Below are positions 1 through 56,682 of a stretch of DNA of 56,682 bases, in pieces (the first letter of the stretch is position 1; every line of letters begins with the position of its first letter). Both the position numbers and the translations under genes were made by a program. Below the pieces are notes generated by a model. The model was given only the letters and a program-made list of their open reading frames with translations, was not told the DNA's origin and made no database searches. The stretch is from the NCBI GenBank assembly GCA_048227095.1, contig DBFAHJ010000085.1, positions 1-56,682 on the forward strand, read 5' to 3'. This DNA comes from Collinsella aerofaciens (GTDB taxonomy: Bacteria > Actinomycetota > Coriobacteriia > Coriobacteriales > Coriobacteriaceae).

Positions 1-27
1 GAACATCGATGACAGAAGGAGAAATCG

Positions 28-1176
28 ATGAGTAAGAAAGAATGCATCGCGATGCTCCTCGCAGGAGGACAGGGCAGCCGATTGGGGGCACTCACCCAAA
101 AGATCGCTAAGCCGGCGGTTAGCTTTGGTGGCAAGTTCCGCATTATCGACTTTTCGCTGTCCAACTGCTCTAACTCGGGCATCGACACGGTGGGCGTTCT
201 GACGCAGTATCGCCCCTACCTGCTGCATGCCTACGTGGGCTCCGGCGAGGCGTGGGATCTGGACAGCCGCGACGGTGGCGTGTCAATCCTGCCGCCGTAC
301 GAGACGCAGACCGGCGGCGCCTGGTATGCGGGCACGGCCGACGCCATTACGCAGAACCTCGACTACATCAAAGCCAACGACCCCAAGTACGTCCTGATTC
401 TTTCGGGCGATCACCTGTATCGCATGGACTACCGCAAGATGCTCAAGACGCACATTGAGAACAACGCCGACCTCACGGTGAGCGTTATGCCCGTGCCGTG
501 GGAGGAGGCCAGCCGCTTTGGCATCCTGACCACCGACCCCGAGGACGGCCGCATCACCAAGTTCACCGAGAAGCCCGATAAGCCCGATTCGAACCTCGCT
601 TCCATGGGCATCTACATCTTCTCGGCCGACGTGCTGATCGAGGCGCTCGAGGAGGACGCTCTGGACCAGCGATCGAGCCACGACTTTGGCAAGGACATCA
701 TCCCCAAGCTGCTCGGCGAGAACAAGCGCCTGTACAGCTACGAGTTCCACGGCTTTTGGAAGGACGTCGGCACCATCGCCAGCTTCCACGAGACCTCGAT
801 GGACCTGCTGGGCAACAACCCCGAGTTCGATCTGTTCGACAAGCACTTCCCCATCATGTCCAACATCACCACGCGCCCGCCGCACTACATTGGTCCGGAT
901 GGTCGCCTGGACGACTGCCTGGTGTCCAACGGATGCAAGATCTACGGTACCGCTCGTCACTCGATCCTTTCGACCGATGTCATTATCGAGGAGCGCGCCG
1001 TGGTCGAGGACTCCGTGCTGCTGCCGGGAGCGCACGTTAAGAGCGGAGCGCACATCTGCCGCGCTATTTTGGGCGAGAACTCCACAGTCGAAGAGGGCGT
1101 GAAGCTCGGCTCTGTCGATACCACCAAGGATACGGCCGTCGTTGGAAATGACGTCGTTATTGGGAAGGGGGAATGA
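28..1176 (+). CDS. glgC: Glucose-1-phosphate adenylyltransferase, catalytic subunit
   Basis: [44 protein letters not shown] and FWKDVGT motifs; RBS aaggag upstream. Confidence 0.97.
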
Positions 1177-1180
1177 TCCG

Positions 1181-2308
1181 ATGATCAATCGCAAGGCCAT
1201 CGGTTATATCACCGCTAACTACTCTTCGACCTACGGCAGCGTGCTACTCAAGGACCGCCCCATCGCGTCCGTTCCGTTTTTGGGTCGCTACCGCCTGATC
1301 GACTTCCCGCTGTCCAACATGATGAATGCCGGCATCAAGACCGTCGGCGTCGTCATGCCGGGCAACTACCGCTCGCTGATCGACCACGTGGGCTCGGGCA
1401 AGGACTGGGGCCTGGACCGCAAGAAGGGCGGCCTGTTCATGGTCCCCGGCAACGCGTACGGCACCACCAAGGGCGGCATGCGCTTCCTGCTGCGCGACAT
1501 CATCTCCAACAAGACGCTGTTCCAGCGCTCGGACAAGCCCTATGTCGTGATGATGGGCACCAATATCATCTTTAACATGGACCTCAACACCATCATCGAC
1601 GCGCACGAGAACTCCGGCGCCCAGATGACCGTGGTGTACTGCAAGGCCACGCGCAACGTCGATGACGAGACCAAGCTGCAGATCAACGAGAACGGCCGCC
1701 TGACGGGCGTGAGCGCCGGCGTCGTGTACGGCGACAACGCCTCTATGGACTGCTGCATCGTCAACCGCGAGACGCTGCTCGAGATCATCGACCACTACCA
1801 GGCCGCGGACTATCTGGACCTGCTCGAGGCACTCCAGGGCGACTTTGGCAACATCGACGTGTGCAGCTACGAGTACAAGGGCGAGGTCGTGGGCGTGTTT
1901 AGCGAGAAGTCGCTGTACCGCCGCAGCATGGACCTGCTCGACCAGACCGTGGCCGACCATCTCTTTGACCCCGAGCGCCCGATTCTGACCAAGGCTCACG
2001 ACGTGCCGCCTTCGCGCTATGCGACCGGCAGCCACGCCTGCAACTCGATCATCTCGGCTGGCTGCATCATCAAGGGCACCGTGCGCAACTCGATCCTGTC
2101 GCGCGGCGTCGTGGTCGAGGAAGGCGCCTCGGTGACGAACTCGATCATCAACCAGAGCTGCGTCATCAAGAGCGGCGCCCGCGTTGAGAATGCAATCCTG
2201 GACAAGAACAACGTGGTTCCCACCAACACCGAGCTTCGCGGCACGCCCGAGAACATCCTGGTGCTGGGAAAGGCCCCGTTAACTTCTGATATCACCAACG
2301 CGAGCTAG
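1181..2308 (+). CDS. glgD: Glucose-1-phosphate adenylyltransferase subunit GlgD
   Basis: RPIASVPFLGRYRLIDFPLSNM and HVGSGKDWGLDRKKGGLF; follows glgC; start placed at the ATG of MINRK. Confidence 0.93.
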   Translation: MINRKAIGYITANYSSTYGSVLLKDRPIASVPFLGRYRLIDFPLSNMMNAGIKTVGVVMPGNYRSLIDHVGSGKDWGLDRKKGGLFMVPGNAYGTTKGGMRFLLRDIISNKTLFQRSDKPYVVMMGTNIIFNMDLNTIIDAHENSGAQMTVVYCKATRNVDDETKLQINENGRLTGVSAGVVYGDNASMDCCIVNRETLLEIIDHYQAADYLDLLEALQGDFGNIDVCSYEYKGEVVGVFSEKSLYRRSMDLLDQTVADHLFDPERPILTKAHDVPPSRYATGSHACNSIISAGCIIKGTVRNSILSRGVVVEEGASVTNSIINQSCVIKSGARVENAILDKNNVVPTNTELRGTPENILVLGKAPLTSDITNAS

Positions 2309-2339
2309 CTTTGGCACCGCAACATCGCTCGTAACACGT

Positions 2340-2375
2340 AGAATAGCCGCCCGGTTTGCGCCAGGCGGCTATTCT
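2340..2375. other. Intercistronic hairpin between glgD and glgA
   Basis: agaatagccgcc / ggcggctattct, 12-bp perfect stem with 12-nt loop, no U-tract. Confidence 0.6.
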
Positions 2376-2397
2376 CGAATTGCAACAGGGAGACAAT

Positions 2398-4680
2398 ATG
2401 GCTGATTCCAGCAAAAAGATGCAGATCGTGTTTGCCTCGGCCGAGTGCGCACCGTTTGTGAAGACCGGTGGCCTGGGCGACGTGGCGGGCTCGCTGCCCG
2501 CGGCGCTTGTGCGCGCCGGCGCCGAAGTAATCGTGATGGTGCCCAAGTACGCCACCATCAAGGACGAGTACAAGGCGCAGATGGAGCACTTCTCCGACTT
2601 TTACGTGAGCCTGGGCTGGCGCAATGAGTACTGCGGACTCGAGAAGCTCGAGCACGACGGCGTCACCTATATGTTCATCGACAACGAGCGCTACTTTGCG
2701 CGCGACTATCCGTACGGCTTCTTTGACGACGGCGAGCGCTTCGCGTTCTTCTCCAAGGCCATCACCGAGAGCCTACAGCACCTGCCGGCCGGCTTTGAAT
2801 GCGACATCCTACACTGCAACGACTGGCAGACGGCACTGGCGCCCGTGTTCCTGCGCGAGTTCTACCAGGGCTTGCCGCTCTACGAGCGCGTCAAGACCGT
2901 GTTCTCGATCCACAATGTGGCGTTCCAGGGCCAGTTTAGCGACACCGTGATGGAGGACATCCTGGGTGTGGCGCATATTCCGGCGGCCGCCTCGCAGCTG
3001 CGTTGCGACGCCTGCAGCATCAACTACATGCTGGGCGCCCTGCGCTATGCCGACGCCATCACTACGGTGAGCCCTACCTATGCCAACGAGATCCAGACGC
3101 CCGAGTTTGGCGAGGGCCTGGACGGCGTTCTGCGCGAGCGTTCGTACGCGCTGCAGGGCATTTTGAATGGCATCGACGTCGCGGGCTTTGACCCGGCGAC
3201 CGACAAGCGCATTGCCGCCAACTACACCGTCGAGGACCGTTCTGGCAAGGCCGTGTGCAAGGCCAAGCTGCAGGAAGAGCTGGGGCTCGAGGTTCGCGAC
3301 GACCGTCCGCTTATGGTCATGGTCACGCGTCTGACGCGCCAGAAGGGCCTAGACCTGGTCATGTACGCGCTCGACCGCATTCTGGCCGGCGGCGTGCAGG
3401 TGGCGGTGCTGGGCACCGGCGACCGCGACTACGAGGACGGCCTGCGCTACTTCCAGGACAAGTACCCCGGCACCATGGCGGCGCGCATCGAGTTCGATCC
3501 GGCACTGTCGCAGCGCATGTATGCCGCCGCCGACATGTTCCTGATGCCTTCGAAGTTTGAGCCCTGCGGTCTGTCGCAGATCATCGCCATGCGCTACGGC
3601 ACCCTGCCGATTGTTCGCGAAACCGGTGGTCTGAAGGACACCGTGCAGCCGTACAACGAGTTTACCGGCGAGGGCACGGGCTTCTCGTTTAGCAACTTTA
3701 ACGGCGACGAGATGGGCGACGCGGTGTTCCGCGCGGCGCGCCTGTTCTGGGATAACCGTGACGCCTGGAACCAGCTGGTCACGCAGGCCATGAGCCAGGA
3801 CTTTAGCTGGACGCGCTCGGCCGACAAGTATCTGGACCTGTACTTCTTTATGCATCCGGAGATTGAGAGGCCGGCGGCAGTTGTCGACGAGCCTAAAGCT
3901 GTTGCTGAGCCGGAGTCCAAGGCCGAGGAGAAGCCGGTTGAAGCTGAGCCCGCAAAGGCCGAGCCTGAGGTGAAGGCTGAGGTTGCTCCTGAGGCAAAGG
4001 CTGAGGTCAAGCCCGCTGCAAAGCCCGCAGCTAAGAAGACCACGACCCGCAAGACGACCACTAAGAAGGTTACGACGACCAAGTCTGCCGCGACTAAAAC
4101 AACGGCTGCCAAGGCAACGACCACGCGCAAGCGCACGACCGCCGCTGCCAAGAAGGCCGCCGAAGCCGAGGCTGCTCCCGAGGTAAAGGCCGAGGTCGCT
4201 AAGGCCAAGCCGGCCACCAAGGCTCCGGCAAAGACTGCTGCCAAGAAGACAACGGCAGCCAAGAAGACCACGGCAACGAAGTTGACGACCACGAAGGCCG
4301 CCACGACCAAGTCAGCCGCAAAGGCGGCAGCCAAGGTCGAGGAGACGCCTGCAGAGTCCAAGGCGGAGGTAACCGTCGAGACCAAGCCCGCCGCCAAGAC
4401 CACCACGCGAAAGCGCACGACGACGGCCAAGAAGACCACGGCAAAGACCACGACTCCCAAGGCAGAGACTAAGCCAGCTGCTGCCAAAGAGGAGCCCAAG
4501 GCCGAGGTAAAGACTAAGCCGGCGCCGAAGGCCGCTGAGGTCAAGGCCGCACCGAAGGCAGAGACTAAGCCCGAGCCTGCCAAGGAGACCCCGGTCTCCC
4601 CCGCCGCTCCGGCAGAGAAAAAGGCCCCGTCCAAGAAGACGTCCGTCCGCAAGGCAACGGCCACCCGCAAGCGCCGCTAG
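2398..4680 (+). CDS. glgA: Glycogen synthase (GT5) with long Lys/Ala/Thr-rich C-terminal extension
   Basis: KTGGLGDV, HCNDWQT, SIHNVAFQG, FEPCGLSQ and RETGGLKDTV; ATG at 2398 after gggag RBS; residues ~489-760 are low complexity. Confidence 0.96.
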   Translation: MADSSKKMQIVFASAECAPFVKTGGLGDVAGSLPAALVRAGAEVIVMVPKYATIKDEYKAQMEHFSDFYVSLGWRNEYCGLEKLEHDGVTYMFIDNERYFARDYPYGFFDDGERFAFFSKAITESLQHLPAGFECDILHCNDWQTALAPVFLREFYQGLPLYERVKTVFSIHNVAFQGQFSDTVMEDILGVAHIPAAASQLRCDACSINYMLGALRYADAITTVSPTYANEIQTPEFGEGLDGVLRERSYALQGILNGIDVAGFDPATDKRIAANYTVEDRSGKAVCKAKLQEELGLEVRDDRPLMVMVTRLTRQKGLDLVMYALDRILAGGVQVAVLGTGDRDYEDGLRYFQDKYPGTMAARIEFDPALSQRMYAAADMFLMPSKFEPCGLSQIIAMRYGTLPIVRETGGLKDTVQPYNEFTGEGTGFSFSNFNGDEMGDAVFRAARLFWDNRDAWNQLVTQAMSQDFSWTRSADKYLDLYFFMHPEIERPAAVVDEPKAVAEPESKAEEKPVEAEPAKAEPEVKAEVAPEAKAEVKPAAKPAAKKTTTRKTTTKKVTTTKSAATKTTAAKATTTRKRTTAAAKKAAEAEAAPEVKAEVAKAKPATKAPAKTAAKKTTAAKKTTATKLTTTKAATTKSAAKAAAKVEETPAESKAEVTVETKPAAKTTTRKRTTTAKKTTAKTTTPKAETKPAAAKEEPKAEVKTKPAPKAAEVKAAPKAETKPEPAKETPVSPAAPAEKKAPSKKTSVRKATATRKRR

Positions 4681-4716
4681 CCCACAGACGATCCAAAACC
4701 TAATCAAACCCTATGC

Positions 4717-4748
4717 AAGGGGCGCTCCAACCGGGCGCCCCTTCTCTG
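4717..4748 (+). terminator. Probable intrinsic terminator after glgA
   Basis: aaggggcgc...gcgcccctt hairpin followed by pyrimidines. Confidence 0.6.
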
Positions 4749-4898
4749 TAGGTAGTTGGTAAAACGATTTTCTAGGACAACCGTTCGCCGATGGTAAACG
4801 GATGTTGTTTATACAGCCTATGTACAACAGATATACTTACTTCCTGTGCGTAAAGCCCATGGCCCGCAGGCCGTGATTCTATTGAACTGGACCGTATT

Positions 4899-7800
4899 AT
4901 GAGATTGATACACAACAGCCGTCTGCCGCAGTTTCGCATTCCGTTTGGCGCTGTGACCACTGGAACTTCCGTTTCGCTCTCGGTGATTTTGGAGGATGCC
5001 GACCCCAACCAGGCAGCGCTTACCCTGCGTACCTGGGTCGATGAAATCGGTGAGTCTCTGTATCCCATGACGCACGAGGGCGACGGTATATTTACCGTAG
5101 AGCTTGAGTGCACCGAACCCTGCCTTGTGTGGTACAGCTTTATATGCAATATCGAAGGTCAGCCCGAGGTCCGCCTGGGCGCGCCGCAAGGCCGCACCGG
5201 CGGCGAGGGCGTAACCTACGACTACGCCGAGGTTCCGTCCTTCCAGATTACCGTCTACAAGCACCGCGAGAACCGTCCCACTTGGTACGAGCGCGGTATG
5301 GTCTACCAGATTTTCCCCGACCGCTATGCCCGCGACGAAAACTGGCGCGAGCGCACGCTTGCCGAGGTCGAAAAACCGCGCAACGGAATCCAGCGCCGCA
5401 TGGTCGAGGACTGGAACGAACCGCCCGAGTACGAGCGTGCCGAGGACGGCTCCATCAAGACCTGGGATTTTTACGGCGGCTCGCTCAAGGGTATCCAAAA
5501 TGACCTGCCCCGCATTGCCGAGCTAGGCTTTACGGCCATCTACCTCAACCCAATCTTTGAGGCCTCGAGCAACCACCGCTACGACACGGCCGACTACACC
5601 AAGATCGACCCGATCCTGGGCACCGAGCAGGACTTTACCGAGCTGTGCCAGGCAGCCGAGAAGCTGGGCATCTCCATCATCCTGGACGGCGTCTTCAACC
5701 ACACGGGCGACGATTCGATCTATTTCAACCGCTACGGCAACTATCCCGGCGTGGGCGCTTGGCAGAGCGAGGATTCACCGTGGCGCGATGCGTTTACCTT
5801 CCACGAGGACGGCTCGTACGACTGCTGGTGGGGCGTGGGCAACATGCCAGCCATCAACGAGAAGTCCGAGCTTGTGCGCGAGAGGCTCCTGGGCAAGGAC
5901 GGCGTGATCCGCAAATGGCTGCGCGCCGGTGCCCATGGTTGGCGTCTGGACGTCGCTGACGAGCTTTCCGACGACTTCCTGGCCGAAATCAAAAAGGCCG
6001 TGCTCGCCGAGAAGCCCGACGCGCTGCTGCTCGGCGAAGTCTGGGAGGACGCTTCCAACAAGATCAGCTATGGTCACCTGCGTCGCTATCTGCAGGGCTC
6101 GGAGCTCGACTCCGCCATGGACTACCCCTTCCGCGACATGGTCATCGGCTTTTTGATGGGCTACAAGAACGCATATCAGGCTGCTGAGGACATCGAGACC
6201 CTGCGCGAGAACTACCCGCGCGAGGCACTGGCCTGCGCACTCAATCTGCTTTCGAGCCACGACCGTCCTCGCATTATCTCGGTGCTCGGCGGCGGCCCAG
6301 ATGAGTCGCAGCTGCCCGAGAGCGAGCGCAGCAAATGGCGCCTGGACGATAACTCGATGGGCCTGGCCAAGAGCCGTTTTTGGTTGGCGACGCTCATGCA
6401 GATGACCTTCCCGGGCGTACCCTCAATCTATTACGGCGATGAGTACGGCCTGGAGGGCCTCACCGATCCGGGCAACCGCCGCACCCTGCCGACCAAGGAC
6501 CAACTCCACGACTTCGACACGCTGGCCATTGTTAAGAACGCGTCTGCCGTGCGCCGCGCGCTGCCCTTTATGGTCGATGGCGAGATCAAGGCCTTTGCTC
6601 TCAACGACGAAGTCTTGGCTTACACCCGCACGGGCAAAGACGGCGAGGCCGCGACGGTTATCATCAACCGCAGTCTGCGCAATTCGCACTGCGTGACGAT
6701 CCCAGCGCTCGGCGAATGTGCAAGCGACGTGATCAGCGGCCACGAATGCGAAATCCACAACGGCACGGTTACGCTCGACCTGTACCCGCTGGGCTCTTCG
6801 ATCATCTATCACCATGCCGAGAAGCGCCTGCAGGAGCCGCTCGATCACGGCGCGGGCGTCGTGTGCCACATCACCTCGGTGCCGACCGATGACGGCAAGC
6901 CTGGCACAATCGGTGCGCCCACGCGTCGCTTTATCGATCACCTAGCCGCCATGGGCATGCGCTACTGGCAGGTCCTGCCCGTCAATCCTACGGACTTTTT
7001 CCGCTCCCCTTATGCCGGCCCTTCGGCCTTTGCAGGCAATATCGACCTGCTGCCCGAGAGCCACGAGGAGCTGGCTGCCGACTTCGTCACCTGGAAGGCC
7101 CGCGGCGGCGAGGATGCCGACCCGCTGTACACGGCGTTTAAACATCGCAATGCCGATTGGCTCGAGAAGTACTGCGTCTACATGGCCGTTAAGAAGTACT
7201 TTGAGGGCGAGTCGCGCCACGATTGGCCGGCGGATGTCGCGCGCTACAACGAGCACCTGATCGATGACAAGCGCTTCCACGACGAGGCCGAGCTGCAGGC
7301 GTACATGCAGTATCGCTTTGACCTTGCCTGGTGCGAGCTCATGAACTATGCGCACAAGAAGGGCATCGAGGTCATCGGCGACATTCCCATGTATGTTTCG
7401 GATGATTCGGCCGACGCATGGAGCGAGCCCGAAAACTTCTGGCTATCCGACACCGGCAAGGCAATTGAGATTTCAGGCGCGCCGCCCGACAACTTTGCGC
7501 CCGAGGGCCAGGTGTGGGGCAACCCCACCTTCCGCTGGGATCACATGAAGGAGAACGGCTATAGCTGGTGGATGGATCGCCTGCGTCGTGCGTTTTCACT
7601 CTACGACCGCGTGCGCCTGGACCACTTCCTGGGCTTCCACAGCTACTTTAGCATCCCCGCCGGCAAGGCCTGTGCCGATGGCCGCTGGCTGGCGGGCCCG
7701 GGCAAGGACCTGTTCAAGACCGCCTATGACGAGCTTGGTCCGCTTAACTTTATCGCCGAGGACCTCGGCTATTTGACGCCCGGTGTTCGCGCGATGGCTT

Positions 7801-8195
7801 CGACCTGCGGCTTCCCAGGCATGGACGTACTGGAGTTCAGCGACTACGACGTTCGCTGCGGAATTCATCCCGCACCGGGCAAGATCCTGTATACCTCGAC
7901 GCACGACACCTCGACGCTCGCCGGCTGGTGCACGCGCTCCTTTGCGGGCGGCGACGAGCCGAGCGGCATTGAACTGGCAAGCGAGCTCATGGGCGATGCC
8001 CTAGCAAGCGATGCTCCACTCGTGATGATGCCGCTGCAGGACGTGTTGGGGCTGGGCGACGATGCACGTATGAACGTGCCGGGCGTGGCCACGGGCAACT
8101 GGACATGGCAGGCGCAGGAGGCCGACGTTGCGGCAGCCGAGGAGAAAACTGCGAAGCTCCTGCGTAGCACCCATAGATTCTGGGGCGAAGCGTGA
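4899..8195 (+). CDS. Fused GH13 amylopullulanase/neopullulanase-like debranching domain plus GH77 4-alpha-glucanotransferase (MalQ-like)
   Basis: GH13: YQIFPDR, DGVFNH, GWRLDVADE, GEVWED, SSHDRPR. GH77: WQVLPVNP..SPY, GDIPMYV, GQVWGNP, RLDHFLGF, AEDLG, STHDT, RMNVPG..GNW. Confidence 0.9.
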   Translation: MRLIHNSRLPQFRIPFGAVTTGTSVSLSVILEDADPNQAALTLRTWVDEIGESLYPMTHEGDGIFTVELECTEPCLVWYSFICNIEGQPEVRLGAPQGRTGGEGVTYDYAEVPSFQITVYKHRENRPTWYERGMVYQIFPDRYARDENWRERTLAEVEKPRNGIQRRMVEDWNEPPEYERAEDGSIKTWDFYGGSLKGIQNDLPRIAELGFTAIYLNPIFEASSNHRYDTADYTKIDPILGTEQDFTELCQAAEKLGISIILDGVFNHTGDDSIYFNRYGNYPGVGAWQSEDSPWRDAFTFHEDGSYDCWWGVGNMPAINEKSELVRERLLGKDGVIRKWLRAGAHGWRLDVADELSDDFLAEIKKAVLAEKPDALLLGEVWEDASNKISYGHLRRYLQGSELDSAMDYPFRDMVIGFLMGYKNAYQAAEDIETLRENYPREALACALNLLSSHDRPRIISVLGGGPDESQLPESERSKWRLDDNSMGLAKSRFWLATLMQMTFPGVPSIYYGDEYGLEGLTDPGNRRTLPTKDQLHDFDTLAIVKNASAVRRALPFMVDGEIKAFALNDEVLAYTRTGKDGEAATVIINRSLRNSHCVTIPALGECASDVISGHECEIHNGTVTLDLYPLGSSIIYHHAEKRLQEPLDHGAGVVCHITSVPTDDGKPGTIGAPTRRFIDHLAAMGMRYWQVLPVNPTDFFRSPYAGPSAFAGNIDLLPESHEELAADFVTWKARGGEDADPLYTAFKHRNADWLEKYCVYMAVKKYFEGESRHDWPADVARYNEHLIDDKRFHDEAELQAYMQYRFDLAWCELMNYAHKKGIEVIGDIPMYVSDDSADAWSEPENFWLSDTGKAIEISGAPPDNFAPEGQVWGNPTFRWDHMKENGYSWWMDRLRRAFSLYDRVRLDHFLGFHSYFSIPAGKACADGRWLAGPGKDLFKTAYDELGPLNFIAEDLGYLTPGVRAMASTCGFPGMDVLEFSDYDVRCGIHPAPGKILYTSTHDTSTLAGWCTRSFAGGDEPSGIELASELMGDALASDAPLVMMPLQDVLGLGDDARMNVPGVATGNWTWQAQEADVAAAEEKTAKLLRSTHRFWGEA

Positions 8196-8283
8196 TAAAA
8201 CCCCCGATATAGGGTACAGTTACAGACGTTTGAATTTATGCGGGCAGAGTAATCTGCCCGCTTTGTGCTGAAAAGGAAGTATT

Positions 8284-8520
8284 ATGGCGCGCTACGATTA
8301 CAAGTGCTCGAGCTGCGGCAACGTGTTTGAGGTTGAGCATCCCATGTCCGAGACTCCCGAGGTCGTGTGCCCCAGCTGCGGTGCCCCGGCGGCCAAGACG
8401 TTCTCGGCCAGCGGCATTAAATTTGAGGGCAGCGGTTTCTACAACACCGATCAACGAAGCGGCGGCTCCAGTACCAACGCCACCAGTGGCTGCTGCGCCA
8501 ACTGCCCGCATAGCCACTAG
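8284..8520 (+). CDS. FmdB-family zinc-ribbon protein
   Basis: MARYDYKCSSCG..FE..CPSCG..FEGSGFYNTD pattern; aaagga RBS. Confidence 0.88.
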   Translation: MARYDYKCSSCGNVFEVEHPMSETPEVVCPSCGAPAAKTFSASGIKFEGSGFYNTDQRSGGSSTNATSGCCANCPHSH

Positions 8521-8529
8521 GAACCAAGC

Positions 8530-8567
8530 AGCCCCGCGACCAAAACCGATCGCGGGGCTATTTCTTT
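8530..8567 (+). terminator. Intrinsic terminator after the FmdB gene
   Basis: agccccgcga / tcgcggggct stem followed by atttcttt. Confidence 0.7.
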
Positions 8568-8608
8568 GCTCTATGGGTAGTTAATTAAGCTACCCAGGTT
8601 TCCTTGTG

Positions 8609-8674
8609 AGTTGCGGTGAAATAAGGACTGTTGGCGGGCAGAAGCGGCTTTTCATTCCCTATTTCACCGCAACT
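8609..8674. repeat. REP-like palindromic repeat, family A copy 1
   Basis: agttgcggtgaaataaggactg...cattccctatttcaccgcaact; same arms at 24834 and 55566. Confidence 0.9.
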
Positions 8675-8680
8675 TAGTCG

Positions 8681-10081
8681 TTACTTGTGGACCAGTCTGG
8701 CGCAGAAGTGGCCGTCGTAGGAGTCGGCGTTTACCGGCACGCTTTGGAAGAGGCCTCGATCGTTCTGGCGTACGGATACGAGCTTCTTGGCCTGATCGAA
8801 CTCGGGGAGTTGCAGAATCTGTGCCTCGGAAAGCGGTGCCACGCTAAAGCCGGCACCCTCGGGAGAAGCAAGGAACGCGTCCACCACCTGCGTGTTCTCC
8901 TCGTCGAAGACGGAGCACGTCGCATAGATGAGCTCGCCGCCGGCAGCCACGCGCGCGGCGGCTTCCTTGAGCATCGACAGCTGCAGTTTGGGCAGCTCAA
9001 CCGTCACATCCTTTTCGGTCAGACGCCACGGAATCTCGGGATGACGACGCATGGTTCCGGTGCCCGAGCACGGCGCATCGATAAAGACCGTGTCGAATTT
9101 AACCGGCTCGCCAAGCATGGCATCAAACGATGTGAGCACCTCATCAAGCTCGCAGGCATCGCCCGAAACCGTACGAACGCCCTGAATACCCGCCTTGTGA
9201 AGGCGCGCGAGATTTAGGTCGCACTTACGGTCATGAAGATCAAGTGCCGTATGCAGACGCTCATAGCCGGCGCGCTTGGCCTGGCACATCATCACATAGG
9301 TCTTGGTACCGCGACCGGCGCCAATCTCAAGGCAGCTTCCAGGGCGCGTGGCAGCTGTGGCGATGAGCTGAGCGTTAAGGTCCGAGGCCACCGCGGCAGC
9401 ACGCTCAAACACACCCGAAGCAACGGTAACCTGGGCATCAACCGGAGCATGGCAGCCCGGGAAGACAGGCGCGACGAGCTGCGAGATATACGGATCGGGC
9501 TTAGTCGCAAAGGCGTTCTCATGCAGGGCCAGCGGCGCGGAGGCCAGATTGCCGGCAAAGTTAAGCGCACCCTCGGGCGTGTCAAACGACGCCATAATAC
9601 GAGCGCACAGCCAACGCGGCAGACCCATCAGGCGCGACAGACGAACCAAGCGTCGCTCAGACTCGTCTACATCGGACGCCGTGGCAAAGTCCTCAACGTT
9701 GTCCGCGACCTTATGCAGCACGGCATTGGCCAAACCGGCGGCAGACTTAGCTCCGCTGCGCACCAGCTCAACGCCCTGACTCACCGCAACGCGGCCAGGC
9801 GTATGCAGATAGAGCATCTCGAAGGCTGAGATACGAAGTGCCATGCGAACACGCGGCGCAACCTTTTTAGGCTTATCGAGAAACTGATCGAGCAGCTCGT
9901 CCAAAATACCCTGCGTAGCGGCCACACCCAGCGCCAAGCGGGCGGCAAAAGCGGAATCGCGCTGGTCAATAGCCTTGGCCGATGCGCGAGTGGACAGCAC
10001 GTCACGCGCATACATGCCGCGGCGATCGGCCTCCATTAGCACATCGAGCGCAAGTTTGCGCGCGGGAGACAGCTTGCTCAT
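8681..10081 (-). CDS. rsmB: 16S rRNA m5C methyltransferase RsmB/Sun with NusB-like N-terminal domain
   Basis: DAPCSGTGT.RRHPEI and IYATCS motifs; ATGA overlap with the fmt stop. Confidence 0.88.
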   Translation of the reverse strand: MSKLSPARKLALDVLMEADRRGMYARDVLSTRASAKAIDQRDSAFAARLALGVAATQGILDELLDQFLDKPKKVAPRVRMALRISAFEMLYLHTPGRVAVSQGVELVRSGAKSAAGLANAVLHKVADNVEDFATASDVDESERRLVRLSRLMGLPRWLCARIMASFDTPEGALNFAGNLASAPLALHENAFATKPDPYISQLVAPVFPGCHAPVDAQVTVASGVFERAAAVASDLNAQLIATAATRPGSCLEIGAGRGTKTYVMMCQAKRAGYERLHTALDLHDRKCDLNLARLHKAGIQGVRTVSGDACELDEVLTSFDAMLGEPVKFDTVFIDAPCSGTGTMRRHPEIPWRLTEKDVTVELPKLQLSMLKEAAARVAAGGELIYATCSVFDEENTQVVDAFLASPEGAGFSVAPLSEAQILQLPEFDQAKKLVSVRQNDRGLFQSVPVNADSYDGHFCARLVHK

Positions 10082-10998
10082 GACAAAACACCCCAGATAA
10101 GATCGGCGCCTTGCAGCCCAGCAGCCCAAGCAGAAGCGGCCATGGCACGCTTGCCATCGGGCTTAACCTCGAGCAACTCAACCGGGCCATCGGAAAGACC
10201 AAGGTAGACGCGCTTGGCTTGAACGGCAACAGCGCCTTCGCCAAGCGACACATCAGCCGGCTCAGCATCGAGCACGCGAACCGACTTGCCGGCAATCACA
10301 CAACGAGCGGGAGCGGTGTCGGACGAGGCAAGCACATGACGCACACAATCAAGTGCCGCCATCTGAGGGTCAAGACGCATCTCCTGCTTAGAAATCTTGG
10401 CAGCATGGGTAACAAGCGACTCATCCTGTTCAATCCACACGGCGGTGCCATCGGCAAGCGAAGGAAGCGTATCGGCAAGCAGTTTGCCGCCAAGCTCACC
10501 AAGCTCCATGGTCAGCGCCTCAACATGCTTACCGGCAACCGAGGTCGAGGCCTGCGCACAATAAGCGCCGGTATCCACGCCATGCCCAATACGCATAATG
10601 GAAACGCCGGCAACCTCATCACCAGCGAGAATCGCACGCTGAATGGGAGCAGCCCCACGCCAACGAGGCAGCAAGGACGCATGAACATTCACAATACCAA
10701 GCGGCGCCATATGCAGCACGTCATCCGGCAAAATGCAACCATAGGCAGCCACGCAGAAAATGTCAGCCTGGGCAGCCTTAAACGCCTCAACGACCTCAGG
10801 CGTCATACGATTAGCCTCAACAACCGGCAACCCCAGCTCAAGCGCTTTAGCCTTAACAGGAGACGGCTCCAGCTTCTTACCACGCCCGCGAACAGCATCA
10901 GGACGAGTAACAACAAGCGCAATCTCGTTACCAGCCTCAACAAGCGAAACCAGCGAAGGCACAGCAAAATCAGGCGTACCCATAAACACAATACGCAT
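10078..10998 (-). CDS. fmt: Methionyl-tRNA formyltransferase
   Basis: MRIVFMGTPDFA, NVHASLLPRWRGAAPIQRAI. Confidence 0.97.
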   Translation of the reverse strand: MRIVFMGTPDFAVPSLVSLVEAGNEIALVVTRPDAVRGRGKKLEPSPVKAKALELGLPVVEANRMTPEVVEAFKAAQADIFCVAAYGCILPDDVLHMAPLGIVNVHASLLPRWRGAAPIQRAILAGDEVAGVSIMRIGHGVDTGAYCAQASTSVAGKHVEALTMELGELGGKLLADTLPSLADGTAVWIEQDESLVTHAAKISKQEMRLDPQMAALDCVRHVLASSDTAPARCVIAGKSVRVLDAEPADVSLGEGAVAVQAKRVYLGLSDGPVELLEVKPDGKRAMAASAWAAGLQGADLIWGVLS

Positions 10999-11214
10999 AA
11001 AGAACGTCTCCCCTCAACCAAAGCCGAGACGGCTACAAATAGCGGCGGAAAGCCAAGTCACCAGCCCATCCGCAATAACATTTCAACAAAAACAAATATA
11101 CCCAAAACCAAAGAAAGAGCCGCATAAAAGCAGCCCTCCCAACAAAGCACCTATCAGCGAAGACGCCCCTCCCTGGCCCGACGGCACCCGGGCGAAACGA
11201 AGAGCGACAACGTA

Positions 11215-11316
11215 GTCCCTAGGATGGGGCCCACACATATCATCCCGCGCGCAGTTTCGCAGCGCAGCGAGAATGTTTGAGCACGGGATGATATGTGTGG
11301 GCCCCATCCCAGGGAC
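11215..11316. repeat. Long inverted repeat (36-bp arms, 2 mismatches, 30-nt spacer) between def and fmt
   Basis: gtccctaggatggggcccacacatatcatcccgcgc versus gcacgggatgatatgtgtgggccccatcccagggac. Confidence 0.9.
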
Positions 11317-11327
11317 GGACAATTAAC

Positions 11328-11870
11328 CTATTCGGTCTCGCCCGGTCGAGCGCCGCGGGCCAGGGCGTCCTGGTACTCCTTGACTGCCTTGAGCCTCTGC
11401 ATGGGCTTCAGTCGCTCGAACATGGTATTGCCGTGCAGGTGATCGATCTCGTGCTGCAAGCACACGCAGAACAGATCACCCGTGGCCTCATAGCGAATAA
11501 GGTTGGCATCCAAGTCATACGCCTCGACGACGACATGGTCGGGACGCTCAATCTCGCAGCTAATGCCAGGGATGGAAAGGCAGCCCTCGCTAAAGGGCAC
11601 CAGATGGTCACTCTGCTCAACAATGACGGGATTAATAAGCACGTACGGATCATAGTCATTCTTGTCGCTGTAGTCGCAGTCGATGGTGACGAGCTGAATA
11701 AGCTCGCCAATCTGCGGGGCAGCCAGGCCGCAGCCGCCGTTCTCGAACATCATCTTCTTCATCTTCTCGGCAAGCGCCTCGATCGCCGGGGTGATCTCCT
11801 CGATGACGGCGCACTCCTGGCGCAGACGAGGGTCGGGCGACAGTACGATTCCGTTGGCTTCCATGGCCAT
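11328..11870 (-). CDS. def: Peptide deformylase
   Basis: GCGLAAPQIG, EGCLSIP and QHEIDHLHG; start may be 11864. Confidence 0.97.
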   Translation of the reverse strand: MAMEANGIVLSPDPRLRQECAVIEEITPAIEALAEKMKKMMFENGGCGLAAPQIGELIQLVTIDCDYSDKNDYDPYVLINPVIVEQSDHLVPFSEGCLSIPGISCEIERPDHVVVEAYDLDANLIRYEATGDLFCVCLQHEIDHLHGNTMFERLKPMQRLKAVKEYQDALARGARPGETE

Positions 11871-11882
11871 CCTTTCGGGTTG

Positions 11883-14336
11883 TTACATCAAATCATAGGC
11901 GTCGACGTCAACGCTCACGCTCACGCCACGCACGGAGCCCACCTCTTTGAGGCAGGCGTCGATATCGTCAGAGACATGGTACCCCACGGGCGACTTCACA
12001 AGCAGATGGAAGCGGTAACGGTCCTTGGCTCTCTCGATTACACACGAAGCCGGGCCAAGCACCTGCGGTACGGCACTCCCCGCCCGCAAAAAGTCGGGCG
12101 CGGCGGCATGCCAGCGGCGCTTAAGAAGCTTTGCAATGCGCCCGATGTAGTCTTGCGCGTCGTCTCGGTTCGCCGACCACACCAAGATGTTGACCAGGCG
12201 AACAAACGGCGGGTATAGCGCGTCGCGGCGCTGTTCCAGGTCGTAGTCGGTAAAGATCGAACGGTCATGCTCAGCGACGGCGCGAATGACCGGATCCTCG
12301 GGCAGGTAGGTCTGGATGATCACCTCGCCGGGGCGATCGCCGCGACCGGCACGGCCCGCCACCTGTTCCAGCAGGTCGTAGGCGCGCTCCCCTGCGCGAA
12401 AGTCGGGCAGCTTGAGGGCGAAGTCGGCATTGACCACGCCCACGAGCGTGACCTCAGGAAAGTCGAGACCCTTTGCGATCATTTGGGTGCCCAGCAACAC
12501 GGCGCAATCGGCCGCATCGAACTGCTCGAGCAGCTTTTTGTGCGCATCCTTGCCGCGCGTGGAATCGGCATCCATGCGAATAATGGCGACGTCCTCGGGA
12601 AGCATCTGGTGCAGTGCGTCCTCGATCTGCTGAGTGCCCAGACCCATTTTTGCCAGATAGCGGCTACCGCATTTGGGACAGTGGCTCGTGGGCGCGGGAT
12701 ACGGCTGCACGCGCCAAGACGAACCGCATGTGTGACACTGCAGCGTGTGCGTGCGTTCGTGGTACGTGAGCGCGGTGGAACAGTGGTTGCAGGTGGGCAC
12801 GCAGCCGCACTCGCGGCACATCAGGAACGGCGCAAAGCCACGGCGGTTATGCAGCAGTACGGCCTTCTCGCGTCGCTCGACCACACGCTCCAAGCCCTCC
12901 ATCAAGGGCTTTGAGAACATGGAGCGGCTGCCGTGAGAAAACTCATGGCGCAGGTCGGCAATCCGAACCGTAGGCAGCACGGCGTGTCCCGGGCGCTCGG
13001 GCATCTCGACGCGCGTCCAGGTGCCACCGTTATACGTGCCACGGCGGCAGCGGTCGAGGGCCTCGGCAGAAGGCGTGGCGGAACCCAATACGAGCGGACA
13101 GCGGTAGCGTCGCGCTATCTCGGCCGCCACCTCGCGCGCATGGTAGCGCGGGCTAGAACCCTGCTTGTAACTGGTCTCGTGTTCCTCGTCGATGATGATG
13201 AGGCCCAGGTCGCTGAGCGGGCAAAAGAGCGCCGAGCGGGCACCCACGACCACACGCGCGGCACCGCTGGCAACCATGTCCCACTGGTCCAGGCGCTCGC
13301 CGGCCGAAAGGCGCGAATGGAACACGGCGACCGTCTCGCCAAAGCGCGAGCGGAAGCGGCCGACGGTTTGGGCCGTCAGCGAGATCTCGGGAACCAACAC
13401 GCAGGCCGAACGGCCGGCCGCGAGCACGCGCTCAATCGCCGAAAGGTAAACCTCGGTTTTGCCGGAGCCGGTGACGCCGTCGACAAGGACCACGTCTCCG
13501 TGGGCGTCAAGACGGGCGCGCTCAATCTGCGCGAGCGCCTTCTGTTGGCCCTTGGTGAGCGCGACCGGCGCCTTGCCGCTTGCCGAGGACAGCGTGGTCT
13601 GCTCGCTGCAGCCACGCCACGCACGGCGCTCCTCCACCACCACGACACCGCGCTTTTCGAGCGCCTTGATGGTCGCCGACATGCTGTTATAGAGCAGGTT
13701 GAGGTCGCGCGTCGTGACCGGCCCGCACTGGAGCGCCTCGATGAGCTGACGCTGACGGACCGCGGTCTTGGGCGGCGTATAGTCGAAACCCTCGGGCGTA
13801 AGCATGACCCAGCGGTTTTGAATAGGTATGACGGCGGGACGCTCAACCGACCATGCACCGTCATCGCCCTTGACCACGCGCGGGCTTCCGCCCGGGGGCA
13901 AGAACAGGCGCAGGCACTCGGAAAGCGTCGCGACGTACTCGCGGCTCATCCAGCGCGCGATGCGGGCGGCCTCGGCGGTAAAGAGCGGTTTGCTGAGGAT
14001 AGCCTCGATGGCTTTAATGCGCACGGGGTCGAGGGCGTTGTTACCCTGCAGATCGCCCAGCTCAGGCGCAATGTCGACGATATAGCCCGCGGCCGAACGG
14101 TTACCAAAGTGGACCAGGACCGTGGATCCGATCTGCACCTCATTGGCAAGGGGTTGAGGAATGCCATAGGCAAACGGCTCGGACAGCGCACGCGTCGGGA
14201 TGTCGAGGACCACGCTCGCATAGGCAGCGATGGGCTCAGGTGCAGGCTCGGGCTTGGCTGGGGCAGCAGCGGATGCCGATGCCACCGTAGTCTCCTCCGG
14301 TTCCGGCGAACCAAACAGCGAAAGTTGCTCGGCCAT
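11883..14336 (-). CDS. priA: Primosomal protein N' (replication restart helicase)
   Basis: GVTGSGKTEVY, DEEHETSYKQ, Cys-rich zinc motifs, GTQMIAKGLDFP, QVAGRAGR. Confidence 0.97.
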   Translation of the reverse strand: MAEQLSLFGSPEPEETTVASASAAAPAKPEPAPEPIAAYASVVLDIPTRALSEPFAYGIPQPLANEVQIGSTVLVHFGNRSAAGYIVDIAPELGDLQGNNALDPVRIKAIEAILSKPLFTAEAARIARWMSREYVATLSECLRLFLPPGGSPRVVKGDDGAWSVERPAVIPIQNRWVMLTPEGFDYTPPKTAVRQRQLIEALQCGPVTTRDLNLLYNSMSATIKALEKRGVVVVEERRAWRGCSEQTTLSSASGKAPVALTKGQQKALAQIERARLDAHGDVVLVDGVTGSGKTEVYLSAIERVLAAGRSACVLVPEISLTAQTVGRFRSRFGETVAVFHSRLSAGERLDQWDMVASGAARVVVGARSALFCPLSDLGLIIIDEEHETSYKQGSSPRYHAREVAAEIARRYRCPLVLGSATPSAEALDRCRRGTYNGGTWTRVEMPERPGHAVLPTVRIADLRHEFSHGSRSMFSKPLMEGLERVVERREKAVLLHNRRGFAPFLMCRECGCVPTCNHCSTALTYHERTHTLQCHTCGSSWRVQPYPAPTSHCPKCGSRYLAKMGLGTQQIEDALHQMLPEDVAIIRMDADSTRGKDAHKKLLEQFDAADCAVLLGTQMIAKGLDFPEVTLVGVVNADFALKLPDFRAGERAYDLLEQVAGRAGRGDRPGEVIIQTYLPEDPVIRAVAEHDRSIFTDYDLEQRRDALYPPFVRLVNILVWSANRDDAQDYIGRIAKLLKRRWHAAAPDFLRAGSAVPQVLGPASCVIERAKDRYRFHLLVKSPVGYHVSDDIDACLKEVGSVRGVSVSVDVDAYDLM

Positions 14337-14367
14337 GACCCCAGCACCTCCTATCCCATACGTCTAC

Positions 14368-14401
14368 AGAAACAAGAGCCCCGCTCGGGTGAACGGGGCT
14401 C
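14368..14401 (-). terminator. Probable terminator between gltX and priA
   Basis: gagccccg / cggggctc stem followed on the minus strand by ttgtttct. Confidence 0.55.
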
Positions 14402-14424
14402 GGATACAAACGTTTGCGCAGCGA

Positions 14425-15900
14425 TTACAGTGCCATCGTGCGGGCGCGGTCGATGCGCGCCAGGCAGTCGTCGCGACCGACGAGCGCCATGGTCTCGCCC
14501 AGCGGGGGGCTCACCATGTTGCCGCAGACGGCGACGCGCACGGCCTGGAACACCACGCGCTTCTTAAGGTCCATCTGCTCGGGAAGCGGCTCAAGCGCGG
14601 CGTCGATGTTGGCAGCCGTCCACTCGTCCACGCCCTCGAGCGCGGCCTTGGCGGCGTCCAGAATGGCACCCATGCCCTCCTTGGCCAGGCCCTTGTTGAC
14701 GGATTTCTCGTCATACTCGAGCGTCTCGGCCGTAGCGAAGATGGGAGCGGCGACGGTCACGGCGTCGGCCGGCATCTTGGTGCGCGGCTTGACGATGGCG
14801 GCAAGCGCGTCGATCCAGTCCTCGCCGTACTCGACATTACCCTCGATGAGACCCGCCTCGTGCAGCTCGGGGACCATGATCTCGTCGGCAAACTGAGCAT
14901 CGGACATGCCGTTGATGTACTCGGCGTTGACCCAGTCGAGCTTCTTGGGGTCAAAGGTCGCAGGATTCTTGGAGATGCGGTCAAGCGAGAACTTGCTGGC
15001 CAGGACATCGCGCGGGATGATCGTGGTCTCGCCGTCGAGCGACCAGCCGAGCAGCGCCAAGTAGTTGACGAAGGCGTCGGACAGGTAGCCGGCGTCGCGG
15101 TACTCCTCCACCGAGGTGGCGCCGTGGCGCTTGGAGAGCTTCTTGCCGTCGGCACCCAAGATCATGGAGATGTGGGCGAACGTAGGCACGGGCGCGCCGA
15201 GGGCCTCGTAGACCATGACCTGACGCGGGGTGTTGGACAGGTGGTCGTCGCCGCGGATGACATGGGTAATCTTCATCATGGCGTCGTCGACGACGGTCGC
15301 GAAGTTGTACGTGGGCGTGCCATCGGAGCGGAAGATGACAAAGTCGTCGAGCTCCTTGGCGTCGAAGGTCACCTCGCCGTGGACAGCGTCGTGGATGACG
15401 ACGTCGCCGCGGTCCTCGGGCACCTTGATACGCAGGACGTAGGACTCGCCGGCCTCGATGCGGCGGCGGGCCTCCTCGGGATCAAGATCGCGGCAACGGC
15501 GCTGATAGCCCTGGAAGGGGTCCTTGCGCTCCTGCGCGGCCTTGCGGTCGGCGTCGAGCTGCTCCTTGGTGCAGAAGCAGGGATAGGCCTTGCCCTCGTC
15601 CCAAAGCTTCTGGGCGGCCTGCTTGTACAGGTCCAGGCGCTCGGTCTGGGCGTAGGGGCCAAAGTCGCCGCCCACCTCGGGACCCTCGTCCCAGTCCAGG
15701 CCCAGCCAACGCATGGCGCGCAGGATGATCTGCGTGTTCTCGTCGGTGGAGCGGGTGGGGTCGGTGTCGTCGATGCGCAGGATGAACGTGCCGCCGTTTG
15801 CGCGGGCGAAAGCCCAGTTATAGATAGCGGTGCGGGCGCCGCCGATGTGCAGCTTGCCCGTCGGTGAGGGTGCAAAGCGGACGCGAACGTCTGATGCCAT
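14425..15900 (-). CDS. gltX: Glutamate--tRNA ligase
   Basis: RVRFAPSPTGKLHIGG, LRIDDTD, THVIRGDDH, KLSKRHG; start at MASDV after a gagga RBS. Confidence 0.97.
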   Translation of the reverse strand: MASDVRVRFAPSPTGKLHIGGARTAIYNWAFARANGGTFILRIDDTDPTRSTDENTQIILRAMRWLGLDWDEGPEVGGDFGPYAQTERLDLYKQAAQKLWDEGKAYPCFCTKEQLDADRKAAQERKDPFQGYQRRCRDLDPEEARRRIEAGESYVLRIKVPEDRGDVVIHDAVHGEVTFDAKELDDFVIFRSDGTPTYNFATVVDDAMMKITHVIRGDDHLSNTPRQVMVYEALGAPVPTFAHISMILGADGKKLSKRHGATSVEEYRDAGYLSDAFVNYLALLGWSLDGETTIIPRDVLASKFSLDRISKNPATFDPKKLDWVNAEYINGMSDAQFADEIMVPELHEAGLIEGNVEYGEDWIDALAAIVKPRTKMPADAVTVAAPIFATAETLEYDEKSVNKGLAKEGMGAILDAAKAALEGVDEWTAANIDAALEPLPEQMDLKKRVVFQAVRVAVCGNMVSPPLGETMALVGRDDCLARIDRARTMAL

Positions 15901-15980
15901 GGAAATCTCCTCGATTGCAGGATGGATGTCTAACCGCATCAGTATAAAGCATCAAAGCAACCTCCGCACAAAGGGCACCG

Positions 15981-16078
15981 ACCTACTCATTGGGGACAGA
16001 CTTAAATGACCAGCCTTACCTAAGTGCCGACAGGTTGCCCAAAGACTGGTCATTTAAGTCTGTCCCCAATGAGTAGGT
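15981..16078. repeat. Perfect 33-bp inverted repeat with 32-nt spacer between divergent gltX and metK
   Basis: acctactcattggggacagacttaaatgaccag / ctggtcatttaagtctgtccccaatgagtaggt. Confidence 0.92.
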
Positions 16079-16183
16079 GCGGAAAGGGTGTGAATGTTTG
16101 ATTTACGCGCTATGATGTGCCCTTGCATAGAGAGCCCGGCGGAATGGTAACGGTCGCTGGGACACGTTTTTGAAAGGACAATC

Positions 16184-17464
<1,281 letters not shown>

Positions 17465-17500
17465 GCTAACTCGAAAAGCTACAGCCAAAAACAACGAACC

Positions 17501-17540
17501 AAAAGAAGTACCGGCCCCAACCGGTACTTCTTTTTTATTT
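17501..17540 (+). terminator. Intrinsic terminator after metK (could act bidirectionally)
   Basis: aaaagaagtaccgg-ccccaa-ccggtacttctttt followed by a T-tract. Confidence 0.85.
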
Positions 17541-17630
17541 AAACGGTGGTGAAGATGCTTCGATATGAGCCTACGCTGCGTCACCAGCTAATGAATTTTG
17601 CAGCACACGCGCCTCTACCATGTATCCTTA

Positions 17631-17751
17631 GTTCCGAGGGCTTTGGTATTTGGTCGGTCGCGAGTTCCGCACGAGCCGGAGGCCACTTAATGTGGCCTCC
17701 GTGCGAGCCAGGACTGTAGAGCAGGCGACCAAATACCAAAGTCCTCGGAAC
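17631..17751. repeat. Structured palindromic element, family B copy 1 (26-bp arms around a 69-nt core)
   Basis: Arms gttccgagggctttggtatttggtcg / cgaccaaataccaaagtcctcggaac; the reverse complement of core 17657-17725 matches 55352-55419. Confidence 0.88.
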
Positions 17752-17774
17752 GACGGGATAGAACAGGAGCACCC

Positions 17775-19382
17775 ATGGCAGGTAAGCCGCAAACACTAGC
17801 TACGACCTCGGCATTCGAGATCTTGGGCCCCGTCATGGTCGGCCCCAGCTCATCACACACCGCCGGCGCCCTGCGCTGCGCCCAAGTTGCCGCCAGCCTG
17901 CTGGAAGGCCGCATCACCAAAGTCACCTTTGGCCTGTGGAACTCCTTCGCCCACACCTACCGCGGCCACGGCACCGATCGTGCGCTCGTCGCGGGCATCC
18001 TGGGCCTCGACACCGATGACGAGAACATCAAGCAGGCCTTCGACCTCGCACGCGAGCAGGGCCTCGAATATCATTTTGACATCAAGGGCGACGACGCGTC
18101 CATCCATCCCAACACCGTCGACATCGACATGGTCGATGACACGGGCGCCACGGCACAGGTCCGCGGCGAGAGCCTGGGCGGCGGCAAGATGCGCATCAGC
18201 CGCATTAACGGCGTCGGCGTCGACATCTCGGGCATGTATTCCACGCTCTTCGCGGCACACAAGGACGTCCCCGGTGTACTCGCCGCGCTCACCAACCTGC
18301 TCGCCTACGCCAACGTAAACATCGCCTTCTGCCGCACCTACCGCACCGAGGTGGGCGGTCAGGCCTACTCCGTCTTTGAGACCGACGGCGCGCCCGACGA
18401 CACCGTCGTCCCCATGCTGCGCAAGCTCGACAATGTCGATTACGCAACGTTTATCGAGCTCCCCGGTTCTGCCTCGTCGCTCTCCCCCGGCGTCTCGGCC
18501 AAGGAAATCTTCGACGACGGCGAGCAGCTGCTCGATGCGTGCGAGGAACTGGGGCTCAGCATTGGCGCCGTCATGGCCGTTCGCGAGGCGCGTCTGACCG
18601 GCGAGGCCCACGCCGTCGCTGCTATGCGCCGCGTGCTCGACGTCATGCGCGAGGAGACCACGGCCCCCATCGCCAATCCGCAACGCTCGCTCGGCGGGCT
18701 TATCGGCGGCGAGGCCAAGCTTGTCGAAGCCACCGGCCGCAACGATTTGAGTGCAAGCCTGATGGGCCCCGTTCAGACCGACGCCGTGGCCCGCGCGATG
18801 GCCGTGCTTGAGCGCTCCGCCACGATGGGAGTGATCGTCGCCGCCCCCACGGCAGGCTCCGCGGGTGTCGTGCCCGGCTGCGTGTTGGCGCTCGCCGATC
18901 GCCTGCAGCTCGACGACGAGCAAGTCATGGACGCGCTCTACTGCGCAGCCGCCATCGGCCTCAACCTCACCACAAGCGCCTGCGTTGCCGGCGCCGAGGG
19001 CGGCTGCCAAGCCGAGGTGGGAAGCGCCGCTGCCATGGCAGCCGCCGCGCTGGTGCAGATGCTCGGCGGCACGCCCGAGCAGGCGCTCGACGCCAGTTCC
19101 ATCGCGCTGAGTAACCTGCTGGGCCTCGTTTGTGACCCCGTCGGTGGCCTCGTGGAGGTGCCCTGCCAAAACCGCAACGCCATTGGCGTGGCAGCGGCCT
19201 TTAGCTCGGCACAACTCGCCCTCGCAGGCATTAAGAGCTTGGTGCCGTTTGACCAGATGGCACATGTCATGCTTTCGGTGGGCCACGCGTTGCCGGCCAC
19301 GCTGCGCGAGACGGCAAAGGGCGGCATCGCGCAGGCTCCGGCCGCACTTTCGGCCTGTGCAAAATGCGGTGTGTGCGGATAG
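17775..19382 (+). CDS. Fe-S L-serine dehydratase, fused beta(+ACT)-alpha polypeptide
   Basis: GPVMVGPSSSHTAG and SFAHTYRGHGTD (beta); ACT-like HKDVPGVLA; AAPTAGSAGVVP, GGCQAEVG, LVCDPVGGLVEVPC and LRETAKGG (alpha). Confidence 0.92.
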   Translation: MAGKPQTLATTSAFEILGPVMVGPSSSHTAGALRCAQVAASLLEGRITKVTFGLWNSFAHTYRGHGTDRALVAGILGLDTDDENIKQAFDLAREQGLEYHFDIKGDDASIHPNTVDIDMVDDTGATAQVRGESLGGGKMRISRINGVGVDISGMYSTLFAAHKDVPGVLAALTNLLAYANVNIAFCRTYRTEVGGQAYSVFETDGAPDDTVVPMLRKLDNVDYATFIELPGSASSLSPGVSAKEIFDDGEQLLDACEELGLSIGAVMAVREARLTGEAHAVAAMRRVLDVMREETTAPIANPQRSLGGLIGGEAKLVEATGRNDLSASLMGPVQTDAVARAMAVLERSATMGVIVAAPTAGSAGVVPGCVLALADRLQLDDEQVMDALYCAAAIGLNLTTSACVAGAEGGCQAEVGSAAAMAAAALVQMLGGTPEQALDASSIALSNLLGLVCDPVGGLVEVPCQNRNAIGVAAAFSSAQLALAGIKSLVPFDQMAHVMLSVGHALPATLRETAKGGIAQAPAALSACAKCGVCG

Positions 19383-19400
19383 CGGCAAAGAACGACTCAA

Positions 19401-19428
19401 AGGTGGGACAAATGTCCCACCTCTTTTG
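19401..19428 (+). terminator. Probable terminator after serine dehydratase
   Basis: aggtgggaca-aa-tgtcccacct followed by cttttg. Confidence 0.6.
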
Positions 19429-19531
19429 AATGCCACCGTTTCCGTACCACAAACAGCAGGGCAATCGCTATAATGCAAGCCCAGTAAAAACACGATGAAC
19501 CGCAAGGCGAAAATCGAAGGATATGCATACG

Positions 19532-21271
19532 ATGTCGCAAAACGATCGAACTCAACTGATTCCCGATCCGCAGCAGCCGAGCAGGCACGCCGGCGGCGTT
19601 CAGTCGCCGCGCCCTATCGCGCCGAGCCACAGCCACGGTCAGCAGCGTGGTGCGGCAAACGCTTCTCAACGCCCGAACCAACAGCGACAGCAGCGTCAAC
19701 AACGTCAGCAGCGCCAGGTAAACGGCAATGCGCCCAAGCAGCCCCACACGCACGCTCGAGGCGATCGTGGCCCCGCGCGCAAGTCCGCCGGCAACAATAA
19801 GTCGGGCAAAAAGACGACGCTCTTTGTCGTCCTGGGTCTTATCGTCATTGTATATATCGTAGGCATCGTAGCGTTTTCGCAGCTAGCCTACCCCAACACC
19901 ACCATTGCCGGCGTCGACGTCTCGTTCTCCAACGCTTCGTCCGCCGCCACCAAGGTCAACTCGGCATGGAAGCACTATAAGCTCGCCGTGACAGGCGATG
20001 ACTTTAGCTGGACCTATCAGCCCGAGTCCGATGAACCCATCGTCGATGGCGAAGCTGCCGCAAAAGAGATCATCAACCACAACGAAGCCTTTATTTGGCC
20101 GGTCCGCCTTGTGGAATCCTTAAGCGGCAAGACCAAAACAACCGCTACCTCCAACGAAGTCGATCTTGATCAAGACGTCGACCTGTCCATGCTCTCCGAC
20201 ACCTTTGACCAAAAGAAGTTTGAGAAGGATCTGGGCGCCGCCATCAACGAGTTTAACGAGGGCCGTTCGGGCACGTTCGAGGCCAATAGCTCCTATGACG
20301 AGCAGGCCGGCAAGTTTACCGTCGAGAAGGCGCGCTCCAACGAAAAACTCAACCGCGAGCATGTCATTAAGTATGCCGAGCTCGAGCTTGCCTCGCTGGC
20401 CGAGTCCGTAGATCTTTCCAAGCTCGGCAACGATGCCTATGAGCCACTCAATGGAACGCTGACCGATGATCAGATTCAGGCCGCATGCGATGCCGCCAAC
20501 AACTTCCTGGGCGTCAACGTGACCCTCAAGCTCAACGGCGAGGATGCCGGCAAAGTTGATGGCAGCTCCGTATTGCAGTGGATCAGCTTTGCCGATCCGG
20601 CCAACCCCACGCTCGATACTTCGCAGATCAGTAGCTGGGCAGCCGAGCTCGCCAACGGCTTTAATACCGTGGGCTCCACTCGCTGGTGGACGCGCGCCGA
20701 TGGCAAGCAGTGCGCCGTCGAAGGCGGCGACTTTGGTTGGTCCATCGACAGCAGCTCGCTCGCCAAGCAGGTCGAGGACGCCATTAGCAACAAGCAGACC
20801 GGCGAAATCGAGATCAAGTACTCCCAGAAGGCCGACACCTTTACCGCAAAGGGAGAGCCCGACTGGAAGGCATACATCGACGTCGACCTGTTCGAGCAGC
20901 ACGCGCGCTACTATGACGAGAACGGTAATATCGTTTGGGAGGCCAACTTTATTTCCGGCAAACCGGGCGAAGACGCCACCCCCGAAGGCGTGTGGCAGAT
21001 CAACAGCAACGACGGCGGCAGTACCCTGATCGGAGCCAAGGACCCCGAGACCGGTAAGCCCAAATACGAAAGCCCGGTGAGCTACTGGATGCCGTTCGAG
21101 GGCAATATGATCGGCTTCCACGATGCCACCTGGCAAAACGACAAGAGCTTCGATAATGCCGAGTCGTACAAGTGGTGCGGCAGCCACGGTTGCATCAACC
21201 TGCGCCTGGCAGACGCCAAGGCACTTCACGACTGCATCAAAGTCGGCCTGTGCGTGGTTGTCCACTCGTAG
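19532..21271 (+). CDS. Membrane-anchored L,D-transpeptidase (YkuD domain) with Gln-rich N-terminal tail
   Basis: Single TM helix; ATPEGVW; YWMPF..IGFHDATW...GSHGCINL catalytic motif; TATAAT at 19469-19474; alternative start 19523. Confidence 0.9.
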   Translation: MSQNDRTQLIPDPQQPSRHAGGVQSPRPIAPSHSHGQQRGAANASQRPNQQRQQRQQRQQRQVNGNAPKQPHTHARGDRGPARKSAGNNKSGKKTTLFVVLGLIVIVYIVGIVAFSQLAYPNTTIAGVDVSFSNASSAATKVNSAWKHYKLAVTGDDFSWTYQPESDEPIVDGEAAAKEIINHNEAFIWPVRLVESLSGKTKTTATSNEVDLDQDVDLSMLSDTFDQKKFEKDLGAAINEFNEGRSGTFEANSSYDEQAGKFTVEKARSNEKLNREHVIKYAELELASLAESVDLSKLGNDAYEPLNGTLTDDQIQAACDAANNFLGVNVTLKLNGEDAGKVDGSSVLQWISFADPANPTLDTSQISSWAAELANGFNTVGSTRWWTRADGKQCAVEGGDFGWSIDSSSLAKQVEDAISNKQTGEIEIKYSQKADTFTAKGEPDWKAYIDVDLFEQHARYYDENGNIVWEANFISGKPGEDATPEGVWQINSNDGGSTLIGAKDPETGKPKYESPVSYWMPFEGNMIGFHDATWQNDKSFDNAESYKWCGSHGCINLRLADAKALHDCIKVGLCVVVHS

Positions 21272-21403
21272 TGCAACGCGCGCATTCCTACAACGTGGAA
21301 CCGCTGCGACCAATCTAACAGTTCCGAAAGAAACCGTCCTATGCGCCCGCCCCAACCGGTGGGCGCATATAATTATCGAGGTTCTTTCTATAAAGGAGAC
21401 GCT

Positions 21404-22837
21404 ATGCCGAATGTCCCCACCATCACCCCGGGCGCGGATGATACCGAGCGCACGCCCGAAGATGCCACCGAAACGATTCCTCTGATTACAAACGCGCACA
21501 CCGACAAGCAGAGCGGACGCACGAACGATACGGTCGAGATTTCCGATGAAGAGGCATATGCCAAGCTCAAGGCAAAACGCGCCGAACGTCGACGCAAAAA
21601 GCTGATTCGACGCGGTATTGCCGCCGGCGTCGTAGGTGCCATCGCGCTCATTGCCATTGTCGCTACCCTAGTTCTCAATGCGCAGCCACAGGGAGCTAGC
21701 GGGCCTGTGACCGACATGGTGACCGAGGGCACGTTTACCACAACGGTCGAGGCGAAAGGCCAGCTCAAACCCATTTCGTCCTCAGTGGTCTCCCCTTCTG
21801 TCGACGGCACGGTCGATTCGATCAACGTGCAGGCAGGCCAATCCGTCAGCGAGGGCGACGTGCTTATGACCATTAAAAACGACGAGCTCGATCGCAACGT
21901 TGCCGAGGCGCAGCGTGCAGTTGCAGCCGCCCAGGAAGACCTCACCAACGCGCAGAAAGCCGCCGCTGTCGCGCAGGCCACCCCAACGACGGACGTCGAT
22001 GGAGCTTCCGCAGCGGCTGGCGTCTCTGACGCATCAGCGGACACGAACGCCGTATCGGCCGCGCAGCGCAGCCTCGCTTCAGCCCAGGCAAACCTAGACC
22101 AGGCGAACGCCAAGGCCGCCAGTCGCACGGTCACGGCCCTGAGCTCGGGTAGCATCGTGGAGCTTAACGCCAAGGTGGGCGCCACGGTAACAGGCGGCAT
22201 GATCATGGGCGAAAGCGATACGAGCGGCGGCAAGCAGTGCATGCAGATCGCCGACCTATCCAAGATGAAGGTGACCGTGCAGGTGGGCGAAAAGGACATC
22301 GCCAAGATCGCCGTTGGGCAGAGCGCCAACGTCACGTATCCCGCGTTTCCCGATATCGTGAGCCAGGGAACCGTCACGGCTATCGCGTCGGTGGCAAACT
22401 CCGACGCCGCCAACGGCGGCGGCAGCGTGACCTTTAACGTCGACATCCTCATCGAGGCGCCCGACGCGCGCCTGAAGCCGGGCATGACGGCCGAGGTCTC
22501 GGTGGTGACCGAGCAGCTCGACGACGTGGTGATGGTGCCGACGATGGCGCTCATGACCGAAGACGGCGAACACTATTACGTCAACGTGGCAACCGATGAC
22601 GAGGGCAAGCAAACCCGCCGCGTCAAGGTGACCGTCGTGACGCAAAACGACAACGAAACCGTAGTCGGCAAGACACAGGTCAAGCGCGACGACCAGGGCA
22701 ACGAGATCAACCCCAACGTGCCGGTTACCAAGCTGCGCGATGGTGACGCCCTCGTCATGGACACCGGAGCGGACGCAACGGCTGACGGCGGCTACAGCGC
22801 GGATTCGGGCAGTATGTCTGCCGATGAGGACATGTAA
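21404..22837 (+). CDS. MacA/YknX-like membrane fusion (adaptor) protein
   Basis: N-terminal TM, lipoyl-like V.AGQSV..GDVL, coiled coil, IADLSKMKV, LKPGMTA; aaggag RBS and TATAAT at 21368-21373. Confidence 0.88.
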   Translation: MPNVPTITPGADDTERTPEDATETIPLITNAHTDKQSGRTNDTVEISDEEAYAKLKAKRAERRRKKLIRRGIAAGVVGAIALIAIVATLVLNAQPQGASGPVTDMVTEGTFTTTVEAKGQLKPISSSVVSPSVDGTVDSINVQAGQSVSEGDVLMTIKNDELDRNVAEAQRAVAAAQEDLTNAQKAAAVAQATPTTDVDGASAAAGVSDASADTNAVSAAQRSLASAQANLDQANAKAASRTVTALSSGSIVELNAKVGATVTGGMIMGESDTSGGKQCMQIADLSKMKVTVQVGEKDIAKIAVGQSANVTYPAFPDIVSQGTVTAIASVANSDAANGGGSVTFNVDILIEAPDARLKPGMTAEVSVVTEQLDDVVMVPTMALMTEDGEHYYVNVATDDEGKQTRRVKVTVVTQNDNETVVGKTQVKRDDQGNEINPNVPVTKLRDGDALVMDTGADATADGGYSADSGSMSADEDM

Positions 22838-23610
22838 TGCGTCCCGTTATCGACATCCGCAACGTGCACCGCATCTTTGAGAGCGAGGCAGGTTGCGCCC
22901 ACATCCTGCACAACGTGAGCCTGGCGGTAAATCCCGGCGAATTCGTCGCTATCACTGGCCCCTCGGGTTCGGGCAAATCAACGCTCATGAACATCCTAGG
23001 CTGCCTGGATAAGCCGACGGCAGGCGACTATTACCTGCAAGGGGTCAACGTGGCCGAGCTCGATGATGACGAGCTCACCGAAGTTCGCGCCCTGAGCATT
23101 GGCTTTGTCTTTCAGAGCTTCAACCTGCTGCCGCGCCTGTCGGTTATCGAAAACGTCATGCTGCCGCTGGCCTACACCAATGTGCCCCGTAGCCAGCGCG
23201 AACTGCGCGCCGTGCACGCGCTGCAGGCTGTCACGCTGCCCGTTGACCACTGGGACCACCGCATATCCGAGCTCTCGGGCGGCCAGATGCAGCGTGTCGC
23301 CATCGCACGCGCCCTCGTCAATGACCCGCCCATCATTCTGGCCGACGAGCCGACGGGAAACCTGGACTCCGCCACTGGAGCGCTTGTGATGGAGACCTTC
23401 CATAAGCTCCAGAAGCGCGGCAAAACCATCGTTCTTATCACACACGACCCCGGCATCGCCGCCGAGGCCGACCGTGCCGTGACCATCCGCGACGGTCGCA
23501 TTCACGACGGCGCGTATATTCCACATGCACCGCGGACCCTGCGCAGCGCCGTAGATAGCCTGCCCATGATTTCCGCCTCCGCCAACCCGCCGAAAGGAGT
23601 GGTGGCATGA
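22837..23610 (+). CDS. ABC exporter ATP-binding protein (MacB/LolD-like)
   Basis: GPSGSGKSTLMN, LSGGQMQRVAIARAL, ADEPTGNLDS. Confidence 0.95.
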   Translation: MRPVIDIRNVHRIFESEAGCAHILHNVSLAVNPGEFVAITGPSGSGKSTLMNILGCLDKPTAGDYYLQGVNVAELDDDELTEVRALSIGFVFQSFNLLPRLSVIENVMLPLAYTNVPRSQRELRAVHALQAVTLPVDHWDHRISELSGGQMQRVAIARALVNDPPIILADEPTGNLDSATGALVMETFHKLQKRGKTIVLITHDPGIAAEADRAVTIRDGRIHDGAYIPHAPRTLRSAVDSLPMISASANPPKGVVA

Positions 23611-24821
23611 GCGCCCGCGATCTCATCCAGGAAGCCCTTCACTCGCTCGAGGCCAACAAGGGGCGCAGCCTGCTCACCATCCTGGGCATTGTCATCGGCA
23701 TCGCCTCGGTTATTGCCATGACTTCGCTCATCGGCGGCATCCAAAACAGCTTGGTCAACAGCCTGGGCCTCAACGCAGCTCGTATGGTTCAGATCTATTC
23801 GTCCCAAGAACTTACCGAGTCGGACATCGAGAAGCTTCAAAAACTGGTGCCGGAGATAGAGCAGATCGGCATTGTCGACAGCGCGTATACCGAGTACAAG
23901 ACCGGCGATAAAAGCTATACCGTCATGGCACAGGGTGTCGATAGCGACATGCTCGATGCCGTGGGGGCCAGCAAGCTCGTTGCGGGGCGCACCTATTCCC
24001 AGGCCGAGTCTCAATCAGGCTCACGCGTGGCGCTCATCAGCCGCGGCGGCGCCGATCAGCTTTACGGCAACGAACAGGATGCGCTGGGGAAAACTATCAA
24101 GGTGTCCAACGGCGAGGTGCAGATTGTAGGCGTGATAGATGGCGGCAGCGACTCAATGGGCTCGCTCACGCTGTATATGCCACGCGAAACCATCTCCGGG
24201 CTGTTTGGCGACGAGAATCCTTCATTCCCCAGCGTGACGGCACTTGCCGCCGAGGGCACGGACATGGATGAACTCTGCAAGACCATCGAGTCCAAGGTGC
24301 GCGCGATGAAGGGCATCGCGGAGGATGATGAGTACGACAGCGTATCGGCGACCTCCATGAAAAGCGCCATCGATGCGCTCAACTCCTTTATGGGCGCGTT
24401 CTCGCTCATCATGGGTGCTGTCGCCAGCATCTCGCTGCTTATCGGCGGTATCGGCATTATGAACATGATGCTCACCAACGTGACTGAGCGCATCCGCGAG
24501 ATCGGCATCCGCCGCGCTCTGGGCGCCAGTCGTCGCGATATCACCGCCCAATTTTTGGCCGAGTCCTCGGCGCTGTGCGTCACCGGCGGACTGTTGGATG
24601 TCCTGATTGGCTATCTGCTGGCCTGGGGACTCACGTTCTTTGCCGCAAGCTCGGGCATCATGAGCAAGTTTGGAGCCACCGGGACGATCACGCCAAGCTT
24701 CTCCATTACGACAGTGTTGATCGCGTTTGCCGTATCGGTCGGCATCGGCGTAATCTTTGGCTTCTACCCCGCTCGCCGCGCAGCAAAGCTCGACCCCGTC
24801 GAGTGCCTACGCTACCAGTAA
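23607..24821 (+). CDS. ABC exporter permease (MacB/FtsX family)
   Basis: RSLLTILGIVIG, GGIGIMNMML..VTERIREIGIRRALGA, FYPARRAAKLDP. Confidence 0.95.
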   Translation: MSARDLIQEALHSLEANKGRSLLTILGIVIGIASVIAMTSLIGGIQNSLVNSLGLNAARMVQIYSSQELTESDIEKLQKLVPEIEQIGIVDSAYTEYKTGDKSYTVMAQGVDSDMLDAVGASKLVAGRTYSQAESQSGSRVALISRGGADQLYGNEQDALGKTIKVSNGEVQIVGVIDGGSDSMGSLTLYMPRETISGLFGDENPSFPSVTALAAEGTDMDELCKTIESKVRAMKGIAEDDEYDSVSATSMKSAIDALNSFMGAFSLIMGAVASISLLIGGIGIMNMMLTNVTERIREIGIRRALGASRRDITAQFLAESSALCVTGGLLDVLIGYLLAWGLTFFAASSGIMSKFGATGTITPSFSITTVLIAFAVSVGIGVIFGFYPARRAAKLDPVECLRYQ

Positions 24822-24833
24822 GCCAACACCAAC

Positions 24834-24902
24834 AAGTTGCGGTGAATTAGGGACTGAATATGCTATCTAGCAGCAAAAACAGACACTATTTCACCGCAAC
24901 TT
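24834..24902. repeat. REP-like palindromic repeat, family A copy 2
   Basis: aagttgcggtgaattagggactg...cagacactatttcaccgcaactt. Confidence 0.9.
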
Positions 24903-24911
24903 ATTGAAGGG

Positions 24912-25010
24912 CTACTTGCGCCAGTTCCGGGCGTCGTCCTCGAACTTTTGGCGGATGACGGGCTTGTACGGGTCGAGCTTGCTCGGGGCGCTCCTCCTCG
25001 CGGGCGGAAG
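24912..25010 (-). pseudogene. IS21-family transposase (IstA) N-terminal fragment
   Basis: Translates LPPARRSAPSKLDPYKPVIRQKFEDDARNWRK*, matching the IstA pattern SKLDPYK..I...L..D....RKQ. Confidence 0.7.
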
Positions 25011-25032
25011 GGCGCGCAGGCGCGGCGAGCGC

Positions 25033-25806
25033 CTAGCGCGCGAACTCGCGTAAAAGCGCGTCTTCCACTTCCCGAAGCGAAAGGGCCCCGCCTCCCTCGG
25101 CGGGACGGGTGACCACGATGCAGCGCGCTCCCGCGTCGCGCGCAGCAGCGAGCTTCACGGCCGTGCCGCCTACGGTTCCCGAGTCCTTGGTCACAAGCCA
25201 CTGGGCGCCCACCTGCCGAAGCATCGCCTCGTTGAGCTCGCGGGTGAAGGGCCCCTGCATGCCGATGACGTGCGACGGCGAAAACCCCGCGTCGATGCAC
25301 TTCGTTATAGCACCGGGCAGCGGGAGCACACGCACGAAGAAGCGCTCCGCGAAATCGGCGACACGCGTGTAGGGAGCAAGCTCCTTGCTCCCCGTCGTGA
25401 GAAGCGCGCGACCCGGGTTCTCGGAGAGAAAGCGCGCCGCGCAGGCGATCGACGCGACCGGCACGACGCCTTTGGGCAGCACCTCGGCCGGGCGCGCAAG
25501 GCGCAGGCATCGTGCACCCACGGCGAGCGAAGCGGCCCGAATGTTGCCGCTTGCGAGCGTAGCGAAGGGGTGCGTGGCATCGACGACGATGCGCGCGCCG
25601 GAAAGCTCGCGCTCCATGTCGGCCTCGTCGAGCCTGCCCGCCTGCACCTCGATGCCCGGAAGCTCGCCCAAAAGCTCGCCTCCGTACTCGGTTGCCGCGT
25701 AGGCACGGGCGGGGATGCCCGCCCCGCTCGCCCATTCGCACAGAAGGCGGCCCTCAGTGGTGCCGGCGAAGATGCGCAGCGCCGACGCGGATGCGGGGGC
25801 CGTCAC
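25033..25806 (-). CDS. cbiJ: Cobalt-precorrin-6A reductase
   Basis: IFAGTTEGR, VVDATHPFA, LLTTGSKEL, IGMQGPF, LVTKDSG; GTGA overlap with cbiC. Confidence 0.93.
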   Translation of the reverse strand: MTAPASASALRIFAGTTEGRLLCEWASGAGIPARAYAATEYGGELLGELPGIEVQAGRLDEADMERELSGARIVVDATHPFATLASGNIRAASLAVGARCLRLARPAEVLPKGVVPVASIACAARFLSENPGRALLTTGSKELAPYTRVADFAERFFVRVLPLPGAITKCIDAGFSPSHVIGMQGPFTRELNEAMLRQVGAQWLVTKDSGTVGGTAVKLAAARDAGARCIVVTRPAEGGGALSLREVEDALLREFAR

Positions 25807-26444
25807 TTCGGGCCGCCCGTGCGCGTGATCTGGTAGAGCAGCGCGTTCATAATGGCGGCCGCCACGGTCGAGCCGCCCTTGCGACCCCTCGCGACGATGG
25901 CCGGCACGCGTCGCGCGAGTAGCTCCTCTTTCGCCTCGACCACGTTCACAAACCCGACCGGCACCCCAACGACGAGCGCGGGCGCGATCTTCCCCGCGTC
26001 CATGAGCTCGGCGAGGCGCAGAAGTGCTGTGGGAGCGTTGCCGACGGCCACGATAAGCGGACCCTCGATGCCGCAAGCTTTGTCCATGCTCGCAACGGCG
26101 CGAGTCGTGCCCGCAGCGCGCGCGGCCGCGGCGACATCAGGGTCGGCCATGTAGCACACGGCCTTGCAGCCGAGCTTCGCGAGCGCGGGCTTGCTTATGC
26201 CTGCGAGCGCCATGTTCGTATCGGTAAGCACCGTAGCCCCTGCGCGCAGTGCGTCGAGCGCACAGTGCGCGGCGTCATGGGTGAACACGAGGGAATCGGC
26301 GTACGAGAAGTCGGCAGTGGTGTGGATGACGCGCTTCACGACGGGCTCTTCGAGCGGCGGGAACGTGCGGCCGCCGAGCTCTTCGGTGATGATTTCAAAG
26401 CTGCGCCGCTCGATGTCGCCGGGCGCCATCTCCTTGGAATCCAT
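25803..26444 (-). CDS. cbiC: Cobalt-precorrin-8 methylmutase
   Basis: IERRSFEII, RVIHTTADF, GNAPTAL, GVPVGFVNV, GRKGGS. Confidence 0.95.
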   Translation of the reverse strand: MDSKEMAPGDIERRSFEIITEELGGRTFPPLEEPVVKRVIHTTADFSYADSLVFTHDAAHCALDALRAGATVLTDTNMALAGISKPALAKLGCKAVCYMADPDVAAAARAAGTTRAVASMDKACGIEGPLIVAVGNAPTALLRLAELMDAGKIAPALVVGVPVGFVNVVEAKEELLARRVPAIVARGRKGGSTVAAAIMNALLYQITRTGGPK

Positions 26445-26960
26445 CTAGTACTCCACTCCTTCCCTTGCACATATCCCCTGCTCGTAGGGGTGTTTCTCGC
26501 ACCGCATCTCGGTTATGTAGTCGGCCTTCTCCACGATCTTGCGGGAAGGCGCGCGCCCGGTGAGCGCTACTTCGACGCCGCGCGCGGACATATCGAGCGC
26601 GCGGTCCACGAGCGCCTCGTCGACAAGCCCCTTCGAAAGCGCGTCGAGCGCCTCGTCGAGCACGAGCAGCCCCTCCTGCGCGCCCTCGAGCTCGGCGAGC
26701 GCGGAAGCGAGGTTCCCATCGTGCAACTCGCGCGTCGCGGCAAGTTCTTCCGACGTCATGGACCAGGTAAACTTGTCCGACGCCTTCCCCGCGAACACGG
26801 GCACGCCGAAATGCTCGGCGAGCAGGCGCGCCTCCCCGCTTTCGCCGTCTTTCAGGAACTGCACAACGACGACGCGGCGGCCTGCGGCGAGCATGCGAAG
26901 GGCGAGCCCCATCGCCGCCGTGGTCTTGCCTTTGCCGTCGCCATGATACACGTGGATCAT
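26445..26960 (-). CDS. cobO: Cob(I)yrinic acid a,c-diamide adenosyltransferase (BtuR/CobO family)
   Basis: YHGDGKGKTTAAMG, VQFLK, VLDE, LTGR, KHPY..G..AREGVEY. Confidence 0.93.
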   Translation of the reverse strand: MIHVYHGDGKGKTTAAMGLALRMLAAGRRVVVVQFLKDGESGEARLLAEHFGVPVFAGKASDKFTWSMTSEELAATRELHDGNLASALAELEGAQEGLLVLDEALDALSKGLVDEALVDRALDMSARGVEVALTGRAPSRKIVEKADYITEMRCEKHPYEQGICAREGVEY

Positions 26961-28456
26961 ACGCCCTCCTCGATAATGCGGTAGACATACTCCATGTCGA
27001 GCGCCCCGCGCACGGAGTCGGCCAGGCGGTCGAACTCGCGCGCACGGTGATCGGCCGCGGACACCGCGCCCTCAGCACCCACGACGCTCTCGGGCAGGCC
27101 GCGCATGCGCGCGAGCGAGCGCGCGAGGGCGAGTGCCACCCCCGGTTCGTCGAACAGGCCGTGGAGATAGGTTCCGAACACGTTTCCGCAGGCCGCGCCT
27201 TCTGGTTTGCCGCCAATCGTGCCCGCAGGGGCGCAGGAGACGGTCGTTTCGCCGTCGTGAATCTCGTACCCGCGCGCCGTCATGCCGTTCCACACCGAGA
27301 ACGCGCCTTGGGCGCCCGTGATGCGCAGCTCCGACTGGGCGAGGCGCTTTTCCTCCTTGAACACCGTACTTGCAGGGATGAGCCCGAGCCCGCGCGCGGT
27401 GCCAGCGCCTTCCCTGCCGTGCGGGTCGGAAAGCTCGTCTCCCAAAAGCTGGTAGCCTCCGCATATGCCGAGCACCGGCGTGCCCGCGCCCGAAAGCGCG
27501 CGTACACAGGCTCCGATGCCGCTAGCCGCAAGCCAGCGCGCGTCGTCGACCGTGGACTTCGAGCCGGGAAGCACCACCAGGTCGGGTCGGCCCAGATCGG
27601 TCGTCGAGGAAACGTAGCGCACGCCCATGCCGGGCACGCGCGAAAGCGGGTCGAAGTCGGTGAAGTTCGACAGATGCGGAAGGCGCACGACGGCGACGTC
27701 GATGACGCCGCGCGCCTCGCGGGCAGATAGGCGCGGCGCGAGCGAGTCCTCGTCGTCCAGGTCGAGCGTAAGATACGGCACGACCCCCACGACGGGAACC
27801 CCGCACATCTTCTCGAGCGGGGCCAAACCCGGGCGCAGGATTTCCACATCGCCGCGGAACTTGTTTACCACAAGCCCCCGCAAAAGCGCACGATCCTCGG
27901 GCGCAAAGAGCGCGACCGTGCCGTAGAGCTGGGCAAACACCCCGCCTGGGTCGATGTCGCCCGCGAGCAGCACGGGGGAGGACACGGCGCGCGCGAGCCC
28001 CATGTTGACGATGTCGTTTTCGGCAAGGTTGATTTCGACGGGGCTGCCGGCGCCCTCGATGACGATGACGTCGTTTTCCTCCGTGAGCGAATCGAACGCC
28101 TCCAAAATCTGCGGCATGAGCGCCTTCTTTCGCGCGAAGTAGTCCCTCGCAGCGAAGGCTCCCTGCGCCTTGCCGGCCACGATGAGCTGGCTTCGGTGGT
28201 CGCTTTCGGGCTTGAGCAGGATGGGGTTCATGCGCACGTCGGGCGCGATGCCGCACGCCTCGGCCTGCATGATCTGGGCACGCCCCATCTCGAGCCCGTC
28301 GGCCGTGACACCGCTGTTGAGCGCCATGTTCTGGCTCTTGAAGGGAGCCACGCGCAGGCCGTCCTGCGAAAGCACGCGGCACAGCCCCGCCGCAAGCAGG
28401 CTCTTCCCCGCGTTCGACATGGTGCCCTGGATCATGATGGGCTTCGCCCTACCCAC
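26957..28456 (-). CDS. cbiP: Cobyric acid synthase (CbiP/CobQ)
   Basis: MIQGTMSNAGKS, PFKSQNMALNS, EGAGSP, SNFTDFDPL, GICGGYQ, GTYLHGLF; GTG start after ggagg. Confidence 0.96.
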   Translation of the reverse strand: MGRAKPIMIQGTMSNAGKSLLAAGLCRVLSQDGLRVAPFKSQNMALNSGVTADGLEMGRAQIMQAEACGIAPDVRMNPILLKPESDHRSQLIVAGKAQGAFAARDYFARKKALMPQILEAFDSLTEENDVIVIEGAGSPVEINLAENDIVNMGLARAVSSPVLLAGDIDPGGVFAQLYGTVALFAPEDRALLRGLVVNKFRGDVEILRPGLAPLEKMCGVPVVGVVPYLTLDLDDEDSLAPRLSAREARGVIDVAVVRLPHLSNFTDFDPLSRVPGMGVRYVSSTTDLGRPDLVVLPGSKSTVDDARWLAASGIGACVRALSGAGTPVLGICGGYQLLGDELSDPHGREGAGTARGLGLIPASTVFKEEKRLAQSELRITGAQGAFSVWNGMTARGYEIHDGETTVSCAPAGTIGGKPEGAACGNVFGTYLHGLFDEPGVALALARSLARMRGLPESVVGAEGAVSAADHRAREFDRLADSVRGALDMEYVYRIIEEGV

Positions 28457-29672
28457 GGGTATCGACCTCCTTCGCAGAGCCTCGGCCATCCGAGCCCGCC
28501 ATAGCGCCGCTGCAAGAAACGCCGCCCCGTTCGTCGGGTTCGCCTTCGCCTGATGCGCCTTCCGCCCGAAGCGCGCGGCTGAACGCCATCGCAAGCCGGG
28601 CATTCTCCTTGCGCGTGCGCACCGCGACGCGGCACCAGAAACGGGACAGTACCGAAAACGAGTCGCACGTGCGGACCAAAACCCCCTGTTTATATAGGCG
28701 CTCGGGGATGTCTTTCGCCGGCGTGCGGACTAAAAGGAAGTTCGCATCCGACGGCACGACGGAAAGCCCGAGCGAGGAGAGCTCGTGGAAAAGCCACGCT
28801 CGCTCGCCCGCCAATACATCGCGCGTGCGCGAGACGTATTCGACGTCTTCCAGGGCGGCGATGCCCGCGGCCTCGGCGACCGACGAGACGGGCCATGCCT
28901 GCCCCGCCCGGCGAATCCCCTCGATGAGTTGGGCGTTTCCGCTGATCAGATATCCCAACCGCAACCCCGCCATTCCGTAGAGCTTGGTGAACGCGGAGAG
29001 CACGGCCACATGGCGCGAACACGCGGCGCGTGCGGCCACGCTCCTTTCGCGGGCGTCGGGCGCAAATCCGAGGAAGCACTCGTCCATGACGAGCAGCGCG
29101 CCCACCTGCTCGCAGCGGCAAGCCGCGGCATCGATCACGCTGGGGTCGACGAGGCGCCCCGTCGGGTTGTTCGGATTGCAGAGGTACGCCACGTCTCCCG
29201 GCCCCTCAATCGCGCGGGCGAAGGAGGCGGGCACGTCGAAGTCGTCCGCTTCGGAGAGCGGGAACTCCTGCACGCATGCGCCGTAGTACGATGCCGCCTC
29301 CGCATATTCAGAGAACGTCGGCGCGCACACGACGATGCGTTTCGGGCGCACCGCCGCAGCGAGCCGCCAGATGATGTCGGACGCGCCCGCGCCGCAGACG
29401 ATAGTATCTTCGGGAATGGCCCGGGCGCGCGCTAGGGCGCGAACGAGGGCGCGGCTTTCCCTATCGGGGTATGCGTCGATTCGAGAAAGCGCCTTGCAAG
29501 CTGCGGCGACAGCGCGCGGCGATGGGCCTGCCGGATTCACGTTCACCGAGAAGTCGATGAGGTCGGAGGCGCCCCCTTCGCAACCGATGCCGAGCGATTG
29601 CGCGCTGCCCCCATGCGTACGGGCGCGCAGGATTCCCCCGGTAGCCCGGAGCGCGGTGTGGTCTTCCCTCAT
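28449..29672 (-). CDS. cobD: L-threonine-O-3-phosphate decarboxylase (PLP class I/II)
   Basis: HGG..DFSVNVNP, YPD, CNPNNPTG, DECF, AFTKLYGMAGLRLGY; located in the cob operon. Confidence 0.88.
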   Translation of the reverse strand: MREDHTALRATGGILRARTHGGSAQSLGIGCEGGASDLIDFSVNVNPAGPSPRAVAAACKALSRIDAYPDRESRALVRALARARAIPEDTIVCGAGASDIIWRLAAAVRPKRIVVCAPTFSEYAEAASYYGACVQEFPLSEADDFDVPASFARAIEGPGDVAYLCNPNNPTGRLVDPSVIDAAACRCEQVGALLVMDECFLGFAPDARERSVAARAACSRHVAVLSAFTKLYGMAGLRLGYLISGNAQLIEGIRRAGQAWPVSSVAEAAGIAALEDVEYVSRTRDVLAGERAWLFHELSSLGLSVVPSDANFLLVRTPAKDIPERLYKQGVLVRTCDSFSVLSRFWCRVAVRTRKENARLAMAFSRALRAEGASGEGEPDERGGVSCSGAMAGSDGRGSAKEVDTRG

Positions 29673-30643
29673 GCCATCGCCCCCACGGCGAGCACGACCG
29701 CCGCGCGCGCGGCGCCGAAGACGACGAGCGCGCATACGGACGCGGCGAGCATGAGCCTTGTCGCCCGGGCGATGTCGCCCCACTCGATTTCGCGGGACGC
29801 GTCGCCTATCGTCGGTTTCTCAACGAGCTTGCCGAAATACACCGCGGGTCCTGCCAGGCGCAGCCCGAGCGCGCCCGCACACGATGACTCGGTCTGCGCC
29901 GAGTTGGGGCTCGCATGGCGACGCCTGTCGCGGCGCCAGATGCGCGCCGCCCCGCGCGCGTCGAGCCCGACGATCGGGCACACGGCGATCATGAACAAGG
30001 CCGATAAGCGCGAGGGAATCCAGTTCACCGCATCGTCGAGGCGCGCCGAGGCGCAGCCGAAGTCGATGTAGCGCTCGTTTTTGTAGCCCACCATGCTGTC
30101 GAGCGTGTTCACCGCCTTGTACGCCATGCCCAAGGGTGCACCTCCGATCAAAAGGTAGAAAAGCGGCGCGATGACGCCGTCGCTCGCGTTCTCCGCCACC
30201 GTTTCCACAGCGGCGCGCGCGACGCCCTGCTCGTCGAGAACAGACGTGTCGCGTCCCACGATGAGCCCGACGGCTTCGCGCGCCGCGACAAGGCCGCCCT
30301 TCGAGAACGCGCTGGCCACGGCCAGGCTCTGGCGGCGCAGCTCGCATGCCGCGAGAATCTGATAGCTCGCCCATGCCTCGACCACGAAGCGCAAGCCGGG
30401 GTGAACCATGCCGCAAAGATGCAGGATTCCCCAGGTCAAAAGCCCACACGCAAGCGGAAGCGCCACGGCGAGCACAAGCCCTGCGGCGCGCGTGCCCGCG
30501 GACGTTTGCGGGAATGCGCCCCGCAGGCGGCCTTCGGCCCACGTGATCGCGCGCCCCATGGCGACGACGGGATGGGGAAGCCAGCGCGGGTCGCCGAAGG
30601 CAAGGTCGGCCGCGAACCCGGCGGCGACGGCAAGAATCGTCAT
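29669..30643 (-). CDS. cbiB: Adenosylcobinamide-phosphate synthase
   Basis: GDPRWLPHPV, IVGRDT, ETVAENASDG, YKAVNTLDSMVGY, HASPNS. Confidence 0.95.
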   Translation of the reverse strand: MTILAVAAGFAADLAFGDPRWLPHPVVAMGRAITWAEGRLRGAFPQTSAGTRAAGLVLAVALPLACGLLTWGILHLCGMVHPGLRFVVEAWASYQILAACELRRQSLAVASAFSKGGLVAAREAVGLIVGRDTSVLDEQGVARAAVETVAENASDGVIAPLFYLLIGGAPLGMAYKAVNTLDSMVGYKNERYIDFGCASARLDDAVNWIPSRLSALFMIAVCPIVGLDARGAARIWRRDRRRHASPNSAQTESSCAGALGLRLAGPAVYFGKLVEKPTIGDASREIEWGDIARATRLMLAASVCALVVFGAARAAVVLAVGAMA

Positions 30644-31644
30644 CACCGGGCATCGCCCCCCAAAGCGGGGCGAACGTCGCGAAGGCAGCGCCCATCCCAG
30701 GTGGCGGCCCATGCGCCGCCCGGCTCGGTATGCACGTCGAAGTATCCCATTTTCGGGACAGCTAGCTCGGAGAGCAGCGCTTTCACGGTACCCGCGTGAA
30801 CGACGAAGACGGCGCGCCCACTCCCCTGGGCGCACTCCGATTCGCACGCGTCCCGAAACGCGGCGACGACGCGGCGGGTGAAATCGCTCTTGCCCTCGCC
30901 ATGCGGGCAGCGCGTCTCGCACCAGGAGTCTACCCAGGCGCGGTAGCGCACATCCTCTTTTAGCTCGGCGGCGCTTCGCCCCTCGAAGTCACCGAAATCC
31001 ATCTCGCGCAGACCGGGGCACGCCATAAGCTCCGCGTTCGGGAAGAGGATGCGCGCCGTCTGGTCGGTGCGGGCCATACCGCTCGTGATAACACGGAACA
31101 CGTCACGATCGCACGCGAGGTCGCGCAAAGCGCGCTCGCCCGCGCTCGACAGGGGCTCGTCGGTGCCCGCCCCGCTGTAGCGATGATCTTCCGTGCCCGC
31201 CGTGGCACCATGGCGCACGAAGACGACTTCCAAAGGCGCGCCCGCGCCCTGCGTCCCTCGAGGCGCATCGGCAAGGTTTCCTTTGATGACCTGGGGAATC
31301 CCGCACGTAATGCGCACGACGACGTCGGCGCGCGCAGCGAGCGCGCATCCCAGGCGCCCCGCGCGCTCGCGCCATTGGGCGTCTTCCGCACGCATGGGGA
31401 CGACCCCCGAACCGACCAAGGGCAGAATCACTGCGTCGAAGCCGATCAGCCGCTCGAGCGCCCGGTCAGCGTCGAGCGCGCGTACGAGTTCCTCAGCACG
31501 GTACACGACACGGCCGGCAAAAGCCGCGGGCACGCCGCCCTCCGCAAGCTGCGCCGCGTCGACGAAATCGTCCGCCGCGAACCCGAGCTTTTCGCGCACG
31601 AAGGTCCTCTTCCCCGAATGCGCGCCACCTACCACGAGAATCAT
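30643..31644 (-). CDS. Fusion of a short CobU-like P-loop domain and a histidine phosphatase (CobC-like alpha-ribazole-phosphate phosphatase)
   Basis: N: MILVVGGAHSGK..GSGVVP..WRERAGR..CGIP. C: VRHGAT, LREMDFGDFEG, VHAG. Confidence 0.8.
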   Translation of the reverse strand: MILVVGGAHSGKRTFVREKLGFAADDFVDAAQLAEGGVPAAFAGRVVYRAEELVRALDADRALERLIGFDAVILPLVGSGVVPMRAEDAQWRERAGRLGCALAARADVVVRITCGIPQVIKGNLADAPRGTQGAGAPLEVVFVRHGATAGTEDHRYSGAGTDEPLSSAGERALRDLACDRDVFRVITSGMARTDQTARILFPNAELMACPGLREMDFGDFEGRSAAELKEDVRYRAWVDSWCETRCPHGEGKSDFTRRVVAAFRDACESECAQGSGRAVFVVHAGTVKALLSELAVPKMGYFDVHTEPGGAWAATWDGRCLRDVRPALGGDAR

Positions 31645-32408
31645 AGGAGCATACTCCCCGCCACCAGCATGGCAAGCATCGCGAGCTCGGCCCATTGCAG
31701 AAACCATCCGGCCAAATCACCCGTCACCCCGCCGAAGCGGGACAGGGCAACATGACGGTACCACGCGAGCGCCAAAAGCCCCGCCACCGCCATAAGGGCG
31801 CCGACGGCCTGAGCGCACGCGACCATCCCTGCAGCCGAAGCCGCAGCGAAAGCGCAAAGCGGCACGAAGATCGCCGCGCGCTTCTTAGCAGGCGAGAGTC
31901 CCGCGGCCATGCCGTCCGCCCGCGCGGCAGGCCAGCATTCTACGGCGAGCCCCGAAAGCGCGCGGGAGAACACGAGCGAGCACAGAAGCGCGAGGAACGC
32001 CCCCGCCGTAAGCGGCAGCGCGGTGAACAGGGAAAACTGCAGAATAAGGTACACAACAACACCGATGACCCCGAAGGCGCCCGCCCGCGGGTCGTGCATG
32101 ATCTCGAGCTTTCGCTCGCGCGGGGCCCAACTTGCAAGCGCATCGGAGGTGTCGCAGAGCCCGTCTAGGTGGATGCCTCCCGTCACCGCCACAGGCAACG
32201 CCACGAGCACGGCCGCGACGATGGTAGCGGGCACGCCGAGCAGGTTCGCCACGTGCCCCCACGCCGTCATGAGGAAACCTTCCGCAACGCCCACCAGGGG
32301 AAACGCGGCAAGCGCATGGGTTGATCCGAAATCGGACCAGGCCGATTTCGGGACGGGGATGCGCGAGAACGTTCCGAACGCCGCGCCAATTGCCTCTGTT
32401 ATCTTCAC
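31641..32408 (-). CDS. cobS: Cobalamin 5'-phosphate synthase
   Basis: FSRIPVP, TGGIHLDGLCDTSDAL, IMHDPRAGAFG, FGGVTGDLAG. Confidence 0.95.
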   Translation of the reverse strand: MKITEAIGAAFGTFSRIPVPKSAWSDFGSTHALAAFPLVGVAEGFLMTAWGHVANLLGVPATIVAAVLVALPVAVTGGIHLDGLCDTSDALASWAPRERKLEIMHDPRAGAFGVIGVVVYLILQFSLFTALPLTAGAFLALLCSLVFSRALSGLAVECWPAARADGMAAGLSPAKKRAAIFVPLCAFAAASAAGMVACAQAVGALMAVAGLLALAWYRHVALSRFGGVTGDLAGWFLQWAELAMLAMLVAGSMLL

Positions 32409-32953
32409 CTTGTAGGTCCTTCGCCTTTCATCCACACGGGAATCCCACATACCACTTCGACAGCGCGGTCGGCCAGCGCCGCCACGCCCGCGTTCACGCG
32501 CGCGAGCGCGCGCCTCCATGCCTCGGTCCCCTCATCGTAGCGCATCCCATCGGCGAACACGTCGACGGAGACCACCACCGTATACGCAGCGGCCTGAGTG
32601 AGTCGTTCGATGCCTCCGAGCACCTCGCGCGCCACAGCGTCGGGGTCACGTGGGGACAAGCCGCCTTCCGCGAAGAGCTCGTTCGCAACCAGGTTGCCCA
32701 CGTCCTCCAAAAGAAGCGTGCAGCCGCGCGGAAGCCCGGGCACTGCGGCGCCCACGTCACGCGTGCACTCGAGGGTGGAAAACCCCTTGCCCTCGCGCAT
32801 CGCCCGATGGCGCGCGATACGGCGGGTGCCCTCTTCCCCGAAGGGCTCCATCGTTGCCAGGTACACGCGGGGGCCGTCGTGCCCGAGGCACAGGGACTCG
32901 GCATAGGCGCTCTTGCCGCTCGCGGCGGCGCCGATAACGAACGTCACCGTCAT
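32405..32953 (-). CDS. cobU: Adenosylcobinamide kinase/guanylyltransferase
   Basis: GAAASGKSAYAE, YLATM, RIARHRAMR, EVVCGIP. Confidence 0.9.
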   Translation of the reverse strand: MTVTFVIGAAASGKSAYAESLCLGHDGPRVYLATMEPFGEEGTRRIARHRAMREGKGFSTLECTRDVGAAVPGLPRGCTLLLEDVGNLVANELFAEGGLSPRDPDAVAREVLGGIERLTQAAAYTVVVSVDVFADGMRYDEGTEAWRRALARVNAGVAALADRAVEVVCGIPVWMKGEGPTR

Positions 32954-34092
32954 TTCCAGGCCTCGAAATGCTCGTAAGCAGCCATGCCAGTCGCCGTGAA
33001 CGTCTTCCCATCCCGGTACACGCGCAGCGCCGAATCCAGAAGGGGCAGATACGCCATGGCGCCCGCGCCCTCGCCCAAGTGCATGCCTGCGTCGAGGGGT
33101 GCCTTTATGCCGAGCTCGCGAAGGAGCTCCTGGCTTGCGGGTTCGCTTGATGCGTGGGTGCCCACGAGGTAGCCCAAGACGTTGGGGCACAGGCGCGCCG
33201 TGCACAGGGCCGCCGTGCAGGATATGACCCCGTCAAGGAGCGCAGGCGCCTTCGAGGCAGCGGCCCCCAGGTAGAAGCCGCACATCGCCGCGATGTCAAA
33301 GCCGCCCACCTTCGAGAGCACGTCGATCGGGTCGGCGGAATCGGGCGAGTTCGCGTCGATAGCGCGCTCGACCACGTCGCGCTTGCGCGCGAGCGAGGCG
33401 TCCGAGAGCCCCGCGCCGCGCCCGACGAGGCTCCGCGCGTCCGCCCGGATGAGCACTGCGGCCACCGCCGCCGAGGTGGTCGTGTTGCCGATGCCCATCT
33501 CGCCCGCGGCGAGAAGGCGCACGCCGGCACGGACAAGCCCGCACGCGACGGCGATTCCGACCTCGATCGCGCGCACGGCCCCATCGCGAGACATAGCGGA
33601 GCCGTGCGCGATATTGCCGCTCCCCCGCCGCACGTTCGCGCGAACCATGCGCGCGTCTTCTATGCCCCGGGCCATACCCACGTCGACGGGCACGACCTCG
33701 GCACCCGCGAACGCCGCCATGCGGCAAGCGCTTGTGGCCCCCTCGCACATGTTGCGCGCGACGGCTCGCGTCACGTCTTGCCCGCTTTGCGACACGCCTT
33801 CGGCAACGACCCCGTTGTCGGAGAAGAATACCGCGAGCGCACGGGGGAACTCGGCCACCTCGGCGCTCCCCTGAGCCGCGGCGATACACGCGACGGCGTC
33901 TTCAAAGTCGCCCAATCCCCCCAAGGGGTGCGCGATGGAGTCCCACGCGGCGTACGCGGCGGCGCGGGCGCACTCGTCTGCGGGCGCGATCCGGGAGAGA
34001 GCGGCTTCGAGCACGGCGCCCGGCGCCGACGAGAACGCGCGCTCGACTTCCTCGCGGATGCAGGCAAGCGCGGTTTCGGTTGCTTCAGCCAT
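32950..34092 (-). CDS. cobT: Nicotinate-nucleotide--lower ligand phosphoribosyltransferase
   Basis: SDNGVVAEGVS, GEMGIGNTTTS, GGFDIAAM, LDGVIS, MHLGEGAG. Confidence 0.94.
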   Translation of the reverse strand: MAEATETALACIREEVERAFSSAPGAVLEAALSRIAPADECARAAAYAAWDSIAHPLGGLGDFEDAVACIAAAQGSAEVAEFPRALAVFFSDNGVVAEGVSQSGQDVTRAVARNMCEGATSACRMAAFAGAEVVPVDVGMARGIEDARMVRANVRRGSGNIAHGSAMSRDGAVRAIEVGIAVACGLVRAGVRLLAAGEMGIGNTTTSAAVAAVLIRADARSLVGRGAGLSDASLARKRDVVERAIDANSPDSADPIDVLSKVGGFDIAAMCGFYLGAAASKAPALLDGVISCTAALCTARLCPNVLGYLVGTHASSEPASQELLRELGIKAPLDAGMHLGEGAGAMAYLPLLDSALRVYRDGKTFTATGMAAYEHFEAWK

Positions 34093-35467
34093 GCCGTCTC
34101 CTCTCTGCGAACGACGCTGCGGCAGACGCGAACGCGCGCGCAACGTCGGGGTTAGCAGGATAATACACATGCGGGAAGCCCGCCACCAGGGACGGGGTGG
34201 TCGTCATGCACGGCCAGCCCTTGTCGCGCCGGGGCTTCTGCGCCCAGAAGTCGCCGCCCGGGCAGGTGGACTGCCAGTAGTGGAACTCGTGCGCGCGGAT
34301 GCGTGTGCCGCGCGGCCCGTAGAGCCCGTCGCGTTGGGAAGTGAGCTCCACGTACCCGAAATAGGACAGCCTTCCCCCGTTCTCGCTTGCGCCCTCAAGG
34401 GCGCCCACAACAGGCCAGCGCCGCCCCTCGCTATCGGCGATTTCGCGCTGCAGAAACAGAAACCCACCGCATTCGGCAACCGTCGGCATGCCGGATTCCA
34501 CCGCGCGCCGCACCGCCTCGCGCATCGGCGCGTTCTCGGAGAGCTGCCGCGCATGGAGCTCCGGGTAGCCGCCTCCCAGATAGAGGGCGCTTGTCCCCCG
34601 GGGCAACTCGCTATCACACAGGGGGCTGAAAAAGGCCAGCTCGCAACCCAGGTCCTCGAGCGCGCGCAGGTTCTCCTCGTAGTAGAACGAGAACGCCTCG
34701 TCACGCGCGACGGCGACGATGGGCCGCTCTCCCGCGATCGACTCCAACCGGTAAGGTTCCTCGCGGATATCGGGTGCCGTCGCCGCTATTTCGAGCAAGC
34801 GGTCGACGTCGACGCTCTTTTCCACCAGCTCGGCCATCTTGTCGATGCGCGCGGAGAGCTGCTTGACTTCGTCGGCGGTCACAAGCCCCAGATGCCGGCT
34901 TTCGAGCGAGAACGCCTCGTCGGCGGGGATATTACCCAAAACCGCGACGCCCGTGTGCTTCTCGATCGCAGGCTTCGCGTAGGCGCAGGCAGCGGCGCTC
35001 GTCTTGTTCAGCACGACGCCGCGCACGTTCGCACAAGGCAGGAACTCGGCGATGCCGCGGATTACGGCGGCGAGCGATAAAGACGCCCCGCGCCCGTTCA
35101 CCACTAAAACGACCGGCGTTTCCGTGTCGCGCGCAACCTGGTAGCTGCTCGCGTCGGCCACGCCGGGCGCCATGCCGTCGTAGAAGCCCATGACCCCCTC
35201 GAGCACCGCGATATCCGCGCCCGCGGCGCCGCGTGCGAGCAGGGCGCGAAGCGTCGGGGCGTCGGTAAAGAAGCCGTCTAAGTTGCCCGAGCGAGCGCCC
35301 ACGACGCGGCGATGAAAGAGCGGGTCAATGTAGTCGGGGCCGCATTTAAAGGCCGCGCATGCAAGGCCGCGGCGCGCGAGCGCGCGCAGGAGCGCGCACG
35401 TAACGACCGTCTTGCCGCTCCCGCTCGAGGGCGCAGCGACCATGAAGCGCGGAATGGACGTGCTCAC
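34085..35467 (-). CDS. cbiA: Cobyrinate a,c-diamide synthase (CbiA/CobB)
   Basis: SGSGKT, FKCGPDYIDP, EGVMGFYDG, ESRHLGL, GGGYPEL, AECGG, AHEFHY. Confidence 0.95.
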   Translation of the reverse strand: MSTSIPRFMVAAPSSGSGKTVVTCALLRALARRGLACAAFKCGPDYIDPLFHRRVVGARSGNLDGFFTDAPTLRALLARGAAGADIAVLEGVMGFYDGMAPGVADASSYQVARDTETPVVLVVNGRGASLSLAAVIRGIAEFLPCANVRGVVLNKTSAAACAYAKPAIEKHTGVAVLGNIPADEAFSLESRHLGLVTADEVKQLSARIDKMAELVEKSVDVDRLLEIAATAPDIREEPYRLESIAGERPIVAVARDEAFSFYYEENLRALEDLGCELAFFSPLCDSELPRGTSALYLGGGYPELHARQLSENAPMREAVRRAVESGMPTVAECGGFLFLQREIADSEGRRWPVVGALEGASENGGRLSYFGYVELTSQRDGLYGPRGTRIRAHEFHYWQSTCPGGDFWAQKPRRDKGWPCMTTTPSLVAGFPHVYYPANPDVARAFASAAASFAERRRHG

Positions 35468-36813
35468 CGGGCACCGCCTTCCCCACCTGCACCACGCGCG
35501 CTGACGAGGAACACGGGGTTTTGAGCCTTCATAAGATGGTGCGAGCCTACAGCCTCGGCGCGGGCGGCCGACACCTGGCACGCCTCGAACCCCTTAAAGC
35601 GCGAACCCGAGAGGAGCGCGCACGCCTCAGTGAGTGTCTCAATGGTGACGCATGGCACACACAGGCGAACCTGCGAGTTCTTCTCGAGCGCCGCCTCCAC
35701 GATGAAGGGAAGCTCGCCCGCGCTCCCGCCGACGAACACGGCGTCGGGGACGGGCAGTTTCGCGAGCGCTTCGGGAGCGACGCCGGGGACCGCATACACG
35801 TTGCCGCACCCGAATGCATCCGCGTTCTCTCGGATGAGCCGCACGCCGGCCGCGTTGCGCTCGACCGCCCATACCGACCCCGCTCGCGCGACGAGCGCCG
35901 CCTCGATCGACACGCTCCCCGTGCCGGCGCCGACGTCCCACACGGTGTCGGTCGCGGTAAGGCGCAGCTTCGCGAGCGCGACGGCTCGCACCTCCTGCTT
36001 GGTCATGGGAACGTCGCCGCGGATGAAGAGCTCGTCGGGAATGCCCGAGGAAGCGTACGGCCAGCGGGAGCTCGCGGCGCGAGATGCGCCCGCAGAGTCC
36101 GCCACGGAAGAAGCCGCCGCGGGCGCAGACGCGCCGGCCGGCGCCTCGGAGGCTGCGCTAGAGCCCGCAGGCGACCCGGCGCCGCCTGCGAAATCGATAA
36201 GCATCACGTTCAAGTCTTCGAACTTCTGACCTGCGATTTCACTTGCGGTCGCACAGGTGATGCGCTCGTCGGGGTACGACAGGCGCTCGGCCACCGTCAC
36301 GCGCGCGTCCCCGAAGCCCGCCTGCACAAGCTCGCCCGAAAGCCGCGAGGGGTCTTCCCCACCCGACGTGGCGAGAAAGAGCTCACCCGCTCGCTCGGCC
36401 TCGGCCACGATGTCGCACGCCACGCCGTGAGCGCTCGCGAAGCGCCAATCCTGCCATGGACGCGCGAGGCGCGCGGCGAGATACGATGCTGAGCTTATGC
36501 CGGGAATGACGCGCACGTCCACCTGCGCGTCGCCGGAGAGTGCCTCCACCAGGCGGCGCGCGCCGCTGAACAGCCCCACATCGCCCGTCATCACGACCAC
36601 GGCGCGCTGCCACGACGCCGCATCGGTGAGCGCGGCGACGATGTCCGCCGTCTTCACGAGCTCGCATCTCACCACGTCGGGCGGCACGTCGATGCCGGCA
36701 AGCGCGCGGTGAGCGCCGATGACCACGTCGGCGATGTCGATCGCGTCGAGCGCCGCGCGCGAGAGCAAGTCGGGGTTTCCGGGCCCCGCCCCGATAATCG
36801 TTACCTTTCGCAT
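35464..36813 (-). CDS. cbiET: Fused cobalt-precorrin-7 C5-methyltransferase / C15-methyltransferase-decarboxylase (CbiET)
   Basis: IIGAGPGNP, TGDVGLFSG and IPGISS (CbiE); VPMTKQEVR, WDVGAGTGSVSIE and KAQNPV (CbiT). Confidence 0.92.
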   Translation of the reverse strand: MRKVTIIGAGPGNPDLLSRAALDAIDIADVVIGAHRALAGIDVPPDVVRCELVKTADIVAALTDAASWQRAVVVMTGDVGLFSGARRLVEALSGDAQVDVRVIPGISSASYLAARLARPWQDWRFASAHGVACDIVAEAERAGELFLATSGGEDPSRLSGELVQAGFGDARVTVAERLSYPDERITCATASEIAGQKFEDLNVMLIDFAGGAGSPAGSSAASEAPAGASAPAAASSVADSAGASRAASSRWPYASSGIPDELFIRGDVPMTKQEVRAVALAKLRLTATDTVWDVGAGTGSVSIEAALVARAGSVWAVERNAAGVRLIRENADAFGCGNVYAVPGVAPEALAKLPVPDAVFVGGSAGELPFIVEAALEKNSQVRLCVPCVTIETLTEACALLSGSRFKGFEACQVSAARAEAVGSHHLMKAQNPVFLVSARGAGGEGGAR

Positions 36814-37544
36814 GGAATCTCCCGATACCCGCGCGGCGTGACCATACGGCCGCCTACGAGCTTCGTGTCCGCGTTGCCGACGAACACGGTGGTGAACATG
36901 TCGGCGTCGAACTCCCCCAGCTCGGAGAGCCTGCACATGCCCGACTGCTGCCCCTCGCGCCCGATGTTGCGTACCCAGCCGCAGAGCGTGTCGGGGGCCT
37001 TCCATTCGAGCATAATCTTCGCCGCGCGCGAGAGCCTGTCGGCGCGCTTTCTGCTGCGCGGGTTGTACAAACAGATGCAGAAGTCGGCGCTCGCCACGGC
37101 GGCGAGCCTGCGCTCGATGACCTCCCACGGCGTGAGCAGGTCGGAGAGCGACACGACCGCGAAGTCGTGGGCAAGCGGGGCGCCGAGCACCGCCGACCCG
37201 CTCTGAGCCGCGGTGGCCCCGGCGATAACTTCCACGTCTACATCGGGGTAGTCCTCCGCAAGCTCCAGCACGGGGCTCGCCATGCCGTACACGCCCGCGT
37301 CACCGCTGCACACGAGCGCCACTGCTTCTCCGCTCTGCGCGCGCGAAAGCGCCAGGCGGCACCGTTCGACCTCGTGCATCATCGGCGTCGCGAGATGCGC
37401 CGCGTCGGGCACGGCGGCGAGCGCGAGCTCCACGTATTTCGTGTACCCCACAACGATGTCGGCCGCCTCGAGCGCGCGCCGAGCCGCAATCGTCATGCCG
37501 TCGGGGCCGCCCGGGCCGATCCCCACCACGAAGAGCTTTCCCAT
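36801..37544 (-). CDS. cbiH: Cobalt-factor III C17-methyltransferase (CbiH/CobJ)
   Basis: VVGIGPG, SGDAGVYGMAS, GAPLAHDF..SLSDLLTPW, LYNPRS, TPRGY. Confidence 0.95.
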   Translation of the reverse strand: MGKLFVVGIGPGGPDGMTIAARRALEAADIVVGYTKYVELALAAVPDAAHLATPMMHEVERCRLALSRAQSGEAVALVCSGDAGVYGMASPVLELAEDYPDVDVEVIAGATAAQSGSAVLGAPLAHDFAVVSLSDLLTPWEVIERRLAAVASADFCICLYNPRSRKRADRLSRAAKIMLEWKAPDTLCGWVRNIGREGQQSGMCRLSELGEFDADMFTTVFVGNADTKLVGGRMVTPRGYREIPCER

Positions 37545-38677
37545 CACCGCTCCTTAAACGAAAGTTCGATAGTTACCTTGGAAAACGCGACGGTCACGCC
37601 GCCGTGAGCGAGCTTCGGGAAGATAAGTTTACCCCCGTCCGCGAGCGCCGCGCGCTCGCACACGTTGTCGACCCCCACCGTCGCGCGCACGAAATCAGAT
37701 GGCGAAACGCTGCCTTCGACCTGCGACAACTCCTCTGCGGAATACGTCGCAAGCGGGATATTGCGCGCGCGGCAGAAGGCGAGCAGACCCTCCTCGTGCG
37801 CCTTCACGTCGATCGTCGCCGCCTCGCGCACGGCCGAAGGCGAGATGCCCGCCTGCCCGCACGCGAGAAGAAACGCCTCCCCGATGGCTTCGGCGCACGC
37901 ACCGCGACGGCACCCTATGCCCGCAACGATGCAAGGCACGACAAGGCGAAGCGGCTCGGGCGCAGGCGCCTGCGCCCGCACGCCCGCCGGCTTCCCCGTC
38001 TCACCGGCGGGCACGACCTCGCCCGTTGTCTCCGCCGCGCGAAAGGACGCACCTCCATTCGCGCCAGCGAACGGCGACACGACGATATCGGCCCGAGCGC
38101 GGTGGGACGCAATGTCAACCCCCTCAGGCGGCTGTCCCGAAATCGGCATGTCGGAATAGAGCGCCACGCGCCCACCCGAAAGCAGCCGCGCCGACACTCG
38201 CTTGATAGCCTCGGGATTCGAAACGACGAGCCCCGCACAGCGCGCCCACGTATCCACCGCCCACACGCCGCGGACGTCGGTCGCCGTGGTGATGACGGGG
38301 ATGGCCCCTGCCGCGCGTGCCACAGTTTGCGCAAGCTCGTTCGCACCGCCCAAATGCCCCGACAAAAGCGGGACGGCAAAGCGCCCCGCCTCGTCGATCG
38401 CCACAACCGCGGGATCGTTTGCCTTCGAGGCGACATGCGGCGCGATCGCCCGCACGGCGATGCCCGCCGCGCCCACGAACAGAAGCGCGTCCGACGCTTC
38501 CCACGCGAGCGCCGTCCATGCGCGCAGGTCGGCCTTCCCCTCGCCGAACCCGCGCGAAACGGAAACGTCCCAGCCAGGGTCGTCTTCACCTGTCTGTGCG
38601 CAATCGGAAAGCGCGTGTGCGGTGCGCACCGCCAACGCATACCCCCTCTCAGTGAACGCTATGCAGGAAACCCTCAT
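37544..38677 (-). CDS. cbiG: Cobalt-precorrin-5A hydrolase
   Basis: GIAVRAIAP, DPAVV, LLSGHLGGANEL, ITTATD, GIGCRRG, VGVDNVCERAA. Confidence 0.94.
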   Translation of the reverse strand: MRVSCIAFTERGYALAVRTAHALSDCAQTGEDDPGWDVSVSRGFGEGKADLRAWTALAWEASDALLFVGAAGIAVRAIAPHVASKANDPAVVAIDEAGRFAVPLLSGHLGGANELAQTVARAAGAIPVITTATDVRGVWAVDTWARCAGLVVSNPEAIKRVSARLLSGGRVALYSDMPISGQPPEGVDIASHRARADIVVSPFAGANGGASFRAAETTGEVVPAGETGKPAGVRAQAPAPEPLRLVVPCIVAGIGCRRGACAEAIGEAFLLACGQAGISPSAVREAATIDVKAHEEGLLAFCRARNIPLATYSAEELSQVEGSVSPSDFVRATVGVDNVCERAALADGGKLIFPKLAHGGVTVAFSKVTIELSFKER

Positions 38678-38911
38678 CTAGCGCACCACCATCGTCGAGA
38701 AGTAGCTGCCCCGATCGGGCACATCGTCGAGCGAGCGGTACACGCGCTCGCCCGGAAGCCCACAGTCCTCTACAAGCTCGGCACCGTCGAAGGCACCCTC
38801 CTCGCAAAGGAAGCGCTTCGTGTCCGCAAGCGAGCGGCGCGCCTTCATGACCACCTTCGTCCCCGGCCAGCCGATTGCACGGCGCACCCCGTACAGAACG
38901 CCTTTACTCAT
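38678..38911 (-). pseudogene. cbiL: CbiL (cobalt-precorrin-2/factor II C20-methyltransferase) with a large in-frame internal deletion
   Basis: Only 77 aa: N-terminal MSKGVLYGV joined directly to C-terminal GTKVVMK...VEDCGLPGERVY..SYFSTMVVR; the G.GPGDPEL and GDP SAM-binding motifs are absent. Confidence 0.8.
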
Positions 38912-40088
38912 ACGTCGCCCCCAATTTCCCGATAACTGCATCGGCGCCCGACGTGCGGAAAAGCTCGCGGCGCTCGGCGTCGAACACGACCGCGGCGATG
39001 TCGCATGCGCCCGCCGCGCGGCGGCGCAACCTGTCCTCGATTGCCGCAGCGAGCGAGGCGCGCGCAGCGTCCCCCACGCCGGCGGCCTCGATTACCTCGA
39101 GCGCCGCCGTGGTCGTGACCGACGACAGGATCTCACGCACGGTCTTCGCGCCCGCGCCGGCCAAGGCCGCGTGGGCGGCCAGAATCTCCGCGCGGCAGTC
39201 GGCGGTACGCGAATGGGTGTCCATGATGCCGCCCGCGACCTTCACCAACTTGCCGATGTGTCCCACAAGAAGGACATTAGTAAATCCCTCGCGAACGCAG
39301 CAATCAATCGCATCGCCCACAAAGTTGGAGATAAAGACCACCGGCGCACCGTTTAGGTGGAAATGCCCCGAGATGAACTGCCCGCCGTAGTTGCCGGGCG
39401 TGAGCACGACTCCGCGCCGCCCCATAGCCGCATGCTGCCGAATCTCGAGCTCGATGCTGTCGCGCAAAGCAGCGAGGCTGCGCGGCTCGACGATGCCCGT
39501 CGTGCCCAGGATGGAGATGCCGTCCTTTATCCCCAGGTGCGGGTTGAAGGTCTTTTCGGCAAGGGCAACACCCTCGGGTACCGAAATCGTCACAGCAATA
39601 TTTCCAGAAAAGCCGTGCGCGGCGCACACCTCGCGCACCGCCGAAGTGATCATCGCGCACGGCGTCGCGTTGATGGCGGCCGCCCCCACCGGCTGCTCGA
39701 GCCCGGGCAACGTCACGCGCCCCACGCCCACGCCGCCATCGACGGAAACTTCCGATTCGCGCGTGGGCACGCCCTTGCTGCCCGCAGCACCCGTACCCGA
39801 CCCCGCATGTTCCACGCGCGCGTACACGAGCACGCCGTCGGTCACATCGGCATCGTCGCCTGCGTCCTTTCGCACGGCGCACTGGGCGCACCCCTCGCCG
39901 ATGCATGCGTCGACCACGTTCGCTTCGACGGGCAGCCCGCCGGGGGTGACGATCGACACGAGGCCGACGGGCTTTCGTGACAAGAGCATCTCGCAGGCCG
40001 CCTTCGCCGCGAGCGCGGCGCAGCTCCCCGTGGTGTAGCCGCAGCGCAGGCGGGTCGTCCCGGTATATATGTAGTGCTCGAAGGCCAC
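38904..40088 (-). CDS. cbiD: Cobalt-precorrin-5B C1-methyltransferase
   Basis: LRCGYTTGSCAA, KDAGDDADVT, GVGRVTLPGL, KTFNPHLGI..GISILGTTGIVEP, GHIGKLVK; GTG start. Confidence 0.95.
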   Translation of the reverse strand: MAFEHYIYTGTTRLRCGYTTGSCAALAAKAACEMLLSRKPVGLVSIVTPGGLPVEANVVDACIGEGCAQCAVRKDAGDDADVTDGVLVYARVEHAGSGTGAAGSKGVPTRESEVSVDGGVGVGRVTLPGLEQPVGAAAINATPCAMITSAVREVCAAHGFSGNIAVTISVPEGVALAEKTFNPHLGIKDGISILGTTGIVEPRSLAALRDSIELEIRQHAAMGRRGVVLTPGNYGGQFISGHFHLNGAPVVFISNFVGDAIDCCVREGFTNVLLVGHIGKLVKVAGGIMDTHSRTADCRAEILAAHAALAGAGAKTVREILSSVTTTAALEVIEAAGVGDAARASLAAAIEDRLRRRAAGACDIAAVVFDAERRELFRTSGADAVIGKLGATYE

Positions 40089-40089
40089 G

Positions 40090-40881
40090 CTAGCTGCTCG
40101 CCTTCCGATACCCCGTGGCAAAAGAAGGGTCGTAAAGCTTGCTGCGCTCGTACGACTCCGCTTGCGCGCCGTTGTGCGCAAGCCCGCCGCGAGCTCCGAG
40201 CACGCGGCCCACCACCACGAGCGCCGTGCGGTCGATGCCCTCTCGCGCGCCCGCATCGGCGAGCGTGCCCACTGTGCATCGCACCACGCGCTCCTCAGGC
40301 CAGGTCGCCTTGTACACGAGCGCCGCCGGCTCGTCGGAACTGCGGCCCGCGGCCAAAAGCTCGGCGGAAAGCTCGGCGAGCATACCCGAGCTCAGGAAGA
40401 TGACCATGGTCGAGCCGCTTTCCGCCATGGTGCGCATGCCCTCGCCCGCGGGCATGGGGGTGCGTCCGGAAAGCCGCGTGATCACGACCGACTGGCTGAT
40501 TCCCGGCAGCGTGTATTCCTGGCGAAGTGCCGCCGCGGCACCGCAAAAGCTCGACACGCCGGGCACCACCTCGTAGTCCACGCCGCGCGCGTCGAGCGCG
40601 TCCATCTGCTCCTGGATGGCGCCGTACAGGCACGGGTCGCCCGTGTGCAGGCGCACCACGTCCTCGCCCCGCGCATCTGCCGCGCACATCACGTCGAGCA
40701 CTTCCTCCAAGGTCATGTGCGCGCTGTCGTAGACGATGCAGGATTCCTTGCACTCAGCGAGCAGCTCGGGGTTCACAAGGCTTCCCGCCCAAACGACCAC
40801 GTCGGCTGCGCGCAGAAGGCGCGCCCCGCGCAGCGTGATAAGGTCGGCGGCGCCCGAGCCTGCGCCAACGATATGAATCAT
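40090..40881 (-). CDS. cbiF: Cobalt-precorrin-4 C11-methyltransferase (CbiF/CobM)
   Basis: IVGAGSGAADLIT, AGSLVN, RLHTGDP..YGAIQEQ, YKATWPEE, SKLYDPSF. Confidence 0.95.
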   Translation of the reverse strand: MIHIVGAGSGAADLITLRGARLLRAADVVVWAGSLVNPELLAECKESCIVYDSAHMTLEEVLDVMCAADARGEDVVRLHTGDPCLYGAIQEQMDALDARGVDYEVVPGVSSFCGAAAALRQEYTLPGISQSVVITRLSGRTPMPAGEGMRTMAESGSTMVIFLSSGMLAELSAELLAAGRSSDEPAALVYKATWPEERVVRCTVGTLADAGAREGIDRTALVVVGRVLGARGGLAHNGAQAESYERSKLYDPSFATGYRKASS

Positions 40882-41012
40882 CCGAGCCTTCCCTTCCCGT
40901 TTCTCATCGCAACCGTTTACGCCGCCATTCGCGCAGCGGGCAAAACACGGCGCCTGCGGCGGCAATCGGCGCAAATACGCAGGCAGGAGGCGCAATGCCG
41001 CCCGCCCTGGCT

Positions 41013-41041
41013 TTGACACGTTCACAAGTGCCCACTATCAT
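41013..41041 (+). promoter_or_regulatory. Sigma70-type promoter for the cbiK-transport operon
   Basis: TTGACA-17 nt-TATCAT. Confidence 0.8.
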
Positions 41042-41074
41042 AGTAAAAGATTCGGCAACGAGCATATGACAATC

Positions 41075-41225
41075 GGATAAAAGGAAATGACCGGCGCGGC
41101 GCCCGCACAGCCCGCGCTGGCTTGCGGAGGGAACCAGGTGGGAAACCTGGGCAAGGGACATTACTGTATAGGACGCGCGGGCGAACCGCCTCGCGCCCCA
41201 AGCCAGACTGCTTCGCCTTTTCCTC
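41075..41225 (+). ncRNA. Cobalamin riboswitch (short form), boundaries approximate
   Basis: GGGAA-ccaGGTGggaaaCCtgg-...ACTGTA...AAGCCAG core elements in order, downstream of the promoter and upstream of cbiK. Confidence 0.78.
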
Positions 41226-41339
41226 ACGGCATCGCCGTGGCGTTAGCTCCTTGTGAACCCCGAGGGGTGCGCTTTTCTTTCGCTTGTGCCGACAAGCAAC
41301 TGTCGCCGGGGGACCGGCAAACCGAAGAAAGGAAAAACC

Positions 41340-42266
41340 ATGTCCGACCAGATGTCACGCCGCGGCTTCATGGGCGCCGCAGCAACCGGAGCCGTCGCGC
41401 TCGCCGGAATCGCGCTCGCGGGCTGCTCCAACACCTCCGCGAGTTCCGAGAAATCGAGTGAAAAGGAGAAGGCCGTGAAGCCGGTCATCCTCGTCACGAG
41501 CTTCGGCACGAGCTACAACGACTCGCGCCACATCACCATCGGCGCCATCGAAGACGCTATCCGCGAGAAGTACTGGCAGGACTACGACATCCGCCGCGCC
41601 TTCACCGCCCAGATCATCATCGACAAGCTGAAGAAGCGCGACGGCATCACGATCGACAACATGACCGAGGCGCTCGACCGCTGCGTGGAAGACGGCGTGA
41701 AGGAAATCGTCGTGCAGCCGACGCATCTCATGGGTGGCCTGGAATACACCGACGTGAAAGACGAGCTCGACAAGTACGCCGACAAGTTCGACAAAATCTC
41801 GCTCGGCGACCCGCTGCTCACCTCCGACGACGACTACAAGAAGGTGGCCGCAGCCATTAAGGAGAACATGGCGTCCTTCGACGACGGCAAGACGGCGCTG
41901 TGCCTCATGGGCCACGGCACCGAAGCCGATTCCAACGCCGACTATGCCAAGATGCAGGAAGTGTTTAAGAACGAGGGCTTGACGCAGTTCTTCGTCGGCA
42001 CCGTCGAGGCTGAGCCGACCTGTGAGGATGTTATCGCCGCCGCGAGCGCCGCAGGGTACAAGAAGGCCGTGCTCGCGCCGTTCATGGTGGTCGCGGGCGA
42101 CCACGCGAACAACGACATGGCAGACGAGACCGACCCCGACAGCTGGGCTGCAAAGTTCGTGGCCGCTGGCTTCGAAGTGACGTGCCTGCTCCAGGGTCTG
42201 GGACAGAACGCCGCGGTCGACGACATCTACGTCTCGCACGTGGACGACGCCATCGCCAAGCTGTAA
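41340..42266 (+). CDS. cbiK: CbiK-type cobaltochelatase with twin-arginine signal and lipobox (extracytoplasmic lipoprotein)
   Basis: SRRGFM...LAGC; SFGTSY, RRAFTA, QPTHLM.GLEY, MGHGT, VGTVEAEP, VAGDHANNDMA, GLGQN. Confidence 0.9.
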   Translation: MSDQMSRRGFMGAAATGAVALAGIALAGCSNTSASSEKSSEKEKAVKPVILVTSFGTSYNDSRHITIGAIEDAIREKYWQDYDIRRAFTAQIIIDKLKKRDGITIDNMTEALDRCVEDGVKEIVVQPTHLMGGLEYTDVKDELDKYADKFDKISLGDPLLTSDDDYKKVAAAIKENMASFDDGKTALCLMGHGTEADSNADYAKMQEVFKNEGLTQFFVGTVEAEPTCEDVIAAASAAGYKKAVLAPFMVVAGDHANNDMADETDPDSWAAKFVAAGFEVTCLLQGLGQNAAVDDIYVSHVDDAIAKL

Positions 42267-42301
42267 ACTCGCCGCGCACGGGGGCGCCGGTCGCGTCCCC
42301 G

Positions 42302-42348
42302 TGCAACGGGCATGCGCCTTCCCCGACCGACGGCGCATGCCCGTTGCA
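42302..42348. other. Intercistronic hairpin after cbiK
   Basis: tgcaacgggcatgcgcc / ggcgcatgcccgttgca, 17-bp perfect stem. Confidence 0.7.
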
Positions 42349-42411
42349 TTCGCATCCCGCCCGCCCACCGCACGGCGCGGGCGGTCGAAGCGATTGAAAG
42401 GAACCCCCTCC

Positions 42412-42945
42412 ATGTTGAAGAAAACCCTCGCCTTCGCCCTGTCGGCGGCGCTTTTCGCGTTCTCGCTCGCCGGCTGCGGCGGAAATTCAATCGACAGCGC
42501 AAAGGCAAGCGATGCCGATTCCCAGGAAAAGACCGAACAGGCGGCCGATGCGCCCGAGGGCGCAAGCGCTGCCCCCATCACCGCCGACAAGGTGGCCGAC
42601 GGCACCTATCCGATCACCGTAGATTCCAGCTCGAACATGTTCAGGATTGTGGACGCCCAGCTCATCGTGGAAAACGGCTCCATGCACTGCGTGATGACAC
42701 TTTCCGGCACGGGCTACGGCAAGCTCTTCATGGGCACGAGTGACGAGGCTGCCGCCGCGAGCGAGGCCGACTTCATCCCCTATGTGGAAAACGCGGAAGG
42801 CAAGTACACCTACGACGTGCCCGTTGAAGCGCTCGACGAGGACACCGCCTGCGCCGCGTGGAGTATTAGAAAAGAGCAGTGGTACGACCGCACGCTCGTG
42901 TTCGAATCCGCCGGCGTCGATCTGCGCGCCGACGCACTGAAGTAA
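42412..42945 (+). CDS. Uncharacterised lipoprotein, beta-rich NEAT-like domain
   Basis: Signal peptide with LAGC lipobox; DGTYPITV..SMF..WYDRTLVF; gaaagga RBS; fold call is inference. Confidence 0.75.
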   Translation: MLKKTLAFALSAALFAFSLAGCGGNSIDSAKASDADSQEKTEQAADAPEGASAAPITADKVADGTYPITVDSSSNMFRIVDAQLIVENGSMHCVMTLSGTGYGKLFMGTSDEAAAASEADFIPYVENAEGKYTYDVPVEALDEDTACAAWSIRKEQWYDRTLVFESAGVDLRADALK

Positions 42946-42949
42946 CGCC

Positions 42950-44521
42950 ATGCGGTCGATTCTTCCCAAGGGGGAAAACAGAAAGCGCCACAGAATCGCG
43001 GCGCGCGCGATCGCCTGCGTTCTCGTCGCCCTGCTCGCGCTTCCCTTCGCGGGGTGCAGTGCGAGCCCGAACGCGACCGGTGCCACGACGGGCTCTCAGG
43101 AATACACTGTGAGCGTCTCGCTTTCCGGCGGGTCAGGGCGCGCAAGCATCGCCTCACCAACCACAATTGTGAAGGATGGCGACACCTACACCGCGACCAT
43201 CACCTGGTCGAGTTCGAACTACGACAAGATGACCGTCGACGGCGTGGACTACGCGCCCATAAACGACGGCGGCAACTCCACGTTCGAGATACCCGTCACG
43301 CTCGACGAGGACATCGCCGTGTCGGCCGAGACCGTCGCCATGTCGACGCCGCACACCATCGACTACACGATCCACTTCGACTCATCCACCATGAAGGAGA
43401 AATCGGGCGACGAAGCAAGCGGCGGCTCCCCTGCGGGAACGGCTTCAAGCGCCGCGGCCGACTTCCACAACGCCGATTTGGGCTGCGGCTGGAAGCCGAC
43501 GGGGACGCTTCAGCTTGAATACGCCGAACACTTCACTGTCGACGAGTTCGAAGGCGGCCTGCGGCTTATCTGCATTTCGAACGGGGAGCGCTTCCTCGTG
43601 GTGCCGCAAGATGCGAAGGTACCTGATGGGTTGAGCTCCGACATCGCGGTCATAAGGCGCCCCGCCGACAAGGTGTACCTCGTGTCGTCGGCGACGATGT
43701 GCCTGGTCGACGCGCTCGATGCGAACGACAATATCATCATGTCGGGCACGAAGGCCGACGATTGCTCGGTCGCGGGCTTCAAAAGCGCACTCGAAAGTGG
43801 GGCGATCGCCTACGGCGGCAAGTACAGCGAGCCCGACTACGAGCGAATATCGGCCTCGGGCTGCACGCTCGCCATCGAGAACACCATGATCAACCACACG
43901 CCCGATGTGAAGGAAAAGCTGCAGAAGCTCGGGCTCGTCGTGCTCACCGAACAGTCGTCGAGCGAGCCCGAAGCACTCGGGCGCGTCGAGTGGATTAAGC
44001 TTTTCGGCGTCCTGTTCGACAAGGAAGACGAGGCCGCGCACCTGTTCAACGAGCAGAAGACCCGCGTCGAGCAAACGTCGGGGCTCGCGTCGTCAGGTAA
44101 AACCGTGGCGTATTTCTACATTAACTCGAACGGGGCCGCCGTCACGCGGCGGGCGGGCGACTACGTGGCGCAGATGATCGAGCTTGCAGGCGGCAGCTAC
44201 GCGCTCGATGACGCGCAGACGGCGTCGACGTCAGGTTCATCAGTAACGCTCGAAATGGAGCGCTTCTACGCGACGGCGAAGGATGCCGACATCATCATCT
44301 ACAACGGCACCATCGACGAATCGGTTGCCACCTTGAACGACTTCGTAGGCAAAAACGCGCTATTGTCGCAGTTCAAAGCCGTGAAGAACGGCAACGTCTG
44401 GGTCACAAGCGCCGACATGTACCAGCAGATGACTTCTACCGCCGACATTATCGACGAGCTGCACGGGGCGTTCACCGGCGATGACGCGAGCGACTTCCAT
44501 TATCTGAGAAAGCTCGGCTAG
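42950..44521 (+). CDS. Lipoprotein: NEAT-like N-terminal domain fused to an Fe-siderophore/cobalamin-type ABC substrate-binding domain
   Basis: FAGC lipobox; GGSGRASI..WSSSNYD..MSTPHTIDY; then GKYSEPDYE, E.EALGRVEWIKLFG, FKAVKNGNVW. Confidence 0.82.
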   Translation: MRSILPKGENRKRHRIAARAIACVLVALLALPFAGCSASPNATGATTGSQEYTVSVSLSGGSGRASIASPTTIVKDGDTYTATITWSSSNYDKMTVDGVDYAPINDGGNSTFEIPVTLDEDIAVSAETVAMSTPHTIDYTIHFDSSTMKEKSGDEASGGSPAGTASSAAADFHNADLGCGWKPTGTLQLEYAEHFTVDEFEGGLRLICISNGERFLVVPQDAKVPDGLSSDIAVIRRPADKVYLVSSATMCLVDALDANDNIIMSGTKADDCSVAGFKSALESGAIAYGGKYSEPDYERISASGCTLAIENTMINHTPDVKEKLQKLGLVVLTEQSSSEPEALGRVEWIKLFGVLFDKEDEAAHLFNEQKTRVEQTSGLASSGKTVAYFYINSNGAAVTRRAGDYVAQMIELAGGSYALDDAQTASTSGSSVTLEMERFYATAKDADIIIYNGTIDESVATLNDFVGKNALLSQFKAVKNGNVWVTSADMYQQMTSTADIIDELHGAFTGDDASDFHYLRKLG

Positions 44522-44525
44522 CGCC

Positions 44526-45566
44526 ATGAGAAGCCGGCTTTCCATGGCATACGACGAATCGGGGCGCGCCGCGCGGTGTCGCGTCGTGACGGCGCTGCTC
44601 GCTGTTGCCCTCATCGTGCTCGTCGGGGCCAACCTGTGCATCGGGAGCGTGCTCGTGCCCGCAGACCACATCCCCGGCATCCTTTCGGGCGGCGCGGCCA
44701 ATTCCATGGAAAGCCAAGTCATCTGGGAGATTCGCCTGCCGCGCGTGCTTTCAGCCGTGCTTCTCGGCGGGGCACTTTCGCTCTCCGGGTTCCTGCTGCA
44801 GACGTTTTTCAACAACCCCATCGCCGACCCGTTCATCTTGGGCGTCTCCTCGGGCGCAAAGTTCGTCGTCGCGCTTACGATGATTGTACTTCTGGGCGCG
44901 AACCAGGCCATGTCCTCCCCGGCCATGGTGGCCGCAGCGTTTCTGGGCTCGCTTATCACCATCAGCTTCGTGCTCCTCATCGCACGGCGCATAAGTTCCA
45001 TGGCCATGCTCATCGTGGCAGGCGTCATGGTGGGATACATCTGCTCAGCGGCGACGAACTTCCTCATCGCCTTCGCCGACGACCAGTCCATCGTGAACCT
45101 GCACAACTGGTCTTTGGGTAGCTTCTCGGGTTCGAGCTGGGACGACGTCGCGGTCATCGCGGTCGTGGTGATCACCGTGAGCGCATGCGTATTCGCGATA
45201 TCGAAGCCCCTTTCCGCCTTCCAGCTGGGAGAAGCCTACGCGAAAAGCGTCGGCGTGAACGTCGCACGCTTCCGCGTGGTGCTCGTCCTTCTAGCGAGCA
45301 TGCTCTCCGCCTGCGTGACCGCTTTCGCTGGTCCGGTGTCGTTCGTAGGCATCGCAGTTCCGCATCTCGTGAAGTCGGCGCTGAAGTCGTCGAAGCCCAT
45401 CCGCGTGATTCCTGCGTGCTTCTTGGGAGGCGCCATCTTCTGCGCGGGCTGCGATTTGATCGCGCGCACGCTGTTCTCTCCCGTCGAGCTTTCCATCAGC
45501 GCCGTCACCGCCATCTTCGGCGCGCCGGTGGTTATCGCGCTCATGTTGAAGAAACGAGTGAGGTAG
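44526..45566 (+). CDS. FecCD/BtuC-family ABC permease
   Basis: IRLPRV, LQTFFNNPIADPFILGVSSGA, LGEAYAKSVGV, FVGIAVPH; start may be 44544. Confidence 0.93.
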   Translation: MRSRLSMAYDESGRAARCRVVTALLAVALIVLVGANLCIGSVLVPADHIPGILSGGAANSMESQVIWEIRLPRVLSAVLLGGALSLSGFLLQTFFNNPIADPFILGVSSGAKFVVALTMIVLLGANQAMSSPAMVAAAFLGSLITISFVLLIARRISSMAMLIVAGVMVGYICSAATNFLIAFADDQSIVNLHNWSLGSFSGSSWDDVAVIAVVVITVSACVFAISKPLSAFQLGEAYAKSVGVNVARFRVVLVLLASMLSACVTAFAGPVSFVGIAVPHLVKSALKSSKPIRVIPACFLGGAIFCAGCDLIARTLFSPVELSISAVTAIFGAPVVIALMLKKRVR

Positions 45567-46883
45567 ATGGGGGAATTCATGCCGCGGCCCAAAACGCTCG
45601 GAGGGGGCATTCCATGCTTAGACAGTCCTGAGCTCGCGCGAAAGCGCCAGAAGGCACTTTCGGCTCGTGCGGGACTGCGCGCGGAACGCCTCCTCCGAGC
45701 GGAGTCGAACCTCGAAACCCCGGTCGAAACGCAGGCTGACGGAGCACCGCTTTTCCGCATAAGCGACCTGTCGGCGGGCTACGACAAGAAGGTCGTAGTC
45801 GAAGGCGTCGATCTGGAGGTTCGCGCGGGCGACGTCGTGGCGCTCATCGGGCCGAACGGCTCGGGCAAGTCGACCATCTTGAAAACCATCACACGCCATC
45901 TGGCACCGCTTGCCGGCGCGGTCGAGCTCGACGGGCGGGAGATTTCCCGATGGAAGACGGCGGAGTTCGCAAGGAACCTTGCCGTTATGCTGACAGATCG
46001 CCCCCGGACCGAGCTCCTCACCTGCCGCGATATCGTAGAGGCAGGAAGGCATCCCTACACCGGGCGAATGGGCACACTCTTGCCCGACGACCATAGTCGG
46101 GTCGACGAGGCCATGAAAACCGCACATGTGGAAGAGCTCGCCGAGCGCGACTTCATGCAGATAAGCGACGGGCAACGCCAGCGCGTCATGCTCGCACGCG
46201 CCATCGCGCAGGATCCGCGTGTGCTCGTGCTCGACGAGCCCACATCGTATCTCGATATCCGCTACCAGATCGACCTGCTGCGAATACTTCGCCACCTTGC
46301 GAAATCGCAGAATGTGGCTGTCATCATGTCCATCCACGAACTCGAGCTCGCGCAGAAAAGCGCCGACAAGGTGATTTGCGTGAAGGACGGTCGGGTCTTC
46401 CGCGCCGGCGCACCCGAGGACATATTCACGCGCGAGACGATTGGCGAGCTCTACGGCCTTCAACATGGCACCTTCAACGAGCGCTTCGGCAGCGTGGAAA
46501 TTGGGCGCCCGCACGGCGATGCGCACACGTTCGTCATCGCCGGCGCGGGTACGGGGTCGGCTGTGTTTCGCCAGCTCATCCGGCAGGGCAAGGCGTTCTA
46601 CGCGGGCGTTCTGCACGAAGGGGACATCGACTGTGAGCTCGCGCGCGACCTGGCGGCGGAATGCGTGGCCGAGCGCGCCTTCGAGCCTATCGGGGATAAA
46701 ACCATAGCCCACGCCAAAGAGCTCCTCGTCCACTGTGCGCGCCTTATCGTGTGCCCCGCCGCCTTCGGCACCATAAACGCCCGCAACGCAGAGCTCGTCG
46801 AGTTCGCACGCTCGCATGGTATCGAGGTCATGCGAGCGTGCGAAGGCGCATCGGAGGATTCCCAATTGGAGTGGGAAGGATAA
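45567..46883 (+). CDS. FepC/BtuD-family ABC ATPase with C-terminal extension
   Basis: GPNGSGKST, ISDGQRQRVMLARA, LDEPTSYLD, SIHEL. Confidence 0.92.
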   Translation: MGEFMPRPKTLGGGIPCLDSPELARKRQKALSARAGLRAERLLRAESNLETPVETQADGAPLFRISDLSAGYDKKVVVEGVDLEVRAGDVVALIGPNGSGKSTILKTITRHLAPLAGAVELDGREISRWKTAEFARNLAVMLTDRPRTELLTCRDIVEAGRHPYTGRMGTLLPDDHSRVDEAMKTAHVEELAERDFMQISDGQRQRVMLARAIAQDPRVLVLDEPTSYLDIRYQIDLLRILRHLAKSQNVAVIMSIHELELAQKSADKVICVKDGRVFRAGAPEDIFTRETIGELYGLQHGTFNERFGSVEIGRPHGDAHTFVIAGAGTGSAVFRQLIRQGKAFYAGVLHEGDIDCELARDLAAECVAERAFEPIGDKTIAHAKELLVHCARLIVCPAAFGTINARNAELVEFARSHGIEVMRACEGASEDSQLEWEG

Positions 46884-46907
46884 ACTGGACTTTTTTAAGG
46901 ATCCTCA

Positions 46908-46991
46908 GGCTACAGCTCCTACGCCGGCGAGGTCTCCAAGGCGCCGGAGAACCTCGTGAACAGGAATTTCCACGCCGACGAGCCCAACTAG
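46908..46991 (+). pseudogene. IS3-family transposase (OrfB) fragment
   Basis: Translates GYSSYAGEVSKAPENLVNRNFHADEPN*, the segment that precedes the W.TDITE rve motif in IS3/IS150-type OrfB. Confidence 0.75.
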
Positions 46992-46993
46992 GC

Positions 46994-47605
46994 CTAATCC
47001 AAGCGAGATTCCAGACTCGAAAGGCCGTTGAGCGTGAGGTCGTTGGCAACCTCCGAGACGCGCTCGATAGGAACCGAGCCATCAGACAATGCCCACGTGC
47101 GATAGATACCGATAATACCCGACAGCAAAAACGACAGATAATAGTCGAACATCTCGTCCTTGAGACCTTGAGGCAGCAGATCGCGCTCGGCAATCTCGTG
47201 CTCGAGCGGCGCACGAAGACGAGCCATAAAATCATCGAGCGGAATGTTCTCGATAAGTTGACGATTAAGCACCAAGTTGTTGCACAGTGCCTCGTTAACG
47301 GTTTTAAAGAAGGTCGCCGCCGCGCCAAGAGCGCGCTCGTTGGTGTCGCCGTCCATTGAAGCAAGCGTTTTCTCGACCGAGTCGACAATCATCTCCACCA
47401 CATCGACGGCAATGGCATCGAGCAGGCCGTCAACCGTACCAAAGTGAACGTAAAAGGTCTTGCGGTCGACATTGGCCTCGCGCGCAATAGCACTCACCGT
47501 AATGTCTGCCAGCGGCTTTTCCATGAGCAGGCGCTCGAAAGCCGAAAGGATGGCATTACGGCTGCGAACGATGCGACGATCAAGACGCGGTTTGCTGGTT
47601 GCCAT
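46994..47605 (-). CDS. TetR/AcrR-family transcriptional regulator
   Basis: DRRIVRSR..ITVSAIAREANVDRKTFYVHF helix-turn-helix. Confidence 0.92.
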   Translation of the reverse strand: MATSKPRLDRRIVRSRNAILSAFERLLMEKPLADITVSAIAREANVDRKTFYVHFGTVDGLLDAIAVDVVEMIVDSVEKTLASMDGDTNERALGAAATFFKTVNEALCNNLVLNRQLIENIPLDDFMARLRAPLEHEIAERDLLPQGLKDEMFDYYLSFLLSGIIGIYRTWALSDGSVPIERVSEVANDLTLNGLSSLESRLD

Positions 47606-47721
47606 GGGCGTGTCCCTTCGATATGCGAGCATTCATCAACAGATGAGAGATAATCTACGTAAGAGGATTATCCCCCATACAGCACAAATATGCCTCGCAT
47701 CATGAAGAACGCACGACTGCC

Positions 47722-49029
47722 CTACTGCGACTTAGGGTGCTTCTTCTTATTGAGTGCCGACGGAGATACGCGAATACCGTCTCCTGTCTGACGCACATAG
47801 GCCTTATGAGCCGGCTTTGCGGTCCCAGAAGCCTTCTGAGCGTGCTTCTTGGGATCAACGGTAACAGCATTCGTGGGGTGCGGCTTAGTGGGCGCAGAGG
47901 GCGTCTGAGGCGTGCCGCCGAGCTTGCGCATCACGCGATCCCAGCGCGCATGGATGCTCTCGTTGTGGGCGCTCTTAAGTCCCAGCAGGGGCGCAGCCAA
48001 AATGGTAGGCGCAATAAACGTAATGAGACGCCACAGCAGATAGCCGGCGGTCGAAGCCGAACCGAAGAAATGACCCAAGAACAATGCAAAGCCGCCCTCA
48101 GCGCCACCAGTTCCACCGGGCAAGGGAACCGCAGAGCTTAACAGCTGGACAAAGGCGCTCGCGGCCATGACCGAGAAAAAGTCGACCTCGTGGTGGCCAA
48201 AGGCAAGCATCAGGAAATACGGAACCAGATAGAAAAACGCGAGCTGCAGCATGGTGATAAACACGGTGAGCAGCATGGAAGAAAAATGTCCGGCCGAAAG
48301 CTTGAACTTCTCGGAGAAGGAGTAGATCTCGCCATCGACAAACGTGCGCCAACCCTCGATCTTAGTGGCCGAGACACCAATGCGCTCGAGCCAATTGATG
48401 ATGCAATGGGCGACGCGCGTGACGGTCTTAGGCATGAGCGCGACGGCGAAGATGCCAAGCAAGATGCAGCAGTGTCCACCAAAGCTAAAGACGCACAGCA
48501 GCGTCATGTCGCCGTAGCGTTCGGCAAAAAACGGCATACGGGCGAGCAGCAGGATAGCGCCCCAGGCGACCAGGCCAAACTGGTACACGATAAAACGCGT
48601 GAATTGCGTGGCGCCGGCCTCGCCCACGTTTTGGCCCGCCTTGGTCAGGCGGTAGATCTGGGCGGGAGTCGAGCCCATCATCATGGGCGTCAGGTTGCCA
48701 AAGAAGATGCCACTCGCCTCGACCGAGATCAGGTCGCGGATGCCGACGGGCGAATTGGGATCGAGCCAGACGGCGATCGCATAGGCCACAATGCCAAAGA
48801 ACAGGTACATGAACATGCAAAGACACGCGACAACGAGCCATGACGCCTGGACGCTCGACATAGCGGCCCAGAACTGCCCCATCTGCCCGGTTACCACCAG
48901 ATAGACGATATAACCTACCAGCACGACGCCGATAAAGATGGCGCCGCGGCGTGCGCTCTTATTGTCATCTCCGCCCGAGGCCTCAACCTCGACCTGGGGC
49001 TTAGACGTATGCTGAGAGGACTCCGTCAT
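47722..49029 (-). CDS. UPF0104 / lysylphosphatidylglycerol synthase TM-domain (flippase-like) membrane protein
   Basis: Multiple TM helices, FFGNLTP..GSTPAQ, VPLPGGTGGAEGGF, LLWRLITF; aaggag RBS. Confidence 0.82.
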   Translation of the reverse strand: MTESSQHTSKPQVEVEASGGDDNKSARRGAIFIGVVLVGYIVYLVVTGQMGQFWAAMSSVQASWLVVACLCMFMYLFFGIVAYAIAVWLDPNSPVGIRDLISVEASGIFFGNLTPMMMGSTPAQIYRLTKAGQNVGEAGATQFTRFIVYQFGLVAWGAILLLARMPFFAERYGDMTLLCVFSFGGHCCILLGIFAVALMPKTVTRVAHCIINWLERIGVSATKIEGWRTFVDGEIYSFSEKFKLSAGHFSSMLLTVFITMLQLAFFYLVPYFLMLAFGHHEVDFFSVMAASAFVQLLSSAVPLPGGTGGAEGGFALFLGHFFGSASTAGYLLWRLITFIAPTILAAPLLGLKSAHNESIHARWDRVMRKLGGTPQTPSAPTKPHPTNAVTVDPKKHAQKASGTAKPAHKAYVRQTGDGIRVSPSALNKKKHPKSQ

Positions 49030-49132
49030 GAGACTCCTTCTAACAGTCAAAATATCTTGGTTATTGTACCCGTAAGGGCCATAGGCAGAACGCAAAGCTC
49101 TGGTTCAAACGGGAATTGCAGACGGTTGTTTG

Positions 49133-49169
49133 AAAATAAAAAACCCGGCCTTCCATGGGAAGCCCGGGT
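49133..49169 (-). terminator. Terminator after tRNA-Glu
   Basis: acccgg.cttcc / ggaag.ccgggt stem with an A-tract on the + strand (U-tract on minus). Confidence 0.75.
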
Positions 49170-49179
49170 ATCAAATGCG

Positions 49180-49256
49180 TGGTAGCCCGTACCAGATTCG
49201 AACTGGTGATCTCCGCCTTGAGAGGGCGGCGTCCTAAACCGCTAGACGAACGGGCC
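49180..49256 (-). tRNA. tRNA-Glu(CTC)
   Basis: GGCCCGT..ACGGGCT-A-CCA acceptor; anticodon arm ccgcc-ctCTCaa-ggcgg; GTTCGAAT T-loop. Confidence 0.97.
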
Positions 49257-49383
49257 ACATGACATCTGCACTGCCGTGCTGCGAAGAAATATATTACGGG
49301 ACAAAAAACGTCAGCGCAAGAAGAAATTCCAAATTGCCAAAAAATTGTCGGCAGGTTATGGAACACGCAGGTAAACTGGGTAG

Positions 49384-50778
49384 CTAATTCAAGTTGAGAT
49401 GGACCAAAAGAGCTTCGCGATCGTTGGGAATGTTGTCTTCGATCACGGCGTCGAGGGCGGAGTTGAGAAGCTGACCCAGTTCCGGCCCGGGCTTGACTCC
49501 GGCACGGATCAGGTCGCCGCCGTTGATGGAGAGCATCTTGAGCGTATAGGGCTCCCCTGCCTTCAGCAGCTCGTGCGCCATCGCGCGCATCTCCTCAATC
49601 GTCTCAACGTAATAGAAGCACGACGGGGCCTTGCCAAGTGTGTCGGCACGCTTAAGGTCCATGAGCTCGTCAATCAGGCGGGCCGTGTCGACGCCCTCAC
49701 CCGAAAGCGCGCGCATCATATTGAGCAGACAGGAGCGCTCGGGGCGCAGCGGCTTGTCATGGTATTTGATGAGCAGGCACACGTCGCGCACCAAGTCGTG
49801 CGAGAGCGCCAGGCGATCCATAATGACGCGCGCCTTCTTGGCGCCGAGCTCGGGGTGACCGTAGAAGTGTCCGCTACCGGCATGGTCGACCGTGAAGCAC
49901 TCGGGCTTGGACACATCGTGCAAAAACGCCGCCCACATAAGGCTCGACGAGGGCGCGACGCCGTCACACAGCGCGAGCTCCCCCGCCACCGTCAGCACAC
50001 GGGCAATATGCACGTAGACGTTAAACGCATGATAGACACTGCGCTGATCAAACCCGCGACCCGCTGCCAACTCGGGCACGGCGGCGCAGATGAGCTCGGG
50101 ATAGCGGAGCATCGCGTCTCCCCCATGACCGGTCGAAAGAATGCCCTCGAGCTCAATACCCACACGCTCACGCGCCACGGCATCGAGCAGCGGCGCGCAC
50201 TCGGCAAGCGCACGCTTGGTCTCGGGCTCAATCATAAAGTCCAGACGGCAGGCAAAGCGCACCGCACGCAGCATGCGCAGGGCGTCCTCGTTAAAGCGAC
50301 GCTTGGGATCGCCGACAGCGCGAATCAGCTTGCGCTCCAAGTCACCCTGGCCGTCGTAGCGGTCGACAAGCCCGCGCTCGGGATGCCAGGCCATGGCATT
50401 GACGGTAAAGTCGCGGCGCACCAGATCGTCCTCGAGCGAGGCGGCACGCTCCACACTCTGGGGATGACGACCATCGGTGTAAAAGCCATCCAGACGGTAC
50501 GTGGTGACCTCGATACGCTCGCCATCGGAAATAGCCGTGATTCCGCCAAATTTAATGCCCGACTCCACAACCGCGATGCCGGCGGCCTCGAGCGCCGCTT
50601 TGGACTCCTGCCACAGGCCGCTACAGCACATATCAACATCGTGGCTGGGGTACCCCATCAGGGCGTCGCGCACCCAACCGCCCACGTACCAAGCCTCAAG
50701 ACCAGCCGCCTCAAGCGCGCGCAGGACGCGCAGGGACGCATCGGACGGTTGAGTACCGTTGAGCGAAATATTGCACAT
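49384..50778 (-). CDS. cca: CCA tRNA nucleotidyltransferase with HD domain
   Basis: VGGWVRD, HDVD, EVTTYR, RRDFTVNAMA, EDALRMLRAVRF, FLHDVSKP. Confidence 0.9.
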   Translation of the reverse strand: MCNISLNGTQPSDASLRVLRALEAAGLEAWYVGGWVRDALMGYPSHDVDMCCSGLWQESKAALEAAGIAVVESGIKFGGITAISDGERIEVTTYRLDGFYTDGRHPQSVERAASLEDDLVRRDFTVNAMAWHPERGLVDRYDGQGDLERKLIRAVGDPKRRFNEDALRMLRAVRFACRLDFMIEPETKRALAECAPLLDAVARERVGIELEGILSTGHGGDAMLRYPELICAAVPELAAGRGFDQRSVYHAFNVYVHIARVLTVAGELALCDGVAPSSSLMWAAFLHDVSKPECFTVDHAGSGHFYGHPELGAKKARVIMDRLALSHDLVRDVCLLIKYHDKPLRPERSCLLNMMRALSGEGVDTARLIDELMDLKRADTLGKAPSCFYYVETIEEMRAMAHELLKAGEPYTLKMLSINGGDLIRAGVKPGPELGQLLNSALDAVIEDNIPNDREALLVHLNLN

Positions 50779-50875
50779 GCCTATGGCCTCCTGCGACTAT
50801 CAAATTGGCTATCGATTGCGTCTGCAAAAAGTCTAGCAAGAAACAGCCTCCACTGCACACGCAAGTCCGATAAAC

Positions 50876-50909
50876 AAAAACGCATCCGTCCTAGTCTAAG
50901 ACGGATGCG
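50876..50909 (-). terminator. Terminator after 1-phosphofructokinase 1
   Basis: cgcatccgtc / gacggatgcg stem, A-tract on the + side. Confidence 0.75.
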
Positions 50910-50942
50910 AAATAATCAAACTATTCAGACAAGGTGCCGGAA

Positions 50943-51875
50943 CTAGCAGACCTGGCGAACCTCGATGTGCTTCTTATATTCGTCCACCTTGGCAAAATCA
51001 CCCAGACCGGGGCACTCGACCACGTTGGCGCCAGTGGCCATCGAAAGGCGCAGGGCGTCCTCGACGCGCTCGGGGGCGTCGTGCCACACGGACAGGAAGG
51101 CAGCGAGCGAGGAATCGCCGGCGCACACAGTCGACAGCAGCTTGACGTCGAAGGTGCGGTTGGCAAACCAGATATGCTCGCCGTTGGAGAAGTACGCACC
51201 GGCGCCACCAAGGGTCAGCAGCACGTTCTTGGCGCCCTTGGCGTGCAGCTCGGCCATAGCGCCCTTGACGGACTCGTCGCCACCACCGCTCACCTTGATG
51301 CCAAAGATGTCAAGCAGCTCGTCGTCATTGGGCTTGATCAGCAGTGGCTCCAGAGCAATGAGGTCTGCCAGCTGATGGCTCGAGATATCGAGCACGAACT
51401 CGGCGCCCTTTGCCTTCACGCGACGCAGGACCTCGGCCAAGAAGCCCTCGGAAGTGTTGGGAGGCAGCGAGCCGCTGATGACCAGGCAGGTCATGTCATC
51501 GAGCGAATCGATAAGTTCAAACATCTCCTGCTCGTTGGCCTCATTGATGGCGGCACCGGCATTGACCATGTTGTACTCGGTGTCGGGACCGGCGTTGAGG
51601 AACACATTGACGCGCGTAATACCGTCGGTCCACACGGGCTTGACGGGCACGCCCAGGGCCTCGGCGCCCTTAACGATAAACTCACCCGAGAAGCCGGCGA
51701 AGAAACCCAGGATCGTGGTGTCGACACCATAGTGGTCAAGCGTAAACGAGACGTTGAGGCCCTTGCCGTTGGGCGTGTAGACGGCATTGCGGGTACGCGT
51801 GACGGTGTTGGCAGCAAGACCGTCGCAGGCGATGTTGTAGTCAATGGCGGGATTTGCAGTGAGCGTGTATATCAT
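50943..51875 (-). CDS. 1-phosphofructokinase-family (PfkB) sugar kinase, copy 1
   Basis: IYTLTANPAIDY, GKGLNVS, SGSLPP, LIKPN, STVCAGDS. Confidence 0.92.
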   Translation of the reverse strand: MIYTLTANPAIDYNIACDGLAANTVTRTRNAVYTPNGKGLNVSFTLDHYGVDTTILGFFAGFSGEFIVKGAEALGVPVKPVWTDGITRVNVFLNAGPDTEYNMVNAGAAINEANEQEMFELIDSLDDMTCLVISGSLPPNTSEGFLAEVLRRVKAKGAEFVLDISSHQLADLIALEPLLIKPNDDELLDIFGIKVSGGGDESVKGAMAELHAKGAKNVLLTLGGAGAYFSNGEHIWFANRTFDVKLLSTVCAGDSSLAAFLSVWHDAPERVEDALRLSMATGANVVECPGLGDFAKVDEYKKHIEVRQVC

Positions 51876-52004
51876 GAATGTTCCTTTCACGAAGCAACGT
51901 GTTAATGAAAGTATATTCCACGCATCGGTAAAAGGCTAGGACAACTCGGTGAACGGTGTGGAAGCGATGAAGTACGGCAGGACATCTCTCCCCTATGACG
52001 GAAC

Positions 52005-52035
52005 AAAAAGGCGCCCTGGCCGAAACCGGGGCGCC
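52005..52035 (-). terminator. Terminator between the two PfkB genes
   Basis: ggcgccctgg / ccggggcgcc stem, A-tract on the + side. Confidence 0.7.
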
Positions 52036-52063
52036 GCATGCGCACGAATATGTCGCGTTTCGA

Positions 52064-52996
52064 TTACTGACGATCGAGCTTGCGGACAGCAACGCGCTTG
52101 CTGTACTCGTCAACGTGACCAAAGTCGCCAATGCCGACGGACTCGGCAACGTTGGCGCCGGTGGCCATAGCGAGCTTCATGGCCTCCTCGACGTTGTCGC
52201 GATCCCTGTACCACTTGTGCAGGAACGCAGCGAGGGTGCAGTCGCCGGCGCAGACGGAAGAGACCAGCTTGATGTTGAACTCACGCTTGGCGTACCAGAT
52301 GTCCTCGCCGTTGGAGAAGTAAGCGTCGCCGCGGCTACCACGGGTGAGCAGCACGTTCTGAACGCCAGCGTCGTGAGCCATCTTCATGGCGACACGAACC
52401 TCGTCGTCGGTGTCGACCGGCACGCCGAAGATGGCCTTCATCTCGTGATGGTTCGGCTTGATGAGCAGCGGCTTCTTGTGAGCGAGCTCCTTGAGCTTGT
52501 CGGAGGACAGGTCCAGGACGACGTCAGCGCCACGAGCCTGAGCGTGCTCCATGACCTGAGCCAGGAAGTCGGGCGTAGCTTTGGGAGGCACGGAGCCGGA
52601 GACGATCAGGCACTCGAGATCGCCCGCGGTGTCCAGGATGTTGTAGAGCTCCTCCTGGTGCTGCGGCGTGATCGGGGCGCCGGGGTTCAGGATGCCGTAC
52701 TCGTGCTGGCCATCGTTGACGTAGGTGTTAATGCGCGTGATACCGTCGGTCCAGACCGGGCGGCAGAGGCAACCCAGGTTCATGACCTCCTCGACGATGA
52801 ACTTGCCCGTGAAGCCAGCGAAGAAGCCGAGCGCGACGGTGTCGACGCCCATCTTCTTAAAGGCGAAGGACACGTCGAGGCCCTTGCCGTTAGCCGTGTA
52901 GCTGGCCGAACCGGTGCGGACGTTCTCGTCGGGCTCGAGCGGAGAGCTCGAAACCGTCATGTCGACAGCCGGGTTAGCGGTTAGCGTGTAGAACAT
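52064..52996 (-). CDS. 1-phosphofructokinase-family (PfkB) sugar kinase, copy 2
   Basis: FYTLTANPAVD, GKGLDVS, LIKPN, SSVCAGDC. Confidence 0.92.
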   Translation of the reverse strand: MFYTLTANPAVDMTVSSSPLEPDENVRTGSASYTANGKGLDVSFAFKKMGVDTVALGFFAGFTGKFIVEEVMNLGCLCRPVWTDGITRINTYVNDGQHEYGILNPGAPITPQHQEELYNILDTAGDLECLIVSGSVPPKATPDFLAQVMEHAQARGADVVLDLSSDKLKELAHKKPLLIKPNHHEMKAIFGVPVDTDDEVRVAMKMAHDAGVQNVLLTRGSRGDAYFSNGEDIWYAKREFNIKLVSSVCAGDCTLAAFLHKWYRDRDNVEEAMKLAMATGANVAESVGIGDFGHVDEYSKRVAVRKLDRQ

Positions 52997-53070
52997 TTAC
53001 AGTACCCCCTGTATATGTGAGGGCCGCGTGGCCGGCCCATTCCAACCACGCGGTTACCTCTGATACCAAA

Positions 53071-54774
53071 TTAGCGAGCTGCGGACTCGAGCAGTGCCTT
53101 GACCTCGGCGGCGGTGTTGCAGGCGAGCGCCTTCTCGGCGAGCTCGTCGCACTCGGCCTTGGTCCACTGACTGATGGTCTTACGGGCGCGCAGGATCGAC
53201 GGAGCACTCATCGAGAACTCCTCCAGGCCCCAGCTGATCAGCAGCGGCTCGAGCAGCGGATCGGCAGCGGCCTCGCCGCACATACCGACCATGATGCCGG
53301 CCTTCACGCCGCTCTCGATGATGTTCTTGAGCGAGCGGAGCACGGCGGGATAGTAAACCTGGTACAGGTTGGAGATGGTGTCGTTGCCACGGTCGGCGCA
53401 CATGGTGTAGCCGATCAGGTCGTTGGTGCCGATGGAGAAGAAGTCGGCGACCTCGGCAAGACGGTCTGCGAGCAGCGAAGCGGCGGGCGTCTCGACCATG
53501 ATGCCGACCTCGATGTTCTCGTTGAACTTGCGCCCCTCTTCGGTCAGCTCGGCCTTGCACTGCTCGACGAGCTCCTTGACAGCCAAGACCTCCTCGACGC
53601 AGGTGACGAGCGGGATCATGATCTTGACGTCACCGAAGGCGCTAGCGCGCAGCAGAGCGCGGAGCTGGACCTTGTACTGGTCGGGATTGGCCAAGCAGTA
53701 ACGCACGGCGCGGAAGCCCATGAAGGGGTTGTCTTCCTTGACCATATGCAGATACGGAATCTCCTTGTCGCCACCCACATCGAGCGTGCGGATGATGACC
53801 GGAGCACCCTTGAGCGCGCTGGCGACCTTACGGTAGGCGTTGAACTGCTCCTCCTCGGAAGGAAGCTCAGCAGAGTCCATGAACAGGAACTCGGAGCGGA
53901 ACAGACCGATAGCCTCGGCGTCGTGATCGAGCGCGTTGGGCACGTCATCGGGGTTACCGATGTTGCAGGCGATGATCTTCTTGATGCCATCAGCAGTCAC
54001 GGACGGCTTGCCACGGAAGGCCTCGAGGGCTGCCTTCTCGGCAGCGAAGGCCTCGGCCTTGGCGGTGTAGGCAGCGAGCGTCTCCTCGTCGGGATCGGCC
54101 TCGACGATACCCTTGCCGCCGTCGACGACAACGGTCATGCCGTTGCGCAGTGCGGTGCAGCTGTTGGAGACCGAAAGGACAGCCGGGATCTCGAGGGCTC
54201 GCGCAATGATCGCGGAGTGCGACGTGCGGCCACCGGTCTCGGTGACGATACCGGCAACGTGGGCCTTATCGATCGTGGCGGTCATGGACGGCGTGAGGTC
54301 GTGCACGACAACGACAGTGTTCTCGGGCAGGACGGAGAGGTCGACGACCTCCTTGCCCAGCAGCTCGGCCAGAATACCGGTGCGGATGTCGGCGATGTCA
54401 GCCGCGCGAAGACGGAACATCTCGTCGTCCATGGACAGGAACATGTTCTCGAACATGGTCGAGGTGTCCATGAGCGCCTGCTCGGCGCAGGTACCGCCGT
54501 CAATGGCGGCGTTGATGGCGTCGGTCATACCCGGGTCCTGAGCCAGGACAATGTGTCCGCTCATGATCTCGGCCTCGGCCTCGCCCACCGTCTCCTTCAT
54601 GTGGTCGGCCTGAGCCTGGGTCTTCTCGCAGAAGACCGAAAGAGCGGACTGATAGCGCTCCTTCTCTGCTGCCGAATCAGCAACCTCATGCGGCTCAAAC
54701 GTCAAGTCGGGATCGACGGCGACCATGACGGTGCCGATACCGATGCCCTCGGAAGCGTTGACTCCCTGATACAT
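53071..54774 (-). CDS. ptsI: PEP-protein phosphotransferase (PTS enzyme I)
   Basis: GGRTSHSAIIAR, GLFRSEFLF, RTLDVGGDK, FSIGTNDL, GMCGEAA; start 54774 or 54780. Confidence 0.97.
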   Translation of the reverse strand: MYQGVNASEGIGIGTVMVAVDPDLTFEPHEVADSAAEKERYQSALSVFCEKTQAQADHMKETVGEAEAEIMSGHIVLAQDPGMTDAINAAIDGGTCAEQALMDTSTMFENMFLSMDDEMFRLRAADIADIRTGILAELLGKEVVDLSVLPENTVVVVHDLTPSMTATIDKAHVAGIVTETGGRTSHSAIIARALEIPAVLSVSNSCTALRNGMTVVVDGGKGIVEADPDEETLAAYTAKAEAFAAEKAALEAFRGKPSVTADGIKKIIACNIGNPDDVPNALDHDAEAIGLFRSEFLFMDSAELPSEEEQFNAYRKVASALKGAPVIIRTLDVGGDKEIPYLHMVKEDNPFMGFRAVRYCLANPDQYKVQLRALLRASAFGDVKIMIPLVTCVEEVLAVKELVEQCKAELTEEGRKFNENIEVGIMVETPAASLLADRLAEVADFFSIGTNDLIGYTMCADRGNDTISNLYQVYYPAVLRSLKNIIESGVKAGIMVGMCGEAAADPLLEPLLISWGLEEFSMSAPSILRARKTISQWTKAECDELAEKALACNTAAEVKALLESAAR

Positions 54775-54907
54775 TCCCATTCCTCTCTCCGTGTCATGTG
54801 ATAAAGCGTTTTGCCATATCCATGACAAAAGAGCGCAGTTACCTTACAACAGGTCACTGCGCCCCCAAATATGAACTTAGTTGTTCAACATGCGACCCGT
54901 TTGAGTT

Positions 54908-55171
54908 CTACTCGCCAAGACCGCTCTTGATGAGTTCGATGGCAGCAGCCAGAGCCTCGGCCTCGTCGGCGCCGTCGCACTTGACCTCGACCTCGGTACC
55001 GCAGGGGATACCAGCAGCCATGAGGGCCATCGGGGACTTGCCGTTGACCTCCTTCTCGGGGGTGACGACCGTCACGTCACAGGCGTACTTGCCCATGGTG
55101 GAGGCGAACAGACCAGCCGGACGCATGTGCAGACCCTGAGGATTAACGAGGGTAGCCTTCTCAGAAACCAT
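54908..55171 (-). CDS. ptsH: Phosphocarrier protein HPr
   Basis: GLHMRPA and NGKSPM motifs. Confidence 0.95.
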   Translation of the reverse strand: MVSEKATLVNPQGLHMRPAGLFASTMGKYACDVTVVTPEKEVNGKSPMALMAAGIPCGTEVEVKCDGADEAEALAAAIELIKSGLGE

Positions 55172-55309
55172 AGTTGACTCCTTTTTTGTGTTTAACCCCT
55201 GTCATGTATGTGGCAGGAGTCAGATTCACGACGTTGTTTATATTAACTCACATCAAACGGTTTTTCATTATGTTTCGGACGAATTGTTGGACAGATGTGT
55301 TTGTCGTCC

Positions 55310-55461
55310 GCTTGCTCGCCCACAGGGGCCCGTGCGCGGCCTGTGAGATTTCCTGCTCTACAGTCCTGCTCGCACGAAGAGCACATTAAGTGCTCTTCGG
55401 CTCGTGCGGAACTCGCGATAAATCTCACAGGCCGCGCCCGGCCCCCTGTGGGCGAGCAAGC
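55310..55461. repeat. Structured palindromic element, family B copy 2 (42-bp arms, 2 mismatches, around a 68-nt core)
   Basis: gcttgctcgcccacaggggcccgtgcgcggcctgtgagattt / aaatctcacaggccgcgcccggccccctgtgggcgagcaagc; core shared with 17657-17725. Confidence 0.88.
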
Positions 55462-55565
55462 TGCAGAAACTCGGTCGGTCCAGAGCAATATCGTGCGAAC
55501 GGAATTCTGGCTAATGATCTGTTCGCGACAAAGACTCGATAGGTAGCCCCCTCTATGCCCTTTTG

Positions 55566-55636
55566 TAAGTTGCGGTGAAATAGGGACTGAATTTGGGGTT
55601 GAATCGTTTAAACAGTCCCTATTTCACCGCAACTTA
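55566..55636. repeat. REP-like palindromic repeat, family A copy 3 (perfect 24-bp arms)
   Basis: taagttgcggtgaaatagggactg-23 nt-cagtccctatttcaccgcaactta. Confidence 0.92.
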
Positions 55637-55648
55637 TGGGAGGGATAG

Positions 55649-55683
55649 AAAAAGGCGGAGGCCCTGGGGAGGGACTCCGCCTT
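55649..55683 (-). terminator. Terminator after the PTS permease gene
   Basis: aaggcggag.ccct / aggg.ctccgcctt stem, A-tract on the + side. Confidence 0.75.
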
Positions 55684-55719
55684 ATATACAGGGGGCGATG
55701 TTATTCGCGGGCTGGGGGA

Positions 55720-56682
55720 TTAGACCAGGCGGGCGTTGATCGTCTTGGCGATCTCGGCGGCGTCGGTGGAACCCTTGACGGTGGCACGGAAGTCCTCGTC
55801 CATGAGCGCCTCGGCGACCTTGGACAGGATCTTAAGGTGCGTGGTGCCGGCCTGGGCACCCGGGATGAGCAGCGCGATGGCCACGTTGACGGGAGCGCCG
55901 TCCATGGTGTCCCAACCGGTCACACCGGACTCGTCCTTGACGACGATGACGGCAGCCTCGGTAATGGCGTCGGACTTGGCATGCGGGATGGCGAAGCCCT
56001 CCATCATGCCCGTGGTGCCCTCGGCCTCGCGGGCCAGGAAGGCGTTCATCACGGCGTCGGCGTCGCTGGCGATACCGGCCTTGACAGCCTGGTTGGAAAC
56101 GAAGCTCAGAGCCTCGTCACGAGAAGCGAAGTCCTCGGCGACAAAGACATTCTCGACCTTCACGAAGTCGGCAGCCTCGGCCTTGGGGGCCTCGACGGCA
56201 GCGGCCTTGGGGGCCTCAACGGACCTGGCTACAGGAGCGGCCTTCTGATTCTTCTCGAAATCGTACTTCTTGAAGGCCACGAACAGGATGCCACCGACCA
56301 CAGCGCCGATGAGGATCGCGAGGACCCACAGCGGACCGTTCTCGACAACGGGCAGGACCAGGAAGCCGCCGTGAGGCGCCGGATCGTGAACGTTGAAGAA
56401 GATGGTCAAGATGGAAGCGATGGAAGAACCGAGCATCATGATGGGCATGACGGGCCAGATGTTCTTGGTCATGAACGGAATGGCGCCCTCGGTGATGTGG
56501 GTGCAACCAAGGATGAGGTTGACGATACCGGCGTCATGATCCTCCTGGCTGAAGTACTTCTTGCCGACAACGACGGCGAAGGTGGTGATCAGCGGCGGAA
56601 CGATGCAAGCGGCGGAGACGGCAGCCATGAAGTTGGTGCCGAAGTTGTAGGTCTCGGTGCCGACGCCAGCTTCGAGAGCGGT
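55720..56682 (-). CDS. Fructose-family PTS permease, IIC followed by C-terminal IIA (5'-truncated by the window edge)
   Basis: ITEGAIPF and PAPHGG (IIC); AREAEGTTG..FAIPHAKS and HLKILS (IIA); the frame stays open to the window end. Confidence 0.92.
   Translation of the reverse strand, partial: TALEAGVGTETYNFGTNFMAAVSAACIVPPLITTFAVVVGKKYFSQEDHDAGIVNLILGCTHITEGAIPFMTKNIWPVMPIMMLGSSIASILTIFFNVHDPAPHGGFLVLPVVENGPLWVLAILIGAVVGGILFVAFKKYDFEKNQKAAPVARSVEAPKAAAVEAPKAEAADFVKVENVFVAEDFASRDEALSFVSNQAVKAGIASDADAVMNAFLAREAEGTTGMMEGFAIPHAKSDAITEAAVIVVKDESGVTGWDTMDGAPVNVAIALLIPGAQAGTTHLKILSKVAEALMDEDFRATVKGSTDAAEIAKTINARLV

Follow-up and report, generated by a model that had tools for sequence, protein, structure and literature searches.

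We tentatively propose, at somewhat less than an even chance, that a cobalamin-repressed operon of the gut bacterium Collinsella aerofaciens captures a scavenged tetrapyrrole at the cell surface, probably inserts cobalt into it there, and imports it for use by the cbi pathway; the bacterium may then perform one B12-synthetic step, or else capture a B12 precursor, outside the cell. The operon lies at positions 41013-46883 (+ strand) of the window, the entire 56,682-nucleotide stretch of DNA that was analysed, and has five genes preceded by a sigma-70-like promoter and a structured leader. Its layout had been described from the sequence alone, and that description was borne out as a whole; the accompanying interpretation, a cell-surface relay that hands captured cobalt or a tetrapyrrole to an importer, was supported in part.

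The operon is transcribed from its promoter through a compact leader of the cobalamin-riboswitch type. The promoter (TTGACA-17-TATCAT, 41013..41041, + strand), present as the sequence-only reading had it, matches the consensus at 11 of 12 positions (0.0 such matches expected, 50 shuffles), and in RNA-seq data RNA 5' ends cluster 18-26 nt 3' of it, at 41059-41067. Stranded RNA-seq of a strain ~99% identical gave a depth of ~2000 on cbiK, declining to ~200 on the ATPase gene. The leader (41086..41285, + strand), within which a terminator-like hairpin (41246-41268, + strand) is followed by a U-rich tail, had been called a cobalamin riboswitch. Rfam in gathering mode found no cobalamin riboswitch in the window, and in E-value mode RF00174 matched 41086-41196 with 14.3 bits (E = 0.3) against a gathering score of 31.5, so by Rfam's own criterion the leader is not a member of that family. 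From its conserved sequence and predicted pairing, it is instead a compact relative. The core GGGAA-N-GGUG-N-AA-CC ... ACUG ... AGCCAGA-N-GCC belongs to a leader kept across several genera (7 loci), in which compensatory changes occur at 12 of 39 predicted pairs, and model R1, built from the compact leaders, matches 41088-41285 and cross-hits the Rfam-annotated canonical cobalamin riboswitches of loci L122, L106 and L115. The compact variant precedes the cassette, as we term this gene set, in 7/7 Collinsella-type loci, and a canonical cobalamin riboswitch lies directly upstream of it in all eight of the more distant loci of other types (L105, 70 bits; L106, 84; L115, 60; L122, 70; L120, 41; L114, 54; L117, 55; L119, 56). 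B12 control is therefore real across the cassette family, with a riboswitch or its compact relative at 15 loci.

The first gene (ATG 41340, stop 42266; 41340..42266, + strand) encodes a class II chelatase of the CbiK family (Pfam CbiK, E = 4e-79) which, judged by its motifs, is exported and lipid-anchored and has an intact chelatase site. Its N-terminus (MSDQMSRRGFMG...IALAGC) carries the Tat motif SRRGFM and the lipobox LAGC with Cys29, and both histidine motifs, MGHGT (H192) and AGDHA (H255), are retained, in agreement with the sequence-only reading; the tat genes for which it had advised a check were found as tatC and an adjoining tatA/B-family gene on contig C14 of the assembly. In the 14 aligned exported CbiKs from cassette loci, H129, H192, E223 and H255 are invariant, and all 14 bear an export signal, be it Tat with a lipobox, Tat with signal peptidase I or Sec with a lipobox. 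The closest solved structure is that of S. enterica CbiK (1qgo, E = 3e-44), a biosynthetic enzyme to which the protein is nearer in sequence than to FetB (9b86, E = 7e-38) or to the periplasmic CbiK of D. vulgaris (2xvx, E = 8e-33). It is also the sole match in an assembly 85% complete to CbiK and CbiX, the two chelatase families that the search covered, and in that scope it bears out the claim that the island has no other chelatase.

Two further lipoproteins carry NEAT-type beta-sandwich domains, in one case fused to a substrate-binding domain. Lipoprotein 2 (42412..42945, + strand; 177 aa; lipobox SLAGC), with the invariant motifs SSSSMF, GYGKLFMG and WYDR, is predicted to adopt the NEAT fold (NEAT-like domain A): the core of its AF2 model exceeds pLDDT 90, its top Foldseek matches are nearly all NEAT domains, and in a VIA wide search of 48,161 chains the ten best were all NEAT/Shp (Z 9.2 to 5.6), while Pfam NEAT reached E = 0.1 at best, far under threshold. 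Lipoprotein 3 (42950..44521, + strand; 523 aa; lipobox PFAGC) joins NEAT-like domain B, at about residues 50-150, to a cluster A-II substrate-binding domain (Peripla_BP_2, residues 245-488, E = 3.6e-32) whose fold is matched about equally by siderophore, haem and B12 binders. In its AF2 model (pLDDT 84.7) the N-terminal domain is all-beta, and residues 52-150 share 59% identity with a segment of P0111 that scores 32.2 bits against Pfam NEAT. The label "NEAT-like", originally given to both, thus stands by fold for the small lipoprotein; for the N-terminal domain of lipoprotein 3 it is near-threshold only, and by way of homologues. The last two genes encode, as anticipated, a FecCD/BtuC-type permease (44526..45566, + strand; Pfam FecCD, E = 3.7e-81) and an ABC ATPase with a C-terminal extension of ~140 aa (45567..46883, + strand; ABC_tran, E = 4.6e-31), which together form a BtuCD-type ABC importer. 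Their top NCBIfam models are BtuC (211 bits, under the cut-off of 334) and the "corrinoid ABC transporter ATPase" PRK09536 (249 bits, under the cut-off of 537).

Divergent from the operon is a cob/cbi island (25033..40881, - strand) delineated by Pfam and NCBIfam matches, with the order, from 25033 to 40881, cbiJ, cbiC, btuR, cobQ, cobD, cbiB, cobC, cobS, cobU, cobT, cbiA, cbiET, cbiH, cbiG, a cbiL remnant, cbiD and cbiF. The remnant (38681..38911, - strand; 77 aa), which matches TIGR01467 at model positions 161-229 only, reflects an in-frame 453-bp deletion that is clean relative to the intact cbiL of genome G003; of 60 close loci that could be evaluated, 57 have, like the window, a dead cbiL, and G038 gave no cbiL match at all. 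The simple route in which Co-sirohydrochlorin enters and passes to CbiL is consequently impossible in this strain. The early pathway, already thought to be missing, is so by the genes sought: neither HemB nor HemC was found in the window's own genome, HemC was found in 0/60 genomes of the genus, and CobA exceeded its cut-off in only one of five cassette genomes tested. The accompanying claim that CbiMNQO is missing is true of the island but wrong for the genome, which has genes for CbiM-PDGLE and CbiQ on contig C246.

The cassette recurs in Coriobacteriia and in Firmicute-like metagenome contigs, and in many cases it is embedded in or adjoins corrin-ring (cbi) genes. It runs in the same direction as cbiD-F-G(-H) in L105, L106 and L107 and divergently from these genes in Collinsella, L115 and L122. 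In G313, cbiL separates cbiK from the NEAT-B gene, and in G293 it adjoins the NEAT genes. A sample of 299 genomes from the class contained 84 with CbiD and 81 with NEAT-A. Four of them have CbiD but no cassette; HemC is present in all four, three having a weak CbiK-family match beside cbiD and one (G147) having none, and no genome in this sample was CbiD-positive, HemC-negative and cassette-less. Among nine cassette genomes at least 94% complete, eight have no extra CbiK/CbiX, and the exception, G293, has a second CbiK of cytoplasmic size; G215 shows one weak extra CbiK/CbiX match (51 bits). G313 has HemC and CobA, yet its sole CbiK/CbiX is the exported one, so that either these lineages contain an unrecognised cytoplasmic chelatase or the exported CbiK is not the pathway's chelatase. 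Across 80 close loci, chosen by NEAT-A similarity, the cassette is intact in 73-80, and dN/dS for cassette and ring genes is 0.11-0.40 at a low dS of 0.03-0.06; many of the counts reported here are not independent because they are drawn from close kin.

In the mechanism we favour, CbiK on the membrane's outer side would insert Co2+ into an early tetrapyrrole scavenged in metal-free form, perhaps sirohydrochlorin or a close derivative, which the cell, being without HemB, HemC and CobA, is unable to make. The NEAT-like domains would receive the cobalt tetrapyrrole and hand it to the binding domain, the importer would bring it to the cytoplasmic Cbi enzymes, and the leader would switch the operon off when B12 is sufficient. 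Because CbiL is deleted in this strain, either the imported compound must join the pathway beyond C20 methylation, or another enzyme performs that methylation, or the module now mainly salvages later corrinoids. Joint conservation of export and catalytic residues in 14/14 CbiKs argues for this scheme, as do B12 control, linkage to ring genes, the phyletic pattern, the uniqueness of the chelatase and the loss of the early pathway, and intactness, dN/dS and RNA-seq all suggest that the genes are in use. Against it stand the death of cbiL, the step straight after CbiK, and the situation in G313.

The main rival, which we judge unlikely though well worth weighing, is plain corrinoid salvage: a BtuFCD-type importer for cobalamin, cobinamide and other complete corrinoids, with the NEAT-like domains and exported CbiK as surface corrinoid catchers comparable to the accessory surface lipoproteins of Bacteroides, and with the nearby ring genes either merely in the same B12 regulon or decaying. 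The BtuC and corrinoid-ATPase models suit plain B12 import, and they count against surface capture, as do the cassettes that stand apart from ring genes (L114, L117) and the one that lacks CbiK (L119). Corrinoid salvage also accords with riboswitch control as universal as that of btuFCD, with the full lower pathway for cobinamide salvage in the island, with a MetH-like B12-binding protein in the genome and with the cbiL deletion. However, it leaves unexplained why exported CbiKs keep invariant chelatase residues, why ring enzymes remain under purifying selection over long divergence in HemC-less lineages, and why cbiL sits among cassette genes in G313 and G293; moreover, L115 has a plain binding protein and permease, with their own riboswitch, directly beside its cassette.

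The location of CbiK outside the cytoplasm, supported by the conserved export signals, is qualified by an in-frame GTG at cbiK codon 46 (41475..41477, + strand), read from the sequence 6 nt downstream of AAGGAG, which could start a cytoplasmic isoform in this clade and weighs against surface capture. On this basis the long form and the remaining operon would constitute a B12 or precursor importer independent of outside chelation, and the short form an ordinary cytoplasmic cobaltochelatase, an arrangement we consider improbable. The resulting N-terminus would match that of S. enterica CbiK, the GTG is kept in 72/73 close Collinsella loci, and a second product would account for the absence of any other found chelatase. 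But this conservation counts for little at a dS of ~0.035; G003 has GCG at this position, and none of the 13 more distant cassette loci examined has the GTG, which is therefore not a conserved feature of the family; the Glu/Lys-rich linker yields purine-rich, Shine-Dalgarno-like strings by composition alone; and RNA-seq, which is silent on translation, shows no RNA 5' end near it. Haem or iron acquisition like that of Isd or P. gingivalis IhtB/FetB, with haem bound by the NEAT-like proteins, metal stripped or exchanged by the exported chelatase and haem or porphyrin imported, is very improbable: all known examples of the NEAT fold are haem binders, the related FetB and D. vulgaris periplasmic CbiK bind metalloporphyrins and the binding domain is as like haem binders as BtuF, but at 15/15 loci examined the leader is of the cobalamin-riboswitch kind, canonical or compact, with no iron- or haem-responsive element in its place, cbi genes and the cassette go together, the Pfam NEAT score is far sub-threshold, and no canonical YxxxY motif could be located.

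Surface capture as we propose it shares features with several known systems. In the Isd relay, surface NEAT receptors pass metallotetrapyrrole cargo to IsdE, a cluster A-II lipoprotein, and on to IsdF, a FecCD permease. By fold the cassette follows the same logic; unlike Isd, its NEAT sequence similarity lies under the Pfam threshold, its anchoring is by lipobox or C-terminal transmembrane helix instead of sortase, it is controlled by a cobalamin riboswitch, it includes a chelatase, and its ligand is probably not haem. Like BtuFCD, it places a type II ABC importer with a Peripla_BP_2 binding protein downstream of a cobalamin riboswitch, but it scores under the equivalog cut-offs, its binding protein has a NEAT-like domain in addition, an exported chelatase and another NEAT-like lipoprotein accompany it in all or nearly all cases, and a plain BtuF-like set can adjoin it (L115).

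The CbiK-P of D. vulgaris, according to the available accounts, is likewise an exported CbiK-family chelatase with its catalytic residues kept and its gene beside a FecCD/BtuCD-type importer; Lobo et al. in 2008 reportedly found that it has chelatase activity and binds haem. CbiK-P is soluble and periplasmic, whereas the Collinsella enzyme, in a monoderm, is a cell-surface lipoprotein; Collinsella also adds two NEAT-like domain proteins, has neither a cytoplasmic CbiK nor the early pathway, and its enzyme is the nearer to biosynthetic CbiK. The available text on D. vulgaris describes B12-element-regulated cbiK-cbiL and btuCDF genes, so that the B12 element and linked cbiL are common to both (PMC545781). 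P. gingivalis IhtB/FetB, in the excerpts at hand, is a CbiK-family lipoprotein outside the cytoplasm of a species with a corrin pathway in which precorrin-2 synthesis is impossible, and Collinsella resembles it in both respects (PMC13065792, PMC6461909). FetB differs in its outer-membrane location and its tie to haem/porphyrin metabolism (Mn-PPIX), and those excerpts describe no B12 riboswitch or NEAT partner for it, whereas the Collinsella cassette is B12-regulated and lies among cbi genes. Finally, the tetrapyrrole precursor salvagers have, like Collinsella, ring and nucleotide-loop pathways without the early steps, and are predicted to need an outside precursor (PMC6461909). The available part of that study (Shelton et al. 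2019, PMC6461909) names no uptake system, reports tests of ALA salvage alone and counts very few Actinobacteria among the salvagers; relative to them, the Collinsella gap runs on through CobA and, in this strain, CbiL. We offer the cassette as a candidate for the module that takes up and metalates the precursor in such salvage.

The exported cbiK gene opens a cassette of five genes on the forward strand. A promoter-like site, TTGACA-17-TATCAT (41013-41041, 11 of 12 consensus matches, 0 expected by chance), precedes a 5' leader of ~270 nt that extends to cbiK (41340-42266; Pfam CbiK, E = 4e-79). Genes follow for a 177-aa lipoprotein without a Pfam or NCBIfam family (domain A; 42412-42945), a 523-aa lipoprotein, ORF3 (42950-44521), in which residues 245-488 are a Peripla_BP_2 domain and the N-terminal part (domain B) is without Pfam or NCBIfam assignment, and, by Pfam, a FecCD permease (44526-45566) and a 438-aa ABC ATPase (45567-46883). 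Divergent from these genes, on the reverse strand from 40881 down to 25033, Pfam and NCBIfam assignments delineate a cob/cbi island in the order cbiF, cbiD, cbiG, cbiH, cbiET, cbiA, cobT, cobU, cobS, cobC, cbiB, cobD, cobQ, btuR, cbiC, cbiJ. The Collinsella assembly that holds the window measures 1.88 Mb and is 85% complete.

Expression was followed over 40700-47000 in stranded raw RNA-seq reads (two runs) from a strain ~99% identical to the window. Sense RNA 5' ends begin sharply at 41059-41067, 18-26 nt 3' of the -10 hexamer. Position 41067 accounts for the 5' ends of 456 of 757 molecules in one run and 407 of 673 in the other; because the distance to the hexamer exceeds the usual start-site spacing, these may be processed ends, or the real -10 may lie elsewhere. 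Sense depth declines along the operon, from ~2000 (leader and cbiK) to ~900 (domain-A gene), 460-800 (ORF3), 290-470 (permease gene) and ~200 (ATPase gene), and falls to ~57 beyond 46819, past the stop of the ATPase gene; from the leader into cbiK there is no drop, indicating read-through in the single culture condition sampled. Antisense RNA, at a depth of ~390-590 in both runs, equals or exceeds sense RNA over the permease and ATPase genes (44300-46800), exceeding it over 44700-46800, and may be read-through from a convergent tetR-like gene at 46994-47632.

The leader had been called a cobalamin riboswitch in the sequence-only reading, a designation that fails at the Rfam cut-off but is supported by the conserved core. 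RF00174 gave no match in the window in gathering mode, and in E-value mode the leader reached 14.3 bits against a gathering score of 31.5 (E = 0.3). The same compact leader stands 5' of cbiK in six more loci (L102, L103, L104, L107, L108 and L109), which belong to other Collinsella species and other genera. All seven share a core that consists, in its 5' part, of GGGAAyCrGGUG..AAyCCyG, then CAUUACUGU, then a hairpin of variable sequence and, in its 3' part, of AGyCAGA..GCC with a GUGAACCCCGGAGG hairpin downstream; the same motifs are found in canonical copies of the cobalamin riboswitch. RNAalifold predicted 39 pairs for the seven leaders, with compensatory changes in 12 of them, and a covariance model built from these leaders (R1) cross-matches Rfam-annotated cobalamin riboswitches of unrelated loci, at 31.5 bits in L122 and more weakly in L106, L115 and the AdoCbl-II element of L122. 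We read the window leader as a compact relative of the cobalamin riboswitch without its peripheral helices. Within the 85% complete assembly, neither a second compact copy (R1 search) nor a canonical cobalamin riboswitch (RF00174 search) was found. All eight cassette loci without the compact leader carry a canonical cobalamin riboswitch directly 5' of the cassette: L105 (70 bits), L106 (84), L115 (60), L122 (70), L120 (41, the element being cut by the contig end), L114 (5027-5212; 54), L117 (5663-5855; 55) and L119 (7624-7802; 56). The last three were missed by whole-locus searches in gathering mode and required laxer filters on short stretches. That the Rfam threshold misses the compact variant matters for predictions of B12 regulons in Coriobacteriia.

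Export signals of the Tat lipoprotein type comprise a twin-arginine motif, a hydrophobic region and a lipobox cysteine. The N-terminus of the window CbiK, MSDQMSRRGFMG...IALAGC, displays S-R-R-G-F-M, an Ala/Gly-rich stretch and L-A-G-C29, in agreement with the Tat and lipobox signal first proposed, and the genome encodes Tat machinery, with a TatC match of 183 bits and an adjacent TatA_B_E gene of 49 bits on contig C14. The window protein thus appears to depart from ordinary CbiK, which is cytoplasmic and signal-less, although a short form may be possible in its clade. A putative export signal is present in all 14 cassette-linked CbiKs and is of three kinds: twin-arginine with lipobox; twin-arginine followed, in L107, by a site of the signal-peptidase-I type that lacks Cys; and a lipobox of Sec type, seen in L105, L106 and the Firmicute-like loci.

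The enzyme itself is a CbiK, a class II chelatase, by Pfam (PF06180, 266 bits vs a cut-off of 26.2), and it scores 226 bits with the CbiK equivalog NF047852, under the 400-bit cut-off. The nearest solved protein is the biosynthetic CbiK of S. enterica (1qgo, E = 3e-44), followed by P. gingivalis FetB (E = 7e-38) and the periplasmic CbiK of D. vulgaris (E = 8e-33). The counterparts of H192, H255 and E223 in 1qgo are its GHG, DHA and VE motifs, so that both chelatase histidine motifs are kept as claimed, and H129, H192, E223 and H255 are invariant in an alignment of the 14 cassette-linked proteins. We take the His-His-Glu set of the S. enterica enzyme to be its catalytic residues.

The 'NEAT-like' label given to the accessory lipoproteins is borne out by the predicted fold of domain A and not by family scores. 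The AF2 model of domain A has a core pLDDT >90; its best Foldseek matches are nearly all NEAT domains (IsdX1, Hbp2, IsdX2, IsdA, IsdC; probability 1.00), and a VIA all-against-all comparison with 48,161 chains places NEAT/Shp haem-binding domains in all of the first 10 ranks (Z 9.2-5.6), the first unrelated fold appearing at Z 5.0. As modelled, domain A has the NEAT beta-sandwich fold. Against Pfam NEAT (PF05031) it scores 13.5 bits (E = 0.1), short of the gathering score of 32.8, and a NEAT-A profile searched against the sequences of solved structures matched through the signal-peptide region alone, with no residue-level NEAT match. NEAT domains ligate haem iron through a YxxxY motif on a late strand. 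The invariant motifs of domain A are SSSSMF, GYGKLFMG and WYDR, and an invariant W-Y-D-R/H occupies its last long strand. Domain B is predicted to be all-beta over residues 50-150 of the AF2 model. Other taxa carry it as a C-terminal fusion to domain A. It shares 59% identity with a stretch of the homologous protein P0111 that scores 32.2 bits against Pfam NEAT, another homologue reaching 29.0, both under the cut-off of 32.8. With the whole ORF3 model, Foldseek matches are dominated by the binding domain, to which siderophore, haem and B12 binders appear equally alike. Two predictions of a complex between mature CbiK and NEAT-A each scored 0.00, a value taken neither for nor against their association.

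The FecCD, ABC ATPase and Peripla_BP_2 matches all exceed their Pfam cut-offs and lie in one operon, the composition of a type II importer of the BtuCD/FecCD class. The permease scores 211 bits with the BtuC equivalog (cut-off 334), and the ATPase 249 bits with PRK09536, 'corrinoid ABC transporter ATPase' (cut-off 537). The ATPase also bears a C-terminal extension of ~140 aa, which the PRK09536 model covers, positions 2-349 of 402 of the model aligning to ATPase residues 61-400.

The exported CbiK, described from the sequence as the only chelatase of the island, is the only CbiK or CbiX found in the 85% complete assembly. The early pathway is likewise missing as proposed: HemC and HemB were not found in the same assembly, and across 60 genus genomes CbiK occurs in 33, CbiD in 29 and HemC in 0. 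The only TP_methylase genes of the window's genome are cbiF, cbiH, cbiE and rsmI. The accompanying claim that CbiMNQO is missing is contradicted by contig C246, which carries, outside the island, genes for a CbiM-PDGLE fusion and CbiQ (L009 575-1660 and 1-597, reverse strand), so the genome is not devoid of an ECF cobalt/nickel transporter. The genome also encodes a MetH-like B12-binding protein, as does that of the genus-mate G001, where CbiK, CbiD and NEAT-A were not found.

Among the cassette genomes tested, HemC was found in G313 and G293 only, and of five tested for CobA only G313 scored above the cut-off. In nine cassette genomes with a completeness of 94% or more, no separate CbiX was found; G293 has an additional CbiK of cytoplasmic size, and G215 a weak extra CbiK match. 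G313 (L106; contigs C33 and C36) combines HemC and CobA with an exported lipoprotein as its sole CbiK/CbiX-family gene. In a class-wide sample of 299 genomes, CbiD occurs in 84 and domain A in 81, the single domain-A genome without CbiD having its match at a contig edge. Four CbiD genomes lack the cassette and all four have HemC, so every HemC-lacking ring-pathway genome sampled has the cassette; three of the four show only a weak CbiK-family match, adjoining cbiD, and G147 shows none.

The cassette is also present in other Coriobacteriia and in low-GC, Firmicute-like metagenome contigs, the latter found through P0100, a Paratissierella-type homologue. It is co-directional with cbiD-cbiF-cbiG(-cbiH) in L105, L106 and L107, and diverges from these genes in Collinsella and in L115 and L122; in each of the last two loci the diverging cbi operon has a riboswitch to itself. 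The cbiK and domain-B genes of G313 flank cbiL, and in G293 an exported cbiK is followed by two NEAT-type genes and then cbiL. The cassette stands amid unrelated genes in L114 and L117, and lacks cbiK in L119. Because L114/L115/L117/L119, L105/L106 and L108/L109 are close kin, locus counts overstate independence; the contig scan matched 80 near-identical Collinsella loci, which served for integrity and dN/dS and not for diversity. Adjoining the cassette in L115, a second cobalamin riboswitch (99 bits) precedes a plain Peripla_BP_2 protein and a FecCD permease (13009-14853), so that this locus is, by its predicted genes, two B12-regulated importers in adjacent positions. In L104 (G293, contig C18; 1857-3104 and 4617-5624, reverse strand), NEAT A+B proteins lack a lipobox start and end in a hydrophobic helix and basic tail, a putative second mode of surface anchoring; no ABC importer genes adjoin these genes. 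Contigs C11 of G209 and of G269 carry Collinsella-type islands with Collinsella-level scores, though both genomes are filed under another family, which reflects either transfer or bin contamination.

Collectively, these observations are consistent with a surface module, repressed by B12, that supplies the corrin pathway with an acquired tetrapyrrole. Within this framework we favour extracellular cobalt insertion and subsequent import, to which we give somewhat less than an even chance, because the exported enzyme retains the chelatase site, because it is the sole CbiK/CbiX in most hosts, because it has genetic ties to cbiL and the ring genes, and because its presence goes with the loss of the early pathway. 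Surface-anchored CbiK would insert cobalt into a tetrapyrrole precursor scavenged in the gut, and an unrecognised branch of the NEAT fold, specialised for cobalt tetrapyrroles, would relay the product to the ABC importer. That a step of anaerobic B12 synthesis occurs outside the cell and that a new NEAT-fold branch serves cobalt tetrapyrroles, not haem, is together a tentative proposal. If the extracellular step is real, bacteria without hem or cobA genes could finish the corrin ring, and the uptake system of the 'tetrapyrrole precursor salvagers' would be named.

Against extracellular insertion stand the deletion of cbiL here, the early pathway of G313 with only an exported CbiK, and the stand-alone cassettes. 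The window CbiL match is limited to model positions 161-229, in a 77-aa remnant (38681-38911, reverse strand) that has lost the SAM-binding part through a clean 453-bp in-frame deletion relative to comparison genome G003. Intact cbiL occurs in 9 of 60 genus genomes, and among 60 evaluable close Collinsella loci it is intact in 2, a remnant in 57 and cut by a contig end in 1; it is also intact in G091, G126, G093, G215, G313, G209 and G293, with no match in G038. Neighbouring genes, including the ring genes, are intact in the remnant-bearing loci. There, pairwise dN/dS is 0.17 for cbiK, 0.15 for the permease, 0.24 for the ATPase and 0.33 for ORF3, and 0.20 for cbiF, 0.27 for cbiD, 0.40 for cbiG and 0.11 for cbiH, values that are indicative only, given a dS of 0.03-0.06 and loci picked by domain-A similarity, the domain-A value of 0.016 being biased for the same reasons. 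Plain corrinoid salvage, in which the importer would take up finished corrinoids, is the strongest rival, though we consider it less probable than the favoured reading. Less probable again is a dual-start cbiK yielding a short isoform from codon 46 in the window's clade: this codon is GTG (41475-41477) with AAGGAG six bases 5', the predicted product would begin as the cytoplasmic enzyme does, and 72 of 73 close loci retain the GTG, but G003 has GCG there and no start codon occupies that place in any of 13 more distant loci, so the codon-46 start is not a family feature. Haem or iron uptake is the least probable reading, ranked low because of the predicted B12-type riboswitch control.

The favoured reading, surface acquisition with cobalt insertion outside the cell, makes the cassette a testable candidate for how bacteria that keep the ring enzymes and are unable to make the precursor obtain it, a question raised earlier both for Porphyromonas gingivalis and for 'tetrapyrrole precursor salvagers', a class defined in PMC6461909. 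The five-gene module is widespread, predicted to be B12-regulated, and expressed in a culturable gut species, with natural cbiL+ and cbiL- variants. Should its NEAT-like domains prove to bind corrinoids or cobalt tetrapyrroles, the ligands of the NEAT fold would no longer be limited to haem, and the module would offer a Gram-positive counterpart to the Bacteroides surface B12-capture proteins. A monoderm cassette with NEAT-like partners was not found described at the mostly title and abstract level of the literature searched, and selected terms retrieved nothing on exported CbiK from PMC7689651 and PMC11348799.

The cassette also bears on the role of exported CbiK homologues. According to PMC545781, Desulfovibrio has such homologues beside BtuCD-type transporters under a B12 element, and the Collinsella arrangement resembles it in joining an exported CbiK to a neighbouring BtuCD-type transporter and B12-element control. 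The likeness to P. gingivalis lies in the CbiK-family lipoprotein itself, which there, as summarized in PMC13065792, resides in the outer membrane and has chelatase activity.
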